Source: an uncultured Chloroflexia bacterium
GTDB taxonomy: Bacteria > Chloroflexota > Limnocylindria > Limnocylindrales > CSP1-4
Direction: 5' to 3'
Assembly (NCBI GenBank): GCA_963746405.1
Contig: CAVVAV010000003.1
Coordinates: forward strand, 933,589-997,588
Length of the DNA stretch: 64,000 nt
Shown here: positions 1 to 64,000 of the stretch, one piece after another
Layout of the letters: each line of letters opens with the position of its first letter
Position numbering within the stretch: position 1 is the first letter of the stretch
Notes under the pieces: generated by a model
Seen by the model: only the letters and a program-made list of their open reading frames with translations
The model's database searches: none
Told to the model about the DNA's origin: nothing
Translations under genes and position numbers: made by a program

Positions 1-69
1 ATGGCCCGTCGTACCTCGCTGTCGTGCTAACGTAGTAGCGTGCTAAAACGCTAACACGGTGACACGACG

Positions 70-801
70 GTGGCAAGCGGCTTCGACATCCTCGCGGCGA
101 TCGACATTCGGGGCGGGCGCGTGGTTCGCCTGCAGCAAGGCGACTTCGAGCGCGAGACGACCTTCGCCGACGACCCAGCCGTGGTGGCGCGATCCTTCGC
201 CGATGCGGGGGCGCGGTGGCTTCACGTCGTTGATCTCGATGGAGCGCGGACCGGGGAACCGGCACATACCGGGCTGATCCAGGACCTCGCGGAGGACATC
301 GGCGGGCGTGTCGCCGTCGAAGCCGCGGGGGGTCTGCGCACGGCCAACGCCGTGTCGACGGTCCTCGCTGCCGGAGCGCGACGAGCCGTCGTCGGCACTG
401 CGGCACTCCGCGATCCCCAATTCGCCGGCTACCTGGTCGGGACCCACGGCGCCGACCGCATCGTCGTCGCGCTGGACGTCCGAGACGGCCTTGCCCTCGG
501 GGAGGGGTGGCGGGCCGGTGCCGGCGGCGTCCGGGCCGAGGACGCGCTGGTCGCACTCGCCGACCAGGGCGTGACGACGTTCGAGGCGACCGCGATCGAT
601 CGGGACGGCCTGCTCGGTGGCCCGGACCTCGACCTCCTTGGTCGACTGATCGCCTTGGGTCGTGGCGCCGTCATCGCGTCCGGCGGCATCGCCTCGCTCG
701 ACGACATCGAGGCCGTCAGGTCGATCGGCTGCGCCGGCGCGATCGTCGGTCGGGCGCTGTACGAAGGCCGGATCGACCTCGGTCGGGCCTTGCGGACGTA
801 A
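70..801 (+). CDS. hisA: Phosphoribosylformimino-AICAR isomerase HisA/PriA
   Basis: ORF 243 aa; N-term FDILAAIDIRGGRVVRL and GG(I/L) phosphate-binding motifs typical of HisA (TIM barrel). Confidence 0.85.
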   Translation: MASGFDILAAIDIRGGRVVRLQQGDFERETTFADDPAVVARSFADAGARWLHVVDLDGARTGEPAHTGLIQDLAEDIGGRVAVEAAGGLRTANAVSTVLAAGARRAVVGTAALRDPQFAGYLVGTHGADRIVVALDVRDGLALGEGWRAGAGGVRAEDALVALADQGVTTFEATAIDRDGLLGGPDLDLLGRLIALGRGAVIASGGIASLDDIEAVRSIGCAGAIVGRALYEGRIDLGRALRT

Positions 802-809
802 CGACCCGG

Positions 810-2900
810 TCAGCGGCCGTGGCCGCCCGATCCGTCGCTCGCCTTGCGGTGCTCCTCGATGACCTTCTCGGCGAGGTGACCGGGCACGTCCTCGTAGTGG
901 TCGAGGACCGCCGTGAACGAGCCACGCCCGTGCGCCAGCGAGCGCAGCTCCGTGGCGTAGGAGAACAGCTCGGCCTGCGGGACGTGGGCCGTGATGATCT
1001 GGTCGCCGCCGTCGGTGTCCATGCCGAGGACGCGACCTCGCTTGCCGTTGAGGTCGCGGTTGACCTCGCCCATGTACTGATCCGGTACCCGGATCTCGAC
1101 CGCCATGATCGGCTCCATCAGGGCCGGCTTGGCCTGGTGAACGCCGTCCTTGAGCGCCATCGACGCCGCGATCTTGAACGACAGCTCATTGGAATCGACG
1201 GGGTGGAACGACCCGTCGTACAGGGTGGCCTTGAAGTCGGAGAGCGGATAGCCGGCGATGACGCCTTCGGCGGCGGCCTCGCGAATGCCCTTCTCGACGC
1301 CCGCGAAGAACCCCTTCGGCACGGAGCCGCCGACGACCTTCTCGGCGAATTCGACGCCGGCTCCCGGGTTGGGCTCGAGCTCCAGCCACACGTCCCCGAA
1401 CATCCCGTGGCCGCCGGTCTGCTTCTTGTACCGGCCGTGGACCTTCGTCGTGCCGCGGATGGTCTCCTTGTAGGGCACCTTCGGGGTGTGGGTCGTGATC
1501 GCGGCCCCGAACTTGCGCTTGAGCCGCTCGATGATGACCGCGGTGTGGGCCTCGCCCATGGTCCGAAGGATCTGTTCGCCGGTCTCGGAGCGTTCCAGGC
1601 GCGCGGTCGGCTCTTCCTCGAGCATCCGGGCGAGGGCCGGGCCCATCTTGTCGAGGTCCTGCTTGGACACGGGCTCGATGGCGACGACCAGCGACGGTGC
1701 CGGGAACTCGAGCGGCGGCAGCCGCAGCGGTCGCTCCTTGGTCGCCAAGGTGTCGCCGGTCTCGGTGACCGACAGCTTCGCGACGGCGCCGATCTCGCCC
1801 GCCTTGAGCTCGCCGATGGCTTCCTGCTCCTTGCCATGCAGCAGGAGCAGCTGGCCGATCCGTTCGTCCTCGTCGCGCGTCGTGTTCCAGACATGCGCCT
1901 GGGAGTGCATCGTTCCCGACAGGACGCGCAGATAGGTCAACCGACCGACGAACGGGTCGGCGGTCGTCTTGAACACGCGGACGAGCAACGGGCCCTTCTC
2001 GTCCGCCGGGATCTCGACGTCGGCCCCGCCCTTGTCGGTGGCGACGACCGGTGCCTCGTCGGCCGGGGAGGGGAGGTAGCGGACGATCGCGTCGAGCAGG
2101 CTGCGCAGGCCGATGCCCTTGGCAGCCGATCCGACGAGGACCGGCGCGAGCACGCTCTCCTTGACGCCCTTGCGCAGGCACGCCTCGAGCTCGGGGTCCG
2201 AGACGTCCTCGCCGTCGAGGTACTTGACCAGGACGTCGTCGTCCGCCTCGGCCGCGGCCGCGAGCAGCTGGTCGCGACGCATCGCGACCTCGTCGGCGAG
2301 CTCCTCGGGGATCGGGATCTCGACTTCCTTCGAGCCATCCCACTGGAAGGCCTTGCGATGGACGAGGTCGATGTAGCCGGTGAAGGACTCCGCCGCACCG
2401 ATCGCGATCTGGAGCGGCGCGATCTTCTCGCCGAACGTCGCCCGGAGGGCGTCGAGCGCCGCCGTCGGGTCGGCGTTCTCCCGGTCGGCCTTGTTGATGA
2501 AGAAGCAGGCCGCCGTGCCGGTCCTACGCCCCAGGCCGACGGCCTGTTCGAGGCCGGATCCGATGCCGGCGGAGGCGTCCATGACGAACAGCGCACCGTC
2601 CGCGGCGGCGAAGCCCTCGATCATGTCGGCCACGAAGTCCGGGTAGCCCGGCGTGTCGACGAGCGAGATCCGCGTGCCGTCGTGTTCGAACGTGCCGACC
2701 GCGAGGCTCAGCGACTCGCGGCGCTTCTGCTCCTCGGGCTCGAAGTCCAGATGGGCACTGCCGTCGTCCACGCGACCGAGTCGGGGGATCGCCCCGGCGC
2801 TGTGCAGCAGCTGCTCTGCCAGCGTCGTCTTGCCGCCGCCGGCATGGCCGACCAGGACGACGCTTCGGAGGTGGGGCAGGTCGACGCTCTTCATCGTCAT
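810..2900 (-). CDS. Elongation factor G-like translational GTPase (EF-G paralog)
   Basis: ORF 717 aa; G1 motif VGHAGGGKTTL, DTPG, NKxD, EF-G domain II-V-like sequence; likely start at MTMK (2900) preceded by GGAGG; convergent with hisA. Confidence 0.85.
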   Translation of the reverse strand: MTMKSVDLPHLRSVVLVGHAGGGKTTLAEQLLHSAGAIPRLGRVDDGSAHLDFEPEEQKRRESLSLAVGTFEHDGTRISLVDTPGYPDFVADMIEGFAAADGALFVMDASAGIGSGLEQAVGLGRRTGTAACFFINKADRENADPTAALDALRATFGEKIAPLQIAIGAAESFTGYIDLVHRKAFQWDGSKEVEIPIPEELADEVAMRRDQLLAAAAEADDDVLVKYLDGEDVSDPELEACLRKGVKESVLAPVLVGSAAKGIGLRSLLDAIVRYLPSPADEAPVVATDKGGADVEIPADEKGPLLVRVFKTTADPFVGRLTYLRVLSGTMHSQAHVWNTTRDEDERIGQLLLLHGKEQEAIGELKAGEIGAVAKLSVTETGDTLATKERPLRLPPLEFPAPSLVVAIEPVSKQDLDKMGPALARMLEEEPTARLERSETGEQILRTMGEAHTAVIIERLKRKFGAAITTHTPKVPYKETIRGTTKVHGRYKKQTGGHGMFGDVWLELEPNPGAGVEFAEKVVGGSVPKGFFAGVEKGIREAAAEGVIAGYPLSDFKATLYDGSFHPVDSNELSFKIAASMALKDGVHQAKPALMEPIMAVEIRVPDQYMGEVNRDLNGKRGRVLGMDTDGGDQIITAHVPQAELFSYATELRSLAHGRGSFTAVLDHYEDVPGHLAEKVIEEHRKASDGSGGHGR

Positions 2901-2989
2901 CGGGCCAGACGTTCCTCCTGTGAAAGGGGTGCGACCGGGGGCCGGGGCGAGGGGTCCGGCCATGATAGTCGGCTATACTCCGGCCCGCG

Positions 2990-3742
2990 ATGTCAGGTCA
3001 TAGCAAGTGGTCCACGATCAAGCGCCAGAAGGGCGTCACCGACGCCAAGCGCGGCGCACTCTTCACGAAGGTCGCGCGCGAGATCAGCGTCGCGGCACGA
3101 CAGGGTGGCGGGGACCCGGACGCCAACTACCGGCTACGCCTCGCGATCGAGAAGGCGCGCTCGGTGAACATGCCGTCCGACAACATCAAGCGGACGATCG
3201 ACAAGGCGACCGGCGGCGGCGAGGCCGACGAGTACGAGGAGATCGTCTACGAGGGCTACGGTCCCGGCGGCGTGGCTGTCCTCGTGGAGGCCCAGACCGA
3301 CAACCGCAACCGGACCGCCGCGGAGGTCCGCTCGATGTTCGCCAAGAGCGGCGGCCAGCTGGCCGGCTCCGGCGCCGTCGCCTGGCAGTTCGAGCCGCGC
3401 GGCCTCATCACCGTGCCGCGGGGCGGGCTCGACCCCGACGAGGTGACGCTCACGGCCATCGACGCGGGGGCGGAGGACGTCGACACCGAGGACGACGAGT
3501 CGATCGAGGTGTACACGACGCCGGGCGAGCTCGAAGCCGTGCGGGCGGCGCTCGAGGGCGCCGGTGTGCCGGTCGAGTCCGCCGAGGCGACGATGGTCGC
3601 CAGGCAGACCGTCGAGCTGGACGCCGCCAAGGCGCGCCAGGCGCTGCGGCTCATCGAGGCGCTCGAGGAGCTCGAGGACGTGTCGCGGGTGACCGCCAAC
3701 TTCGACATCCCCGAGGAAGTCTTCGCCGAGGTCGCCGGGTGA
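2990..3742 (+). CDS. yebC: YebC/PmpR family DNA-binding transcriptional regulator
   Basis: 250 aa; canonical N-term MSGHSKWSTIKRQKG; conserved yebC-ruvCAB context. Confidence 0.9.
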   Translation: MSGHSKWSTIKRQKGVTDAKRGALFTKVAREISVAARQGGGDPDANYRLRLAIEKARSVNMPSDNIKRTIDKATGGGEADEYEEIVYEGYGPGGVAVLVEAQTDNRNRTAAEVRSMFAKSGGQLAGSGAVAWQFEPRGLITVPRGGLDPDEVTLTAIDAGAEDVDTEDDESIEVYTTPGELEAVRAALEGAGVPVESAEATMVARQTVELDAAKARQALRLIEALEELEDVSRVTANFDIPEEVFAEVAG

Positions 3743-4356
3743 TCGTCCTGGGCATCGACCCGGGGACGGCGGCGCTGGGATACGGGATCGTCGAGGCGAC
3801 CCGAGGCCGCGTGCGCGAGGTCGATCACGGCTGCCTCGAGACCTCGCCGGACCTGTCGCTGCCCGAGCGCCTGCTCCAGATCCACACGCTGGTCGACGAC
3901 CTGATCGTGCTGCATCAGCCGCAACTCGTCGCGGTCGAGCGACTCTTCTTCTCGAAGAACGCCCAGACGGCCTTCGCGGTCGGGCAAGCCAGGGGCGTCG
4001 TCCTGCTGGCGGCGGCCCAGCATGGCGCGGCGGTCCGCGAGGCCACCCCGAACGAAGTCAAGAGCGCCATCGCGGGCTACGGGGCAGCCGACAAGGAGCA
4101 GGTTCAGCGCATGGTCCAGGTCGTCCTGGGCATGACCGAGCGGCCCCGACCCGATGACGCGGCCGATGCCCTCGCGGTCGCGGTCTGGGCGGCCAACTCG
4201 GAGGGATCCACCCTTGGCGCGGCGACGGCCGCCGTGATGGACCGCGCCGCGGTGGCGCCGATCACGCGCGGCGGCTCCGGCTACGAGCGGGCCGTGCGCG
4301 AGGCGATCGCCCGGGAGAAGGCCGAGGCACTCGCCACGAAGCGCAACGCGTCGTAG
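3739..4356 (+). CDS. ruvC: Holliday junction resolvase RuvC
   Basis: In-frame segment VIVLGIDPGTAALGYGIV...LVAVERLFF of ORF 3007..4356; GTG start overlaps yebC stop (GTGA). Confidence 0.85.
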   Translation: MIVLGIDPGTAALGYGIVEATRGRVREVDHGCLETSPDLSLPERLLQIHTLVDDLIVLHQPQLVAVERLFFSKNAQTAFAVGQARGVVLLAAAQHGAAVREATPNEVKSAIAGYGAADKEQVQRMVQVVLGMTERPRPDDAADALAVAVWAANSEGSTLGAATAAVMDRAAVAPITRGGSGYERAVREAIAREKAEALATKRNAS

Positions 4357-4363
4357 CGACGAG

Positions 4364-4960
4364 GTGATCGCGTCGGTCGAGGGGGTCGTCGGCGCGATCA
4401 CGACCGATTCGCTCGTCATCGAGGTCGGCGGGATCGGCTACCGGGTCTTCGCCGCACCGGCGATCATCGCGGCCGCCACGGCCGGCGGCCGGCTGAAGCT
4501 CCACACCTACCATCTGGTCCGCGAGGACCAACAGGCGCTCTACGGATTCCGGACGGCCGAGGAGCTCGGCTTCTTCAACCTGCTGCTGACCGTCAACAGC
4601 GTCGGCCCGAAGGTGGCGCTGGCCATCGTCGGATCACGCCCGATCGCCGACCTGCAGCTCGCGATCATGACCGCCGACCAGGCCGTGCTCGTGTCGATCC
4701 CCGGGATCGGCCGCAAGCTTGCGGAACGGATCATCTTCGAGCTCAAGGAGAAGGTCGCGGCGGCCGGTGTCGCCGCGCTCGGTCCCGATGGCAAGGGCGG
4801 CGCCGCGGGCGAGGGCGAGATCGTCGCCGCGCTCCAGGCCCTCGGGTACTCGCTGGCCGAGGCGCGCGAGGCGTCCCGGACCGCGCTGGCCGACGTCGGC
4901 GTGGGCAGCGATCTCGAGGAGCGGGTCAAGGCCGCGTTGCGGAGCCTCCTGCGCGACTGA
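4364..4960 (+). CDS. ruvA: Holliday junction DNA helicase RuvA
   Basis: 198 aa; MIASVEGVV...GIGYRVF, HhH motifs IPGIGRKLAERI. Confidence 0.9.
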   Translation: MIASVEGVVGAITTDSLVIEVGGIGYRVFAAPAIIAAATAGGRLKLHTYHLVREDQQALYGFRTAEELGFFNLLLTVNSVGPKVALAIVGSRPIADLQLAIMTADQAVLVSIPGIGRKLAERIIFELKEKVAAAGVAALGPDGKGGAAGEGEIVAALQALGYSLAEAREASRTALADVGVGSDLEERVKAALRSLLRD

Positions 4961-4997
4961 CCGACAGTCGAACATCCGTGCGAAATAGGCGCGGGCT

Positions 4998-6092
4998 GTG
5001 CTACCATCCGGCCCGATGGTCGACGACGTCTCCCGCATCCTGTCAGGCGACATCGAGGACGAGGCGGACCTCGTCGTCGAGGGCTCGCTCCGACCACGGT
5101 CGCTCGCCGAATACATCGGCCAGCACGAGGTCAAGGCCAATCTTTCGGTGCTCCTGCAGGCGGCAAAGGGCAGGGGAGAGGCGGCCGACCACATCCTTCT
5201 GTACGGGCCGCCAGGCCTCGGCAAGACGACGCTCGCGACGATCGTCGCCCGCGAGCTCGGGGTCAACGTCCGCTACACGTCGGGCCCCGCGATCGAGCGG
5301 GCCGGCGACCTCGCCGCGATCCTCACCTCGCTCGACGAGCGCGACGTCCTCTTCATCGACGAGGTCCACCGCCTGAATCGCGCGGTGGAGGAGATCCTCT
5401 ATCCCGCGATGGAGGACTACGCGCTCGACGTGATGATCGGGAAGGGGCCCTCGGCGCGGAGCCTGCGCCTCAGCCTGAAGCCGTTCACGATCGTCGGCGC
5501 GACGACCCGGGCGGGCCGCATCAGCTCCCCGTTGCGTGACCGGTTCGGCGCCACGTACCGGCTCGATTTCTATACGGATGACGAGCTCGCGTCGATCGTC
5601 CGGCGCTCGGCCGAGATCCTGGGGGTCACCATCGACGGGGCCGCGGTCGGGGCCATCGCGCGGCGCGGCCGGGGGACGCCACGGATCGTCAACCGGCTCC
5701 TCAAGCGGGTCCGCGACAATGCCGAGGTCCATGGGGACGGCCGCGTGGACGAGGCGACGGCGCGCTCGGCGATGCGGATGATGGAGATCGACGACGAGGG
5801 GCTCGACTCGGCCGACCGCAAACTGCTGGCCGCGATCGTCCAGAAGTTCGCCTCCGGCCCGGTCGGGGTCGCCGCGCTCGCGGCGGTCCTGTCGGAGGAG
5901 ACCGACACCATCGAGGACGTCCACGAGCCGTTCCTGCTCCGCCTCGGGTTCATCGACCGGACGCCGCAGGGCCGGATCGCCACGGACCTCGGCCGCGCAC
6001 ACCTCTCCGGGCTGGGCTACGAGATCCCGCCGCCGCGTCGATCGGATCCGGACATGGTCGGCCTGTGGGACGACGGATCGAGCCGGGAGTGA
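4998..6092 (+). CDS. ruvB: Holliday junction branch-migration ATPase RuvB
   Basis: 364 aa; Walker [21 protein letters not shown]; alternative start ATG 5016. Confidence 0.92.
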
Positions 6093-7273
6093 CCGACAGC
6101 GCGACCGTCTTCCACGGCCGTGTGGCCCGCTACGAGGTCGAGGTCCCACCGCCCGCGGATGGATCGACCCGAGCCCGGGCCGGCCGGCTGACGCTGCCCC
6201 ACGGCGAGGTCGAGACACCGCAGTTCATGCCCGTCGGCACGAACGCCACGGTCAAGGCGCTGACGCCGGACGACCTGCGCGACGCGGGGGCCTCGATCAT
6301 CCTGAGCAACACCTACCACCTCTACCTGCGGCCCGGCCACGAGCGCATCGCGCGGCTCGGCGGCCTGCACCGGTTCATGGACTGGGACCGGCCGATCCTG
6401 ACCGACTCGGGCGGCTTCCAGGTCGTGTCGCTGGGGGACCTGCGCGTTGTCGACGAGGACGGCGTCACCTTCCGCTCGCACCTGGACGGGTCGATCCACC
6501 GGTTCACGCCCGAGCATGCGACGGCCGTGCAGGAGGCATTGGGCGCCGACATCGCCGTCGCCTTCGATCAGCCGGTCTACCCGAGCTCGCCGGTCGAGGT
6601 CGTCGCCGAGGCGACCGCCCGCACCCACCGCTGGGCGGAGCGCTCGCTCGCGGCACACACGCGCCAGGACCAGGCCATGTTCGGGATCGTCCAGGGCGGG
6701 CTGGACCCCGAGCTGCGCGCGGACTCGACACGGTTCATCGCGAGCCTCCCGTTCGACGGGATCTGCATCGGCGGCCTCGCCGGCGACGAGACGCCCGAGC
6801 AGCGGGACGCGGCGCTCGACGTGGCCATCCCGCTGCTGGCGGACGACCCGCGGCCCCGCTATCTCATGGGGCTCGGCTCGCCGGCGGACCTGCTCGAGGC
6901 GGTCCACCGCGGCGTCGACCTGTTCGACAGCGTGCTCCCCGCGCGGGTGGCGCGAAACGGGCAGCTGTGGGTTCCCGGCGGCCGGCTGAATCTGCGCAAT
7001 CGAACCCACCTCGACGACCCGGCGCCCGTCCAGGAGGACTGCCCGTGCCTCCTCTGCCGGCGGTTCTCGCGCGCCTACCTGGCCCACCTGTTCCGGGCCA
7101 AGGAGCTCCTCGCGTACCGCCTCGCGACTTGTCACAACCTGACCTTCACCCTAGACTTCATGGTCAGGATCCGCGCCTCGATCCGGGCCGGAACGTTCCC
7201 CGCTGACATGCCTGATCTGCGCTCGCGCGCGGGCCGGGTGAGCGGTGGTGAAGTCGCGGAGCAGTCCGCGTGA
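6089..7273 (+). CDS. tgt: Queuine tRNA-ribosyltransferase
   Basis: [26 protein letters not shown], Zn-site CxCxxC (CPCLLC); start GTG 6089 overlapping ruvB stop (alt GTG 6065). Confidence 0.88.
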
Positions 7274-7315
7274 AGGATCGGTCGGTACGCTGCATGACAA
7301 CGCGGAGGCGAAGCG

Positions 7316-7483
7316 ATGGGCTCGCGAGATCGACCTGGCAAGGAGCTCAAGAAGAAGAAGAAAGCCAAGCTGGCCCAGCCGAGCCTGACGCCGCTGTCGG
7401 AGCCCCCGCAGAACGTCGAGGTGATCCGGAAGCCGCGCAAGGAGAAGCCAGTCGTCGTCGAGGACGACACGGAAGAAGGCTGA
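7316..7483 (+). CDS. Small basic hypothetical protein (55 aa, K-rich; not in ORF track)
   Basis: ATG preceded by GGAGG 7 nt upstream; GC3-rich codon usage; MGSRDRPGKELKKKKKAKLAQ...; lies between tgt and recA. Confidence 0.4.
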   Translation: MGSRDRPGKELKKKKKAKLAQPSLTPLSEPPQNVEVIRKPRKEKPVVVEDDTEEG

Positions 7484-7556
7484 TCGACGGGACGGTTGCC
7501 ATCGTGGCCCGCTCCGCTGACCGATCGAGCCGATCGATGAGGAGCGTGACGGACGG

Positions 7557-8612
7557 ATGGCGATGACGGACGAGCGGACAGCGGAGCGAGCGCTCGCGGA
7601 GCGCGGCAAGGCAGTGGATGCCGCGCTGTCCGCGATCGAGAAGCAGTTCGGGCGCGGCGCGATCATGAAGCTCGGCACGGCCGAGCGGCAGGCCGTCGAT
7701 TCGATCCCGACGGGGTCGATCGCGCTCGATCTCGCGCTGGGGGTTGGCGGCATCCCGCGCGGCCGGATCACGGAGATCTTCGGACCGGAGTCGTCGGGCA
7801 AGACCACGGTCTGCCAGCACGTGCTCGCGGAGGCTCAGGCCCGCGGCGGCGTCGTCGCCTTCATCGACGTCGAGCACGCCCTGGACCCCGCCTACGCCCG
7901 CGCCTGCGGCGTCAACGTGGACGAGCTGCTCGTCTCGCAGCCGGACACCGGTGAGCAGGCCCTCGAGATCACGGAGACCCTGATCCGCTCCGGCGGCATC
8001 GATTGCGTCGTGGTCGACTCGGTCGCCGCGCTCGTGCCCCGGGCCGAGATCGAGGGGGAGATGGGCGATTCGTTCGTCGGCATCCAGGCGCGGCTGATGA
8101 GCCAGGCCCTGCGCAAGCTGACCGGCGCCGTGTCGCGCTCCAACACGGCGCTCGTCTTCACGAACCAGCTGCGCGAGAAGATCGGCGTCATGTTCGGCAA
8201 CCCGGAGGTCACGCCGGGGGGTCGCGCGCTGAAGTTCTACGCCTCCGTCAGGCTGGACATCCGCCGCGTGGAGACCATCAAGACCGGCACCGAATCGGTC
8301 GGTAACCGTGCCCGGGTCAAGGTCGTCAAGAACAAGGTCGCGGCGCCGTTCCGCGTGGCCGAGTTCGACATCATGTACGGCGAGGGCATCTCCAAGGAGG
8401 GCGGGCTGCTCGACGTCGGCGTGGCGATGGATGTCGTGTCCAAGACCGGCGCGTGGTTCAACTTCGGCGAGATCCGACTCGGCCAGGGACGCGAAGCCTC
8501 CAAGGACTTCCTCAAGACCAGCCCCGAGATCGCGGCGGATATCGATCGCCAGATCCGCGGCAAGATCAACGAGGTCGTGATCCCGGTCGAGGGCATCGAA
8601 GAGGCCGAGTAG
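7557..8612 (+). CDS. recA: Recombinase RecA
   Basis: 351 aa; GPESSGKTT Walker A, full RecA core, no intein. Confidence 0.95.
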
Positions 8613-8619
8613 GGCGAGG

Positions 8620-9207
8620 GTGGCGGGCCGTCCAGGGCGCCGGGAGTCATTCGCCGAGCGGCGGGAGCGGCGCGCCGCCATCGACGACCCGGCCGTCGTG
8701 CTCGAGGCAGCCGCGCGATTCCTCGAGGTCCGGTCGCGCTCCGTGTCCGAAGTCCGGCGACGGCTGGGAGGGGCCGGCTATCGCGCGGACCTGGTCGATG
8801 GGGCGATCGCCCGGATGACGGAGCTCGGGATGCTCGATGACGAGGTCTTCGCCCGTGCCTGGGTGGAGTCCCGCGACCGCGCGCGTCCACGCGGTGAGCG
8901 GGCCATCCGCGAGGAGCTGCGGCTGAAGGGCATCGAGCGCGAGATCGTCGACCTCGTCCTGGGCGAGCGGCGCGACCGGGCCCAGACGACCGATCCCGAC
9001 GGCGATGACCCCCCGCCCGTGAGCGCCGACCGGACCGCCGCGGAAAGGCTGCTGGCGAAGAACGCCCGGTCCCTCGCGCGTGTCACGGACCCACGTCGTC
9101 GCCGCCAGCGCGCCTACGCCCTGCTCGCCCGCCATGGGTTCGACCCTGGGACCTGTCGCGACGTCGCGGCCACCCTCATCGACGTCCCGGATGACGCCTC
9201 CGCGTGA
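8620..9207 (+). CDS. recX: RecA regulator RecX
   Basis: 195 aa, immediately downstream of recA, RecX-like helical repeats. Confidence 0.8.
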   Translation: MAGRPGRRESFAERRERRAAIDDPAVVLEAAARFLEVRSRSVSEVRRRLGGAGYRADLVDGAIARMTELGMLDDEVFARAWVESRDRARPRGERAIREELRLKGIEREIVDLVLGERRDRAQTTDPDGDDPPPVSADRTAAERLLAKNARSLARVTDPRRRRQRAYALLARHGFDPGTCRDVAATLIDVPDDASA

Positions 9208-9211
9208 CGCG

Positions 9212-9230
9212 GCGGGTCTGCCAGACCCGC
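9212..9230 (+). terminator. Hairpin GCGGGTCTG-C-CAGACCCGC after recX (no U tract)
   Basis: Perfect 9-bp inverted repeat 5 nt after recX stop. Confidence 0.35.
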
Positions 9231-9457
9231 TTCGGCGTCGGGCTCGGTGACCTGCGGCACCGCACCGTAATGGGCCCGAGCGCTCCCGAACGCATCGCTC
9301 CGGACCAGCGTCCGCCCGGCCGTCCGGTGCGCGGTGCGGACCATGGTCAGGGGACCCGGGCGCGGGACCCCGGTCGATACTCGGACCGAGCCCAGGTGGC
9401 TCGTCGGCATATGCCGGGTCTTCATCTGTAGTCCGGGGCAAGGGAGTACGTGCATCG

Positions 9458-10165
9458 ATGCTGAAACGACGAACCAGGTGGCTTGCCGGGGCGGCGGGGT
9501 TGTTCCTCGTCCTGTCCATGAGCGGAGCCGCCATGGGTGTCACACCGCCCGACGCGGTGCCCGATGTCGATACGACCGCGACGTTCGAGGATGTCGACGG
9601 CAACGGGATCGATGACGATTGCCAGGACGCGGTCGCCGTGGCCGATCCGGATGCCGTCGCCGCCGAGCAGGCGACCGTCGATACCAATGCGGACGGCGTG
9701 ATCTCGACGACCGAAGCGGCGCACAGCAACCGCATCGGCGGGAAGAACTGCAACCACGGCGGGTACGTCAGCTGGATCGCCCATCAGGACGGCTGCGCCG
9801 CCGACCCCACGGAGCCGGTGGCCGAAGCGCCGACCGAGGGCGAGGTCGTGCTCGTCGTCAGTGAGCCGAACGACACCGATCCCGAGGCCACGGATCCCGA
9901 GGCGGTCGTGTGCGACGAGACCGACACGGACGCTGAGGCTGCCAAGAAGGACAAGGACGCAGCGCGGGCCGTCAAGGCAACCCTCAAGGCCGAGCGTGCT
10001 CTGGCCCGTGCGGCCGCGAAGGCCGAGCGAGCCGCTGCCCGCGAGACCAAGCGGTCGGAGCGGGCCGCTGCCCACGACGCGAGGAAGGCCGAGCGCCAGG
10101 CCGCGAAGGCTGCCAAGCAGGCCGAGCGGCACGCCGCAAAGGCCGCCAAGCAGAAGGGCCACTGA
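9458..10165 (+). CDS. Secreted hypothetical protein with K/A/E/R-rich C-terminal repeats
   Basis: Signal peptide MLKRRTRWLAGAAGLFLVLSMSGAAMG; acidic middle; KAERAAA-type repeats. Confidence 0.6.
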   Translation: MLKRRTRWLAGAAGLFLVLSMSGAAMGVTPPDAVPDVDTTATFEDVDGNGIDDDCQDAVAVADPDAVAAEQATVDTNADGVISTTEAAHSNRIGGKNCNHGGYVSWIAHQDGCAADPTEPVAEAPTEGEVVLVVSEPNDTDPEATDPEAVVCDETDTDAEAAKKDKDAARAVKATLKAERALARAAAKAERAAARETKRSERAAAHDARKAERQAAKAAKQAERHAAKAAKQKGH

Positions 10166-10201
10166 CCCGGACGTGACCGGGTTGTGACCAGATCCACGCA
10201 G

Positions 10202-10234
10202 GAGCGGCGTCGCGAGAGCGGCGCCGCTTCTTCG
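10202..10234 (+). terminator. Hairpin AGCGGCG-N12-CGCCGCT followed by TCTTCG
   Basis: Inverted repeat downstream of 9458..10165. Confidence 0.3.
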
Positions 10235-10517
10235 TGTCCGCCCGCCCGCCCCACGTCGTTGCACACATGCACCGTCCCGCGGCCGCTCGGTTGACCCTCC
10301 GAACCGGCGGCCGTAGGCTACGTGGATCGTTCCCGGGCCGCCGTATCGGCGCTCCCGAACTCGAAACACCGGCCGATCAAGTCCTCCGGCAGGGGCCCCG
10401 GACCGTCGATCCGACGGCACGGTGCCGGGTCTGACCTCATTCATGGGTCAGGTCACCTCCCGAGACGAGATCGCGCCTTCGTACACGTGACGCGTCCGGC
10501 CGCATCATCCGGTCCGG

Positions 10518-12062
10518 ATGGGAGGACAACCGATGGACACACCGGTCCTCGTGGCGGTGGCCGTTGCGGCCGCCGTCGGCGGAGCCATTCTCGGAGCACT
10601 CGCCCGCAGCATGTGGGCATCCCAGGGGATGAAGGCAGCGCAGGCGGAGGCGCGCCGCATCGAAGCGGAGGCTCGCGCCCGCCAGAAGGAGCTCATCCTC
10701 GAAGCCAAGGACGAGAAGCTTCGTCTCGGGCGTGAGGCTGAGGAAGAGGCCCGCGCACGCCGCGGCGAGCTGGCCGTCCAGGAGCGCCGCCTCGTCCAGC
10801 GCGACGAGCAGCTCGACCAGCGGGCGGAGATGCTCGAGGGCCGCGATCGCAAGCTGCTGGATCGCGAGCGCGAGCTCGAGAAGTCCAGGGAAGAGCTCAC
10901 CCGCGCCCTTGGGGAGCAGGTCGCCGCGCTCGAGCGCGTGTCGGGCCTGTCCGCCGACGATGCCAAGTCGATGCTCCTCGAGGCCGTCCGCGCCGAGGCG
11001 GAGCACGACGCCGTCAAGCTCGGCCGAGCGATCGAGCGGGCCGCCCGCGAAGAGGCCCAGGACAAGGCCCGCGACATCGTCCTGACCGCCATGCAGCGTG
11101 TGGCCGCGGACCACACGGCGGAGCACACGGTCAGCGTGGTGCACCTGCCGTCGGACGAGATGAAGGGCCGGATCATCGGCCGCGAGGGTCGCAACATCCG
11201 TGCGCTCGAGCAGGCCACCGGGGTCGACCTGATCATCGACGACACGCCCGAGACGGTGATCCTGTCGGGCTTCGATCCGGTCCGGCGGGAGGTCGCCCGG
11301 ATCGCCCTCACGAAGCTCATCGCCGACGGCCGGATCCATCCCGGCCGCATCGAGGAGGTCGTGACCAAGGCCCGCGCGGAAGTCGACATCATCATGCGCC
11401 AGGCCGGCGAGGCAGCGGCCTACGAGGCGGGAGTCCCGGGCCTGCCAGCCGAGATCATCAAGCTGCTCGGCCGGCTCAAGTACCGCACCAGCTATGGCCA
11501 GAACGTGCTCCGCCACTCGGTCGAGACGAGCAACCTCGCATCGGTCATCGCGGCCGAGATCGGGGCGGACGTCCAGGTCGCCAAGATGGGCGGCCTGCTG
11601 CACGACATCGGCAAGGCGGTCGATCACGAGGTCGAGGGCCCGCACGCGGCCATCGGCGCCCAGATCGCCCAGCGCCACAACCTGCCGTTCAAGGTCATCA
11701 ACGGCATCGCGGCACACCACCAGGAGGTCGAGTACGCCTGTCTCGAGGCCCCGATCGTCCAGGTCGCGGACGCCATCAGCGCATCAAGGCCTGGCGCCCG
11801 CGGCGAGACCATGGACACGTACGTCAAGCGGCTCGAGGATCTGCAGGCGATCGCCGAGAGCTTCGGTGGCGTCGAACGATCCTTCGCGGTCCAGGCCGGG
11901 CGCGAGGTGCGCATCCTCGTCCGACCCGAGGAGATCGACGACCTCACCGCGACGCGGCTCGCGCGTGACATCGTGAAGAAGATCGAGGAGCAGCTGACCT
12001 ACCCGGGCCAGATCAAGGTCACCGTCATCCGCGAGACGCGTGCGGTGGAGTACGCGAAGTAG
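10518..12062 (+). CDS. rny: Ribonuclease Y (membrane anchor, KH and HD domains)
   Basis: 514 aa; N-terminal TM, coiled coil, KH ([13 protein letters not shown]), HD (LLHDIGK...HH). Confidence 0.93.
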
Positions 12063-12067
12063 CGGCC

Positions 12068-12604
12068 ATGCGAGCGGTAGCGCTGGTCGCGCTCGTGTTG
12101 GCCGGCTGCACGGTCGGTCCGGGTGCGTCGCCTTCTCCCGCCGCGCCCACGGTCACGAGCGAACCCGCCACGCCGACGGCGAGCACGCCCACCCCCCAGC
12201 CGACCGCTGCAGCGAGCGCCACGCCCGTGACCGCCACGGTCTACACCGCCGATGACGACGAGATCGCCAAGCTCATCAGAGCCGGGGCGGACGAAGCGAT
12301 CCCGCAGCTCAAGCTGCTGAACGACATGGACCCGCAGAAGATGGAGGACCTGTTCCTGCCTCTGCTCGAGTGGATCACGAGCCAGCGCGCCGGCGTCGAG
12401 GCGTACACACCGAGCAGCTGCACGGCGCCCGCCGTGGCGCTGTTCAGCAAGGGCCTGGACCAGTACGACGCGATCAGGGAGCAGTTCATCGCCTGGCGGG
12501 ACTGGGGCGCGCAACGGCATGCGTTCCCGGTCGCGGCTCCCGGCCAGGCGGTCAAGACCTTCGAAGCGGCGCTGGTCGAGCTCGAGGCCCACTGCCCCGC
12601 CTGA
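12068..12604 (+). CDS. Lipoprotein, hypothetical
   Basis: Lipobox LAGC; T/P-rich linker. Confidence 0.6.
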   Translation: MRAVALVALVLAGCTVGPGASPSPAAPTVTSEPATPTASTPTPQPTAAASATPVTATVYTADDDEIAKLIRAGADEAIPQLKLLNDMDPQKMEDLFLPLLEWITSQRAGVEAYTPSSCTAPAVALFSKGLDQYDAIREQFIAWRDWGAQRHAFPVAAPGQAVKTFEAALVELEAHCPA

Positions 12605-12718
12605 GCCGGCCTCGACGCTCCCGGAGCGAGATAAGCGCCAGGTAAGGGCCCATCGCTACCGTGGTGTCGTCGCCCTGCCCGCCCCTCCGCCACCGGGGCC
12701 GTGGTAGGAGGCAGGTCC

Positions 12719-13507
12719 GTGAACCGATCCATCGCGCTGCTCGCGCTCCTCATGCTCGTCGGCGCAGCCACGCCCGTCTCGGCGGCCGGAGGCAGGACGT
12801 TCCCGTCGGACGCCGAGATGTACCGGGCCGTCCTCGACCGGATCGAGCGGCTCGAGCGGACCGGCGCCCCCCGAAAGACCATCGACCGTACCCTCGAGCG
12901 GGAATTCGGCTGGGTCCGCGAGCCTGAGCTCGCCGGCCTCGTCGCCCTGGGCGCGGCGTCGGCCAGTGACGTCGCCCTGTTCAGGCCCACCCTGTACCGC
13001 AACATCCCGCTGAACCGATACGAGGTCACGGCGAAGTGGCAGTGGAAGGACTGTGGCGCCAGCCGCTGCTGGATGCTCAACTACCCAGGCATCTCCGGCA
13101 ACGTCGGCGGACCGAACGGGTTCGCCCTCAACAGCAGCCGCAACGTGAACTTCCTCGCCACGACGTTCGCCACCTATGACGAGGATGGCGGCGCCTACCA
13201 CTATTCGAATCCGGAGGTCTTCGAGGCCGACGGCGTGGGCTTCACGGAACAGGATCGACAGCATTGGGCACCGTGGGACGACTTCACGTGGGACCACGGG
13301 ACCCTGGTCTTCGCCTTTCGATTGGCAGCGCCATGCCGGCCGGGCCAGCTCTGGAAGTTCACCTCGAAGCTGGGCCACACCTGGCAGAGCACCAGCATCT
13401 CCAGCCTGACGATCTCGCCGACGAACATCTCGATGACCTTCTCCAGCGTGGATGCGCGATGGACGGCGACGAGCCCGTCCCCGCTTGACTGGAAACCCTG
13501 CGGGTGA
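12719..13507 (+). CDS. Secreted hypothetical protein
   Basis: GTG start after GGTAGGAGG; signal peptide ALLALLMLVGAATPVSAAGG. Confidence 0.6.
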   Translation: MNRSIALLALLMLVGAATPVSAAGGRTFPSDAEMYRAVLDRIERLERTGAPRKTIDRTLEREFGWVREPELAGLVALGAASASDVALFRPTLYRNIPLNRYEVTAKWQWKDCGASRCWMLNYPGISGNVGGPNGFALNSSRNVNFLATTFATYDEDGGAYHYSNPEVFEADGVGFTEQDRQHWAPWDDFTWDHGTLVFAFRLAAPCRPGQLWKFTSKLGHTWQSTSISSLTISPTNISMTFSSVDARWTATSPSPLDWKPCG

Positions 13508-14034
13508 GACGTGCCCTGTGGGCCCTGATGGTCGGTGCTCTTTTGGCCGCGTGCGCTGCGGCACCGTCGGGCCGCATCCGCTCCGTTCTCGACGCGGCGC
13601 CGGAGGTCATCGGCGCGGCGGTCGGCGGTGCACAAGCCATCGAACGCCTGACCGAGGCGACCTTGCACTGTGCCCTGGTCGGCGCCGTGGTCGGCCTGGA
13701 CCAGTGGGTCTGCGAGGTCGACAACTCGGCGGGTTCCGATCGGGGGCGCTACTTCGTCACGATCCTCGTGGATGCGGAAGACCGGCTGCGGTTCATCGAC
13801 GCGCAGGCGCTGGCCGTGGGCGACGCCGGCCGAGTCGACGGCTTTGCGTCGTTCTTCCGCGACACCGTCGTCGGCCGCCTCGTCCCGGAGCTCGCGGCGA
13901 GCGACGATGCGGCGCGCTGGATCGAGCGTCATGTCGGGGGCGCCGGTTCCGACGTTCTGGGATCGGTGCACCTGCGGGTGGATCGCATCGATGGGACCGT
14001 GCGGCTCCAGCTCCGCCAGGCGACCGGTGCTTGA
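13504..14034 (+). CDS. Lipoprotein, hypothetical
   Basis: GTG start overlapping upstream stop (GTGA); lipobox LLAAC. Confidence 0.55.
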   Translation: MRRALWALMVGALLAACAAAPSGRIRSVLDAAPEVIGAAVGGAQAIERLTEATLHCALVGAVVGLDQWVCEVDNSAGSDRGRYFVTILVDAEDRLRFIDAQALAVGDAGRVDGFASFFRDTVVGRLVPELAASDDAARWIERHVGGAGSDVLGSVHLRVDRIDGTVRLQLRQATGA

Positions 14035-14193
14035 GGAGCGCGAAACCGGTTCGCCTCGGCGGGCGGCTCGTCCCGAGTGTTGCCCACCCGCACCGTCGAG
14101 GCGCCCTTCGCGCTACCAATCGAACCCTGTCGAGATCAGAATGGTGGCGATCGACGAATGCCGGGACGAACGGGTCACTGGAGGAGGTTGTCG

Positions 14194-15111
14194 GTGCGCG
14201 CGATGCGTCGAGTTGTCGCCCTCGTTCTTGGTTACACGCTCTCCGCCAGCCTTGCGGCCATGCCGGTCGCAGCGATCGGCGCGGCAGGCTCAAGTGGAGC
14301 TCTATGCGATTCGCATGTCGCAGAGGTCGATGCGGGCTTTGTCGGACGCGGTGGCAAGCTCCGCGAGCCTGACAACACCCAGGTTCGCCGGGACCTTCCC
14401 GCGTCGGCCAAGGGGCAGGCGACCTCGAGCTTCGCGGTGTCGGTGCCCGTCTACTTCCACGTCATCACCGACGGCGCCGTGGGGAATCTCAGCGCCAAGC
14501 AGATCGGCAGCCAGATCACGGTCCTCAACCGAACCTTCGGCGGCCGAGAAGGCGGCGCGCTGACGGGGTTCACGTTCCAGCTGGCCGGCGTCACGCGGAC
14601 CGACCATGCGGTCTGGTTCGCTTCCCGCTCGGGTGGCGCCGAACACGCCATGAAGAGGGCGCTCAAGCAGGGCGGTGACAACGCCCTCAACGTGTACTCC
14701 ACGAGCGGCGGCGCATACCTCGGCTGGGCGTACCTGCCTGAGATCACCGACACCGCGCAGGCGTATCTCGACGGGATCGTGATCGACTGGCAGACGGTGC
14801 CTGGCGCTTCCGACGCCTACGAGGGCGCATTCGACCTGGGCGAGACGCTGACCCATGAGGCCGGCCATTGGCTCAACCTCGAGCACACGTTCTACGGTGG
14901 CTGCAACCGTACCGGCGATTTCGTCGCCGACACGCCCGCCCAGAAGACGCCATCCTCGGGCTGCCCGGTCGGCAAGGACACGTGTCCCGCTCCGGGCGTC
15001 GACCCCATCCACAACTACATGGACTACTCATTCGACAGCTGCTACACGCAGTTCACGGTCGGCCAGACCCAGCGCATGCGCGATTCCTGGCTGCTGTATC
15101 GGGCCTCGTAA
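14194..15111 (+). CDS. Secreted zinc metalloprotease, M43 (pappalysin/ulilysin-like) family
   Basis: HEAGHWLNLEHTF (HExxHxxxxxH) and Met-turn region MDYSFDSC; signal peptide; GGAGGAGG RBS before GTG 14194. Confidence 0.75.
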   Translation: MRAMRRVVALVLGYTLSASLAAMPVAAIGAAGSSGALCDSHVAEVDAGFVGRGGKLREPDNTQVRRDLPASAKGQATSSFAVSVPVYFHVITDGAVGNLSAKQIGSQITVLNRTFGGREGGALTGFTFQLAGVTRTDHAVWFASRSGGAEHAMKRALKQGGDNALNVYSTSGGAYLGWAYLPEITDTAQAYLDGIVIDWQTVPGASDAYEGAFDLGETLTHEAGHWLNLEHTFYGGCNRTGDFVADTPAQKTPSSGCPVGKDTCPAPGVDPIHNYMDYSFDSCYTQFTVGQTQRMRDSWLLYRAS

Positions 15112-15381
15112 GCGAACGGTCGCCCACTCGATCCGGGGGTGCCGGGCCGCCCACGGCCCATGATCTGCACGTCCGCCGGCAGCGCGCGAGCGGTGCGGTC
15201 GGGTGCTAGGCTCGGAGGCGATGCTGTCACGTAGCGGCGCAAGCACCTGGGAATATCTGCGCGCTGGAGACGCGACGTAGCCGCGCCGGAGTCGGCGGCC
15301 GCCAAATCGGGCTCGATCGGCCTGACGCGCCTCGGCAACCCACCCAACGGTGATGCGCCGCGACCGCGGGGCGCGTGTCGC

Positions 15382-16173
15382 GTGCTCATGATCGGCGACC
15401 TCATCGGCAAGCCGGGCCGCCATGCGGTCGAGCAGATCCTGCCCGGGCTGCGCGAGGCGCGAAGCATCGACTTCGTCACCGCCAACGGCGAGAACGTCGC
15501 GGGCGGAATGGGTCTCACGCCGTCGCTGGCGGATGCGATCCTCGCTGCCGGCGTCGATGTGATCACGAGCGGCAACCACATCTGGGACAAGCGCGAGATC
15601 TATCCCTACCTCGAGGGCACCGATCGAGTGCTCCGCCCCCACAACTACGGCACGACCGAGGTCCCGGGCCGGGGCTGGGGCGTGTACGACGCCCTCGACG
15701 GGTCGCACGTCGCGGTCATCAACCTCCAGGGTCGGACATTCATGCAGCCGATCGAGAACCCGTTCACCGACGCCGACGCGCTCCTGGACGAGTCATCGGC
15801 GCCGGAGCAGCTGCCGCCGATCCGGCTGGTGGACTTCCATTGCGAGCTGACGTCCGAGAAGAACGCGCTCGGCCTGTACCTCGACGGACGGGTGAGTGTC
15901 GTCGTCGGCACGCATACACACGTCGTGACCGGCGACGAGCGGATCCTGCCCGGTGGGACGGCCTACCAGACGGACCTCGGGATGACGGGTCCGGTGTGGA
16001 GCGTCATCGGGTTCGATCCCGCGACGGTGCTGCCGCGGTTCATCAACGCCCTGCCGACCCGGTTCGAGGTCGGGGAGGGGCCGGTCGTCTTCAATGCCGT
16101 GCAGGTCGACATCGATCCGGCCACCGGGAAGGCCCTGGCGATCGAGCGGATCCAGCAGCTGGTGGAGGTGTAG
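15382..16173 (+). CDS. ymdB: YmdB-like 2',3'-cyclic-nucleotide phosphodiesterase (TIGR00282 metallophosphoesterase)
   Basis: 263 aa; MLMIGDLIGKPGR, GNH, GTHTHV motifs; rny-ymdB neighbourhood as in Bacillus. Confidence 0.85.
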   Translation: MLMIGDLIGKPGRHAVEQILPGLREARSIDFVTANGENVAGGMGLTPSLADAILAAGVDVITSGNHIWDKREIYPYLEGTDRVLRPHNYGTTEVPGRGWGVYDALDGSHVAVINLQGRTFMQPIENPFTDADALLDESSAPEQLPPIRLVDFHCELTSEKNALGLYLDGRVSVVVGTHTHVVTGDERILPGGTAYQTDLGMTGPVWSVIGFDPATVLPRFINALPTRFEVGEGPVVFNAVQVDIDPATGKALAIERIQQLVEV

Positions 16174-16591
16174 CAGCTCGGGTCAGGGTGGGGTCCTGTT
16201 ACCGGACGGATCCGTGCGCCTCCGCCCTCCGCGGCTCTGCCGCTAGCGGGCTCCGCGCCCGAATCCCGCCCGGCGCCACCCCTCCACGGCCGCCTGGGTG
16301 TGCGGACCCGCCGCCGGCCGGATCAGGTTCACCCGGACTCCAGATTCGCCCGGATATCGCCACAGGCGATCTTAAGTCGCACCGACGCGACCTATCGAGC
16401 GCATCCGCTGCCAAACTAGGCCCAGATATCCCGCCCGGCGATTTCTGGCGCCGATGCATTGCCGATTCAGCCGGCGAGGGCGGCGAACACCATCGAGCGC
16501 CGACCCACCATCGCCCGTGGCGAGATCTGGGGTTCGGCTGATCGTGCCTGTAACGTCTGGGATGCAAAGGATCCGGGTAGAGGGGAATGTG

Positions 16592-17335
16592 ATGAAGGTC
16601 GTGGTGGTGGGCGGAACGGGTCGATTGGGCTCGCAGGTGGTGGCCGAGTTGCAGCGCCGTGGGCACGAAGCGGTGGCCGCGGCACCGAGCACCGGCTTTG
16701 ACACGCTTACCGGTGCGGGCGTTCTCGAGGGCTTGAAAGGAGCGCAGGCCGTCGTCGACGTGTCGAACGCGCCGACGTTCGAGGACGCTGCGGTGCTCCA
16801 GTTCTTCCAGACCTCGACAGGCACCCTGCTGGCAGCCGAGCGAGAGGCCGGGATCGGGCACCACGTCGTGTTATCGATCGTCGGTGCCGATCGCGCGCCT
16901 GACAGCGGCTACATGCGGGCCAAGGTTGCGCAGGAGCACCTCGTGGTCGATGGCGGCGTGCCGTACACCATCATCCGTGCCACGCAGTTCTTCGAGTTCA
17001 TCGGCGGGATCGCCGACGCAAACACGACCGACGGCACCGTGCGACTCCCGTCGGCCCATCTCCAGCCCATCGCCGTCAGCGACCTGGCCGCCGCTGTGGC
17101 GGACGTAATCGAGGGATCGCCGACCGACGGCGTGGTGGAGGTAGCCGGACCAGAGGCGATCGGATTGGACGAGCTCGCCCGCCGGGTCCTGTCCGCGTCT
17201 GGCGACCCGCGGCCGGTCGTCACGGACGAGTCCGTGAAGTACTTCGGTGCCCAGCTCGACGATGCGACGCTGACCCCGGGGCGATCCGCTCGCATCGCCC
17301 CGACGCGCCTCGACGAATGGCTCAGCCGGCGGTGA
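16592..17335 (+). CDS. NAD(P)-binding NmrA/SDR-like oxidoreductase
   Basis: MKVVVVGGTGRLG Rossmann motif; 248 aa. Confidence 0.75.
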   Translation: MKVVVVGGTGRLGSQVVAELQRRGHEAVAAAPSTGFDTLTGAGVLEGLKGAQAVVDVSNAPTFEDAAVLQFFQTSTGTLLAAEREAGIGHHVVLSIVGADRAPDSGYMRAKVAQEHLVVDGGVPYTIIRATQFFEFIGGIADANTTDGTVRLPSAHLQPIAVSDLAAAVADVIEGSPTDGVVEVAGPEAIGLDELARRVLSASGDPRPVVTDESVKYFGAQLDDATLTPGRSARIAPTRLDEWLSRR

Positions 17336-17675
17336 GGTTGCCCGGGCATTCCCGGGGCCAAACGATGGCGCTCCACGCTCGGGAGGGTGGGGGATATCCG
17401 CGGCCACCTCGAGGTCGCCGCTGGCTCGCGGGTACGCGAACGCCGGCCTGAGGAGGAGGTTCCCGGCCGGCGTTTGGATCGCGCTTTGTGTTGCCTGTCG
17501 GTGCAGGAGGCAACGGGAGGTTTGTCGCTCTCATCCTGCCCGCCCGAGGGCACGGAGGCCATACTGAGAAGGTCCTACGTATCCGGCACCTGGACCCGTA
17601 GGCGCCGCACGCCGCTGTAATCGAGCACCCGTTACCGGCCGCGGCTCGAAGGCGTTGGTTGGTACGCTCGCGAGC

Positions 17676-18609
17676 ATGACTGACACCGGAGGGAGACGAC
17701 CGCGTCGTCGCCACGACCCTTGGTCGGCCGATGGCGCGGTGGTTCCGCCGGGGCCCTCGACCGTGGACCTGCATGCTCATTCGACGCGGTCGGATGGGGT
17801 GCTGGAGCCGGCGGCGCTGCTCGAGGCCGTCGCGGCGGCGGGGGTTCGCACGTTCTCCCTGACCGACCACGACACCCTCGCCGGATACCGGGATGTGGCA
17901 AAGAGCGGTGCGATCCCGCAAGGGCCTGACGCTCATCCCGGGTGTCGAGATCAACGCGCTGGTCACCCGGGACCTTGGGCTGTGGGAAGGCGAGCTGCAC
18001 ATCCTGGGGTTCGGGATGGATCCCGACGACGAGGTGTTCGAAGCAGCTCTGGTCGCGCAGCGTCAGGCTCGGCGGATCCGATTCGACCGGACGGTCGCGC
18101 TCCTGCGGGAGCTCGGGCTCCCGATCGACACGCAGGTCGCGGCGCTCCAGGTCGGTGCCGACGATGCGCTCGGTCGACCCACCATCGCCCGGGCGCTCAT
18201 CGGGGCTGGGTTCGCGACCAGTGTCGAGGACGCGTTCAGCCGCCTGATCGGGCACGGGGCGCCCGGCTACGTCCGGCGCGAAGGGCTGGGCCCGGAAGCG
18301 GCCATCGAGGCGATCGCGGCCGCCGGCGGGATCCCGGTGCTCGCCCACTTCCGCGAGGCCTCCGCCCGGATCGATGTGGTGCGTGAGCTGGTCGAGGTCG
18401 GGCTGGGTGGTCTCGAGGTCTATTACCGCTCGTTCGACATGCCAACCGTCCAGGCCGCCGAGGCGGTGGCGGCGAGTCTCGGCCTCATCGCGACGGGCGG
18501 CAGCGACTACCACGGGGACCTCGGCCCGTACGCGGAGGCCCACGCCGCACTGTGGGTTCCGCCCGAGGTCGGCGAGCGGCTGGTGGAGACTCTGTCCGCC
18601 CAGGCCTGA
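17676..18609 (+). pseudogene. PHP-domain metal-dependent phosphoesterase, frameshifted near 17915
   Basis: N-part VDLHAHSTRSDG...LTDHDTLAGY in frame of ORF 17655..18386, C-part PGVEINAL...ELHILGF...GGSDYHG in frame of ORF 17893..18609; shift at CCC/GGG run. Confidence 0.7.
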
Positions 18610-18622
18610 ACGCCGAGGGCCG

Positions 18623-19393
18623 TCAGCTCGCCGGCGTGTCCGCCTTTTCCTTGACGAACGTCGGGTGGAGTTCCACCGGTGTCTTGCTCCGGCGTCGCAG
18701 GTTGAGGAACTCCACGAAGACGCTGAAGGCCATCGCCGCGTAGATGTAGGCCTTGTCGATGTGGAAGCCGAACCCGTCGGCGATGAGCGTGACCCCGATC
18801 AGGAGCAGGAACGACAGCGCCAGGATCTTGACCGACGGATGGTCATGGACGAACTTCGAGAGCGGGCCCGAGGCAAAGAGCATCACGCCGACCGCGAACA
18901 CGACCGCGACGATCATGACCGCCACCTCGTCGACCATGCCGACCGCGGTCAGCACCGAGTCGAGCGAGAAGACGATATCGAGCAGCACGATCTGCAGGAG
19001 CACACCGCGCAACGACGCCGTCCCGGCCGTCGTGGAAGCATGCGCCTCGGCACCCTCGAGTGACTCGTGGATCTCGGTCGTGGCCTTCCACAGCAGGAAC
19101 AAGCCACCGCCGATGAGGATGACGTCACGCCACGAGAAATCCCGATCGAACAAGGTGAAGAGCGGCTGGGTCAGGCCGATGATCCACGAGATCGTGAGCA
19201 GCAGCAGGATGCGCATGCCCATGGCCAGTCCGAGGCCCACAAGCCGCGCCTGATCGCGTTGATGCGCCGGGAGCCGCTGCACGAGGATCGAGATGAAGAT
19301 GACGTTGTCGATGCCGAGCACGATCTCGAGCACGGTCAGCGTCACCAGGGCGACCCAGGTCTCCGGAGAAGTGAACAGCGCCACAAGATCCAT
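18623..19393 (-). CDS. TerC family integral membrane protein
   Basis: Start at MDLV; LEIVLGIDNVIFISIL and second DxxD-type repeat; multiple TM. Confidence 0.85.
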   Translation of the reverse strand: MDLVALFTSPETWVALVTLTVLEIVLGIDNVIFISILVQRLPAHQRDQARLVGLGLAMGMRILLLLTISWIIGLTQPLFTLFDRDFSWRDVILIGGGLFLLWKATTEIHESLEGAEAHASTTAGTASLRGVLLQIVLLDIVFSLDSVLTAVGMVDEVAVMIVAVVFAVGVMLFASGPLSKFVHDHPSVKILALSFLLLIGVTLIADGFGFHIDKAYIYAAMAFSVFVEFLNLRRRSKTPVELHPTFVKEKADTPAS

Positions 19394-19443
19394 CGTGGGA
19401 GGATACCGGGCCGGCCGACGGTTCGGCGTACCATGGCGCGGCT

Positions 19444-21165
19444 GTGAGTGACACCCGCCTTTCGATGCGTGCGCTGCCGGTCCTCGACCTCCCGCCGCCG
19501 AGCGACCCTGGCACGACCTCGCCGCCACGGACGCCAGGCACGCCCGCCGACGCGCGGCTCGGTGAATACATTCCCGAGCTCGCCTCGCTGCCCCAATTCC
19601 ACGTGTGGACGCTGGGTTGCCAGATGAACCGCAGCGACTCGGAGGAGATGGCCGGACGCCTGCTTGCGGCCGGCTGCGCCGAGGCGCCGTCGATGGAGGC
19701 CGCGGATCTCGTCGTCATCAACACGTGCGCGATCCGCGAGGGTGCCGAGCAGAGGGTCATCGGCCGGCAGGGCCATCTCGCGACGCTCAAGGCCGCCCAT
19801 CCCGGACTCCGCGTCGTCATGACCGGCTGTTCCGTGCGCGAGCCCGATCGGGCCGGCCTTCGACGCCGCTACCCGGCCGTGGACTTGTTCCTTCGGCCGG
19901 ACGAAGAGCCGGAGCTCGTCGATCGACTGGGGCTGGCGTCCGCGCAGGGGGCGATCGGCCGGTCCGGGACGGCCGGTGCGCTGGGCGTCAACGGCCTGGG
20001 CACGGTCGGTGGCGTGGGCACGGTCGGTGCCACGACCACGGTCGGCCGCACGGTGGTCGGCGTCGCCGACGGACTGTCCGCGACCCGCGCTCATGCCGTG
20101 GGGGAGGGGACCGTCGCCCGAGGCTCCGCGATCAGCGCGTGGCTTCCGATCATCTACGGCTGCGACAAGACCTGCACCTACTGCATCGTGCCGTTCAGCC
20201 GCGGACCGGAACGCAGCCGCCCGTTCGATGAGATCGTCGATGAGGCCCGCGCCCTGGCCGGCGCCGGGTACCGGGAGGTGACGCTGCTCGGGCAGAACGT
20301 CAACTCGTACGGCCACGACCTGGAGCCCGAGGCCCGGTTCGCCCACGTGGATGCCGAGCGCTGGGCCGGCCGTCGGCTGGATCTCCACGGCCGCCCGGAC
20401 CTCGCCGAGCTGATCCGCGCGATCGACGGACTGCGCACCGCCGACGGACAGCCGGCCATCCCCCGGCTGCGGTTCGTGACCTCGCACCCGTGGGACCTGT
20501 CGGATCGGCTCATCGCGGCCCTCGCCGACTGTCCCAGTGTCTGCGAGCACCTGCATCTCCCGGTCCAGTCCGGCGACGACGTCGTCCTCCGCCGGATGGG
20601 TCGCCAGTACACGATCGAGCACTACGAGGAGCGGCTCGCCCGCATCCGGGACGCGGTGCCGGGCATCACCGTGTCGACCGACGTGATCGTCGGGTTCTGC
20701 GGCGAGACCGAGGAACAGTTCCGGCGATCGCTCGACGTCCTCGAGCGCGTCCGGTACGACCAGGTCTTCGCCGCGGCCTACTCACCCCGGCCGGGCACGC
20801 CGGCCACGCGTCTCGACGACGACGTTCCGGCCGCGGTCAAACGTCGGCGCCTCAACGACCTGCTCGCGCTCCAGGAGGGGATCGGGCTCGAACGGAACGA
20901 GGCGTGGCTGGGGCGGACCGTCGGGGTCCTCGTCGACACGGTGACGCCGCGACGCGCGCATGCCCATGAGACCGCCGACGAAGCGACCGACGAGGCCGCA
21001 AAGGGCGGCGTCCGACTGTCCGGCCGGACCCGGGGCAACAAGCTCGTGCACCTCGCCGGACGCCCGGATCTCGTCGGGCGCGCCGTGACCGTCCGCATCG
21101 ACCATGCCGGGCCGTACGCCCTTCGTGGCCAGCTCGCGTCGACCCACGACGCGGTGGTGCGTTGA
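19444..21165 (+). CDS. miaB: tRNA (i6A37) methylthiotransferase MiaB with Gly/Thr/Val-rich insertion
   Basis: MTTase N-domain Cys (LGCQMN, NTCAIRE, MTGC), radical-SAM CxxxCxxC (CDKTCTYC), TRAM C-term; ~70-aa low-complexity insert. Confidence 0.9.
   Translation: MSDTRLSMRALPVLDLPPPSDPGTTSPPRTPGTPADARLGEYIPELASLPQFHVWTLGCQMNRSDSEEMAGRLLAAGCAEAPSMEAADLVVINTCAIREGAEQRVIGRQGHLATLKAAHPGLRVVMTGCSVREPDRAGLRRRYPAVDLFLRPDEEPELVDRLGLASAQGAIGRSGTAGALGVNGLGTVGGVGTVGATTTVGRTVVGVADGLSATRAHAVGEGTVARGSAISAWLPIIYGCDKTCTYCIVPFSRGPERSRPFDEIVDEARALAGAGYREVTLLGQNVNSYGHDLEPEARFAHVDAERWAGRRLDLHGRPDLAELIRAIDGLRTADGQPAIPRLRFVTSHPWDLSDRLIAALADCPSVCEHLHLPVQSGDDVVLRRMGRQYTIEHYEERLARIRDAVPGITVSTDVIVGFCGETEEQFRRSLDVLERVRYDQVFAAAYSPRPGTPATRLDDDVPAAVKRRRLNDLLALQEGIGLERNEAWLGRTVGVLVDTVTPRRAHAHETADEATDEAAKGGVRLSGRTRGNKLVHLAGRPDLVGRAVTVRIDHAGPYALRGQLASTHDAVVR
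19981..20066. repeat. Imperfect tandem repeats (GGCACGGTCGGTG units) encoding GTVGGVGTVGATTTVGRTVVGV within miaB
   Basis: Direct visual repetition in DNA and protein. Confidence 0.6.
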
Positions 21166-21292
21166 CATCCGCAAGAGGGCACCATTACCGTGGGCCAACT
21201 CCGGCGGGTCACCCGTTGACCTGCGCTGTCGGATGGAGGGGTGCACGGAACGGCGACTGATGGGTCGCGTGGTCGAGGAGGAGTAAGCGCCA

Positions 21293-23001
21293 TGGACTTC
21301 AAGCGCCTGGATCGGGTCCGCCGATCAGCCACCCCGCTCGAGCTCGACGTCGTCGAGGCGTACGCGAACGGGCGGATCACCCGACGTCAATTCATCCAGC
21401 GCGCGACGGTCATCGGCCTGTCGTTGCCCGCCATCGGCGCCGTGATCGCCGCGTGCGGCCCGGGAACGGCAAGCGTGGCGCCCAGCGCCGCTTCGGCCGC
21501 CCCCGGCGCGAGCGCGCCGCCCAGTGCGCCCGCCAGCGCCGTGGCAGGTGGCACCATCCGTTGCGCCATCCAGCGCCCCGTCTCGATCGATCCGGTCGCC
21601 ATGCAGGACCTGGGCGGCTACGGCATCGTCGCCCAGTCGATGGAGTTCCTGTGCACGCAGAACCCGGCCGATCCGGGTGTTCTCGCGCAGGCTCTCGCCA
21701 CCGAGTGGACCTCCAACGACGACGGCACGGTCTGGACGTTCAAGCTCCGCCCGGACGTCAAGTGGCATGACGGCGCCGCCTTCACGTCGGCCGACGTCGT
21801 CGCATCGATGGAGCGTCTCGTCGCGGCCGGCAACTCCGGCCTGAAGGGCGTCCTGGACCCGGGCGGCGCGGTCGCCACCGATGACCTCACGGTCACCTTC
21901 ACGCTCGTCGCCGCCAACGGCAACTTCCCGTACCTCGTCTCGATCTACAACGCGCAGACCGTCATCACTCCCGCCGATTACGTGGCCGGGACGACCCTCG
22001 ACCAGCGGCCGACCGGAACGGGTGCCTGGAAGCTCCTGAACTACAACCAGCAGACGGGCGCGACGTTCGAGCGGAACGCCGACTGGTGGGGCGGCACGAC
22101 GCCGCTCGACGGCACGGAATTCCTGTTCTTCGACACGACCGGTCCGATGATCACCGCCTATCAGGGCGACCAGGTCGACGCCATCGTGCAGTTCGACGTC
22201 CTGTCGGGGGCCGCGCTCTTCGACGACCCGAACTTCAGCCTCATCGCGACGCCGGCTGCCTTGCATCGGCAGATCTGGATGCGGACCGACACGGGCGCAT
22301 TCACCGACAAGCGGGTTCGCCAGGCGCTGGCGCTCACGTGGGATCGGCAACAGCTCGTCGACCAGCTGTTCAAGGGTCGCGCCGAGATCGGCAACGACCA
22401 TGTCATCTGGCAGGGCTATCCGTACTTCGACGACGCCGTCACCCAGCGCACGCAGAACATCGACATGGCCAAGCAGCTCCTCGCCGACGCCGGCGCGACG
22501 AACCTGACGGCCGTGCTCCACGCCGGTCAGCTGCAGGAGATCCCGGACCTCGCCACGCTCCTCAAGAGCCAGGCGGAGCAGGCCGGCATCACGCTCAACG
22601 TCGAGGTGGAGAGCCTCGACACCTTCTATGGCGCGCAGTGGTGCCCCGCTGAGCCCGCGAACCCGCCGTGCTCCGGCGCAGCCGAGCTCGGCATCGTGGA
22701 CTACGGCCATCGCGCGACGCCGGACGTGTACCTGAACGCCGCGCTCAAGACGAACGGCATCTGGAACTCGTCGCAGTACTCGTCCGACCCGTTCGATGCG
22801 GCCTTCACGGAGTTCCAGGCGGCCGTGACCGTCGACGCCCAGAAGGCCGCCTGCACGAAGATCGAGACGATCCTCAACGACGACGTCCCGGTCGGCCTGC
22901 CGTACTTCTACAACTACCTCGCCGGCAACTCGAACAAGTTCGCCGGGGTGTTCTCGAGCGCCCTGGGGCAGATGTCGTTCTCGACGACCACCCGCGTCTG
23001 A
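21293..23001 (+). CDS. ABC transporter substrate-binding protein, family 5 (peptide/nickel/opine type), Tat/lipobox signal
   Basis: RRQFIQRATVIGL twin-arginine + IAAC lipobox; SBP_bac_5-like length and motifs; GAGGAGGAG RBS. Confidence 0.85.
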
Positions 23002-23079
23002 CGACGCAGCGCGTGGGGACGGTGGCGCGAGCCGTCGTCCCCATGCCACGATCCGTCTGAGTCACGGCCGAGGGAGCCG

Positions 23080-24033
23080 ATGGCACGTTTCATCACGCGC
23101 AGGCTGCTGCTCTCCCTGCTCACGTTGTGGCTCCTTGCCACGATCGTGTTCATCATCGCGAACGTCCTGCCCAACGACGTCGGTCGGACCATCGCGGGCC
23201 CCTTCGCGCCGCAGGAGACCGTCGACGCGATCAACGAACGGCTCGGGACCAATCGGCCGATCATCACGCGCTATGTCAATTCGATCGTGGGCGTGTTCAC
23301 GCTCGACTTCGGCGATTCGTTCGTCACGAACCGGCCCGTCCTCCCGACGCTGATCGATGCCATCGGGCGCTCCGCGAAACTGGCCGGATTGGCGCTGCTC
23401 ATCACGATCCCGGTGGCGATCCTGGCCGGCCTGTTCGCCGCTCGACGGCGTGACCGTCCGGTCGATCGTGCGATCGTCCTGCTCGGCGTTACGTCGGCGT
23501 CGATCCCGGAGTTCGTGACCGCCACGATCCTCGTGGTCGTGGTGGGCGTGCAGCTGAAGCTGCTGCCCGTCCTCGCGACGCCGCCACGCGACGCGGACAT
23601 CCTGACCCAGGTCCGGTACCTGCTGATGCCGGCGTTGGCGATGGCGATCGTCTACTTCGGGTACATCGCACGCATGACGAGGGCCGGGACCATCGAGGTC
23701 CTGCAGTCGGACTACACCCGGACCGCGACGATGAAGGGTCTGACGACGGCCCAGACCATGCGCCGCCACGTGCTGCGCAACGCGTTGATCCCGACCGTCG
23801 CGGTCATCGCGGTCCAGGTGGGCTACCTGTTCGGCGGGATCATCGCCGTGGAGCGGATCTTTGCCTATCCGGGGATGGGCCAGACGATGCTGTTCGCGGC
23901 CCAGCGCAAGGACATCCCGACGCTCACGGCTGGCGTGATCATCATCGGCGTCGTGTACATGCTCGCGACGCTCATCGCTGACCTGACGATCGCCTGGATG
24001 AACCCACGCATCCGCCTGGACGCAGAACGCTGA
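23080..24033 (+). CDS. ABC transporter permease (DppB/OppB-like)
   Basis: 317 aa, 6 TM, EAA-like loop. Confidence 0.85.
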   Translation: MARFITRRLLLSLLTLWLLATIVFIIANVLPNDVGRTIAGPFAPQETVDAINERLGTNRPIITRYVNSIVGVFTLDFGDSFVTNRPVLPTLIDAIGRSAKLAGLALLITIPVAILAGLFAARRRDRPVDRAIVLLGVTSASIPEFVTATILVVVVGVQLKLLPVLATPPRDADILTQVRYLLMPALAMAIVYFGYIARMTRAGTIEVLQSDYTRTATMKGLTTAQTMRRHVLRNALIPTVAVIAVQVGYLFGGIIAVERIFAYPGMGQTMLFAAQRKDIPTLTAGVIIIGVVYMLATLIADLTIAWMNPRIRLDAER

Positions 24034-24932
24034 TGGACGCTCCCGTCATCAGCCCCTCATCGGTCGCACCGGTGGCGGCCGCGCCCACGCCTGTCTCGGA
24101 GCGCTCACAGGCCCGGCGGGAGACCCTCCGCCAGCTCGTGCGGCGCCCCGCGTTCATCATCGGCGTGCTCGTCATGATCGGGTGGGTCATCACCGCCATC
24201 CTCGGCGAACGGATCACGCCGTACGACCCGTTCAATGACTTCCGGGACAACCACCAGCCCCCGGGATCGGCGCACCTGTTCGGCACGGACCGTCTGGGTC
24301 GCGACGTCCTGTCACGGGTCATGGTCGGGTCACGTGACGTCCTGATCGTGGCGCCCATGGCCGCGATCGTGGGCGTCGGCGCCGGGACGTTGCTCGGCCT
24401 GATCATGGGCTTCTACCGCGGCATCGTCGATGACGTGCTGAGCCGGCTCGTCGAGGCGTTCCTCGCCCTGCCCGTCGTCCTGGTCGCCCTGCTCACCCTC
24501 GTCGTGCTCGGGTCATCGTCGTTCGTGGTCGTGGCGGTGGTGGGGATCCTGTTCACGCCGATCGTGGCCCGCACGGTCCGCTCGGCCGTGCTGTCCGAGC
24601 GACAGCTCGACTACGTCACCGCGGCCAGGCTCCGCGGCGAGTCCGGACTGTTCATCCTGTCGCGCGAGATCTTCCCGAACGTGCTCGGCCCGACGGTCGT
24701 GGAGCTGACCGTTCGCTTCGGCTACGCCATCTTCACCGTCGCCACGCTCTCGTTCCTCGGGGTGGGGATCCAGCCGCCCTCGCCGGACTGGGGGCTGTCG
24801 GTCAGCGAGGAATACACGAACATGATCTCGGGCGTCTGGTGGCCGACCCTGTTCCCGGCGCTCGCGATCGCGAGCACGGTGATCGCGGTGAACCTCATCG
24901 CTGACTCGCTCCAGTCGGTCCTGAACGAATGA
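24033..24932 (+). CDS. ABC transporter permease (DppC/OppC-like)
   Basis: 299 aa; ATG overlaps upstream TGA. Confidence 0.85.
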   Translation: MDAPVISPSSVAPVAAAPTPVSERSQARRETLRQLVRRPAFIIGVLVMIGWVITAILGERITPYDPFNDFRDNHQPPGSAHLFGTDRLGRDVLSRVMVGSRDVLIVAPMAAIVGVGAGTLLGLIMGFYRGIVDDVLSRLVEAFLALPVVLVALLTLVVLGSSSFVVVAVVGILFTPIVARTVRSAVLSERQLDYVTAARLRGESGLFILSREIFPNVLGPTVVELTVRFGYAIFTVATLSFLGVGIQPPSPDWGLSVSEEYTNMISGVWWPTLFPALAIASTVIAVNLIADSLQSVLNE

Positions 24933-27019
24933 CCGTCGAGACGACCGCGCCGCCACCGCCACCCGCCGCCCCCACGTCCGCCGCCCTGAAGGTGGAGGAC
25001 CTGTCGCTGGCCTACGTGGTCCGCGGGATCCGGCGGCCGGTCCTGCGCAATGTCTCGTTCGAGGTCCGCCCCGGCGAGTCGTACGGCCTCGTCGGCGAAT
25101 CGGGCTGTGGCAAGTCCACGACGGCCTACGCGGCCGTCCGCTACCTGCCGCGCAATGCCGTGATCACCGGCGGCCGGATCCTCGTCGCCGGCGACGACGT
25201 CACGAAGATGAACGACGAGCAGCTGCGCCGGTTCCGGATGCGGCACGCGTCGATGGTCTACCAGGACCCGGGGGCGGCGCTCAACCCGACGACCAAGGTC
25301 GGTCCACAGGTCGTCGAGGCGTTCACGATCCTGGGCCAGAGCGCCGAGCAGGCGCGCGAGAGCGCGCTCGCCTCGATGCGCCGGGTCCAGATCGCCGACC
25401 CCGAGCGGGTCTTCCAGCGCTACCCGCACCAGCTGTCGGGTGGGATGCAGCAGCGCGTCGTCATCGCGATCGCCCTCGCGTCCGACCCGAAGCTCCTCGT
25501 GCTCGACGAACCGACCACGGGCCTGGACGCCACGGTCGAGGCGAGCGTGCTCGACCTCGTCCGGACGCTCGTCGCCGATACCGATGCCGCGGTCCTCCTC
25601 ATCGCCCACAACCTCGGCGTCATCCGCACGATGTGCGACCGGGTCGGCGTGATGTACGCCGGCAAGATCGTCGAGGAAGGCAACGCGATCCAGGTCTTCG
25701 AGCGTCCGCAGCACCCGTATACGGTCGGTCTGCTCCAGTCGCTGCCGCGTCACGGGATCCGCAAGTCCGAGCGGCCGCTGACGACGATCCCGGGGACGCT
25801 GCCGCAGATCGGGACGCCGTTGCCGACGTGCGTGTACGTCGACCGCTGCCCGCTCGCGACCGACCTGTGCCGCGAGGTCGTCCCGCCGGTCGTCGACGTC
25901 GCCCCCGGCCAGTGGACCCGCTGCCACCACTGGGAGCGCATCGGCGAGCTCAAGCCGCCGCCACCCGGCGTCGGCCAGGCCCTCGTCGCGCAGGGCGACC
26001 TGACGCTGGACATGGCCAACGTGTCCAAGACGTTCCGCTCGTCCGGGCACGACGTTCCGGCGGTCGTGGGCGTGAACCTGCAGCTGCACGACGGCGAGAC
26101 GCTCGGGCTCGTCGGCGAATCGGGCTCGGGGAAGTCGACCCTGGCGAAGACGATCCTCGGCATCGAGAGCCCGGACGCCGGTGGCAGCCTGGAGCTCGAC
26201 GATCACGCCCTCGCGCCGCAATCGGGCGACCGGCCGACCGCGGACAAGCGGTCCATCCAGATGGTGTTCCAGAACCCGGATTCGGCGCTCAATCGGGGCT
26301 GGACCGCGCGGCACATCCTGGCGCGCTCGGTCGAGAAGCTGACCGGTCTGCGTGGGAAGGCGGTGAGCGAACGCGTCGACAAGCTCGCCGACGGCCTGCG
26401 GTTGACCCAGCGCCACCTCGATCTCAAGCCGCGTCAGCTGTCGGGCGGGCTCAAGCAGCGCGTGGCGATCGCGCGGGCGTTCGCCGGCGACCCGCAGATC
26501 GTCGTGGCCGACGAGCCCACGAGCGCGCTCGACGTCTCGGTCCAGGCCGCCATCCTGAACGTGCTCTCGGAGCTCCAGGCGAAGAGCCGGACGAGCTACC
26601 TGCTCATCTCGCACGACCTCGGCGTCGTCCGCTACCTGGCCGATCGGATCGCGGTGATGTATCTCGGGCGGATCATGGAGGTGGGCGATTCGGAAGCCGT
26701 GTTCCGCGGCCCGAACCACCCGTACACCGAGGCGCTCCTGTCCGCGGTGCCCAGCATCGATGGCGAGGACCGCGTGCGCATCCGCTTGCAGGGCGAAGTG
26801 CCGAGTCCCGCCAACCCGCCATCGGGCTGCGTCTTCCACACGCGCTGCCCGCGCGTGATCGCGGGCCTGTGCGAGGTGACCGAGCCGCCGCTTGCCGAGG
26901 TGGAGCCGGGACACCTGATGAGCTGCCACATCCCGCTCGAGGAGCTGCGCCGGCTGCAGCGACGGGATGCCCCGCCGCCGGTCCGTGACGAGGCCGTCCC
27001 GACCGAGCCGGAAGCCTAG
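24929..27019 (+). CDS. ABC transporter ATP-binding protein, fused tandem ATPase (DppD-DppF-like)
   Basis: Two Walker A (GESGCGKST, GESGSGKST), two LSGG signatures, oligopeptide-type C-terminal extensions. Confidence 0.9.
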   Translation: MTVETTAPPPPPAAPTSAALKVEDLSLAYVVRGIRRPVLRNVSFEVRPGESYGLVGESGCGKSTTAYAAVRYLPRNAVITGGRILVAGDDVTKMNDEQLRRFRMRHASMVYQDPGAALNPTTKVGPQVVEAFTILGQSAEQARESALASMRRVQIADPERVFQRYPHQLSGGMQQRVVIAIALASDPKLLVLDEPTTGLDATVEASVLDLVRTLVADTDAAVLLIAHNLGVIRTMCDRVGVMYAGKIVEEGNAIQVFERPQHPYTVGLLQSLPRHGIRKSERPLTTIPGTLPQIGTPLPTCVYVDRCPLATDLCREVVPPVVDVAPGQWTRCHHWERIGELKPPPPGVGQALVAQGDLTLDMANVSKTFRSSGHDVPAVVGVNLQLHDGETLGLVGESGSGKSTLAKTILGIESPDAGGSLELDDHALAPQSGDRPTADKRSIQMVFQNPDSALNRGWTARHILARSVEKLTGLRGKAVSERVDKLADGLRLTQRHLDLKPRQLSGGLKQRVAIARAFAGDPQIVVADEPTSALDVSVQAAILNVLSELQAKSRTSYLLISHDLGVVRYLADRIAVMYLGRIMEVGDSEAVFRGPNHPYTEALLSAVPSIDGEDRVRIRLQGEVPSPANPPSGCVFHTRCPRVIAGLCEVTEPPLAEVEPGHLMSCHIPLEELRRLQRRDAPPPVRDEAVPTEPEA

Positions 27020-27969
27020 CGGGCGAACGTCTCCAGCAGGAGGGCGAGGAACTTCGGGGCGTCCGCATCGAACGCGACGAACGCGTTCGGTTTTCGGCCG
27101 AAGCGGCCGCCGTGGTCGATGACCGTTCGTCCGATCGTCAGCTCACCGCGCGTCTCGACATCGACGTGTGCCGGCCGGCCGGCGACGACAGCGGGATCGA
27201 CCAGGTAGGCGATACACAGTGCGTCGTGGACCGGGGCGCTCTGCGGCGTGTCCATCGGCTGGAGATCGTCGTACGCCCGGATCCGCCCTTCGATGAAGGT
27301 TGCCGCGGCCCCGCCGGCCGGGGTGCCAAGCTCGCGCAGCTGCCGGCAGTCGTCGAGCGACACGAGAGCGCGATGGGTGGCGTCGAGCGGCATGACCGCG
27401 ACGTTCCGTAGACCCGCCCCGAACACGACCTTGGCCGCCTCGGGATCGACCCACACGTTGAACTCCGCCGCAGGGGTCGTGTTCCCGGACAGATGCGCAC
27501 CGCCCATGATGACGGTCTCGGGGATGCGGTCCACGATCCGTGGCTCCAGCCGGATCGCCATCGCGACGTTCGTGAGCGGGCCGACCGGAACGAGCGCGAT
27601 GGGCTCGGTCGTGGCCATGTAGGTCTCGACCAGGTACTCCACGGCCCGCCGGTCCTGCTTGACCGAGCGCGGGGCCGGGATCGGCAGCTCGCGTGGATGC
27701 ATGCTCCCTCGGGCGTGGACGACCGCGCGTGGGACCGGGAAATCGTCGCGGGCCATCGGCGTCGCTGCGCCCTCGTAGACGGGGATGTCGACGCCCAGGA
27801 GGTCGAAGACCCGGAGCGTGTTGTCTGTGCACGCGGCGACCGGGTTGTTGCCATTGACGGTCGTCGCCGCGATGAGCTCGAGGCCTGGGTGCAAGGCCGC
27901 CAGCATCAGCGCGACGGCGTCATCCGTGCCGGTGTCGACGTCGAGGATCAGCTTCTTGCGCGCACCCAA
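27016..27969 (-). CDS. Nucleoside hydrolase (IU-NH family)
   Basis: N-terminal DVDTGTDDAVAL aspartate cluster; 317 aa. Confidence 0.85.
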   Translation of the reverse strand: MGARKKLILDVDTGTDDAVALMLAALHPGLELIAATTVNGNNPVAACTDNTLRVFDLLGVDIPVYEGAATPMARDDFPVPRAVVHARGSMHPRELPIPAPRSVKQDRRAVEYLVETYMATTEPIALVPVGPLTNVAMAIRLEPRIVDRIPETVIMGGAHLSGNTTPAAEFNVWVDPEAAKVVFGAGLRNVAVMPLDATHRALVSLDDCRQLRELGTPAGGAAATFIEGRIRAYDDLQPMDTPQSAPVHDALCIAYLVDPAVVAGRPAHVDVETRGELTIGRTVIDHGGRFGRKPNAFVAFDADAPKFLALLLETFAR

Positions 27970-27981
27970 GCGAGCGGTCGC

Positions 27982-29532
27982 CTAGACGTCCGAGTCGGGG
28001 AAGCTCGCCTTGCGCTGATCCATCCAGGCCACGAGCTCCTCGTGGACCGCCTGGTCGAGCAGCGGCTCCTCGTACTCGGCGAGCCGGCGCTTCCAGGCCG
28101 CGTTGGCCCGCTGTGCGGCGTCGTGACCGCCGTTGAGCTCCCACTGCTCGAAGCTGTTGTTGTCCGACAGGTCGGAGCGCCAGAACGCGTTCTCGAAGTT
28201 GGCGAGCGTGTGTGGCGAGCCCAGGAAATGCTGCCCTGGCCCGCCGTCGAGCATCGCCTGGAGGGCGAGTCCGTTCTCGGAGAGGTCGACGCCGGCGAGA
28301 TACGCCCCGGCCATCGAGGCCTGGTCCTCGTCGAGCATGAACTTCTCGTAGCCGATGGCCAGACCGCCCTCGAGCCAGCCGGCCGTGTGCAGGTTGAAGT
28401 TGACCCCCGCCTGCATCGTCGCCATGAAGCTGATGGCGCTCTCGTAGGCCGCCTGGTAGTCGGGCAGCTTGGAGGCCGTGAAGTTGCCGCCGCTGCGGAA
28501 CGGCACGCCGAGCCGGCGGGCCAGCGCGGCCAGCACGAACAGGACGAGCTGCGGCTCCGGGGTGCCGAACGTGGGCGCACCTGTCTGCATCGACATCGAT
28601 GACGCGAACGAGCCGAAGATGACCGGCGCCCCGGGCCGGACGATCTGGCAGAACGCCATGCCCGCCAGCGCCTCCGCCAGCGTCTGGGTCGCGGACGCGG
28701 CGACCGTGACCGGGGCCATGGCGCCACCGAGGATGAACGGGGTGATCAGCATGATCTGGTTGTTCTCGGCGTAGACCTTGGCCGAGCCCAGCATGTTGAA
28801 GTCCCACGACATCGGCGAGTTCGCGTTCGCCAGACCCATGATCACGTGTTCGCGTTCGAGGGTCTCCGGACCGAACGCGATCTTCGCCATATCGACCGAG
28901 TCCTGGGCACGACTCGGGTGGGTCACCGAGCCCATGAACGCCTTGTCCGTGTAGCGGATGTGGCTGTAGACCATCTCGAAGTGGCGCTTGTTGACCGGCA
29001 GGTCCGTGGGCTCGCACAGCGTTCCCCCGCCGTGGTGGAGGGTCGTGCTCGTGTAGGTCAGCTTCACGAAGTTGCGGAAGTCCTCGATCGTGGCGTAGCG
29101 CCGGCCGTCGTCGAGGTTGTGGATGAACGGCGAGCCGTAGGTCGGGACGAGGACCATATGCGGGTCGCCGATGACGACGCTGCGCTCGGGGTTGCGGGCA
29201 CGCTGCGTGAAGCTCCGCGGCGCCGTGGCCCGGACCAGCGAGCGGCACATCCCGCGCTCGAACCGGACACGCGAGCCCTGCACGTCGGCGCCGGCAGCGC
29301 GGAAGATCTCGACCGCCTCGGGGTAGTTGACGACCTCGATACCGACCTCCTGGAGGAGGGTATCGGCGTTGTGCTCGATGGCTTCGAGGCCGTCCGGGGA
29401 GACCACCTCGACCGGCGGCAGCTGCCGGGTCAGGTAGGGGAGGTGCTCCATCGACCGCGCGAGGCGCTCGGCTTGTCGCGCCGTCCGCCCGCGGCGCACG
29501 GTCGGGTGATCGGGTGCCTCGGAGGTCGTCAC
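27982..29532 (-). CDS. MttB-superfamily (trimethylamine/quaternary-amine) methyltransferase, non-pyrrolysine
   Basis: 516 aa TIM-barrel MttB-like sequence; no in-frame amber codon. Confidence 0.75.
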   Translation of the reverse strand: MTTSEAPDHPTVRRGRTARQAERLARSMEHLPYLTRQLPPVEVVSPDGLEAIEHNADTLLQEVGIEVVNYPEAVEIFRAAGADVQGSRVRFERGMCRSLVRATAPRSFTQRARNPERSVVIGDPHMVLVPTYGSPFIHNLDDGRRYATIEDFRNFVKLTYTSTTLHHGGGTLCEPTDLPVNKRHFEMVYSHIRYTDKAFMGSVTHPSRAQDSVDMAKIAFGPETLEREHVIMGLANANSPMSWDFNMLGSAKVYAENNQIMLITPFILGGAMAPVTVAASATQTLAEALAGMAFCQIVRPGAPVIFGSFASSMSMQTGAPTFGTPEPQLVLFVLAALARRLGVPFRSGGNFTASKLPDYQAAYESAISFMATMQAGVNFNLHTAGWLEGGLAIGYEKFMLDEDQASMAGAYLAGVDLSENGLALQAMLDGGPGQHFLGSPHTLANFENAFWRSDLSDNNSFEQWELNGGHDAAQRANAAWKRRLAEYEEPLLDQAVHEELVAWMDQRKASFPDSDV

Positions 29533-29637
29533 GGGGTCACCTTACATCGCGAGTCCGACTCGAACAGACCCATTGACGAACGCGACGCCGCGATGGATGC
29601 TCGAATCGAGATCGGTCATACCGGACAGGAGGCGCCG

Positions 29638-29829
29638 ATGGTTCGAGCGCTGCGCCACATCGGGATCGCGATCGGCTCGATCGTCATCGCGTGGTTGGCG
29701 GTGTCGCTGGTTGCCGGAGTCCTGCTAGGCTCGAACGCGTCGGGCAATTACCTGATCGTCCTTATCACCCTCTTCATCGGTGGTCTGGTGTACCGGGACA
29801 TCATTCGACGGGAGCGGCGCACCCTCTGA
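29638..29829 (+). CDS. Small membrane protein, hypothetical (63 aa, 2 TM)
   Basis: ATG 6 nt after AGGAGG; hydrophobic MVRALRHIGIAIGSIVIAWLAVSLVAG...; visible as C-terminal part of antisense-looking ORF 28846..29829. Confidence 0.5.
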   Translation: MVRALRHIGIAIGSIVIAWLAVSLVAGVLLGSNASGNYLIVLITLFIGGLVYRDIIRRERRTL

Positions 29830-29837
29830 GCGCCGCG

Positions 29838-31825
29838 TCACAGGACTCTGCCGAGGGCTCGGCCCTCGAAGAACGCGAGGCTCGCTCGCCGGGGCGCAAC
29901 GCAATCGCCGATCTGGTGGAACGCGACTCCGGCCGCCGCGAGCCCGATTGACAGCGATGTCTCCGCGACGGGCGTTTCGGCGATGACCAGGGTGTCCGCT
30001 GCGAGGCGTTCCTCGACGCCCGTCTGCGTGGAGCTAACCGTCGCTCCGTCGGCGTCCCAGCCGAGGACCACGGTGTTCGGCCGCATGACGCCGCCGGCAG
30101 CCGTGAACCGGCTTCGGAGCGGTACGTCGGCCGCGCTGTGGAAGAGACCGCCGCCGACGACCGCGGCCGACGTGACGATCGTGACCTGGTGACCTGCCTC
30201 GGCCAGATGCAGTGCGGTCCCGAGGCCTCGCCAGTCACCCAGGTCGTCCAGGACGAGCACGCGGGAACCCGGACGAGCGGCGCCACCGAGCACATCGTGG
30301 ATCGAGACGGCGTCCGAACGTTCCGCGCCCGGCAAGCGGTCGACCATGGGCAGGGCCCGCTGGAAGCCGGTTCGTGGCGGCCGCGCCCCCGTCGCGAGCA
30401 CGACCTCGTCCACATCCGCGGCCGCGATGTCATCGGCCGTGGCCGCGGTCTCGAGCCGGACGGTGACCCCCAGATCCTCGAGCGAGCGCCCGTACCATGC
30501 CAGCAGGTCGCGGATCTGGTCGCGTGAGGGCTGACGACCGGCGAGCCGGAACTGTCCGCCGAGCTCGGCGCCTCGCTCCAGGAGCGTCACGTCGTGGCCA
30601 CGCTCGGCAGCGACCCTGGCCGTCTCCAGGCCGGCTGGACCCCCGCCGACGACGAGGACCCGCCGCGGAGCCACCGCCCGCGTGAACCGGTCACCGCCCC
30701 ACTCGAACTCGCGCCCGGCCGACGGGTTCACCAGGCACGAGATCCAGTAGTCCCGCGAGCGGCGTCCCCAGCACAGCTGGTTGCACGAGATGCACGGCCG
30801 GACCTCGTCGGCGCGATCGGCGCGTGCCTTGGCGACGAGGTGCGGGTCGGCGATCTGGCCGCGCACGATGCTAACCATGTCGGCCCCTCCGGCGGCCAGC
30901 ACCGCCTCGGCGGCGGCCGGGGTCCGGATGTGGCTTTCGGCCTGGACCAAGGCGTGCGTGACGACACGCTTGAGCGCCGCGGCGAACGGGACACCGAGCT
31001 GCTGCTCGTACAGCGACACCGGGATGATCGGGTAGAAGTCGAAGTACGAGCCCGTGCCGCATGTCACGTAGTCCATCGCGCGTCTGGCGTCGTGCCAGGC
31101 GACGATCTCGGTCAGCTCGTCGATGGACAGGGCAGGGGCCGAGCGCTCGTCAACGCTCACGGCCAGGCCGATGATGAAGTCGTCCCCACAGGCCGCCCGG
31201 ATCCGCTCGAGGATCGTCGCCGAGAAGCGCATCCGTCTCTCGAACGAGCCGCCCCAGCCGTCCGTCCGCCGGTTCGACCACGGGGTCCAGAACTGGTCGA
31301 CGAGCGCGTGGTACGCGGCGAAGACCTCGACGCCGTCGAAGCCCGCGTCCTGGGCGCGTCGCGCGCTCGCGACGAACCCGTCGATGACCTCGTCGATCTC
31401 GGCCTCGGTCATCGCGTGGCTGCCGTCGGCGTCGTGGTAGGACGGCAGCCCGGACGGCGACCAGTTCGGCGCGAAGGAGTTGTCCGCATCCCCGTGCTGG
31501 CCCACGTGGTACAGCTGCTGGATCATCACCACGTCGGGGTTCGCCTCGCGGCACGCGTCGGTCAGGCGGCGGAATGCGGGATGACGGCGTCGTCATCGTG
31601 GCGGAAGTTGCCTCGCGTCAGGACGGCGGTCCGGTGGACGGGCACCGGCTCCACGACGATCATCCCGGCGCCACCGAGGGCGCGCTCGCGGTAGTAGCCG
31701 ATGTGTCGATCGCCGGGCAGCCCGGCCTCGGCCATGTTCGCCGTGTGCGCCCCGAAATGTGATCCGGCTCGTCAGCGTCCTGATGGCGCAGCGTCGACGG
31801 GCTCGAACACGTGCGGGAAGGGCAT
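29838..31825 (-). pseudogene. FadH/TMADH-family Fe-S flavoenzyme (OYE-like TIM barrel + FAD/NAD domains), in-frame TGA at 31772-31774 and -1 frameshift near 31578
   Basis: N-term MPFPHVFEPVD...R*RAGSHFGAHT...GYYRERALGGAGMIVVE then QQLYHVGQ, 4Fe-4S motif CISCNQLCx11C, VLVVGGGPAGLE; aligns to E. coli FadH N-term by recall. Confidence 0.7.
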
Positions 31826-31845
31826 CGCTCGTGCAGTATGGCCAG

Positions 31846-32776
31846 ATGGCCGACGCCCCACCGCTCGTCGTCGTCGCCGGTGCGACGGCGACCGGCAAGA
31901 CCGAGCTCGGGCATCCGGCTCGCGGAGGCGTTCATCGCGGAGGGCCGGCCCGCGACGGTCATCTCGGCCGATTCCCGGCAGGTCTACCGAGGGCTCGATA
32001 TCGGCACGGCCAAGGTGGGCGCTGCGGACCGGGCGCGCGTCCCGCACGAGGGACTGGATCTCGTCGATCCGCCGGAACGGTTCGCGCTGGCCGACTTCGT
32101 GGCGCACGCCCGTGGGGTCCTGACCGATCTGGCCGCGCGCGACGGCGTCGCCCTGCTCGTGGGGGGCACTGGGCTCTACCTGCGGGCGGTGGCGCGCGGG
32201 ATCGACCTCGAGGCGCTGCCCGACGACCCCGACCTGCGACAGCGGCTGGAGGTGGAGCTTGCCGCGACCGGGCTGCCGGCGCTCGCCGAACGCCTCGTGG
32301 CGACGGCCCCGACGCTCGCGGCGCAGACCGACACGGCCAATCCCCGCCGGGTCCTCCGCGCGCTCGAGATCGCCGAGCTCCGCGGCGACGGCCCGCGACC
32401 GGCCCCGCGCGGTTACGACGGTCCCGTCGCCTGGATCGGGCTGACCCTCGATCGAGCCGAGCATGAGCGTCGCATCGCCGCCCGCGCCCGACGGCAGTTC
32501 GACGACGGGCTGATCGAGGAGGCCGTCGCCCTGCGCGAACGCTACGACCCAGGCCTGCCGGCGTTCTCCGCGATCGGGTACCACGAGGCATGGGACGTGG
32601 CGGACGGCCGCACGCACGCTCGAGGAAGCCCTCGCGACCGACGCGCACGCAATGTGGCCTTCGCAAAGCGCCAGCGAACGTGGTTCCGCAGCGAGCCCGA
32701 CATCGCGTGGCTGGACGGTACCGAGGCCGACCCGCTCGAACGGGCCCTCGCGCTCGCCCGCACCGCGACCAGATGA
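31846..32776 (+). pseudogene. miaA: tRNA dimethylallyltransferase MiaA, +1 frameshift near 31910 (GGG run)
   Basis: P-loop N-term MADAPPLVVVAGATATGKTELG in frame of ORF 31759.., remainder IRLAEAF...SADSRQVYRGLDIGTAKV... in frame of ORF 31811..32776. Confidence 0.75.
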
Positions 32777-32800
32777 CCGCCTGCGTCCGGCGGGTCGTCG

Positions 32801-33400
32801 TCAGCCGTCGGCGAGCTCGGTCTCGTCGATGACCTCTTCGACGCCATCGACCGTCTCGATGACCCCGGCGATGGTGTCGCCGTCATCGATGTCGTCGACG
32901 ATCCCGCGCACGACCACGGTCGAGCCGCGCGTGCCGATGACAAGGCGGTCCGCGAATCCGCTCGTCGCGGCGTCGGCCCCGAGCGCGTCACGGATGCGGG
33001 CGGTGAGATCGAGTTCGCCCGAGTCGCCCACCGCGCCGGCCACCTCGACGCCTTCGGGATCCTCGGCGTCGACTCGGAAGGGCGGGTCCGAAGGTGCCAC
33101 GTATGCAAGCCCTTCCTCGGCGGCGACGTCCGGATCGTCGGTCTCGCCCTCGCGCAAGTCGTCGAGCGCCAGCCCGTCGAGGCTCTCGGTCTCTCGGTCC
33201 TCCGCGTCCGGGTCCGGAGCGGACTCGCCCCGGTCGAGCTCGGTCAGCGTCGGTGTTCGCCGGGTTTCGATCTCATCGGGCTCCAGGAACGCGTCCTGGT
33301 CGACCGGCATCGCCTCGCCTTGCAGGTTCGCGATCTCTTCGATGTCCGCCACGTCGTCGGGATCCGGCGATCGAGGGGTCTCTGGTCGCGGTTCGGACAT
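32801..33400 (-). CDS. Acidic BON-domain protein
   Basis: Start MSEPRPETP after AGGAGG; D/E-rich N-half, C-terminal BON-like LTARIRDAL...VVVRGIV... Confidence 0.6.
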
Positions 33401-33482
33401 GGGGCACCTCCTGGGGATCGCCAGCTTCGCACGGATCGTGTTGCAGCGGCCCTCATCGCCCAGCGCGCTATCCTGCACGCGC

Positions 33483-34808
33483 ATGACCACCCGTCTCATC
33501 GACCTCGAAGTTCCCATCGAGAAAGCCTTCCTCGTCGCCGTCGACATCGGCACCGGCAACGGCTGGACCGCCCAGGAATCCCTTTCCGAGCTGGCCAACC
33601 TCGCGACCACCGCCGGCGCCGAGGTCGTCGGTGCGGAATGGCAGAACCGCCGCCATGTCGACCCGAACTGGTACATCGGCAAGGGCAAGGCAGAGGAGCT
33701 GGCGGCCGCCAAGCGCGAGACCGGCTTCGACCTGCTCATCGCCGACGACGAGCTGTCGCCGGCCCAGCAGCGCGCCCTCGAGGACCTGTTGCGGGTCAAG
33801 GTCATCGATCGCAGCCGCCTGATCCTCGACATCTTCGCGCTCCACGCCCAGACCCACGAGGGGCGTCTGCAGGTGGAGCTGGCCCAGCTCGAGTACCAGC
33901 TCCCGCGCCTCACCAAGCTGTGGACCCACCTGTCGCGGACCCAGGGCGGCATCGGCTCCCGCGGACCGGGCGAGAGCCAGCTCGAGACCGACCGGCGCAT
34001 CATCCGGACGCGGATCTCGAAGATGAAGGAGCGCGTCGAGCAGGTGCGGCAGCAGCGCTCGACGGCGGCGCGTGGCCGTGACCGCCGGCTGTGGCCGACC
34101 GTCGGCATCGTCGGCTACACGAATGCGGGCAAGTCGACCCTGCTCAACACGCTCGTGGGCTCGGAAGTCGCGAAGGCGGAGGACAAGCTGTTCGCCACGC
34201 TCGATCCGACCAGCCGCCAGGTGAAGCTCGGGGAGGGCCAGACCGCGATCATCACCGACACCGTCGGGTTCATCCACAAGCTGCCCCACCAGCTCGTCGA
34301 CGCGTTCCGCGCGACGCTCGAGGAGGTCAACCGGGCCGACGTCCTCGTCGAGGTCGTCGACGCATCGGACCCGCATGTCGAGGAGCATCGGGCGACGGTC
34401 CAGACCGTGCTCGACGAGCTCGGGGCAGGGGAGAAGCCACGCTTGCTCGCGTTCAACAAGGCGGACCTCGTGGAACGGGCCGCGCTCGACGGGGACGCCA
34501 TCGCCCCCGCCGTGGCCGGCTCTGTCCTGGTGTCCGCGCTGACGGGTTTCGGCATGGACACGCTGCGTGCCGAGATCGCGGCCCTGCTGGGCACGCTGTG
34601 GGTCGATGTCGATGTTTCGCTGCCGTACGTCGCGGGCGAGCTCCTCGCCCGGGTCCGTGAGCGCGGGACGGTCGAGCTCGAATATGGCGAGCGCGATGTC
34701 CGGATCGTCGGGCGCGTCGCACCGGCGCTCGCCGGCGAGCTCGAGGCAGCGGCCCGTGCATGGGCGGAAGGCCTGGACGCGACCTCGACGGCCGTCGCCG
34801 GGGCGTGA
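33483..34808 (+). CDS. hflX: GTPase HflX
   Basis: HflX N-domain plus G-domain [24 protein letters not shown]; alt GTG start 33438. Confidence 0.9.
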
Positions 34809-34837
34809 ACGCCGCGGTCCGGCGCTTCAGCGAGGCC

Positions 34838-36982
34838 ATGCCGGACGGCGGGGCCCGATGGTCGTTCCTCTTCGTCCTCGCCGCCGTCGCGATCTTCACG
34901 ATCACCGTCGTCGGCGTGCCGCCATTCCCGGTGACGTTCGACGAGGCCAAGTACCTCGGCATCGGGTACAGCATGGTCGAGGGACAGGGGCCGCGGATCG
35001 TGTTCGGGAGCTACTTCCTGCCGCACGCCCCGGTCTGGCCGACGGTGGTCGTCGCGCCCGCCATCGCCCTCGGGATCGATGCCTTGACCGTGGGGCGGGC
35101 GCTCAATGCGCTCAGCGGCGTCGGGCTGATCGTGCTGACCGCGGCCCTCGCGTGGCGCGTTCGCCCGGCCGCCGCGGCCCTCGCCGCGATCGCCCTCCTC
35201 GGGACCACCTTCTTCCATGAGCTGACGCGGACCGCGCGTCTCGACGTCCCGTCGGCAGCGCTCGCGATCGCGTTCCTGGCCCTCGGGCTCGTCGCCGTCC
35301 GGCGCGGATCGGCGCCATTGGCCGTCGCGGCGGGATTGCTGTTCGGCGTGGCGTTCCTGGTCAAGGAGATCGCGCTGCCACTCGCCCCGGTGCCCATCCT
35401 CGCCGCGATCCTGCACCGCCAGCCGTGGCGACCGATCCTTCGCACGGCCGGCTGGCTGATCCTGAGCGGGACCGTCGTCGTCGCACCCTGGTTCATCTTC
35501 GTCGCCGACGTGAGCGATCGTGTCTACCGCCTCGGAACGCCGGGCTGGACGCTGCTGCCGATCGGCGCCGCGCTCCTGGCGGTCGGAGTCGTGGCGGTGA
35601 TCGCAGGCCGCGGTGAGGACGACCGGCCGGCGATCGGGCTGGCGGACCGCCTCGAGGGTCGCAGGCGCACCTGGCTGGCGGTCGCCATGACGCTCGCCTG
35701 GACGCTCGCCCTGACGCTGGTGTTCACGGGCGTCTTGCGGACCCGGACCACCGGGCTGGTCGACCTTGCCCAGATCGTGCGCTACATCGAGCTGTGGTGG
35801 GCGTTCCACCTGACGGCTGCGATCGGCGCTGTCGGCCTCGTGCTGTCGATCTTCGCGTGGCGACATCTCGACCGGGGGCGGCGGCAGGCCGCCGAGGACC
35901 TGTGGCTCGCGACCATCTGCGGGCTACCGCTCGTCATCCTCGTCGTCGGGGTCGGGGAGGGGCCGCGCAACTACCTCGCCCAGCTCGCGATCGGGGCCGC
36001 GATCGCCGCCGTCGGCTGGCTGTGGCTCTTCGATGTGGCGGTGCGCCGCTGGACGACGGTCACCATCCTCGCGGTCGGGGCCCTGTTCGGCCCAGTCGTC
36101 GGCCTGGTCATCGGCGAGTTCGTGGGCGTCCGGTTCCGGGTCGGTGCGGCTGCCGGACTGGTGGGCGGAGTCCTGCTGGCCGGAGCGATCGGCGCCACCC
36201 TGCGGGCCGGTCGTCTCGGAGATGGGAGCGGCCGGGTCCCGCCGGAACGGGCGGTCGCCGCCCTCCTGGCCGTGGGCCTGGTCAGTGCCTCGGCCCTGCT
36301 CGCCCTGGCCATGCACCTGCGCCAGCCGACCCCCACGAGGGATGAGGCGGTCGCCACGGTGGCCGCGTGGGCCAAGGAGAACGTCGAGCCCGGGTCGACA
36401 GTGGCCTTCGGGTCCTATCTCGGCTACGAGATGGCGCTCCCGCTTCGGAAGGACTTCCGGATCCGCCAGGTCCGCCACGTCCTCGTGGTCGGCGATGTCG
36501 AGGCGCCCGATGGGGTGAGGGTCTTCGGCAAGCCAGCTGTGGACGACTGGGTGTCGATGGACATCGCGCCCAAGAACATCCATGAGTTCCAGGCCTTCTC
36601 AGCCAGCCTGTTCATCGCGCAGCTGCGCCGGAGCGAGGCGGCCTACTGGATCTACTCGACCGGCACCTCGACGGCGGCCGACACGATCATCCCGGCCCTC
36701 GAGGGCGCAGTCGGGTTCGAGCAGCTCGCCCATTGGTCGTTCCCACGCCGGACCGGCGACCCGATCGACACGTACGCCTATCGGCTCGATCTCGATCGTC
36801 TCGCGATCGACCCTGCGCGGATCCACATGGCGCCCGACGCGCTCGAGCGGATGGTGAACCTCGTGGAGAGCACCGGCGCCACAGATCTCGCGCGGCGGCT
36901 GGCCCCCCAGGTCGAGGCCGTGCCCGCAAGTCCGGAGACCGACGCGCTCATCGCTCGATTGCGGCAGGTCGCCGGAACCTGA
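34838..36982 (+). CDS. GT39/ArnT-like membrane glycosyltransferase (PMT family)
   Basis: ~715 aa polytopic membrane protein; alt GTG start 34805 overlapping hflX stop. Confidence 0.65.
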   Translation: MPDGGARWSFLFVLAAVAIFTITVVGVPPFPVTFDEAKYLGIGYSMVEGQGPRIVFGSYFLPHAPVWPTVVVAPAIALGIDALTVGRALNALSGVGLIVLTAALAWRVRPAAAALAAIALLGTTFFHELTRTARLDVPSAALAIAFLALGLVAVRRGSAPLAVAAGLLFGVAFLVKEIALPLAPVPILAAILHRQPWRPILRTAGWLILSGTVVVAPWFIFVADVSDRVYRLGTPGWTLLPIGAALLAVGVVAVIAGRGEDDRPAIGLADRLEGRRRTWLAVAMTLAWTLALTLVFTGVLRTRTTGLVDLAQIVRYIELWWAFHLTAAIGAVGLVLSIFAWRHLDRGRRQAAEDLWLATICGLPLVILVVGVGEGPRNYLAQLAIGAAIAAVGWLWLFDVAVRRWTTVTILAVGALFGPVVGLVIGEFVGVRFRVGAAAGLVGGVLLAGAIGATLRAGRLGDGSGRVPPERAVAALLAVGLVSASALLALAMHLRQPTPTRDEAVATVAAWAKENVEPGSTVAFGSYLGYEMALPLRKDFRIRQVRHVLVVGDVEAPDGVRVFGKPAVDDWVSMDIAPKNIHEFQAFSASLFIAQLRRSEAAYWIYSTGTSTAADTIIPALEGAVGFEQLAHWSFPRRTGDPIDTYAYRLDLDRLAIDPARIHMAPDALERMVNLVESTGATDLARRLAPQVEAVPASPETDALIARLRQVAGT

Positions 36983-36988
36983 CCGGCG

Positions 36989-38605
36989 TCAGGACCTCGG
37001 CATGGGTCCCGGCGGCGGTAGCCGATCGGTGATCTCGGTCAGGTCGTACGGCCGGAACTTGCCGGCCGACGTGTAGGAGCGGTCGGGGAGCAGCGGCAGA
37101 TCCGCATCGAAGTACGCGCCGAGGATGAGGCGGAACGTGTTGACGGAGCTGAGGGTGGGCGGCAGCTCGGGTGCCTCGTCACCGGGGAGGTACATCGCGT
37201 TGAGGATGCCGTACTTGATCTCGAGCTCCTCCGTCGTCGCCGTCGCCCAGTCGTATTCGACCGTGTTGCGAGCGTAGTTGCGCGGGTACGGTCCCTCGTC
37301 CGCCTGCAGGATGATGATCGGTCGCTCGGCCTCCGGGCGGGCCAGCAGGCGGTCGACCAGGCCGTTGATGCGCGTCTGGAGATACGCCAGCTGGTCGGCG
37401 TAGCCGTTGCGCTGCGACGGCCCGCTCTCGGGCGCGTCGTCCACGAACGACCCGTCGGGCGCGAACACGTACGGCGGGTGTGGGATGAGCATGTGGGCGT
37501 ACACGAATGACGGACCGGGCTCGGACGCCAGCTCGTCGAGCGTGTCGAGCTGGAACTTGCCGACTGTGTAGCGACGCTCCCGGTCGGGGGCTGCGCCGAG
37601 CACCCCCAGGCGGCGCGCGATCGATGGCAACGCCGACGTGTCGTACAGCGACGCGAGGAAGTCCGATGGCCCGCCGGAGCGCAGGTTGCGGTCCGCGATG
37701 GGGCTCGATTCGGTGGGTCCGTAGTTGGACCCGACGTGCACGTACGTGTAGCCGCGCTCACGCAGGAAGCGCCCGACAGCGTGGTTCGACAGGCGCTCGT
37801 AGATCGGCCCGTGATCGTCCGATGCCGGATCCTGCGCGGCGACGAGGTCATCGAGATAGTCCAGGTTCAGGGTCGCAGCCAGGGACAGCGTGGTCTTCAC
37901 GTAGTTGGCATGGCTGTCGGTCGCGACCTGGAAGCCGCGCTGGCGGAGCCCGTCGAGGAACGGCTTCTCGTCGATGCCGTACAGCAGGTCGAGCGAGCGG
38001 GCGGACCCGTAGCGGTCGAAGACCAGGTAGTAGATGTCGCGGCCCGGGCCGGCCGCTCCATCGACGGTCGCCGCCGCCGCGGTGCTCCGACCGAACCGCT
38101 GCGCCTCGGCCGGCACGATCGTGACCAGGGCGAAGGCCACGAGGACCGCCGCTACCAGATTGAGTGCCCGGGTCACGCTCGCGAGCCGTTCGGGTCGGAG
38201 ACGGATCGCAACGACCGCCACCAGCACGAGCGCGACGGCCCAGCCGATCTGCTGGAACCCGGCCCGCGCCCCGAGCGGCGCGAGGACGCCCGAGAGGTGG
38301 CCATACAGCAGCAGGTACGCCGCCAACGCGGAGACGACCAGTGCCGCCCGGCGACTGTCGCGCAGGAGGTAGGCGCCGATGACAGTGGCCACCAGCGCGG
38401 CCACGACGACCGCGCCGAGCGGGGCGACGAGATCGGCCAGCGTCAGCTCGCCCAGGTTCTCGCCGTACAGGAACAGGACGGGATAGGCCGCCAGGAGGAG
38501 CGGATGGATGGGCACCGGGCGTCCGGCCCACGGCGCCCCGAGCATCGCGCGCGGTTCAGGACGGCCCAGCGCCCGTGTGCGGAGGGCCGTGCTATCGTTG
38601 GTCAC
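36989..38605 (-). CDS. LTA synthase/sulfatase-like membrane protein (alkaline phosphatase superfamily)
   Basis: N-terminal TM helices, extracytoplasmic sulfatase-like domain; alt start 38545. Confidence 0.65.
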   Translation of the reverse strand: MTNDSTALRTRALGRPEPRAMLGAPWAGRPVPIHPLLLAAYPVLFLYGENLGELTLADLVAPLGAVVVAALVATVIGAYLLRDSRRAALVVSALAAYLLLYGHLSGVLAPLGARAGFQQIGWAVALVLVAVVAIRLRPERLASVTRALNLVAAVLVAFALVTIVPAEAQRFGRSTAAAATVDGAAGPGRDIYYLVFDRYGSARSLDLLYGIDEKPFLDGLRQRGFQVATDSHANYVKTTLSLAATLNLDYLDDLVAAQDPASDDHGPIYERLSNHAVGRFLRERGYTYVHVGSNYGPTESSPIADRNLRSGGPSDFLASLYDTSALPSIARRLGVLGAAPDRERRYTVGKFQLDTLDELASEPGPSFVYAHMLIPHPPYVFAPDGSFVDDAPESGPSQRNGYADQLAYLQTRINGLVDRLLARPEAERPIIILQADEGPYPRNYARNTVEYDWATATTEELEIKYGILNAMYLPGDEAPELPPTLSSVNTFRLILGAYFDADLPLLPDRSYTSAGKFRPYDLTEITDRLPPPGPMPRS

Positions 38606-38655
38606 GAGCGGATTATCAGTCGGATAACACTTTTGACGGGAGTCACCCGCGAACC

Positions 38656-38841
38656 ATGCCTGAACTCGCGTATATCGATCCGGGCACCGGCAGCCTGATC
38701 ATCCAGACGGTCATCGCTGCTGCGATCGCCGTCCCCCTCTTCTTCCGGCACCACATCGGCCGGTTCCTCAATTCAGTGCGCCGTCGAGGCGGCCCGGACG
38801 AGACGTCGGCAACCGTGGATGACGGCGCCAGGGGTCGCTGA
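38656..38841 (+). CDS. Small membrane protein, hypothetical (61 aa)
   Basis: MPELAYIDPGTGSLIIQTVIAAAIAVPLFF TM segment; overlaps start of downstream methyltransferase. Confidence 0.35.
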   Translation: MPELAYIDPGTGSLIIQTVIAAAIAVPLFFRHHIGRFLNSVRRRGGPDETSATVDDGARGR

Positions 38842-40261
38842 CCCGCCCACGCCGCAACGGGGGACTGGCGAGGGGAGCGGCGCCGTCGAGCGGGACGGTG
38901 GGTCGTTCCGGGACCCCAGTGGCTTCGTTTTCTGGCAGGACGGTCAGCCGTATCGTCAGATCCAGCGCCGCTTCGCGGCCGAGTGGGACGCCTTCGAGGC
39001 CAGCCCGCTCAAGAGCCAGCTGATCGCCCAGGGGCGACTCATCCCGTATGAGACCGTGCCGCTCGAGCGGGCGCAGGGCCCGGACGCACATGCCGTCATC
39101 CGCCCCGAGCGGATCGAGTTCATCAGCCACCCCTTCGAGTGGACGTTCGGGGAGCTGCGCGACGCGGCGCTGCTGACACTCGACGCGCAGCTCGACGCGC
39201 TGGCTGCCGGCTGGCAGCTCAAGGACGCCTCGGCGTACAACGTCCAGTTCCGCGACACCCGCCCGATCCTCATCGACTCGTTGTCGTTCGAGCCGCACGA
39301 GGACGGGGCGCCGTGGGTGGCCTACCGCCAGTTCTGCGAGCATTTCCTGGCACCCCTCGCGCTCATCGCCAAGCGTGACGTCCGGCTGGCCGGCCTGCTT
39401 CGTGCCGACCCCGACGGCGTGCCGCTGGATCTGGCCAGCAAGCTGCTGCCGTGGCGGACCAGGCTCGACTTCGGTCTGTTGTCCCATGTGCACCTGCACG
39501 CCCGGGCGCAGCGCCGCTACGCCGGGAACGAGGACGAGGGCAGGGCGGCGCGTGGGGCACGGATCAGCCGATCTCGGCTCGCGGGTCTCATCGGGAATCT
39601 GCGGGGCACGGTCGCGAAGCTCCGCTGGGAGCCCGCCGGGACGGAGTGGTCGGATTACGCGGACCACACGAGCTATGGCGACACGGCCACGGCCGCGAAG
39701 TCGCGGCTGGTCGAGGCGTTCGTGCGGGATGCCCCGGGGTCCCGGGCATGGGACCTGGGCGCGAACACCGGCCGGTACAGCCGGATCGCGGCCGACGCGG
39801 GCAAACGCGTGCTCGCCTTCGACATCGACCCGGCGGCCGCGGAGCGCAACTACCGCCAGATCCGCGGCGAGGGCCGAACGGACATCCTGCCGCTCATCCT
39901 CGACGTGGCCAATCCGAGCCCGGGTATCGGCTGGGCCGCGCGCGAGCGACGTTCGTTGCTGGAGCGGGCGGATCCCGACGTCGTGCTGGCACTGGCCCTG
40001 GTCCACCACCTCGCCATCTCGCGGAACGTGCCCCTCTCGATGGTGCTCGGGCTGTTCGCCGACCTCGCGCCCGCCGCCGTCGTCGAGTTCGTGCCCAAGG
40101 AGGACGCGATGGTCCGGCACCTGCTGGCCTCGCGCCGCGACGTCTTCCCCGATTACACGCTCGAGGGGTTCCGGGCCGCTGCCGGCGAGCGGTTCGACAT
40201 CGCCGCGGAATCGCCGATCGAGGACAGCCTGCGCGTCCTGTTCCTGCTTCGCCGTCGCTGA
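38819..40261 (+). CDS. Class I SAM-dependent methyltransferase with N-terminal extension
   Basis: 480 aa; C-terminal DLGANTGRYS...AFDID MTase fold motif I. Confidence 0.65.
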   Translation: MTAPGVADPPTPQRGTGEGSGAVERDGGSFRDPSGFVFWQDGQPYRQIQRRFAAEWDAFEASPLKSQLIAQGRLIPYETVPLERAQGPDAHAVIRPERIEFISHPFEWTFGELRDAALLTLDAQLDALAAGWQLKDASAYNVQFRDTRPILIDSLSFEPHEDGAPWVAYRQFCEHFLAPLALIAKRDVRLAGLLRADPDGVPLDLASKLLPWRTRLDFGLLSHVHLHARAQRRYAGNEDEGRAARGARISRSRLAGLIGNLRGTVAKLRWEPAGTEWSDYADHTSYGDTATAAKSRLVEAFVRDAPGSRAWDLGANTGRYSRIAADAGKRVLAFDIDPAAAERNYRQIRGEGRTDILPLILDVANPSPGIGWAARERRSLLERADPDVVLALALVHHLAISRNVPLSMVLGLFADLAPAAVVEFVPKEDAMVRHLLASRRDVFPDYTLEGFRAAAGERFDIAAESPIEDSLRVLFLLRRR

Positions 40262-40324
40262 GTCTCGCCGCGCTGCGTGTGGACGGCGTGTGGATAGCAC
40301 CGCCAAATGCAAGCCTGCAGTAAC

Positions 40325-40470
40325 GAAAGTAGTGGATAACTCGATTGTCGCGGCCTGACCGCCCGGGTAAGGTACGTCTTGCCTGAAGGGGCCACGGACA
40401 TCTAGTGATCTGATCTGTGTTTACATGGATCGGGGCAACTAGTGATCGAGGTTCCTTCGGGCGTTCTCGT
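40325..40470 (+). promoter_or_regulatory. Conserved 5' element copy 1 (GTGGATAAC ... TGCcTGAAGGGGC ... GTGTTTACAT-N13-CAACTA ... GTTCCTTCGGGCGTT)
   Basis: Shares blocks and spacing with 41335..41490 upstream of the next-but-one gene. Confidence 0.5.
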
Positions 40471-40541
40471 TTCCGCCCCGGAACCGGGGCCGGTCAGCGG
40501 AACCGGGCCGGTCACCCGATCGCGCGTGGCACCATGGACGC

Positions 40542-41270
40542 ATGCGGCTCCGGGACGGCCTCCACCGCCTCGGCAATGGCACCGTCAACGTGTACCTCAT
40601 TGCCGACGGCAGCGATGTCACGATCATCGATGCGGGCGTGCCCGGCTACTGGGGCGATCTCCCGGCCGAGCTCGCGGCCATGGGCCGCACCCTCGACGAC
40701 GTCCGGGCAGTGGTCCTGACCCACGGCCACTCCGACCACATCGGCTTTGCCGAGCGTGCCCGCCGAGAACGCCGCGTGCCGGTCAGCGTCCATGAGCTGG
40801 ACGCGGCCCTGGCACGGGGCGAGGTGCCCAGCCCGGTCAAGGGCATGGGACCGGTCAGGCTGCGGCCGCTGCTGTCGTTCCTGGTCTTCGGTGCGCTCAA
40901 GGGCGCCCTCCGGACGCGGCGGCTCGACGAGGTCGGGACGTACGCGGACGGCGCGACGCTGGATGTGCCCGGGGCCCCACGCGTGACGCTCGTGCCCGGC
41001 CACACGCCGGGCAGCGCCGCCCTCCATGTCCCGAGCCACGACGCGTTGTTCGTCGGCGACGCGCTCGCGACGCTGGCCGTGACGACCGGGGCGACGGGGC
41101 CGCTGATCGCGCCGTTCACCGCCGACCGATCGACCGCGTTGCGCTCCCTCGACCGGTTGATCGGCATCGAAGCGGGTTGGCTGCTCCCCGGCCACGGCGA
41201 GCCGTGGACCGGCGGCGTGGCCGCGGCGATCGAACGGGTCCGTGCTCGCGGCACGTCCGTCGCGGCGTGA
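40542..41270 (+). CDS. MBL-fold metallo-hydrolase
   Basis: HxHxDH motif LTHGHSDHIG; 242 aa. Confidence 0.8.
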   Translation: MRLRDGLHRLGNGTVNVYLIADGSDVTIIDAGVPGYWGDLPAELAAMGRTLDDVRAVVLTHGHSDHIGFAERARRERRVPVSVHELDAALARGEVPSPVKGMGPVRLRPLLSFLVFGALKGALRTRRLDEVGTYADGATLDVPGAPRVTLVPGHTPGSAALHVPSHDALFVGDALATLAVTTGATGPLIAPFTADRSTALRSLDRLIGIEAGWLLPGHGEPWTGGVAAAIERVRARGTSVAA

Positions 41271-41334
41271 CAGCCACGCCTCCCGCGGATGGGTTTCTGT
41301 GGACGGCCTGTGGACGATCCGGGGGCGTCATCCG

Positions 41335-41490
41335 GGAAAGTCGCAAACTCGTGGATAACCCCCCTTCCCAGGCCGATGGACCAGCGGATACAGTTCGACT
41401 TGCTCGAAGGGGCGCCAGACCGCAAGTGGCGGTACCGGTGTTTACATCGGTAGTGTCAACTACGGACCGGCCGTTCCTTCGGGCGTTTTC
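41335..41490 (+). promoter_or_regulatory. Conserved 5' element copy 2
   Basis: Same ordered blocks as copy 1; ends directly at ATG of 41491 gene. Confidence 0.5.
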
Positions 41491-42465
41491 ATGTCCGCGG
41501 CGACCCACCCGGTGATCACGGTCCCGGAGCTGGAACCGGCGGCCATCCGTTCCGCCCAAGGGCGGATCGACCCGGTCTTCACGAACTCCCCGCAGTACGT
41601 GCACGAGGCCCTCTCGGCGCGGCTGGGCGTCCCGGTGATCGTGAAGGTTGAGACGGTCAATCCCATCCGCTCGTTCAAGGGCCGCGGGACCTGGGTCGCC
41701 ATGGTGGGCCTGGTGGGGGAGGGGACCGTCGGACCCGAACGGGCCGTGGTCTGCGTCTCGGCCGGCAACTTCGGCCAGGGCGTCGCCTACGCCGCGCGCG
41801 CGATGGGGGTTCCGGCCGTGGTGTTCTGCTCGACCAGCGCGAACCGGGGCAAGGTCGCCCGGATGCGGGCGCTCGGCGCCACCGTCATCGAGGCCGGCGA
41901 CGATTTCGACGCCGCGCGTGGCACCTCCGAGGCCTACGCCGCCGAACACGGCGCCGTCCTGCTCGTCGACGGGGACGATGCGCGCATCTCGACCGGCGCC
42001 GCGACCCTCGCGCTCGAGGTGACCGACGGCGTGGCCGCCGGTTTCCTGCCGATGCCGACCCTGGCGGCCGTGCCGGTCGGCAACGGCGCGCTCATCAACG
42101 GCGTCGGGTCGTGGCTGCGCCACGCCGCGCCCGGGTGCCGGGTCGTGGGGATCCAGGCCGAGGCCGCGCCGGCGATGACCCTGTCCTGGCGGGCCGACCG
42201 GCCGATCGACACGGACAGTGCCGCCACGTATGCCGACGGCATCGCCTCGCGCGTGGCGATCCCATCCGCGGTCGAGCTCATGCGCGGCCGGGTCGACGAC
42301 ATGATCACGGTCTCCGAGGAGCAGCTCCGTGCCGCCCAGGGCGAGCTGACCGAGGAACTCGGCGTCACCGTCGAGGGGGCCGCCGCGGCCTCGTGGGCAG
42401 GGCTGCTGGCAGGGGAGCGGCCGACCGGGCCTGCCCTCCTCATCGTCACCGGCAGCAACGCCTGA
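41491..42465 (+). CDS. PLP-dependent threonine/serine dehydratase-like enzyme
   Basis: PLP-lysine motif NPIRSFKGRG; fold type II; no ACT domain. Confidence 0.8.
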   Translation: MSAATHPVITVPELEPAAIRSAQGRIDPVFTNSPQYVHEALSARLGVPVIVKVETVNPIRSFKGRGTWVAMVGLVGEGTVGPERAVVCVSAGNFGQGVAYAARAMGVPAVVFCSTSANRGKVARMRALGATVIEAGDDFDAARGTSEAYAAEHGAVLLVDGDDARISTGAATLALEVTDGVAAGFLPMPTLAAVPVGNGALINGVGSWLRHAAPGCRVVGIQAEAAPAMTLSWRADRPIDTDSAATYADGIASRVAIPSAVELMRGRVDDMITVSEEQLRAAQGELTEELGVTVEGAAAASWAGLLAGERPTGPALLIVTGSNA

Positions 42466-42490
42466 GCGGGCCGGTAGGGGAGGGGCCGCG

Positions 42491-43312
42491 ATGAGTGCCG
42501 CGCGTCGCTACCTGCCGAGCGACCCCGCCGATCTCGCCCGCTCGGCGGTGCCACTCGGGCTGCTCGTACTCGCGGCCGCGGTGCCGAGCCTGCGGGTGAT
42601 CGTCCTCGTGGCGCTCGTCGCCGGGACCGCGGTTGCAGTCGTCCGGGACGCGCCGGTGCGCTGGGCGTGGGCGGCGGCGGTGCCCGTCGCCCTGAGCCTG
42701 TTCTGGGGCGGGCTGCCGGCGCCGATGCCGGCGCCCGATGGGTCGGACTGTGCCAACCCGGCCTCCCCGGTCGCGACCTGGCGAGCCATCGAGGCAGTCG
42801 TGGTCCTGGTCGCGCTCGCCGGGCTGACCATGATCCTCGGCGCGACGGCCGGGTCGCTGTGGATCCGCTGGCCGGCGCGACGCTGGATCCCGTGGGCGCT
42901 CGCCGGCTTCCTCGTCACGGGCCCCGTCGCGCTGGTCGTGGGGCCGTACCTCGCACGGCCGTTCTTCGGCGATGTCGGCTACGCGTTCGTCGCGGCGGCC
43001 CTCGTGCCCGCGCTCGTGTTCGCGGTCGCGAACGGGGTGATGGAGGAGCTCATCTATCGCGGCGCCCTGCTGGGGTGGTCGGCCAGGGTGATGGGCCTGG
43101 GCCCGGCCCTCGTCGGCCAGGCGATCGTGTTCGGCGTGGCGCACTCAGGCTCGGACGTGCTGGGACTCCAGCTGCCGCTGATGGTCGCGCTCGGCGTGGG
43201 CGGCCTCCTGGCCGGTGTCATCACCGTGCGCACCCGCTCGCTGCTGATCCCGATCGCCATCCACATCGGGCTCGACATCCCGATCTACTTCGCGTTGGCC
43301 TGCGGGACATGA
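42491..43312 (+). CDS. CPBP family intramembrane glutamic endopeptidase (CAAX protease-like)
   Basis: EELIYRG (EExxxR) and FGVAHS (FxxxH) motifs; polytopic. Confidence 0.8.
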   Translation: MSAARRYLPSDPADLARSAVPLGLLVLAAAVPSLRVIVLVALVAGTAVAVVRDAPVRWAWAAAVPVALSLFWGGLPAPMPAPDGSDCANPASPVATWRAIEAVVVLVALAGLTMILGATAGSLWIRWPARRWIPWALAGFLVTGPVALVVGPYLARPFFGDVGYAFVAAALVPALVFAVANGVMEELIYRGALLGWSARVMGLGPALVGQAIVFGVAHSGSDVLGLQLPLMVALGVGGLLAGVITVRTRSLLIPIAIHIGLDIPIYFALACGT

Positions 43313-43317
43313 AATGG

Positions 43318-43343
43318 ACGGGTGGGGGAGTGGCCCCACCCGT
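43318..43343. terminator. Bidirectional hairpin ACGGGTGGGG-gagtgg-CCCCACCCGT between convergent genes
   Basis: Perfect 10-bp inverted repeat. Confidence 0.45.
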
Positions 43344-43360
43344 CCTGTGGTGCCGCGGGA

Positions 43361-44794
43361 TCAGCGCACGGCGACCCGGAGGTTGCCGTACGGGAACGAC
43401 TCGGGGAAGCCGCCGATCTGCACGTAGTACGACGTGCCGGCCACCGTGTCGAACGTCACCGCCGACTGCAGGCTGCGACCCACCGGCACGACCGGGACAT
43501 CATCCACGCACGCACCTGGGACCGGCGTGAAGGCGCCGCCGCTGGACGTGTACACCGCGATGACGGTGTCGTAGTCACTGCCGGCGGTGTCGATCGTCAC
43601 GGGCGAACCCGTGCCGACGATCCGGTACCAGACCGTGTGCCCGACGGGGACCTCGAACACCTCGCCGTTCTCCTCGAAGGTCAGGCATTCGTACGGTGCC
43701 TCGCGGTTCGGCGACGCGCCCTTGGTCGCGACCGAGGTCTTCGAGCCGACCGTGAGCAGCTTCGCCCCGCTCGGCAGGTCGTTGGCCGGGACCTTGCCAC
43801 CGGGCTTGGGGCCCCTCGGGAAGGTGGTGATCTCCTTGCCCTTGGCGTCCACGCCGATGCAGGCGCCGAGGTCGAAGACCATGGTGCCGAGCCTGAGCGT
43901 TCCCTCCAGGTCGACGGTCGTGCCGCGCACGACGACCCGGGTCGTCGAGTTGCGGATCATGTAGTCGAATCGCTCGCCGGCGCCGACGATCTCGACGTGG
44001 ATGGAACCCCCGGCGGGGATCGGCTCGCCGGTCTCCGGGTCGAACGTCTCGAGCGGTGCGTCGAACACGTTGCCGACCAAGGTACCGAAGCCGAATGCCG
44101 CGATCTCCTGGGTGCCGTCGGCCGACGTGCCGAAAGCGTCGACGAACACCTCACTCTCGTTCAGGCTGGCGAACAGGAAGCCCGTCTCACCAGCGGCATT
44201 GGTCAATTCACAGCTCACGCTGCGGTCCGAGAAGTGGCGAACGATCGAGTTCGGGTTCGTCGTGAAGACGCTGACGGTGGTCGCGTCCGCGAAGCATTCG
44301 TCGAGCGAGAATGTCGAGGTGCCGATCGTGAGGGTGCCGCTCGGGTCCATCGGCTGCGTGACACCGCTGAACCGCTCCCGGCGGTTGCCGTCCTTGAAGG
44401 TGTCGTCGAACGGGATCGGGTCGCCCGCTGGGGTGAGGGTCGCGTTGAACGCGGCGACGCCGGCGGGGTCTCCGTTGCCGTCGATGAGCGGGATGGATCC
44501 CTGGAGGGCTGTGCCGTTCCAGGTGACGACGGGCGCCTGCCCGAAGTCCCGGAACCGGTCGGGGTTGCCGTCCGGCTCGTTGGTCGTCCAGTAGTCGACG
44601 AACGCGTCTGGCCCGAACTGCTGGGACGTGACGGCGCCGAAGAACACGAAGCCACTGCCCGCAGTGGCGGCCATGCCGTCGCAATTGATGCCGACCGTGC
44701 GGTCGGTGTAGCGCGTCGGGCGCGCCGCCGATGCCGTGGCGGGCAGTGTCGCGAGGATCGCGAGCGCAGCCACGATCGCCAAGAGCCGTCTCAT
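43361..44794 (-). CDS. Secreted protein with C-terminal PPC-like beta-sandwich domain, hypothetical
   Basis: Start MRRLLAIVAALAILATLPATASA after GGGAGGGA; C-term SDYDTVIAVY...YYVQIGGF resembles pre-peptidase C-terminal domain. Confidence 0.6.
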   Translation of the reverse strand: MRRLLAIVAALAILATLPATASAARPTRYTDRTVGINCDGMAATAGSGFVFFGAVTSQQFGPDAFVDYWTTNEPDGNPDRFRDFGQAPVVTWNGTALQGSIPLIDGNGDPAGVAAFNATLTPAGDPIPFDDTFKDGNRRERFSGVTQPMDPSGTLTIGTSTFSLDECFADATTVSVFTTNPNSIVRHFSDRSVSCELTNAAGETGFLFASLNESEVFVDAFGTSADGTQEIAAFGFGTLVGNVFDAPLETFDPETGEPIPAGGSIHVEIVGAGERFDYMIRNSTTRVVVRGTTVDLEGTLRLGTMVFDLGACIGVDAKGKEITTFPRGPKPGGKVPANDLPSGAKLLTVGSKTSVATKGASPNREAPYECLTFEENGEVFEVPVGHTVWYRIVGTGSPVTIDTAGSDYDTVIAVYTSSGGAFTPVPGACVDDVPVVPVGRSLQSAVTFDTVAGTSYYVQIGGFPESFPYGNLRVAVR

Positions 44795-45012
44795 CCGTGT
44801 CCCTCCCTCGCCCCGGACGCGGCCTGCCGCCGCATCCTGCGGGGCGCTCCCTCCTGTCGGCGCGCGTGCTGGGGGTCCAACGCAGCGCCCTGACCGGGCA
44901 AGTCTAGGCATCCGCGTAGCGGTTGCAAGGCCCGGTTTCGCGGAGGCGGACTGCCGGTCGCCGCGCCCCGCGGGCTTGACGGGTTCGGGGCGTGTTGTAG
45001 TATGCAACAACG

Positions 45013-45264
45013 ATGCTGACCGTGCCTGAGGCCGCGCGACGCGCAGGGCGCAATCCGGAGACCATCCGACGATGGATCCGTGAGGGCAAACTGCGCGCCC
45101 GCAAGGTCGGGACGCAGCATGTCCTCGAGGAGGCCGACCTCGCTGAAGTACTCGGAGCGTTCGAGGATACGGTCGAGCTGCCGCCCGAATGGCAGCGAAC
45201 CTTCTGGGGCGGTGCCATGCCGGACGTCGTCGCGGCCGTCCGACGGTCTCGCGCGGGACACTGA
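45013..45264 (+). CDS. Antitoxin, excisionase/MerR-like HTH (VapB-like)
   Basis: MLTVPEAARRAGRNPETIRRWIREGKL HTH; 83 aa; adjacent to PIN toxin gene. Confidence 0.7.
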   Translation: MLTVPEAARRAGRNPETIRRWIREGKLRARKVGTQHVLEEADLAEVLGAFEDTVELPPEWQRTFWGGAMPDVVAAVRRSRAGH

Positions 45265-45265
45265 C

Positions 45266-45670
45266 GTGCTGCTGGTCGTGGATGCCAGCGTGATCGTCCA
45301 GGTCAGCCTCGCGGGCGGCTCGTTGGGGCCGCTCGAGGATCACGACCTCATCGCCCCGACGCTGTTGGCATCGGAGGTCACCTCGGTCCTGTGCGAGATG
45401 ACGCACCGCGGTGAGGTTCCGCATGACCACGCGCGCGTGGCCGTTGGGAGGCTGGAGAGCCTGCCGATCCGCTACGAGCGTCCGGACGGCCTTGCGGAGC
45501 GCGCATGGGACCTCGCGCGATCCCTCGGATGGGCCAAGACGTACGACGCCGAGTACCTCGCCCTGGCGCTCATCAATGAGGCGCCGCTCATCACGATCGA
45601 CGAACGCATGCGACGCGGGGCGGGCCACGTCGTGTCGATGCCGAGTCCGACCGAGCTCGCGGCGATCTGA
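45266..45670 (+). CDS. vapC: PIN-domain toxin VapC
   Basis: LLVVDASVIV (first Asp), later acidic residues; GTG 2 nt after antitoxin stop. Confidence 0.7.
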   Translation: MLLVVDASVIVQVSLAGGSLGPLEDHDLIAPTLLASEVTSVLCEMTHRGEVPHDHARVAVGRLESLPIRYERPDGLAERAWDLARSLGWAKTYDAEYLALALINEAPLITIDERMRRGAGHVVSMPSPTELAAI

Positions 45671-45745
45671 TGGAGGGTGGGGGAGGGGTGCCGTCGCCAC
45701 GACGCTGAGCCCTGCGAGGGAGTCACGCTGCGCTACGCTGCGACG

Positions 45746-46510
45746 GTGACCGCAGTCTCGTTCGCCGTCGAGGGTCGGGTCGCGCTCGTGACCGGCGCGA
45801 CCGGTGGCATCGGCGCCGACCTGGCCATGGCGTTCGCCGAGGCCGGCGCACGGGTGGGCGTCGCCGGGCGGGCGGGGGAGCGCGTCGACGCCGTCGTCCG
45901 CGCCATCCGCGCTACGGGTGGGGAAGCCTCCCCCGTCGAGCTCGATCTGACCGACCGGGCGTCGATCGAACGCGCCGTCGCGCAGGTTGTCGACACATTC
46001 GGCCGGCTCGACATCCTGGTCAACAACGCCGGGCTCGGGACAAACCACGATGCGATCGACGCGACCGAGGCCGAGTGGGACGAGCTCTTCGCGGTCAACG
46101 TGCGTGGGCTGTTCTTCGCCTCGCAGTCGGCCGCCCGAGTGATGCTGCCGCAGGGCTCTGGACGCATCATCAACATGGCGTCACAGGCGGGCCTCGTGGG
46201 CATCCCGCGCCACGCGGCCTATTCGGCAAGCAAGGCGGCGGTGATCGGCCTGACGCGCGTGCTGGCGCTCGAATGGTCGCCGCACGGCGTGACGGTCAAC
46301 GCCGTCGCCCCGACCTGGGTCTACACGCCCGGGACGGCGGAGCGCCTGGACGATCCGGCGTTCCTCGCGTCGGTCCTGGAACGGATCCCGGCTGGCCGGG
46401 TCGCGACAACGGCCGATGTCGCTGCCGCGGTGCTGTATCTGGCCTCGCCGGCGGCAGGGATGGTCACAGGGACCGTCCTGACGGTCGACGGCGGCTGGAC
46501 GGCGCGGTAG
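45746..46510 (+). CDS. SDR family oxidoreductase
   Basis: VTGATGGIG, NNAG, YxxxK (YSASK); alt ATG start 45677. Confidence 0.85.
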   Translation: MTAVSFAVEGRVALVTGATGGIGADLAMAFAEAGARVGVAGRAGERVDAVVRAIRATGGEASPVELDLTDRASIERAVAQVVDTFGRLDILVNNAGLGTNHDAIDATEAEWDELFAVNVRGLFFASQSAARVMLPQGSGRIINMASQAGLVGIPRHAAYSASKAAVIGLTRVLALEWSPHGVTVNAVAPTWVYTPGTAERLDDPAFLASVLERIPAGRVATTADVAAAVLYLASPAAGMVTGTVLTVDGGWTAR

Positions 46511-46539
46511 AGCGGCCATCCAGGCCCTGCGAAGGCTCT

Positions 46540-47289
46540 CTAACCACTTCCGATAAGGTGAGTTATGTCTGACTGGGGACGGAGATGGTCCGCGGCGGAT
46601 TCATGAACTCGAGACGACCCTATTCTGTGCTTTGGGGTCTCGCCCAGCCGATCGATTAGGGCGTTGAGGCCGCCGGTAAGCCCGAGAGACGCAATCCCTA
46701 AGATGGCCAACAGGACCGCGACGAGCGTCCATCGCCGCGCGGTAAATAGGTCTTGCGCCACACGGGATCCGCTCAGGTACGCGGATTGGGTAGCGCGGCG
46801 TAGTGCCTCAGCTGCGGCGGCTTGGAGCGACGCCTCGGTTGGCTCCTCGTTACGAAGCGACCGCGCGAGGATTCCGAGGCGATCGAGACTTATGCCGCCC
46901 GATTCGGTCAATCCGCTCGCGAGCGACGCTATTGCAATCGCAATCGCCAGACTAACGTCTGCAAGCAGCAAGATGACGAGTGGCGTCCAATCCCAAAGGC
47001 TCGCATATGGCGCAGGGATCACGACTGCCGTAGCACCAAGCGCGAACGGAACCAACGCAAGGAGAAGCGTGAGATGGGTTGAGACCTTGGACTGGAGGCT
47101 ATCAACAGCCCCATCGGCTAGCTCCAGGCTCTTAATCGCGAGCTCTAGGGCTACCTCGCTTCGCCGCTCATCCCCTGCCGCGTCGCGAATCCACTCTGGT
47201 GGCGGTGTTGCCGGAAGTCGCTCAAGCCCTTCAGCGGTTCGTGCATCGCCTGCGATGAATGCGACAAATCGGCGGAGCGTCCCGGCCAC
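46540..47289 (-). CDS. Membrane protein (3 predicted TM), hypothetical, low-GC island
   Basis: GTG start abuts ATP-grasp stop (TAAGTG); hydrophobic segments. Confidence 0.55.
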   Translation of the reverse strand: MAGTLRRFVAFIAGDARTAEGLERLPATPPPEWIRDAAGDERRSEVALELAIKSLELADGAVDSLQSKVSTHLTLLLALVPFALGATAVVIPAPYASLWDWTPLVILLLADVSLAIAIAIASLASGLTESGGISLDRLGILARSLRNEEPTEASLQAAAAEALRRATQSAYLSGSRVAQDLFTARRWTLVAVLLAILGIASLGLTGGLNALIDRLGETPKHRIGSSRVHESAADHLRPQSDITHLIGSG

Positions 47290-48219
47290 TTAACGAGTCC
47301 TCGTTAGCGCTCTAGCGAGTGCTTCCGTGATCCGTCCGTTATATGTATCGTCGAGAAAGAGCCACTGTCCGTTTGGATTCGCTTCGAGAAATACGCTCTC
47401 GCCGCTGCGGCTCACAATCCAGTCTTGGGATGAATACCCGAGCCCGAGGGCGCTCGCCACACGCAGCGCATCGTCGGCAACTCTTGGATGGGCACCATCG
47501 GCCACGACAAAGCGTTGATGATTCTCGGTCTTGAGCCGCCAATCGAGATCCTCGGTGGTTAACGCGGCTACGAAAGCCGCGCGTTCGACTGTTACCACGC
47601 GTAGGTGTGTGGATGCCTCCATGAGCTCTTGCAGGATTACTGGTACTCCGCCGAGGTCACGAAGCTGCTCAGGCCCGACCTCCGTTGTGAACGCGACCCT
47701 GGGAGGATCGTTCGAGACCAGCCCGTAGCGAATTGGCTTAACCACAACGCGACCATGATCGCGAACAAATCGCCGTGCGCGCCGTGCGTCTGACGTAACA
47801 ATTGTCTTGGGAATTCGAAGCCCGAGTGAGTTGGCAACCGCGAGCTGGTAGCCCTTTACCTCTGACCGCTGCAAGACGTGCGGAGGGGTGAGCCAGTCCA
47901 CAGTCGTGTGGGCCGCGAACATCAGCGTTTCGCGCCACTCTTGAATGACAAACTCGGAATACAGACTGTCAACGTCGTCGACTACCACGCGACCGGGCCG
48001 CCTCCAGAACCCGCGCGTTGTAGCGTCTATGAGATGTCGGTTCCCAACGATCCAGTGGGGTGGATCAGGCGTCCAATAGAAAGACGCGGAAGCCAACGTA
48101 TCCCTGGACAACCGAATCGTTCGAGCGCCTAGGCGAAAGAGGGCCTGCTCAAGCGCGTCGCCATGTTCATCCGAGGGGGCCGATACTAGGAGGACTTCAG
48201 CCCCAGCTGGGCTCGTCAT
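47290..48219 (-). CDS. ATP-grasp enzyme, RiPP-maturase-like (graspetide/microviridin-type)
   Basis: 309 aa; LDWR and FLEANPNGQWLFLD motifs recalled from MdnC/ATP-grasp ribosomal peptide maturase families; low GC. Confidence 0.65.
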   Translation of the reverse strand: MTSPAGAEVLLVSAPSDEHGDALEQALFRLGARTIRLSRDTLASASFYWTPDPPHWIVGNRHLIDATTRGFWRRPGRVVVDDVDSLYSEFVIQEWRETLMFAAHTTVDWLTPPHVLQRSEVKGYQLAVANSLGLRIPKTIVTSDARRARRFVRDHGRVVVKPIRYGLVSNDPPRVAFTTEVGPEQLRDLGGVPVILQELMEASTHLRVVTVERAAFVAALTTEDLDWRLKTENHQRFVVADGAHPRVADDALRVASALGLGYSSQDWIVSRSGESVFLEANPNGQWLFLDDTYNGRITEALARALTRTR

Positions 48220-48436
48220 CAGTCGTCTCAGGAGGCTGGCTCCTGGTCAATCTCGTACCGCCAGGGACCTCGCCAGGAACTGATCTAGCAACCCTAGCCA
48301 GCAATGGGAGTCCTCCTCCCACGACTAGGTCAATCGCTGTCAGCCCGGGGTCATCCGATGTCTCGGCTGTCTTGGTGAAGACGGTTTGGCCTTCCGCGTG
48401 GCCTTGGACCTCAACTGAGATCTTTTCGAGGATCAT
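48197..48436 (-). CDS. Candidate precursor peptide/small ORF upstream of ATP-grasp
   Basis: Only ORF in the 345-nt gap; G-rich SD upstream; MILEKISVEVQGHAEGQTVFTKTAETSDDPGL rich in T/S/K and D/E; 3' part rare-codon, may be non-coding. Confidence 0.25.
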   Translation of the reverse strand: MILEKISVEVQGHAEGQTVFTKTAETSDDPGLTAIDLVVGGGLPLLARVARSVPGEVPGGTRLTRSQPPETTDDEPSWG

Positions 48437-48565
48437 GTGTCGCACTCCCGTGCTCCCTCCCCCGTCGCCGGCAGCGTCGGGCCGTCAATCCAGAGTCTAT
48501 CGACCGAACAGTCGGTTTGTACACACTCGCCACTCTGCTCGTGACTGATCCAATACGAATTGCAG

Positions 48566-50888
48566 CTAGGCGAGGTAGGAGCGGACTCTTCCGGGTGCGT
48601 ATAGAAAGCGATCAATCGACGCCGATACGTTGTAGTAGTACGGCGGATGCTCGATGTAGTTCGCCAGAAGCGCCTCGAGGAACGCGGGATCAGCGCGCTG
48701 GGTGATGACAGCCACGGCCGCGACCCGGATTTGTGCACTCTCGCTGTGGAGGAGCGCCTCGAACTCTGAGATAGGCACGTTGCCGTCGGCGCCTAGCGCC
48801 TGAACCGCCGCGTGGACAAGCTCTGCGTCGGCGCTCCCCAGGAGCGAACGCGCAAACTCCGTGCCCCCAAGCCGAAGACTCGCTGCGGTCAATGCTTCAC
48901 GCTCTTCGTCCATCGTGAGCCTCGCGGACTCTGCGAGCAACGGCGCATCACGACGCTCTCCAACCAATGCTAGGGCGGTTGCCACGTCAGCCTTCGCGGA
49001 CCGATTGATGTGCTCCAGGGCCTGTCGGATGAGGTCAATGTCGTCGGCGCCTCGCACGTCGGGGGAAAGCCGAGCGAGCAATTGCGCGGCGGCATTAGTT
49101 CGGCGCCCGTAGAGATAGCCGAACACGCTCTTCTCACCAGCCAGCGCCGGTAGCTCCGCAGCCGCCGAAGAGGCCCACTCATCCTCTGTCTGGGACAGGA
49201 GTTGGCGCGCTTCGTCCGCCATCGACTCGCCGTCCAGCCACGTCAAGGCCTCCCATGCCTCGTGATCAAGCGCCGACCCAGCGGACCGACGCAACTCATC
49301 AAGGGGGATGCTCATTGCCATTAGGCGCGGCCTGAGCGCGGTCGCCCATGGGCTTCGTTCATCGACGAGCCGATCCAAAAGCTGTTGTGCCAAGACTCTC
49401 CGAGCGTCGACGTAGTCCAGGACAAGGTTGGTCAGGTCGGAACTCGCGTCGTCCACCGCGTTGGCAAGCTGATCAACACTACAATTCCCCCGGTTCAGCA
49501 ACTCAACCAGCGCTGCCCGTCGCAACGGAGTCTTTATGCGCCGCTTGATCAGGTTCGCGAGATCGACGTCGTCCAGCAGGGCGACGTCCCGCTGGAGGAG
49601 TTCGCGAGCCCATGGCCTAATGTCGTATCTGTCGCCGATCGCAACGGCCACAAGTGGACTGTGGTCGCCTTGAAAGGCTGCTCTAAGCGCTTGGACATCC
49701 GCGGTGCCGACGTCGTCGGGTGCCCCCTCGACGATTGCACGCAATAGCCCCTCGTCATGCCGCTCGGCCAGACCTGCCAAGTACTTGGTTGCGTTCATCG
49801 AGCGCAATGGATCGGCAAGCAGCTTCACCCATCGCTCGGCCTTTTCGGCCAGTTCTGATTGCGTCGTTTCGTCGTTCGCCCAAAGGTCGCGCGGTCGCAC
49901 GGACATGATGTTGAGCAGACGCAGCGCGCCCCGCGCCGCGGTCAAGTCGTCGCCTTGGGCCATCGCCGCGAGCCGCCTCTCCAAATCGGCTTCTCCGACA
50001 ATTGCCCAACCCGGCACGACCAATTCTGCGACGTCCTCGGACGCGAAATCTGTCGCGAGTGTCTTGAGCCACTGCTCGGCTTCGCCCACGATCAACGAGA
50101 TCTCTGCATGACGACGGTACAGACGGTTCACCACGTGGGTGGGCAAGGCGTCCCCGTTGCCAATTGCGATCGAGAATAGAAGTAGGCGGTCAGGATCAAG
50201 CGAGGTGGAGGGTCGGTCACCGGCGACGACGCGTCGGAATCCATCGAGAACGTCTGTGATCTGTTCCTGTGCTGATCTGCGCTCGCTGTCGGGGTCCTCC
50301 TCTTGCGAACTGGTCGGACGCCCTGCGGCGGAATCGCCGGAGTCGGCAGGGGCGGCCGTAGGTCCGGGAGCGGTCCGGCCTTCCGTCACGGCGCGATCTG
50401 TGACCACGCCCACGAGGTACGCGACGAGCTGTCTATCTAGATCAGGAAGCGAATCGAACTCGCGATACAACGCAAGCTGCTCGTCGCGGATTCGTCCCCG
50501 AAACTCAAGCACACGCTGCAGCCTGCGGACCGGCGTCAGCCTCCTCGCCTTCGAGAAGGCGTTTGAAGAAGAGTCCAATAGCCGGGGTGTGCGCCGTGGC
50601 TCGCCTTCCGACGACTCGTTCGAACTCTTCGGCGAAACCGGAATCGTTAGCCCCGGTATTGGACCCCCACCGTCGGTGAAGTAGCCCGACAAAGATGTCG
50701 CAAGAATCCACCAACGGGTTGATCAGGTCCTGTGGACGACCGAGGTCCGGGGCAACTCGCTCCCAACCGGTTACGCGAATTCGAACGCCCAGACTGACGC
50801 CGCACATTTCCACGACGCGGTCCGCCACAACGCGCACCAAAGCGCGTTCCTCGGGAAGATCACCTGGTGAAGCGATGAATAGTTCCAA
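48566..50888 (-). pseudogene. DUF4062 N-domain + HEAT/ARM-like repeat protein, frameshift near 50533
   Basis: N-term MELFIASPGDLPEER (DUF4062-like, ORF 50505..50888) continues in other frame into 708-aa ORF with C-terminal HEAT-like repeats. Confidence 0.55.
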
Positions 50889-50934
50889 CTCAATTGCCTC
50901 GGTGACCAGCGTTCATCCTCCTACACCCACGGCC

Positions 50935-51225
50935 CTAATCGAGGTTGGCTAGTCCGTTTCCCGATGGCGTTGTCTTATCTTCGGGCCTCGTCGTGGTCGC
51001 TAGCTCTGGCCACAATCGTCTTTGGAATCCGCTTTCGGCTGGCAGCGCGAGATGGCCATCTTGTCGTCCCTCCTTCGCGCTCGTCCTGAAGTCGCACTTG
51101 GGAAGCCCGGGCCCAGCCGGCCCCACCGTACCTGGGGTTCCAGGCGGGTCGGAGCAGGGCCAGCAGAAACCGGCGACGAGTCGAGCGGACACGCCGGTCG
51201 CCGCCTGGGCCGCGAAACCGATCAC
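50935..51225 (-). pseudogene. Relic fragment of DUF2075-like gene
   Basis: AAQAATGVSARLVAGFCWPCSDP...KCDFRTSAKEG vs AQAATGATARLVAGFCWPWSDP...KSDFWASAKEG in 52553..54478; ~70-nt DNA identity; high-GC patch. Confidence 0.6.
51147..51214. repeat. ~70-bp dispersed repeat copy A (matches 53042..53110)
   Basis: CAGGGCCAGCAGAA(A/G)CCGGCGACGAGTCGAGCGG...GCCGCCTGGGC shared. Confidence 0.7.
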
Positions 51226-52494
51226 TTCCGCTTCACGGCGTCAGCGACGATATCAAGCAGCCGTTTCACCAGATCATTTCCGTCGTCAGCTGTACTTCCA
51301 GCTACTGGCGCTGTGAGAAACGACCGTTTAGCGAGGTCATACTTGAGCTCGTTACGCTTCTCGTCGTCGAGCAACGCGACGAAGGGATCAAGCGCGGTGA
51401 GGTCGAGTTCCGACTTTCGAGCGCGCCACTCGGTCTGCCGGTGGCGGCCTGACTCTGCGAGTGCATAGAGACCGATGCCGAGAAGAGGCAGCGCGACAAG
51501 CAGCCTGCCTGTTAGCCATTGCAGTGTGAACTCTGTGGCGCCGGTAGTGACGATTGTGAAGACTCCCCAGGCGGCAATAGCGACGAAGAGACCGATGCCG
51601 ACCCATCGCCACCGGTCGGCGGCCTTGTGCTCGGATTCGGCTTGGCCCAGATAACCCCCGCTCGCTGCCTCCGCACCCAGGGCACTTAAGACCTTCCGCG
51701 CGTCGTCGCGGGACGCCGTCATGTCTTCGAGCAGGGTTTCAGCGCCTGCGCGGAGCTCCTCCGCGGAAGTGCTTGCAAGTTCACGCTGCTCGGTCATGAA
51801 CGTGGCGTGTTCCTCGGCCGCGCGCGCAGTCTGCTGTCGCGAACTGCTCAGCCCGCTGCGACTCCGCTGTGGAGAACTGTGACTGGAACTGGGCAATCGC
51901 CGCGTCAAGCCGGCTCTTCTGGTTCGAGATCTCAGCCGTCAACTCCGTCTGCCTTGCCGCCAGGGGCGCGAGAGCGGACTGGGCCTCTGCCGTGGCCTGA
52001 TCTACGAGCTGTTCGATCTCGGAGCGCACTCGTGCAAGGGCTTGCTCAAGTTCCGCCGCTCGGTCTCGGTTTCGTCCTGCTTCACCGCGGAGGTCCTCCA
52101 GAACCTCCTCCACGTCCCGCCGAAGCGCCGCGATCGTCTGCCGTGCTTCGCGAGCCGGGCGCTGTAGCCAAGTCGTGAGGGCGTCGAGGACTTGCTCGAG
52201 GTAAGCGTTCGCACTGGTGAGCTGGGCGGCGTCGCCGGACGAGACGTACGCGCTTGTCGCGTTCTGAACCTGGCTGAGTGCAGGCGAAGGTGCGTCGATG
52301 ATTCGCGCCGACAGAAGTTGGGGATCCGCGCTGAGAATGATCGCGCGGGCGACTTCGATACCTGCCCTGAGTCGCTGCTGGTCGTCCCGTTCTTTGTCGG
52401 ATTTGGGGTCCGGCAGTTTGCTCAGAAGTTCGACGAGGGCACGCGTTAGTGCGACCGTCTGACTGCCAGCATGCCGGTCACGCCACTCACTCAT
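51222..52494 (-). pseudogene. Coiled-coil protein with two C-terminal TM helices, frameshift at (GC)n ~51817-51826
   Basis: ORFs 51781..52494 and 51222..51908 join into Q/A/E-rich coiled coil then WRWVGIGLFVAIAAWGVFTIV and LLVALPLLGIGLYALA TM. Confidence 0.5.
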
Positions 52495-52552
52495 CGCAGC
52501 GCCTTACAGAGCGGGAGGGTCCGCAGATAGCGCGGGGTATAGGCGGCACGAG

Positions 52553-54478
52553 CTACTCCTCGTACGTCGCGGCAGCTTGCGCTGCCATATGAGTGTCCGT
52601 GGTTGCGAGTTCCGTTCGGCTCAGGAAGAAGTCGCGCGTCGGGGCGTCCATGAAGTAGACGTAGCAGCCGCGGAGACCGCGGGTCAGCAGGACGCGGTAG
52701 GTGCTCTTGACGTAGCGGGTGAACTCGGCCTCGGTGACGCCGCGGCGGACGACGCGGTCGTGCGACTGGTCGCGCTGGCCGACCCATCCCCCGTCCATCG
52801 GCCGGTAGACGAGGTCGGGGCCGACGATCACGCCGACGTAGTCGAACTCGAAGCCCTGCGCCGTGTAGACGCAGCCCACCTGGTCGATCCCCTCCTTCGC
52901 GCTCGCCCAGAAGTCCGACTTCGGGATGCCGGGGCCGAGCCGGCCGACGCCGTCCCTGGCGTTCCAGGGCATCGACCACTCCCCTACCCTGACGTCCGGC
53001 ACGAGCTGGCCGTCGTCGTCGGGGTCGGACCAGGGCCAGCAGAAGCCGGCGACGAGTCGAGCGGTCGCGCCGGTTGCCGCCTGGGCGCGGATCTTCTGCT
53101 CGAGCTGGCCGATCGAGCCGACGATCTGGAAGTCGAACTCGTCGTCCATCGACCAGAGCACCTGCGGCGTCCGGTTGAGCTCGAGCGTGTTGTCGACCCA
53201 CTGGATGAACGAGTCGGAGCCGTTCGAGCGGAACTGCGCCTCGAGCTTGAAGTCGCGCACCTCGATCGAGCGCTTGGCGGCCTCCTCGCGGATCAGGTCG
53301 GTGCTGCCGACCTCGCCCGGGCGCACGACCTGCAGGTCATCGATGAAGAAGACGGTGACCCGGCTCGAGTCCAGGATGTCGTCGATCTGGGACTTGCCCG
53401 TGCGCGCCTTCGCGGGCGTGAAGCGGCTCGTGCTGATCGTCCGGATGCGGTGGGCCTCGTCGAGGATGGCGACGTCGAGCTTGTCGGTGACGGTCGCGGT
53501 GTCGCGGAAGTACTTGAACAGCGCGCCGGCTCGACCGCCGACGATCTTGCGCAGGTTCTCCGTGAACGCCTTGGAGCCGGTCAGGTGGAGCGTGCTGAGG
53601 CCGCGCTCGGCGAGCTCCGCGACGAGGTTGAGGGCGATGACCGACTTGCCGGTGCCCGGGCCGCCTTCGATGAGGAAGATGACGTTCTGCTCGTTTGTGC
53701 CCGCGTGGCCGACGGCGTCGAGGATGGCGTTGTAGGCCACGAGTTGTTCGTCGAGGAGCACGAAGGTCGGCTCGATGCGGATGACGCGGGCGACGTGGTC
53801 GAGCAGGCGCTTGTGTGGCTTGAACGCAGTCGCGGCGACGCGCTCCAGGATCTCGCCCTCGTCCGGGCCGGCGATGTGCTGATCGAGGAACGTCGCGAGC
53901 GCATCGGACTGGTCGCCGGCAAACGCGGGGTTGGAACCAAGGAGCGCCGTGAAATCCGCGTGGTAGAGCGGAGACATCGGGTCGTGCTGCGCGTAGTGAA
54001 GGTACGCGCAGGCATCGAGGGCGATCGCGCGGTCGTCCGAAAACGCGGGATGGGTATCCAGCAGGTACCGCTGGTACTGCGCGACCTGGCGCGACGGGTG
54101 GAGCGTGTCGCGCGGCTTGCCGCCGTAGTCGACGGTGACGCAGTCGGTGATGTTCGACCGGCCGACTTCGGTCCACTGCTTGAGCTCGACGATCACGGCC
54201 GCGTCGCGGCGCGTGTCGGGGTTCGAGCCGGTGATGAGGACGTCAAGCCGCTTCGAGCTGAGCGGCATCTTGAGTTCGACGAGGATGCCCTGATCGGTCA
54301 GGTCGGCCGTCTGGAGCACGTGGGCCATCGCGCTGAGGCTGTTGCGCCAGCTCGTGACTTCGCTCGGAGATGGTCGGTAGCGGAACTCGTCGAACCAGCG
54401 GTCGCTCAGCATGTTGGCGAGCCGAGCCTGGGTTGCGTCCGCGATGAACTGCCGGGTCGAGCCCTGGTAGAGGTGCAA
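52553..54478 (-). CDS. DUF2075-like protein: N-terminal PD-(D/E)xK-like (NERD-type) segment + SF1-like P-loop ATPase
   Basis: ILVELK / VIVELKQW segments; Walker A IEGGPGTGKSV; Walker B LDVAILDEAHRI; TTG start with G-rich SD. Confidence 0.65.
   Translation of the reverse strand: MHLYQGSTRQFIADATQARLANMLSDRWFDEFRYRPSPSEVTSWRNSLSAMAHVLQTADLTDQGILVELKMPLSSKRLDVLITGSNPDTRRDAAVIVELKQWTEVGRSNITDCVTVDYGGKPRDTLHPSRQVAQYQRYLLDTHPAFSDDRAIALDACAYLHYAQHDPMSPLYHADFTALLGSNPAFAGDQSDALATFLDQHIAGPDEGEILERVAATAFKPHKRLLDHVARVIRIEPTFVLLDEQLVAYNAILDAVGHAGTNEQNVIFLIEGGPGTGKSVIALNLVAELAERGLSTLHLTGSKAFTENLRKIVGGRAGALFKYFRDTATVTDKLDVAILDEAHRIRTISTSRFTPAKARTGKSQIDDILDSSRVTVFFIDDLQVVRPGEVGSTDLIREEAAKRSIEVRDFKLEAQFRSNGSDSFIQWVDNTLELNRTPQVLWSMDDEFDFQIVGSIGQLEQKIRAQAATGATARLVAGFCWPWSDPDDDGQLVPDVRVGEWSMPWNARDGVGRLGPGIPKSDFWASAKEGIDQVGCVYTAQGFEFDYVGVIVGPDLVYRPMDGGWVGQRDQSHDRVVRRGVTEAEFTRYVKSTYRVLLTRGLRGCYVYFMDAPTRDFFLSRTELATTDTHMAAQAAATYEE
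53042..53110. repeat. ~70-bp dispersed repeat copy B
   Basis: See 51147..51214. Confidence 0.7.
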
Positions 54479-54526
54479 CCCCTCCCCTTCCCCGATGGGC
54501 CGCCGTGACGGTCGACGACGTGGTGA

Positions 54527-55582
54527 CTATACGGCCTGATCCGACGGCGGATCCGCCCCCGCGCTGCCAGACATCGGCGTGGTCTTCCCCTCCCCGTCTC
54601 GATTCGTCATCGAGCCTTTATCGCGGCCCGGGCGCGCTGCCCATGGTCCCGTCGCCGGGGCGAGGGTCGTCTCGATGCGGCGCCCCAAGCGATCGACCTC
54701 CGCGACGTCGATCGCGGGCGGAAGCGCTCGGATGCGGGCCAGCAGGTCCGTGTGCGACGTCAGCGTGACACCGGCGATCGACTTGGGGCCGAACAGCCCG
54801 AACTGACCGCCCACGACGCAGATAACGCACTCCACGTGCTCGACCGACAGTGCGGCCCTCAGCGACGCGGCCTGCCGCTCGACCTGCTCGACGAATGTCG
54901 TCGCCCGATGACCCTTCAGGAACAGCTCTTTGCCCCGGACGCGGACGTCACCCGCGTAATGCTTCGTCTCGATGACGATGACGCCGGGCGGGCCAACGAC
55001 GATGTGGTCGATGTTGTCGCGGCCACCCGGCCGGCGCCGGTCGTGGAAGACGTGGAAGCCATCCGCCTCCAGCATGGCGAGTGTCCGCCCGATCTGCTCC
55101 TCGCCAGCCGCACCGATGCGCCAGGCCAGCACATCCGGTGGTTTGGCATACAGCTCGGCGAGGGTCCACGCGAGGCCGGCGAAGATCAGGGCAACGCCGA
55201 GGAGCGGCAGAGTAGACCCTTGTGGCACGAGGGCGATCCCCGCGAGGATCATGACGCCCCCGACGGCGAGGATGTCGGGCCGGCGCCTGCGTATCCGAGC
55301 CTCATGCGCCGCCAGCCGACGCTCATACGTCGCGCGTGTCGAACCGCCCGCCCGTGGCGACTCGATCGCCGTGGTCATGGCCGTGATCGGCGGGGTCGGC
55401 GCCGTTCCGTCCACCGCGGTCTCGAGCGCGCGTGTGCCCCGGCAGGTCGGGAAGTGTGAGCACCCCCAGAAGGCAGCGTCGTCGGCGCGCCGGGTGCGCA
55501 GGATCATGGACGATCGGCAGCGCGGACATATCGGTGGTTCCGACTCAGTCCCGCTCCGTGCAGTCGCCGGCTGGGCGGCCAT
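54527..55582 (-). CDS. NERD-domain protein with N-terminal C4 zinc ribbon and two TM helices
   Basis: Start [11 protein letters not shown] after GGGGGAGGGGAG; CPRC...CSHFPTC zinc ribbon (topo-type); NERD motif [20 protein letters not shown]. Confidence 0.7.
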
Positions 55583-55742
55583 CGCTCCCCTCCCCCGGTT
55601 CGACCCGCGAGGGTCGCTATCGACCCGCAGTGTACGGGAGGGCATCGCGCTCGCTCCCCTCGGCTGCGCGGCGGGATTGCGGATGGCATTCGACGCCCAT
55701 AGGCTTGAGACCAGCCATCCCGCCAGAAAGTCGCCTTCCCGT

Positions 55743-56774
55743 ATGAGCCTCGATGACTTCCCGCGCGTGTCTTTGATGTTCGGGCCGTCGCCTGCGCATC
55801 CGCTGCCACGCCTGAGCGCAGCGCTCGGAGGACGGGTAGAGATCTGGGCCAAGCGCGAGGACTGCAACTCGGGCATCGCCTTCGGCGGCAACAAGGTCCG
55901 CAAGCTCGAGTACCTGGTCGCCGATGCGCTGGCCAACGGCTGCGACACGCTGGTCTCCATCGGCGGGGTCCAGTCGAACCACACCCGCGCTGTCACGGGT
56001 GCCGCCAGACACTTGGGTCTCGGCGCCGTCACCGTCCAGGAGCACTGGGTCGACTGGGACGACCCCGGCTACGAAACCGTCGGCAACATCCAGCTGACGC
56101 GGATCATGGGTGGTGACATCCGGATGAACCCAGCTGGTTTCGATATCGGTGTGCGAGACAGCTGGCGAGAGGCGCTCGAGTCGGTCGAGAAGGCTGGCGG
56201 CAGGCCGTACCCGATCCCCGCGGGAGCCTCCGACCATCCGCTCGGGGGCCTGGGCTTCGCGAACTGGGTGCGTGAGGTCGCTGCGCAGGAGGCGCAGCTC
56301 GGGCTGCTGTTCGATCACGTCATCGTCTGCACCGTCACCGGCTCGACACACGCCGGGATGATCGCCGGGACGGCCCTGGAGGACCGAGGCGGCGGAAGTG
56401 GTCGCCGAGTGATCGGCATCGATGCGTCGAAGACGATCGAGCGGACGCGCGACCAGGTGACTCGGATCGCGCGCGCCACCGCCGAGCTGATCGGCGTGGA
56501 CCGTGAGCTGCGCGACGACGAGGTCACGTTGATGGATGGGTATGCAGGCCCGGTCTATGGCGTGCCCGACGACCAGACGATCGAGGCGATCCAGCTCGCT
56601 GCGCGGACCGAGGGGATGATCACCGACCCTGTCTACGAGGGGAAGTCGATGGCAGGTCTCATCGGGATGATCCGCTCCGGCGATATCCCGCCGGGTTCGC
56701 GGGTCCTCTACGCGCACCTCGGCGGACAGCCCGCCTTGTCGGCCTACGCGCACACTCCGGGACTGGGCGGCTAG
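55743..56774 (+). CDS. acdS: 1-aminocyclopropane-1-carboxylate deaminase
   Basis: Near full-length colinearity with recalled AcdS: FGPSP...[23 protein letters not shown]-Lys, [16 protein letters not shown]. Confidence 0.85.
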
Positions 56775-56879
56775 GCCGTCCCACGGTGACCCGCGAGGCG
56801 CGGACTCATTGGCGGCCCGGGGCGTCGTTGATCCAGACGCCGCTACGATGCCTACCTACGTTCGCTGGTCGGAGACCGC

Positions 56880-57368
56880 ATGCCCACCTATCAATTCGTG
56901 ACCACTTGGCGCATCAAGGCTCCCATCGAGCAGGTGTTCGCCGAGATCGACGCCGTGAAGGCGTGGCCCGAGTGGTGGCCGATGGTCAAGGCGGTGGAGC
57001 GGCTCCAGGACGGCGATGCGGACGGCATCGGTGCGGTGCACCGGATGACCTTCGTCGGGAGACTGCCGTACCGGTTGCAGTTCGACATGCGCGTGGCGCG
57101 CCGGGAATCGCCGACATCGATCGTGGGCGACGCGACGGGCGAGCTGGCGGGCACTGGTGACTGGTTGCTGCACGAGGAGGGGCAGACGACGATCGTCCGC
57201 TACGTGTGGTCGATCCGCACGACTCGAGCCTGGATGAACCTGCTGGGTCCCCTGCCCTTCGTGGACGGGATCTTTCGGTTCAACCACCACGCGGTGATGC
57301 GCAACGGCCTGCGTGGCATCCGACAGCGGCTGGGCGGGGTCGCCGGGACCTATACGCGCGAGGAGTGA
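56880..57368 (+). CDS. SRPBCC (polyketide cyclase/START-like) family protein
   Basis: 162 aa; Bet v1-like pattern. Confidence 0.6.
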   Translation: MPTYQFVTTWRIKAPIEQVFAEIDAVKAWPEWWPMVKAVERLQDGDADGIGAVHRMTFVGRLPYRLQFDMRVARRESPTSIVGDATGELAGTGDWLLHEEGQTTIVRYVWSIRTTRAWMNLLGPLPFVDGIFRFNHHAVMRNGLRGIRQRLGGVAGTYTREE

Positions 57369-57976
57369 GGGAGACCTCGACCCCCCGAGTCGGCGCGTGA
57401 CGCCTCCGATGGGCGAGGGATGACGTGCAGGACTCGTGCGACGTAGATGCCGAAGTCTTCCATGAACCGCGTGAGGAAAGCCTCGGTGGACTCGTCGGTG
57501 ACCTTGCCGTCCCCGGGGAAGGTCTCCGGTGCGTACTCGATGTAGGCCTCAGGAGCGGTCATCTGGCGGGCGTTGCAGTAGCTGAGGACGCCGCGCAGAC
57601 TCTGCTGCGCCAATGCCGTACCGAGTTGCCCGGGCGATGTCCCGATCACGGCGGCGGCCATCTGGTCGAAGGAGTTCTCACCCCACGGGCGCGACGCCCA
57701 GTCGATCGCATTCTTGAGGGCACCCGGGATGGATCGGTTGTACTCCGGGGTGACGAACAGGATGGCGTCCGAGTCGGCGATCGCCTTCTTCAGCGCCCTG
57801 GCCTCCGGCGGGAAATCCGCGTCGTGGTCCGGGCTGTACAGTGGCAGATCACCGATCGGGATCTCGGTGAACTCGAGATCGTCGGGCGCCAACTGGATCA
57901 GCGCTTTGGAGAGTTCGCGGTTGATCGACGTCGAGGAGAGGCTCCCAACGAAGTAGCCGACTTTGAACGTGCTCAT
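57350..57976 (-). CDS. NAD(P)H-dependent FMN reductase
   Basis: FMN_red family pattern VGSLSSTSINR, TPEYN. Confidence 0.8.
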   Translation of the reverse strand: MSTFKVGYFVGSLSSTSINRELSKALIQLAPDDLEFTEIPIGDLPLYSPDHDADFPPEARALKKAIADSDAILFVTPEYNRSIPGALKNAIDWASRPWGENSFDQMAAAVIGTSPGQLGTALAQQSLRGVLSYCNARQMTAPEAYIEYAPETFPGDGKVTDESTEAFLTRFMEDFGIYVARVLHVIPRPSEASRADSGGRGLPHSSRV

Positions 57977-58185
57977 CGGGTCGAGTTCCTTCTACGGGGT
58001 CTGGATCCAAGCATCAAGCGTCCCCCGCGGGCTTTGCCCCACCGATCGGGTTCGCCGCGTGACAGCCGGCCGACAGACCCGCTGGGCTAGCTCGTGTCAG
58101 CGCACTCGGGATGGTGGCCGGATCATGCCCCAGCCGCCCGTCGCCTCCCGACGGCTCGCTGGTCGAGGTCGGCATACTCTCGATC

Positions 58186-59427
58186 ATGTCGTTCCTGCGA
58201 AAGCTCTTCGGGTCGGGGGATAAGCCGAGGCGGCCCTCCGCTCGACGCGCCTCGTCCCCTCCCCCGTCACGACCTCCGTCGCCGCCGGCTGGCACGCCGC
58301 CGCCTCGGATCCCGACGCTGGCTGAATCGTCGCCGCGGGCGCTGCACGCCTACTTCGAATACGTCGGCGGCGGGTCCTCGAAGTTCTACGCGGTCAGCCT
58401 GGAGGAGGAGGACGGGGAGACCTGGCGTGTCCGCTTCAACTTCGGGCGGATCGGGTCCCGCCGGGAATGGGCTACGCGTGTCGAGGGTGTGACGTGGGCA
58501 AAGGCAGCCACCACGTACGTGGCCTTGATCGACGAGAAGCAGGGTAAGGGCTACGAGATCCAGCGCTGGCCGGCGGCCCTGCGGCTGCCGGACGGCTCGA
58601 CGATCGAGGAGGATCCATCGGCGGACAGCGTCCAGACCCGCTTCCGAGCCGCGACCCGCGGCTCGCTGCCGCCTGAGACCGGCGGCACGATCGCCGGCGT
58701 CGCGCTGCCGGATGGTCGGCTCTATGCGCCCGAGCCAGAGGGTGGGTCACGCGGCGACGACCCCGTGATCTGGGCGTCCTCGGCGCCGGTCAAGGACGTG
58801 GCACGGATCTGGTCCCAGCTGGCCCTTGCGTTCCCGCAGACCGGAATCTGGCCGTTCGTCATCGACGCCTCGTTCGGCTTCGACGGATTCGACGAACGTC
58901 TCATGGATCTCCCGAGGGGCCGCCACACCGAGGTCATGACGATCCTCCGACGGGGCTGGAACGAATTGGTGGAGTCAGACGAGGACGATGAGGCCGAGGA
59001 GCTGTCCCCGTTCGGGAATGCGTTCCCCGGCCTCGCCCGACCGACGCCGTCGGATCAGCCGGCATCCATCGACGCCATCGTGGCGACGTTGAGCGGTCAT
59101 CTGGGTCTGGTCGCCGTCAACCGTCCGGCTGACATCCTCGATGCGGTCGGCTGGATGGGCGCCGCGAACTACGACGGCGACCCGCTCGACATGACCACGG
59201 TGCTCCGCTCATGGGAGCTTCGGTTCGACGCCTACGTCGTCGAGCTGGGCACGGACACGCTGACCCTCGCCGTGGGCCGCCCGGCGCGCGACCTCGAGTC
59301 GGCCCTGGCGATCGCCGCGGAGCACTACGCCTTCTGCCCCGACAACGTCCAGCAGGGCGAAGGGTCGATCCAGGCGTACGCTGAGAGCCTCGTCGACGCG
59401 GAGGTGTGGCCGTTCTGGTGGGACTGA
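58186..59427 (+). CDS. WGR-domain protein with C-terminal DUF4253-like domain
   Basis: WGR signature YFEYVGGGSSKFYAVSL...WRVRFNFGRIGS; P-rich linker; C-term ...EVWPFWWD. Confidence 0.6.
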   Translation: MSFLRKLFGSGDKPRRPSARRASSPPPSRPPSPPAGTPPPRIPTLAESSPRALHAYFEYVGGGSSKFYAVSLEEEDGETWRVRFNFGRIGSRREWATRVEGVTWAKAATTYVALIDEKQGKGYEIQRWPAALRLPDGSTIEEDPSADSVQTRFRAATRGSLPPETGGTIAGVALPDGRLYAPEPEGGSRGDDPVIWASSAPVKDVARIWSQLALAFPQTGIWPFVIDASFGFDGFDERLMDLPRGRHTEVMTILRRGWNELVESDEDDEAEELSPFGNAFPGLARPTPSDQPASIDAIVATLSGHLGLVAVNRPADILDAVGWMGAANYDGDPLDMTTVLRSWELRFDAYVVELGTDTLTLAVGRPARDLESALAIAAEHYAFCPDNVQQGEGSIQAYAESLVDAEVWPFWWD

Positions 59428-59434
59428 CCTGACT

Positions 59435-59797
59435 ATGGCTCGATACACCTTCACGACGCACATCGGGGCCCCGCCTGAGCACGTGTTCGCGCTCTGGACG
59501 AATGTCGAGCGCATGGGCGAATGGGTCGGCGGGGTGACCGGCGTCAGCGACTTGTCGGGGTCCGTCGATCAGGTAGGCACCACCTACGTCGTCCACTTCG
59601 GCCCGGTGAAGAGCCCGACGGAGGTTCTCGAGGTCGAGGGCCCGCGGCTGTTTTCCACGAGGTTCGGCAGCTGGATCCTCCGTGGTCGGTCGAGCGCGAC
59701 CTTCGAACCGGACGGAGGCGGCACGCGGGTCACGCAGACGCTCGAGACCGTCGGCCTGATCTCGGCGATCTCGTCGTGGGTCTTCTCCCGCGGCTAG
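59435..59797 (+). CDS. SRPBCC family protein
   Basis: 120 aa; MARYTFTTHIGAPPEHVFALWT. Confidence 0.6.
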   Translation: MARYTFTTHIGAPPEHVFALWTNVERMGEWVGGVTGVSDLSGSVDQVGTTYVVHFGPVKSPTEVLEVEGPRLFSTRFGSWILRGRSSATFEPDGGGTRVTQTLETVGLISAISSWVFSRG

Positions 59798-59861
59798 TAC
59801 GAGGGAAGCTTTCGCGACGAGCTCGAGAAGTTCGCTCGCATCGCCGAGCGCGAGCGTCCGG

Positions 59862-60541
59862 ATGGGTGACCCGGCCATCATCGATGGCGGGGCGTTCGAC
59901 CACGTGATCCTGGCGACACTCGATGCCGAGGCAACCGCGGCTCGTCTGCGTCGGGATTTCCGTTTGGGAGCGATCAGAGGCGGGTCGCATCCATGGGGCA
60001 CGGCCAACTTGATCGTGCCGCTCGAGCCGCCGACGTATCTCGAGATCCTCTACCCGGAGCATCCCGATCGACTCGTCGAGGACCCGGAGGGCAAGGAGCT
60101 GCTCGATCGGATGCGCCGTGGCGAGTTCTGGGCCGGCTGGGCGCTGCGCCCCGCGGCGATCGAGGATCTCGCGCAGCGACTCGACCTCGACGTTGAAGTC
60201 GGGCAGGCGACGCGGCCCGATGGCTCGGTGTCGTCCTGGCGCAGCGCGGCACCGAAAGCCGACATCGACGGTTCCCTCCCCTTCTTATCGATTACGACGA
60301 CCCAGCCGACCGGCTCGAGCGATTCTCAGCGAGCTACGCGGCGGCGGGCCATGAGCGGAGGGTCGGCTCGGTCGCTTGGATCGAGATCGAGCTTGAACCG
60401 GAAGCCGACGGGGCATGGATCCTTGACAGACTCAAGGCAGACATCGAGGTCCGGGTTGTCATGGGTACTTCGTCGGGCATCCGCGCCGTGGGCCTCCACG
60501 TGGATGATCAGGTGATCACGCTTCGGGCCGGGGAGCGGTGA
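59862..60541 (+). pseudogene. Glyoxalase-like (VOC) domain protein, -1 frameshift near 60283
   Basis: FDHVILATLD...GSHPWGTANLIVPL...YLEIL then other frame LIDYDDPADRLERFS...VAWIEIELE. Confidence 0.6.
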
Positions 60542-60565
60542 TGGTCCTCGACACCGACCGGTGGG

Positions 60566-61589
60566 TCAGCGCCAGCCGAGGCCCGGAGCCACGTACCTGA
60601 GGATGCTCTCGATCGCGTGGGCGTTGTACTCGACGCCGAGCTGGTTCGGGACGGTCAGCAGCAGCGTGTCGGCGGCCTGGATGGCGGTGTCGCCGGCGAG
60701 CTCCTTGACGAGGACGTCGGGCTCCGCGGCGTAGGAGCGCCCGAAGATCGCCTTCGTCTGCGCGTCGATGTAGCCGACCTTGTCGGTCTCCTCGTTGCCG
60801 CGACCGAAATACGCCCGGTCCCGATCGTCGACCAGCGCGAAGATGCTGCGACTCACCGACACCCGCGGCTCGCGCTGGTGCCCCGCGGCCGTCCATGCCT
60901 CGCGGAACAGGCGGATCTGCTCGGCCTGGAGCTCGTGGAACGGCACACCGGCGTCTTCGGTCAGCAGGGTCGACGACATCAGGTTCATCCCCTGCTGGCC
61001 CGTCCATTGGGCGGTCGCCCGGGATCCCGCGCCCCACCAGATGCGCTCTCGCAGGCCCGGCGAATGCGGCTCGAGGCGGAGCAGTCCGGGCGGGTTCGGG
61101 AACATCGGCGTGGGGTTCGGCTGGGCAAACCCGACCCCGGACAGGGCCTGCAGGAACACCTCCGTGTGGTCGCGCGCCATGTCCGCGTCGGTCTTGCCTT
61201 CCGGCGGGCGCGTAGCCGAAGTAGCGGAAGCCGTCGATGACCTGCTCGGGCGAGCCGCGGCTGATCCCGAGCTGCAGCCGACCACCGGCGATCAGATCAG
61301 CCGCACCGGCGTCCTCGACCATGTACAGCGGGTTCTCGTAGCGCATGTCGATCACGGCCGTGCCGATCTCGATCCGCTTCGTCCGCGCCCCGATCGCCGC
61401 CAGGAGCGGGAACGGCGACGCGAGCTGCTGCGCGAAGTGGTGGACGCGGAAGTAGGCGCCGTCGGCCCCCAGATCCTCGACGGCTTCCGCGAGCTCGATC
61501 GATTGGATGAGCGCGTCGGATGCCGAGCGCACCTGGGAGTACGGCGAATCGGACCAGTGTCCGAACGAGAGGAATCCGATCTTCTTCAC
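60566..61589 (-). pseudogene. LLM-class flavin/F420-dependent oxidoreductase, +1 frameshift near 61200 (GG run)
   Basis: N-part KKIGFLSFGHW...RIEIGTAVI...FRYFGYAPA in ORF 60516..61595 frame; C-part EGKTDADMARDHTEVFLQAL... in ORF 60566..61285 frame. Confidence 0.7.
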
Positions 61590-61649
61590 GGGCAAAGTCT
61601 ACGGTCGAAGACGCTCCAGCCACTGTCTGACGGTCAACGTGCCCGGGCC

Positions 61650-62021
61650 TCAGCCCGGTCCGGCTCGCCGCATCCGCTCGAGCTCGCGGCGGAGACGCTT
61701 GCTCGGCCGGCCCTCCCCACGGACCGCTTTGATGCCGGGCGCGATCTCTCGGATCGCCGGCGGTGGGCTGTTGTCGACATAGCACGTGGCGGCGGCCGGC
61801 GCTCCGACGCGCGTTTCGATCGGCCGCACGACCTCGACGATCCGTTCACGTTCGGCGATGAGCGCATGCACCACGTCGCCGGCACGAACCTTCGTCGACG
61901 GCTTTGCCGGGTTGCCGTTGACGCGGACGTGCCCGCCATCGCACAGCTGGGTCGCCATGGGCCGGGTCTTGACGAGGCGCACCGCGCACAACCAGCGATC
62001 GATCCGTGTGTCGTCGGGCAT
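61650..62021 (-). CDS. S4 RNA-binding domain protein (Hsp15/HslR-like)
   Basis: RIDRWLCAVRLVKTRPMATQLCDGGHVRVNG S4 motif. Confidence 0.7.
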   Translation of the reverse strand: MPDDTRIDRWLCAVRLVKTRPMATQLCDGGHVRVNGNPAKPSTKVRAGDVVHALIAERERIVEVVRPIETRVGAPAAATCYVDNSPPPAIREIAPGIKAVRGEGRPSKRLRRELERMRRAGPG

Positions 62022-62055
62022 CCGGCAACCCTTCCCCGCGGCGCGTCGTCGCGTC

Positions 62056-62574
62056 CTAGCCCGAGACCGTGCCGGTCAGCGTCTCGCGGGGGAGCGCCTG
62101 GTTGGCAGGGTCGTACTCAGTCTCGATGGTCCCGGTTCCGCGGAGCTTCTCGAACGCGCCAGTGCCGCTAACGATCGTCCACGTACCCGCGTGGGGCACG
62201 CCCTCCATCTCCGCCGGCGTGAACACGATCCTGATCGTCCCGTCCGAGCAAGTGATCTTGCGGTCGATCAGGCCCAGCGGCTCGACGGCGGGGTCGAGGT
62301 TCGCATGCGAATCGCGGATGGTTCCGCCGGCGCAAAAGGTCCCGCCTCCAAGCGTGGACCCCTCGAGGACCTTCCCGGTGGCAATGGGCTCCGCACCTGA
62401 TGTGTCGGCGATCGCCATCTCCGTCAGGACCGTCATCGACTCCCCGGCCGACTCGCCGGTCGACAGCGCACTCGTTGGATTCCCACTACCCGACGTGGCG
62501 GCGCACGCCCCCACAAGAACCGCCACCGCAAGGCGCAGCACCACCGCTCCGCGCATCACCGCTCCCTCAAGCAT
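62056..62574 (-). CDS. Lipoprotein, hypothetical
   Basis: Lipobox LVGAC. Confidence 0.5.
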   Translation of the reverse strand: MLEGAVMRGAVVLRLAVAVLVGACAATSGSGNPTSALSTGESAGESMTVLTEMAIADTSGAEPIATGKVLEGSTLGGGTFCAGGTIRDSHANLDPAVEPLGLIDRKITCSDGTIRIVFTPAEMEGVPHAGTWTIVSGTGAFEKLRGTGTIETEYDPANQALPRETLTGTVSG

Positions 62575-62759
62575 CGACCACGCATGACTCGTGCAGTGTC
62601 GTCGCGAAACAACGTGTCGACAAGGGTCCCCGGCCGGGAGCTTGCGGTGAGCACGACGTGACGGCTAGTGTCCTTGTTCGTGGAGACTCTCCCGACGGCT
62701 GCGGCACTCCTCGCCGCCTCCAGCGCGGCCCTCACGACGATGGCACCGGCGGGAGTCCG

Positions 62760-63299
62760 ATGACCCGATACCTCGCCCTCCTGCGCGGCATCAACGTCGG
62801 CGGCCGGAACAAGGTGCCGATGGCGGCCCTCCGAGAGCTCCTCGAATCGCACGGCCACACCAAGGTCTCCACGTACATCGCCAGCGGCAACGTGATCCTG
62901 AGCTCCGACCGAACAGCGGCCGAGATCAAGCGCGAGCTCGAGGAAGCGCTCCCGAAGACGTTCAAGCTCGACAGCGAGCTGATCGCGGTCCACGTCCTGA
63001 CGCGAGCGCAGCTCCGAGCCGTCGTCCGGAAGCGGCCGAAGGGCTTCGGCGACAAGCGGGACACGTACAACAGCGACGCGATCTTCCTGATGGGAATCGA
63101 CACGCCGACGGCGATGAAGGTCTTCGACCCACGGCCAGGCGTCGACGAGGTGTGGCCGGGCACCGGCGTGATCTACTCGCAGCGGCTCAGCGCGCAACGG
63201 ACGAAGAGCCGCCTCGGCAAGATCGTGGGCACGCCGGCCTATAAGTCGATGACGATTCGCAGCTGGGCGACGACGATGGCGCTGCACGAGCGTATGTAG
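62760..63299 (+). CDS. DUF1697 family protein
   Basis: MTRYLALLRGINVGGRNKV signature N-term. Confidence 0.7.
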   Translation: MTRYLALLRGINVGGRNKVPMAALRELLESHGHTKVSTYIASGNVILSSDRTAAEIKRELEEALPKTFKLDSELIAVHVLTRAQLRAVVRKRPKGFGDKRDTYNSDAIFLMGIDTPTAMKVFDPRPGVDEVWPGTGVIYSQRLSAQRTKSRLGKIVGTPAYKSMTIRSWATTMALHERM

Positions 63300-63398
63300 G
63301 CGCCCGAGGACGACGCCTGACCTCTGGCTATTCGCTCGGCTGCATCGGGACCCGCGAGGGCGCGCCAACCGCCTAAGAACGCGGTAGCCTCTCTCCTC

Positions 63399-64000
63399 AT
63401 GGCACTCGGGTTCGGACTCCTCAGCGCACAGCTCCGGCCGGGCGAGACGGAGTGGACCCGCGCCTACGACGAGACGGTGCGCCTCGCGGTCGAGGCCGAA
63501 CGGCTCGGCTTCAGCTCCGTCTGGACGACAGAGCACCACTTCGTCGATGACGGCTACATGCCCTCGCTCCTCGTCGTCAGCGCGGCCCTAGCGCAGGCGA
63601 CCTCACGGATCGAGATCGGCACCGGCGTCATCCTCGCGCCGATGCATCACCCGCTGCGGCTTGCAGAAGATGCGGCGACCGTCCAGCTGCTGAGCCACGG
63701 TCGACTCGCGCTCGGCCTCGGGCTCGGCTGGTCGGAGGTCGAATACGCCGGGCTCGGAGCCGACATGCGCCGTCGCGGCGCGGCGATGGAGGAGACCCTC
63801 CAAATCCTGCCGCAGGCGTGGGCCGGTGAGCCCTTCACCCACCGGGGATCGGTCTATCAGCTCCCGACCCTCGCCGTCCGTCCGACACCGTCGACCCGGA
63901 TCCCGGTCCTCATCGGCGGCGGCGCCGAGCCGGCCATCCGCCGCGCGGCCCGACTCGCGGACGGTATCTTTTCGAACGCCCCGGCGGACCAGTTCCGCGA
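63399..64000 (+). CDS. LLM-class luciferase-like oxidoreductase (partial, continues past window)
   Basis: MALGFGLL...[12 protein letters not shown]...RIEIGTGVI. Confidence 0.75.

Follow-up and report, generated by a model that had tools for sequence, protein, structure and literature searches.

The window, that is, the whole 64-kb stretch of DNA analysed here, contains a remnant of a helicase gene that lies 1.34 kb downstream of an intact copy and on the same strand (Table 1). The best explanation, to which we assign a probability of about 0.6, is that incoming DNA recombined inside the helicase gene and displaced its 3′ end. The relic itself is an ordinary pseudogene, and the scar adds a new case to a type already known. 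Its value is that of a dated scar: on this reading, it shows how a defence island is rebuilt, with recombination in a conserved defence gene dragging in unrelated genes and the old gene end left behind as debris.

Table 1. Features of the window, with positions counted from its first nucleotide.
Feature	Position	Strand	Description
PIN/VapC-like gene	45080..45670	+	Conserved neighbour on the C-arm side
SDR gene	45677..46510	+	Conserved neighbour on the C-arm side
249-aa membrane protein gene	46540..47289	-	Distal island
dif-like (Xer-type) site, candidate	46546..46573	+	28 bp, ACTTCCGATAA-GGTGAG-TTATGTCTGAC; far boundary of the variable island
ATP-grasp RiPP-maturase-like gene	47290..48219	-	Distal island
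708-aa HEAT-like ORF	within 48566..50888	-	Overlaps the DUF4062 ORF
DUF4062 N-terminal ORF	50505..50888	-	Matches the N-terminus of PADLOC PDC-S60
96-aa ORF	50935..51225	-	Only the first ~54 codons helicase-derived; begins with GTG, overlapping the cargo-gene TGA stop
Helicase-gene relic	51055..51210	-	Decayed copy of codons 465-535, 156 bp
Cargo gene	51222..52494	-	One gene, 423-aa protein, N-terminal coiled coil and two TM helices
Intact helicase gene	52553..54478	-	641 aa, PF09848, Schlafen group 3/DUF2075, Nhi-like architecture
WGR+DUF4253 gene	58111..59427	+	11.5 kb from the dif-like site

The homology of the relic to the intact gene falls into two collinear DNA blocks. Positions 51146-51210 match 53022-53086 over 65 nt (60/65 identical, 92.3%, E=5e-23), and positions 51068-51144 match 52890-52968 over 79 columns (83.5%, E=1e-17). 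Global alignment extends the homology to ~51055, with segment 52876-53086 of the helicase gene as the counterpart of the relic, and reveals deletions of 52+1+1 nt (54 nt between the blocks, corresponding to 18 codons, aa 488-505) plus 2 nt. Divergence from the intact copy is ~17%, and codons 536-641 are absent. At the protein level, the similarity is significant (BLASTP E=2e-15, 34/66 identical), and the relic is the sole tblastn match in the window once the intact gene is masked (E=1.7e-11); no further copy of the relic DNA was found in the 64 kb, the next best match having E=0.23. It begins 11 nt past the TGA stop of the single intervening gene, hereafter the cargo gene. Given the significant two-block homology, the truncation and the frame-breaking deletions, 51055-51210 is a pseudogene remnant and not a working ORF. 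The 96-aa ORF that covers it is a by-product of high GC content and was judged non-functional, in part from the neutral evolution of the equivalent in-frame relics at two related loci (L103 and L007; see below).

An earlier note on this DNA, made from the letters alone, had proposed a relic of a second DUF2075-like copy within this minus-strand ORF. The ORF exists and the remnant is genuine, and its sequence is not of low complexity, but it derives from the C-terminal third of the protein and not, as was thought, from the middle. The ~70 nt of near-identity reported there is real and part of a larger similarity, although the coordinates given for the second copy (53042..53110) were ~20 nt off; likewise, the protein resemblance holds except for the VGPAGPGLPK part, which was read from a shifted frame. 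Moreover, the relic need not stem from a whole second gene, being better explained as the displaced 3′ end of a resident one.

The cargo gene is compositionally foreign: the GC content at third codon positions is 0.93 in the helicase gene and ~0.69 in the neighbouring cargo. A 1-nt insertion near 51831-51833 splits it into the ORFs 51781..52494 and 51222..51908, so that the coiled-coil gene described in the earlier note as standing between the two copies does lie there, but is only the 5′ part of one frameshifted gene. Its family is nearly orphan. One homologue (P0003) has 429 aa, with 65% identity and 100% coverage, and the other members of the family were found in other contexts; the two other homologues of the cargo gene (L081 and L082) are not beside a helicase gene, on contigs of just 1.1 and 3.6 kb. 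Downstream of the cargo homologue in L081 lies a 5′-truncated, tacT-like fragment, which in a search of PDB sequences corresponds to residues 107-162 of a TacT-type GNAT and is not recognized by Pfam. The DUF4062 ORF and the 708-aa HEAT-like ORF are probably one frameshifted gene (48566..50888), and the two frameshifted island genes of the window may reflect indel errors.

GC content is 0.59-0.66 across 46.6-52.5 kb versus 0.67-0.73 in the flanks, in agreement with the lower-GC cassettes previously suspected around the relic. In the closest syntenic relative (L044), the DNA differs throughout the helicase-to-SDR segment, and homology restarts exactly at the dif-like site, a far boundary that had not been seen before. 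The low-GC hypervariable island (46574-52552) is part of a larger one-sided insertion hotspot beside this site. The WGR+DUF4253 gene is separated from the D-arm of the site by 105 nt in L174 and by 11.5 kb in the window, which implies that D-side accretion produced the stretch 46574..~58100, the intact helicase gene included. No tRNA gene was found in the window, which rules out a tRNA-targeted island.

The intact helicase gene is itself a mosaic. Between nt ~800 and ~1770, its identity to the counterparts in L044 and L020 is 97-100%, and in nt ~1480-1770 that to L001, L009 and L018 is 95-99%; the 5′ part shows only 75-90% identity, and the core genes on either side share 85-89% with L044. Such a pattern implies that segments of the helicase gene recombine between lineages. 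In the window, L001, L009 and L044, helicase 3′ segments that are 97-100% identical are paired with unrelated downstream genes; a polymorphic-toxin-like reading, in which the 3′ end co-varies with the downstream gene, was rejected on these grounds.

The same scar is present in related loci. L007 and L009 encode an intact gene, one small unrelated gene and then a 5′-truncated 3′ fragment, all on the same strand, and L103 probably has the same layout, its contig ending before any intact copy could appear. These relics cover codons 518-641 (to the native stop), 488-558 and 493-641 in L007, L009 and L103, respectively, and start 0, ~190 and 8 nt after the stop of the cargo gene. All four relics, including that of the window, are 3′ fragments and none is a 5′ fragment (0/4). 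Their junctions fall at codons 465-518, that is, four junctions within 160 nt (p=0.003-0.014), and the cargo genes share no homology. The scars arose independently, each with a different cargo, and their recurrence in four genomes shows a repeated process rather than an accident. Comparison with the loci of relatives, which the earlier note had called for, therefore bears out its idea of a footprint of recombination or cassette exchange in a defence locus, both through the replaced segment of L044 and through the three loci with the same scar.

The relic of L007 is 83-84% identical to the genes of L001, L009, L044 and the window, and only 69.5% identical to its own intact gene; an atypical intact 3′ segment next to a typical relic is what would be expected if the intact 3′ end had come with the cargo. 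In the window, the relic is nearest to its own intact gene (82.7%, followed by L020 with 79.5% and L044 with 78.2%), by a margin of a few nucleotides, and the L009 relic is also nearest to its own gene (90%). The L009 relic is frameshifted, and those of L007 and L103 run uninterrupted to the native stop. Neutrality was assessed with these two in-frame relics, the window relic being too short and broken for inclusion. Codon changes giving a novel amino acid versus silent ones amount to 17:5 in the relics and 34:104 in the intact alleles (odds ratio 10.4, p=3e-6), and some relic substitutions alter residues that are otherwise invariant, Y538D and Q541P in the TAQGFEFD motif among them. The in-frame relics therefore evolve neutrally, without selection at the protein level.

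In the displacement that we propose, the incoming DNA would have carried a copy of the helicase 3′ segment together with one foreign gene, that of the 423-aa coiled-coil/membrane protein. One crossover, a homologous one, would have occurred inside the resident helicase gene, and the other end would have been joined illegitimately at about codon 465; insertion of a small circle by a single crossover would be equivalent. The helicase gene would have been rebuilt with the incoming 3′ end, and the resident 3′ end would have been pushed just past the stop codon of the new gene, where it would have lost its function and then eroded by deletions and substitutions, all inside the low-GC hypervariable island beside the dif-like site. 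We infer both the recombination mechanism and the choice of the resident copy; no mobile element is delimited by the two helicase copies.

Some observations sit less easily with displacement. No donor was found, and the cargo homologues in L081 and L082, on short contigs, have no adjoining helicase gene. The identity margins in the window leave it ambiguous which copy was resident and which incoming. Four cases were detected, although homology-facilitated illegitimate recombination is reportedly rare (PMC5361080), and a purely random illegitimate join would not be expected to cluster the junctions within 160 nt. Insertion could also have come about by another route, through the nearby dif-like site. 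On a broader and rather unlikely reading, which we put forward tentatively, the scar would be one product of an organized, hitherto undescribed cassette-exchange system, in which a one-sided Xer (dif-like) hotspot present throughout the lineage of Limnocylindria-type Chloroflexota gathers defence genes and the helicase 3′ segment serves as a portable homology arm travelling with the cassettes. This would account for the 95-100% identity of helicase 3′ segments despite 85-89% identity of the core genes, for the clustering of junctions (codons 465-518) and for the tight fusion of cargo stop and relic.

The dif-like site has an 11-6-11 layout over 28 bp, with inner ATAA...TTAT symmetry, and resembles known dif sites. 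For comparison, the dif of B. subtilis is ACTTCCTAGAA-TATATA-TTATGTAAACT, and the predicted dif of S. usitatus (Solibacter) is ACTTCCGATAA-CGAATA-TTATGTCAACT, with a C-arm identical to that of the window site. Across 20 aligned sites, only the outermost 2 nt, position 4 of the arms and the hexamer vary. We regard it, from its sequence, as a candidate Xer site, at which a Xer recombinase may act. The site is conserved across at least 140 Chloroflexota loci from the environment, and only one of its sides borders hypervariable DNA, often related to defence: variability is ~10 times higher in the D-arm flank than in the C-arm flank (4 versus 39 homologous pairs of 1128). In at least 12 other loci, a PIN homologue is found 32-100 nt away from the C-arm. 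Within the scopes covered, there is a single copy in the 64-kb window, in each ~22-kb locus and in each metagenomic contig; an extra site in L007 is a 9-nt-spaced variant. No GC-skew switch marking a terminus was seen in the window, where the profile is noisy, or in 20 loci (10/20 in each direction, mean difference 0.004), with short flanks and weak skew in these genomes. If it is a true Xer site, defence islands of this uncultured and little-studied phylum could be located by a simple sequence tag, and the site would offer a case outside Proteobacteria in which Xer-associated turnover of defence genes can be tested.

The most plausible of the alternatives, although still doubtful, builds on this site. 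A second helicase-bearing element would have integrated there, in the manner of an IMEX, downstream of an older helicase-plus-cargo unit; further elements would have been added, and the redundant copy would then have lost its 5′ part and the junction site. The conserved arms and variable hexamer of the 140 loci, the C-arm shared with Solibacter and the one-sided variability of the flanks are all in line with such serial accretion, as is a second, partial site in L044 located 1.18 kb from the main one (TCCCGGGAGAA-GGTGAG-TTATGTCCGTT), whose C-arm is degenerate and whose central region and D-arm are identical. In all of the ~18 clade loci with both a helicase gene and a site, the 3′ end of the helicase gene faces the site, at just 63 bp in L068. 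This association is partly a sampling effect: helicase sequence is present in only L103 and L168 of the 120 motif-selected metagenomic loci fetched, of which 48 have a D-side flank of 1 kb or more and 15 one of 2.5 kb or more. Other 5′-truncated remnants also occur by a site or cargo, namely, the tacT-like fragment of L081 and a WGR-DUF4253 fragment in L159. Searches with a position-weight matrix and half-sites, however, were negative throughout the 64-kb window for a second site, a half-site, a remnant of an arm and a Xer-type junction, and also for Xer-site remnants at the relic junctions of L007 and L009. Accretion also needs extra steps (two helicase arrivals and a deletion ending at a stop codon), and it leaves unexplained why 4/4 relics are 3′ fragments after a single small gene, 3/4 of them within 0-11 nt of its stop, and why the intact 3′ end of L007 carries an atypical allele.

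A local tandem duplication of the helicase gene, whose downstream copy decayed before a foreign gene entered between the two, appears improbable. The window relic and the L009 relic are indeed nearest to their own genes (nominally so in the window), but the foreign gene abuts the start of the relic, the L007 relic is least similar to its own gene, two full-length copies were seen in no examined locus, and it would be unparsimonious to assume four separate duplications that all received an insert at an equivalent position. Even less probable is a function for the fragment as a small ORF, encoding a C-terminal helicase module that would stand alone, be translationally coupled to the cargo and act, for instance, as a regulator or decoy. 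It was suggested by in-frame junction starts 0-8 nt from the cargo stop (overlapping it as GTGA in the window and as ATGA in L007, and lying 8 nt past it as an ATG in L103) and by the uninterrupted fragments of L007 and L103; the neutral substitution pattern disfavours it, with changes mostly non-synonymous (17:5 versus 34:104) and including Y538D and Q541P, as do the frame-breaking deletions and missing codons 536-641 of the window fragment and the frameshift in L009. High genome GC and possible indel errors could raise the suspicion of chance similarity or an assembly artefact, which is practically dismissed by the E-values of the two collinear blocks, by the uniqueness of the match in the window, by 17% divergence with internal deletions, unlike a misassembled duplicate, and by the same structure in three independent assemblies.

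Displacement of a 3′ end has a close parallel in the C-terminal displacement of rhs genes, in which the upstream part is kept, a new 3′ end arrives with its downstream gene and the old 3′ end, with a conserved piece, remains downstream, its orientation unchanged; homologous recombination, perhaps through a circular intermediate, was proposed as the mechanism (Jackson et al. 2009, PMC2935791). Rhs/CdiA also have orphan CT/immunity modules (PMC3150448). The window, L007, L009 and probably L103 similarly have displaced 3′ fragments downstream of a full-length gene, in the same orientation and with conserved sequence retained, and in L007 the attached and displaced ends are different alleles (69.5% versus 83-84%). 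Unlike rhs, the gene is of a cytoplasmic nuclease-helicase defence type rather than a secreted polymorphic toxin, the displaced part is not a hypervariable toxin domain, its 3′ end does not co-vary with the downstream gene as in toxin tip/immunity pairing, and the relics decay neutrally instead of being conserved. T6SS effector genes of Vibrio cholerae undergo sequential displacement by homology-facilitated illegitimate recombination (PMC5361080), as defined in PMC3240628. The homologous anchor in an upstream conserved gene, the illegitimate join downstream, the shifted older module and the accumulation of leftovers would be shared features; the Vibrio leftovers, however, are intact, selectively retained immunity genes, in contrast to a useless gene fragment here, and operation of the process in Chloroflexota is proposed by analogy.

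IMEX that exploit Xer include the CTX, TLC and VGJ phages (PMC4246890, PMC9226527), and Acinetobacter plasmids carry Xer-bounded pdif modules (PMC5790767). The loci studied here resemble both in the 28-bp 11-6-11 site with conserved arms, in the variable DNA building up on one side and in a cargo of toxin-antitoxin and accessory or defence genes, and the degenerate XerC-side arm of the second L044 site recalls IMEX junctions. Unlike IMEX, the window has no second site or half-site and no phage or replication genes, and the relic junctions have no Xer-site remnants. In the E. coli icd gene, DNA of e14 and phage 21 integrates by bringing a replacement 3′ end, leaving the original 3′ end as a pseudo-copy on the far side; both elements encode an integrase of their own and rely on a fixed att core. 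The target gene would likewise have stayed intact here through a replacement 3′ end, but there is no integrase, the junctions differ (codons 465, 488, 493 and 518) and the inserts are single small genes.

The intact gene is putatively an anti-phage-type defence gene encoding a Nhi-like nuclease-helicase, as judged from its domain matches. PF09848 matches residues 266-611 (E=1.4e-87), and PADLOC returned PDC-S41 as well as partial matches to Nhi and AbiO. Nhi and Nhi-like proteins are single-gene anti-phage nuclease-helicases (bioRxiv 10.1101/776245; 10.1101/2022.05.11.491447), with which the window protein shares a DUF2075/PF09848 helicase domain placed after an N-terminal region of ~240 aa. 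It differs from Nhi in that the PADLOC Nhi match is only partial (E=2.6e-13, residues 238-426) and in that residues 1-240 match no Pfam or NCBIfam family; the whole protein had no match among PDB sequences. A D...ExK-like string (RLDVLITG...VIVELKQW) was spotted by eye in the N-terminal region.

The minus-strand ORF noticed earlier at 50935..51225 is present and encodes 96 aa, and the homology to the intact 641-aa helicase gene lies in its 5' half (BLASTP of the ORF against the intact protein, E=2e-15). Two collinear blocks were recovered by BLASTN: 51146-51210 against 53022-53086 (65 nt, 92.3% identity, E=5e-23) and 51068-51144 against 52890-52968 (79 columns, 83.5%, E=1e-17). The copy and the shared DNA repeat claimed in the earlier note hold, but its second coordinate pair was shifted by about 20 nt, and the fragment corresponds to the C-terminal third of the protein, not to its middle; the rest of its description of the fragment was correct. 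In a global alignment, the homology covers codons 465–535, with deletions of 52+1+1 nt within codons 488–505 and a separate 2-nt deletion, and ends sharply at 51210/51211, the relic starting 11 nt past the TGA stop (51222-51224) of the neighbouring gene, hereafter the cargo gene. Once the intact gene was masked, this was the sole helicase-gene fragment in the 64-kb window, and no third copy of the relic DNA was found there. The longest perfect match remaining between the two copies is 19 nt, and given the length of homology that RecA generally requires, the pair is probably no longer recombinogenic.

The intact gene encodes a helicase of the PF09848 (Schlafen group 3/DUF2075) family (E=1.4e-87), and the PADLOC profiles PDC-S41, Nhi and AbiO match it in part. 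Its combination of an N-terminal region, whose 240 residues gave no match in a family search, with DUF2075 is the organization termed Nhi or Nhi-like in the literature. The relic is what remains of the 3' part of such a gene, probably displaced and now decaying neutrally.

Features of the window and of related loci (L007, L009 and L103)
Feature	Locus	Position	Strand	Details
Relic	window	51055-51210	-	
Intact helicase gene	window	52553-54478	-	641 aa
Cargo gene	window	51222-52494	-	
dif-like site, 28 bp	window	46546-46573	+	ACTTCCGATAA-GGTGAG-TTATGTCTGAC; single occurrence in window
Membrane protein gene	window	within 46540-48219	-	249 aa; after the ATP-grasp gene, directly adjoining the dif-like site
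ATP-grasp RiPP-maturase-like gene (microviridin/graspetide-type)	window	within 46540-48219	-	TIGR04187 E=4.6e-44, below family cut-off
HEAT-like ORF	window	within 48566-50888	-	708 aa; 188-nt overlap with DUF4062 ORF, other frame
DUF4062 ORF	window	within 48566-50888	-	127 aa; matches N-terminus of 906-position PADLOC PDC-S60 profile
Apparently accreted segment	window	46574-58110		island, helicase, NERD+Zn-ribbon, ACC-deaminase-like, SRPBCC and FMN reductase genes
Relic	L007	codons 518-641, including native stop		starts exactly at stop codon of the 248-aa gene after the intact helicase
Hachiman system	L007	13077-17253		HamA PF08878 + DEAD-box helicase with HIRAN; between relic and dif-like site
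Relic	L009	codons 488-558		about 190 nt past a 348-aa membrane/coiled-coil gene
Relic	L103	codons 493-641		begins 8 nt past stop of a 141-aa membrane-protein gene

A scan with one genome per species identified about 24 Chloroflexota loci ('Chloroflexia'/Limnocylindrales MAGs) whose helicase protein is 68–88% identical, as well as more distant loci. The DNA downstream of the helicase gene differs in every relative, and three further relics were found, that of L103 independently through a boundary motif; in L007, a Hachiman system comes next after the relic. Each of the four relics retains a 3' portion of the gene, truncated at its 5' side, and runs on the helicase strand; their starts are clustered at gene nt 1393, 1462, 1478 and 1552 (p=0.003–0.014). 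Since the cargo genes are mutually unrelated, the recurrent scars represent independent events. Among the more distant loci, about 44 offered enough flanking sequence, and none of these contained a relic (Fisher p=0.04). Fragments of other genes were also seen: L081 carries, at 757-930 and immediately past the cargo stop codon, a 5'-truncated TacT-type GNAT toxin fragment (residues ~107–162, PDB 7ak7, E=1e-8).

A functional fragment was considered and rejected. Three of the relic junctions (window, L007 and L103) bear a start codon in the helicase frame. No interruption occurs in the fragments of L007 and L103, whereas those of the window and L009 are frame-broken. In L007 and L103, the relic-unique substitutions comprise 17 amino-acid-novel and 5 silent changes, compared with 34:104 in intact alleles (odds ratio 10.4, p=3e-6), and they strike residues invariant across intact alleles, such as Y538D and Q541P in the TAQGFEFD motif. 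This substitution pattern, together with the broken frames, identifies the relics as decaying pseudogenes.

The DNA between the relic and the intact gene is foreign. What had appeared as a coiled-coil ORF and a following TM ORF is a single cargo gene, split in the window assembly by one extra nucleotide near 51831-51833 relative to its only close homologues, L081 and P0003 (encoded in L082), both uninterrupted. P0003 has 429 aa and is 65% identical over 100% coverage to the cargo product, which after frame correction has 423 aa, a coiled coil with two TM helices after it and no match among Pfam and PADLOC families; only a few of 5.8 billion proteins belong to this family. The DUF4062 and HEAT-like ORFs are probably a second frameshifted island gene, with the putative frameshift around 50505-50692. 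GC content falls to 0.59–0.66 across 46.6–52.5 kb, against 0.67–0.73 in the flanks, and GC3 is ~0.69 in the cargo gene against 0.93 in the helicase gene, which marks this segment as foreign. The only relative sharing flanking genes with the window is L044, with helicase DNA 93.5% identical; homology is limited to 54496..52605 and returns only at 46569, the 6 kb between the homologous parts being entirely different DNA. The earlier suggestion of duplication or recombination with cassette exchange is thus supported by the recurrent scars, the foreign island DNA and the segment replaced in L044.

The L007 relic is a typical allele, 83–84% identical to L001, L009, L044 and the window, and bears least resemblance to the intact gene of its own locus (69.5%), the 3' segment of which is atypical. 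In L007, the relic would therefore be the old end, and the 3' end now attached to the gene the incoming one. The window helicase gene is a mosaic at the DNA level: nt ~800–1770 are 97–100% identical to L044 and L020, and nt ~1480–1770 are 95–99% identical to L001, L009 and L018, while the 5' part is 75–90% identical to relatives and the core flank genes reach only 85–89% with L044. Because alleles such as L011, L013 and L014 show 77–89% over the same 3' region, the high identity to the other alleles reflects exchange and not constraint. Taken together, the typical-allele relic of L007 and the mosaic window gene point, at the level of sequence comparison, to recombination inside the helicase gene.

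Homology-anchored displacement is the simplest mechanism. Incoming DNA would carry the 3' segment of a helicase gene together with a cargo gene and would be joined by a homologous crossover within the helicase gene and an illegitimate join at its far end, or alternatively a circle might be inserted through one crossover. Either way, the helicase gene would be rebuilt and its old 3' end stranded just past the cargo. The same model was proposed for rhs C-terminal displacement (PMC2935791) and for T6SS effector displacement by homology-facilitated illegitimate recombination (PMC5361080). In those systems, however, the tip pairs with a partner gene, whereas helicase loci combine identical 3' segments with unrelated downstream genes. 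Cassette turnover has left the relic as its scar; events of this type are known, but this gene family and phylum are new to them.

The far boundary of the island carries a site resembling dif. The window (46546-46571) and L082 share an exact 26-nt string, precisely at the point where L044 homology restarts. The motif ACTTCCGATAA-GGTGAG-TTATGTCTG occurs once per locus in almost every clade locus; it shares the strand of the helicase gene and invariably lies downstream of it, at distances from 63 bp (L068) to 6.5 kb. Like known Xer/dif sites, the motif is laid out as 11-6-11. The left arm does not differ from that of the dif predicted for Solibacter usitatus and agrees with B. subtilis dif at 9/11 positions, and the right arm opens with TTATGT, as it does in E. 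coli, B. subtilis and Frankia (Kono et al. 2011, PMC3025954). Alignment of 20 sites showed conserved arms around a variable central hexamer. A motif-only metagenome scan retrieved at least 120 contigs with one site each, giving conservation in at least 140 loci with the 20 clade- or cargo-derived ones (window included). No GC skew switch that would support a location at the terminus was seen at the site.

Could Xer recombination have produced the relic, by stacking of elements and then deletion? L044 contains a second partial site, TCCCGGGAGAA-GGTGAG-TTATGTCCGTT, 1.18 kb from the main one; the two (17292-17319 and 18480-18507) are direct repeats, the inner one with a degenerate C-arm and identical central region and D-arm, matching the pattern of an IMEX junction or IMEX-like integrated module. 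L007 has a dif-like variant with a 9-nt spacer at 18112-18140, on the C-arm side, 0.87 kb beyond its main site. (These two L007 sites bracket a small AbrB-like, antitoxin-type ORF, recognized by eye.) The 64-kb window, however, lacks any second site, half-site or arm remnant, and none of the relic junctions examined bears an Xer-site remnant. With the evidence for an Xer origin being limited, we regard this main rival as improbable and prefer displacement through the helicase gene. An organized, Xer-site-associated cassette-exchange system using the helicase 3' segment as homology arm is likewise doubtful.

The two sides of the site differ in variability. Among the matches listed, 48 loci have both flanks, and C-arm flanks are homologous in 39/1128 pairs compared with 4/1128 for D-arm flanks. 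Contig ends within 60 nt of the site, among the metagenomic matches listed (L085 onwards), number 17 on the D-side and 6 on the C-side, which is consistent with population-level variation beside the D-arm. PIN/VapC genes adjoin the C-arm in at least 12 loci. D-side ORFs of motif-selected loci gave strong PADLOC hits in 5/10 cases (Type IIG R-M, cytosine methyltransferase, AbiU-like, PDC-M48B and PDC-M34B). D-arm-side DNA is thus hypervariable and often defence-related. Alone, the relic is of modest significance; what adds weight is that such scars recur, that their junctions cluster and that the hotspot at the dif-like site is one-sided and rich in defence genes.

The distance between the WGR-DUF4253 gene (58111..59427 in the window) and the D-arm is 105 nt in L174, 546 nt in L150 and 11.5 kb in the window, which suggests, from gene order in these loci, that the whole 11.5 kb was accreted and that the intact helicase gene itself would be part of this D-side material. 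In L159, the last 36 codons of a WGR-DUF4253 gene (1670-1780) lie 104 nt from the D-arm. Two long opposite-strand ORFs overlap in the window, encoding NERD plus a topoisomerase-type Zn-ribbon (54527-56032, minus) and an ACC-deaminase/D-cysteine-desulfhydrase-like protein (54972-56774, plus); the true starts of both clearly lie inside the listed ORFs, the overlap being a high-GC shadow effect.

Follow-up and report, generated by a model that had tools for sequence, protein, structure and literature searches.

Nhi (SERP2475) of Staphylococcus epidermidis is a validated single-gene anti-phage nuclease-helicase that resides in defense islands and is triggered by the phage SSB (Bari et al. 2022). 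A second protein, Nhi-like, carries a predicted N-terminal nuclease followed by DUF2075, has no sequence identity to Nhi and also protects as a single gene (Millman et al. 2022). Among NERD-domain proteins, which are frequent in defense islands, ZwsA (Zowangsin) is a stand-alone endonuclease active against RNA phages (bioRxiv 2026). Here, we analyzed a 64,000-nt stretch (the window) of a GC-rich Chloroflexota (Limnocylindria-like) chromosome, in which genes comparable to these two kinds lie side by side on the minus strand. The reading we favor, with reasonable rather than high confidence, is that they are two independent and probably stand-alone nuclease-type defense genes at the edge of a variable defense hotspot.

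The downstream gene (52553..54478, minus strand) encodes a 641-aa protein that Pfam and PADLOC matches describe as an Nhi-like nuclease-helicase (PD-(D/E)xK plus DUF2075/SLFN-g3 SF1 helicase). Residues 266–611 (52646..53683, minus strand) form the SF1 helicase/ATPase core and match SLFN-g3_helicase (PF09848, formerly DUF2075) with an E value of 1.4e-87 over profile positions 2–354 of 354. Reading the translation, we located Walker A (GGPGTGKS, 272–279), ILDEAHRI (338–345, with Walker B at 338–343) and the further helicase motifs TAQGFEFD (539–546) and LLTRGLRG (597–604); the helicase-core motifs are nearly invariant among homologs. The N-terminal PD-(D/E)xK nuclease core spans residues about 60–160 (53999..54301, minus strand), where VELK occurs twice (67–70 and 97–100) and E68, D79, E98 and K100 do not vary across 41 homologs. 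The ELK-type and Walker A/B motifs reported in the preliminary description are therefore real, as matches far beyond chance. A structural model of the N terminus (pLDDT 84) matched nucleases of the restriction-endonuclease fold, while a sequence search of PDB chains with the 641-aa protein gave no match. The family comprises more than 7,000 homolog clusters across bacteria and archaea, with identities to the 641-aa protein of 68–93% within the Chloroflexota clade and 42–53% to archaea and Firmicutes; it is a huge, slowly evolving DUF2075 subfamily of which defense-finder models cover only fragments.

This fragmentary coverage was seen in the PADLOC comparison, a check proposed with the preliminary description, which returned defense matches for the 641-aa protein and none for its NERD neighbor. 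The matches to PDC-S41 (1.6e-18), Nhi (2.6e-13) and AbiO (2.6e-12) were all partial, and none of the PADLOC models matched over the full length. PDC-S41 (PDLC05014), a single-gene candidate system that itself derives from genomic association only, was the top match at 64 bits, and its 657-position model is similar in length to the 641-aa protein. The alignment was broken into three stretches, the best of which paired residues 531–614 with model positions 550–628 of 657; short of a full-length PDLC05014 match, we did not assign the protein to PDC-S41, which distant members of the family also match. The likeness to Nhi and AbiO is one of organization, with an N-terminal PD-(D/E)xK nuclease and an SF1 helicase overlapping DUF2075 in one polypeptide. 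The Nhi and AbiO models reach only residues 238–426 (model positions about 180–339 of 470), and the nuclease domain and C-terminal half remain unaligned with the Nhi sequence family (PDLC02372/PDLC02350), so the 641-aa protein represents a different sequence family; membership in that of Nhi was rejected, as no full-length HMM match was obtained. Nhi-like has the same organization, a likeness drawn from its described architecture and not from sequence. Because both features of the Nhi and Nhi-like architecture are present, a PD-(D/E)xK nuclease with intact residues and a PF09848 helicase with Walker A/B, our analysis places the 641-aa protein, by domain organization, among the single-gene nuclease-helicases of the Nhi-like class, few members of which have been tested so far. 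The ATPase/helicase core of Schlafen group III proteins (SLFN5/11/13) belongs to the same Pfam family, PF09848. Eukaryotic Schlafens differ in carrying an N-terminal Schlafen-type tRNA nuclease core in place of PD-(D/E)xK, and no orthology is implied.

The upstream gene (54527..55582, minus strand) starts with ATG at 55582 and encodes a 351-aa zinc-ribbon/membrane-hairpin/NERD protein. Residues 18–54 (55421..55531, minus strand) form a topoisomerase-I-type C4 zinc ribbon (Pfam Zn_ribbon_Top1, PF01396; E 1.2e-8, 35 bits against a cut-off of 32) with cysteines C19/C22/C41/C47, modeled by AF2 as three short strands at residues 25–52. Two hydrophobic helices at residues about 101–146 (55145..55282, minus strand) are predicted to form a membrane hairpin: Kyte–Doolittle values exceeded 1.6 over stretches of about 101–121 and 123–146 (19-residue windows at 101–105, 110–117 and 123–128), and these coincide with AF2 helices 80–118 and 125–145 with pLDDT around 90. 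As an Arg-rich stretch precedes the first helix, we infer that the zinc ribbon and the NERD domain are both cytoplasmic. The NERD (PD-(D/E)xK-type) nuclease domain at residues 157–255 (54818..55114, minus strand) matched Pfam NERD (PF08378) with an E value of 7.1e-18 and a score of 65.6 bits, well above the gathering threshold of 22.1. The 20-residue NERD motif in the preliminary description corresponds to residues 192–211 and includes the D...E-x-K catalytic motif, whose D192, E205 and K207 are invariant in homologs. The AF2 model (mean pLDDT 81.7) matched PD-(D/E)xK nucleases, and SLFN11 and SLFN12 are structural neighbors both of this model and of that of the 641-aa N terminus. Despite these shared neighbors, we do not claim that the nuclease of the 641-aa protein is a NERD domain, as hhalign of the two family alignments found no similarity (probability 0.4%).

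The 351-aa protein resembles ZwsA in having a NERD domain with the E/D/E-x-K catalytic set of a single-gene defense effector. The accessory parts differ, with VHS, DUF647 and S4 domains in ZwsA and the zinc ribbon and membrane hairpin found only in the 351-aa protein; we attribute RNA cleavage to ZwsA only. A weak match of the NERD domain (5e-6) to the N terminus of the NCBIfam model for MADS MAD6, a NERD-kinase fusion, raised MAD6 as a candidate, which was rejected: the score of 25.3 bits is far from the required 460, the match was confined to the NERD domain, the protein has no kinase, and no other MADS genes lie nearby. The only other match to a MADS model was a weak one to mad8 (1.3e-4), located in the nuclease-helicase around its Walker A motif.

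In related Chloroflexota, the nuclease-helicase gene anchors a variable defense hotspot. Directly beside it in relatives are Hachiman HamA/HamB or an IetAS-like AAA and S8 protease pair, and its neighbors also include PDC-S28 (5.9e-293), a CBASS SAVED-PDDEXK effector (6.6e-63), DRT RT_UG32 (1.6e-71), Lamassu LmuA (2.8e-116), SNase and HNH_2 genes. The syntenic position is bounded by an HTH/PIN pair, an SDR gene and a gene at 57350–57976. The pair, an HTH_17-like antitoxin and PIN toxin (45013..45670, plus strand), was recognized through homologs in related loci as the conserved far flank: in eight related loci, a homolog of its 83-aa HTH protein is encoded 1.5–7 kb downstream of the nuclease-helicase, and the pair is annotated HTH_17 and PIN in two loci (L001 and L085). 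Between flank and anchor, all on the minus strand, is a low-GC island. Its larger part (46540..50888) encodes a DUF4062 protein (E 4.7e-7), a 708-aa HEAT-like protein, an ATP-grasp peptide-maturase-like protein (TIGR04187, 4.6e-44) and a 249-aa membrane protein, includes a PADLOC match to PDC-S60 (5.6e-16) and has a GC content of 0.60–0.63, compared to about 0.69 in the flanks, with GC3 of 0.60–0.71. We considered whether the DUF4062 ORF and the 708-aa ORF might be a single PDC-S60-like gene split by a frameshift; PADLOC returned no match for the 708-aa part. Next to the nuclease-helicase gene are two cargo ORFs (51222..52494) for a 237-aa coiled-coil and a 228-aa membrane protein, with only weak coiled-coil-type matches in profile searches and GC3 of 0.68–0.69, compared to 0.93 for the adjoining nuclease-helicase gene. 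Beyond them, tblastn and direct repeats revealed a displaced, decayed copy of the nuclease-helicase segment for residues 465–530 (51067..51210; 52% identity to the 641-aa protein, E 1e-10), with DNA repeats pairing 51146–51210 with 53022–53086 (92%) and 51068–51114 with 52890–52936 (81%). An arrival of the helicase 3′ part together with the low-GC cargo found no compositional support, as GC3 along the nuclease-helicase gene is uniform at 0.91–0.99. Rfam and tRNA scans were empty, giving neither an RNA element nor a tRNA that could serve as an integration site.

The preliminary description had presented the two genes as a nuclease/ATPase pair of the kind typical of anti-phage modules. Its physical account was accurate: the NERD motif, the topo-type C4 ribbon, the two transmembrane segments, the 48-nt gap and the 641-aa protein are all present on the minus strand, and G-rich Shine–Dalgarno sequences precede both starts, GGGGGAGGGGAG just before the ATG of the NERD gene and GGGGAAGGGGAGGGG in the spacer (54479..54526, minus strand) directly before the TTG start of the nuclease-helicase gene at 54478, exactly 48 nt beyond the NERD stop codon that ends at 54527. 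The nuclease-type content and the defense-island setting also hold up; the two-gene module does not. A co-transcribed module, in which the membrane protein might act as sensor or as first nuclease alongside a cytoplasmic helicase-nuclease, could be drawn from the shared strand, from the short gap and from the absence of terminator-like or sigma-70-like sites in 51000–56500, although that scan says little in a GC-rich phylum; both genes also have host-like GC3 (0.83 for the NERD gene and 0.93 for the nuclease-helicase), unlike the adjoining low-GC island. The co-occurrence check on which the claim depended was nevertheless largely negative. A full NERD gene lies directly upstream on the same strand in none of 83 other loci with 641-aa homologs, and a co-directional DUF2075 gene is likewise absent from all 56 NERD-homolog loci whose downstream sequence extends for 700 nt or more. 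On the NERD side, where a metagenome scan with a single-protein query found no relatives and an alignment query gave the loci, a DUF2075-type helicase occurs near the NERD homolog in one of 80 loci, on the opposite strand; three further homologs (P0127, P0130 and P0131) and the 80 metagenomic loci are without a nuclease-helicase partner. Among 84 helicase-side and 80 NERD-side loci, the arrangement occurs in the window alone, and even relatives of the nuclease-helicase with 89–93% identity have other genes directly upstream.

Within the clade, where neighboring ORFs were shortlisted with a GC3 filter and most weight was given to homology searches and the collection’s gene calls, NERD genes do recur. 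In about 6 of about 26 other loci one lies no more than about 8 kb away, they are the commonest family among the two nearest upstream ORFs (3 of 23 loci), further ones lie within 8 kb of the helicase in L085, L175 and the P0005 contig, and in L013/L087 the ORF directly upstream encodes a zinc ribbon and membrane hairpin and shares 28% identity with the N-terminal half of the NERD protein. The NERD genes of the clade are, however, on the other strand (L022, L023 and L014) or several genes away, with four unrelated genes intervening before the 50% identical homolog in L085, and their divergence is incongruent, at 29–50% identity where the helicase is 71–85% identical. Such recurrence fits shared residence in an island and gives no sign of an operon, although a loose functional tie may exist and the short gap on a shared strand would permit co-transcription. 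The helicase protein already has an intact nuclease of its own, and the recurrent partner of its family elsewhere is not NERD but a MazG-like gene, which immediately precedes the nuclease-helicase gene for 32 of 51 distant homologs. We consider a two-gene module quite improbable; as about 160 related loci lack a repeated pairing, the genes are better read as independent neighbors. The pairing corresponds to no named system, as had been suspected.

A partner on the other side of the nuclease-helicase is an even weaker prospect. On this reading the conserved helicase would pair with an effector encoded downstream, variable and translationally coupled, a role that would fall in the window to the 237-aa coiled-coil protein and the 228-aa membrane protein. 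Co-directional ORFs do overlap or abut the stop codon in L001, L005, L009, L011, L013, L016, L017, L020 and L048; the helicase 3′ part and cargo also appear to have moved together, and the window, L085 and L087 each retain displaced 3′ fragments. The downstream genes nonetheless share no common family, those that can be identified belong to complete, self-sufficient systems (LmuA, CBASS effector, DRT, PDC-S28 and Hachiman), and the window has a 58-nt gap followed by cargo of different codon composition, a pattern better fitted by the nuclease-helicase gene as a recombination anchor. A more serious, if still unlikely, alternative is that the 641-aa protein is a conserved chromosomal nuclease-helicase for DNA repair or replication restart that merely flanks a hotspot for defense cassettes. 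Its conservation at a syntenic position over many Chloroflexota MAGs, its GC3 equal to that of core genes, its very slow divergence from archaeal homologs and the absence of a full-length defense-model match are all compatible with housekeeping. Against this are the patchy distribution over many phyla and archaea, plasmid-borne homologs whose neighbors are a DNA methyltransferase gene and another DUF2075 gene, an architecture identical to those of validated Nhi and Nhi-like, a recurrent position beside modification-dependent HNH_2-type endonucleases, which published work had also remarked on, and the recombination of cargo into the nuclease-helicase gene itself. More tentatively, and as a possibility below even odds, the 641-aa family may be distinct from Nhi with a nucleotide hydrolase as its natural partner. 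The MazG-like genes upstream, together with an NT5C deoxynucleotidase that overlaps the nuclease-helicase stop codon in two Chloroflexota loci, suggest a defense in which the unwinding and cutting of DNA are coupled to the elimination of nucleotides that are phage-specific or modified. No conserved partner was found in 28 Chloroflexota-clade loci; there the partner may have been lost and the conserved 3′ end may serve as a homologous-recombination landing pad for swapped defense cassettes, the NERD gene being one independently acquired resident. Cassette exchange through this 3′ end would leave displaced 3′ fragments.

If the two genes are independent defense genes, as we favor, the 641-aa protein would be a single-polypeptide nuclease-helicase that needs no partner. 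By analogy with Nhi, it would most likely load onto phage DNA replication intermediates, then unwind or translocate on ATP while its own nuclease nicks or degrades the DNA. The 351-aa protein would most likely be a membrane-anchored NERD nuclease that acts alone, binding and cutting nucleic acid near the membrane. The sequence data establish the domains, the intact catalytic residues, the folds, the genomic setting and the absence of a conserved pairing; for both proteins, we infer anti-phage activity, substrates and triggers. The immediate consequence is modest, in that a false candidate two-gene system is removed and a fairly ordinary pair of neighbors is left. Were the 641-aa family validated, thousands of genomes, many archaea included, would gain an annotated defense gene. 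The MazG-like and NT5C partners elsewhere could indicate that the mode of action is linked to nucleotides, and cassette insertion via the nuclease-helicase 3′ end could point to simple cassette exchange at a defense hotspot.

The 351-aa NERD ORF (54527–55582, minus strand) has an ATG start with GGGGGAGGGGAG ahead of it and lies 48 nt upstream of the 641-aa ORF, which runs on the same strand from a TTG start at 54478 to its end at 52553; the spacer holds GGGGAAGGGGAGGGG. The coordinates, orientation and domain content in the preliminary description were therefore confirmed. In the 351-aa protein, Pfam places Zn_ribbon_Top1 at residues 18–54 (E = 1.2e-8, over the curated cut-off) and the NERD domain at residues 157–255 (E = 7.1e-18), with two hydrophobic stretches at approximately 101–121 and 123–146. 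The NERD catalytic set is intact, as E161, D181, D192, E205 and K207 do not vary across 12 homologs. The first hydrophobic helix follows a strongly basic segment and is joined to the second by a short loop, which suggests that zinc ribbon and nuclease both face the cytoplasm, in which case the protein would be a membrane-tethered nuclease. It matched no PADLOC defence model. The gene has a native look (GC3 of 0.83).

The 641-aa protein is spanned at residues 266–611 by an end-to-end match to SLFN-g3_helicase (formerly DUF2075; Pfam, E = 1.4e-87), including Walker A (GGPGTGKS, 272–279), Walker B (ILDEAH, 338–343) and the late SF1-type motifs TAQGFEFD and LLTRGLRG. The ELK-type motifs, proposed earlier together with Walker A and B, also proved real: all of 41 homologs share E68, D79, E98 and K100, which thus mark a genuine PD-(D/E)xK site. 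An N-terminal nuclease with DUF2075 behind it is also the defining organization of Nhi, a nuclease-helicase of S. epidermidis that is encoded by one gene and both nicks and unwinds DNA with an activity dependent on the phage SSB variant, and of Nhi-like (Millman et al.), which gives single-gene protection and has no sequence identity to Nhi. Judged from its sequence, the 641-aa protein is Nhi-like in architecture and, by analogy, probably in mechanism. It differs from the Nhi sequence family, in which it was not placed because its PADLOC matches (PDC-S41, 1.6e-18; Nhi, 2.6e-13; AbiO, 2.6e-12) cover only parts of the helicase core. The family is very large, with more than 7000 90%-identity clusters at E ≤ 1e-10, the best 120 of which are 66–93% identical. 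In one-genome-per-species contigs, the closest relatives (68–88%) are from Chloroflexota MAGs (uncultured Chloroflexia and Ca. Limnocylindrales), while more distant homologs (42–53% identity) are spread over many bacterial phyla and extend to archaea. Two distant homologs (L028:8001–10406 and L057:8001–10406) have 802 aa, with about 170 extra C-terminal residues. A mobilizable plasmid of Hymenobacter canadensis (NZ_CP114769.1; L173:2904–6890) carries two tandem DUF2075 genes adjoining a DUF4747 gene and a site-specific DNA methyltransferase.

Co-occurrence of the two families was assessed from both sides. When the flanks of 84 nuclease-helicase loci (up to 8 kb available per side) were searched with a NERD-subfamily profile, full NERD-family genes were found in only four, with fragments in a few others, and none of the four repeated the window arrangement. 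L022 and L023 have the NERD gene on the opposite strand, in L067 it lies 2 kb downstream, and in L011 (also L085) four genes (SNase, an ion-channel/SHOCT protein, Mrr and HNH_2) separate it from the nuclease-helicase. A Pfam census of 23 clade loci found NERD among the two nearest upstream ORFs in three (L022, L023 and L014), all divergent. The genes directly upstream are unrelated in the closest relatives inspected (P0001, 93%; P0004, 91%; P0005, 90%; P0009, 89%), and P0005 and P0009 have a NERD gene or fragment 4.7–7 kb off on the other strand. ORFs with only the zinc-ribbon and membrane-hairpin half, lacking the NERD domain, occur at L013:7398–7829 (equivalent to L087:8270–8701), directly upstream of the nuclease-helicase gene, and at L048:5474–5977; at 28–35% identity, they represent either remnants or a small-protein family of their own.

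From the NERD side, 56 of 80 metagenomic NERD-homolog loci offered at least 700 nt of downstream sequence, and none of these had a co-directional DUF2075 gene downstream. L138 alone has a DUF2075-type helicase near the NERD homolog, on the opposite strand and without an N-terminal nuclease match. The 54%-identical homolog P0127 is surrounded by housekeeping genes, P0131, with the zinc-ribbon and NERD architecture of the window protein, by UvrD, PDDEXK_4 and SNF2/methylase genes, and P0130 by unannotated neighbours; the NERD family showed no other conserved neighbour. NERD proteins are 29–50% identical where the nuclease-helicases are 71–85% identical. Given these counts and this incongruent divergence, the families essentially do not co-occur elsewhere; within this one clade, NERD genes recur loosely in the same island.

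Both genes are at the edge of a variable defence hotspot. A low-GC block at approximately 46.5–52.5 kb (GC of 0.60–0.63 versus about 0.69; GC3 of 0.60–0.71) contains, all on the minus strand, an ATP-grasp protein abutting a 249-aa multi-pass membrane protein without a family match (46540–48219, GC3 of 0.62 for both); a 127-aa DUF4062 ORF (PADLOC PDC-S60, 5.6e-16) overlapping by 188 nt a 708-aa ORF with only a weak HEAT_2 match (within 48566–50888), which may represent two genes or a single frameshifted one; and a 237-aa coiled-coil ORF and a 228-aa membrane ORF (51222–52494) overlapping by 128 nt in different frames, which could reflect one frameshifted gene or a later start. The ATP-grasp protein resembles ribosomal-peptide maturases (TIGR04187, 4.6e-44, under its cut-off), and the 237-aa and 228-aa ORFs have only weak SMC/ZorA/LmuB-like coiled-coil matches. 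The locus is syntenic with relatives. Its far flank is the HTH protein (45013–45264), homologs of which lie a few kilobases downstream of the nuclease-helicase in eight loci; L001 and L085 also have an annotated PIN partner next to it. In L048, an SDR gene and a homolog of the 57350–57976 gene border the same region. Content between the syntenic anchors varies and consists mostly of recognized defence genes: Hachiman HamA/HamB (L085), a DinG-like PDC-S28 protein (PADLOC, 5.9e-293) and a putatively IetAS-like AAA/S8-protease pair (L001), a CBASS-type SAVED-PDDEXK effector (L022, 6.6e-63), the defence reverse transcriptase RT_UG32 (L012, 1.6e-71), an RVT_1 gene (P0005 contig), Lamassu LmuA (L014, 2.8e-116), SNase (L005) and several toxin–antitoxin pairs.

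This position argues, by association, for a role of both genes in defence. The defence context of the anti-phage pair proposed earlier stands; the pairing does not. A two-gene module is improbable, since the arrangement is repeated on neither side, divergence is incongruent and the 641-aa protein, with its own intact nuclease, does not obviously require another. A partner encoded downstream instead is slightly less probable still: an ORF overlaps the nuclease-helicase stop codon in many relatives, but these ORFs belong to unrelated, self-sufficient systems. That the 641-aa protein is a housekeeping repair helicase merely flanking the hotspot would fit its high conservation and native codon usage (GC3 of 0.93), yet is unlikely in view of the patchy cross-domain distribution, the plasmid copies adjoining a methyltransferase and a second DUF2075 gene, the Nhi architecture and the adjacency of such genes to modification-dependent endonucleases, which has already been published. 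By analogy, we assign the 641-aa protein as an Nhi-like nuclease-helicase and the 351-aa protein as a probable stand-alone NERD nuclease, both of known kinds.

In three lineages (the window, L085 and L087), 3′ fragments of the nuclease-helicase gene are found displaced past the first downstream cargo genes. The window fragment (51067–51210, minus strand) matches residues 465–530 and is tied to the gene by direct repeats (51146–51210/53022–53086, 92%; 51068–51114/52890–52936, 81%). The L085 fragment (11675–12046) is an intact 128-codon ORF for residues 518–641, nearer to the window allele than to L085's own C-terminus, and that of L087 (12046–12238) covers residues 494–557. Such fragments are the expected footprint of single-crossover (Campbell-type) insertion, which they suggest: a circular cassette with the nuclease-helicase 3′ part and cargo would insert by single crossover and leave a displaced 3′ fragment. 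GC3 is uniform along the window gene and thus points to no cassette donor.

Among distant bacterial and archaeal loci (range L027–L084; 42–53% identical), 32 of the 51 with enough upstream sequence have a small gene for a MazG-like NTP pyrophosphatase (PF12643, E-values down to 1.5e-19) immediately upstream, which is co-directional with the nuclease-helicase and abuts or overlaps its start (for example, L028:7636–8001 and L029:7661–7996, with the DUF2075 homolog at about 8001). It was found upstream in none of 28 Chloroflexota-clade loci. None of the papers in the collection searched names MazG together with DUF2075. The two genes may form a conserved two-gene unit that has yet to be described. 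As a second nucleotide-hydrolase association of the family, an NT5C-type 5′-deoxynucleotidase gene overlaps the nuclease-helicase stop in two Chloroflexota loci (L017:9922–10644 and L020:9922–10539). Both the MazG association and the landing-pad pattern of the displaced 3′ fragments fall outside the finding first described, but they offer more interesting leads than the proposed pair.
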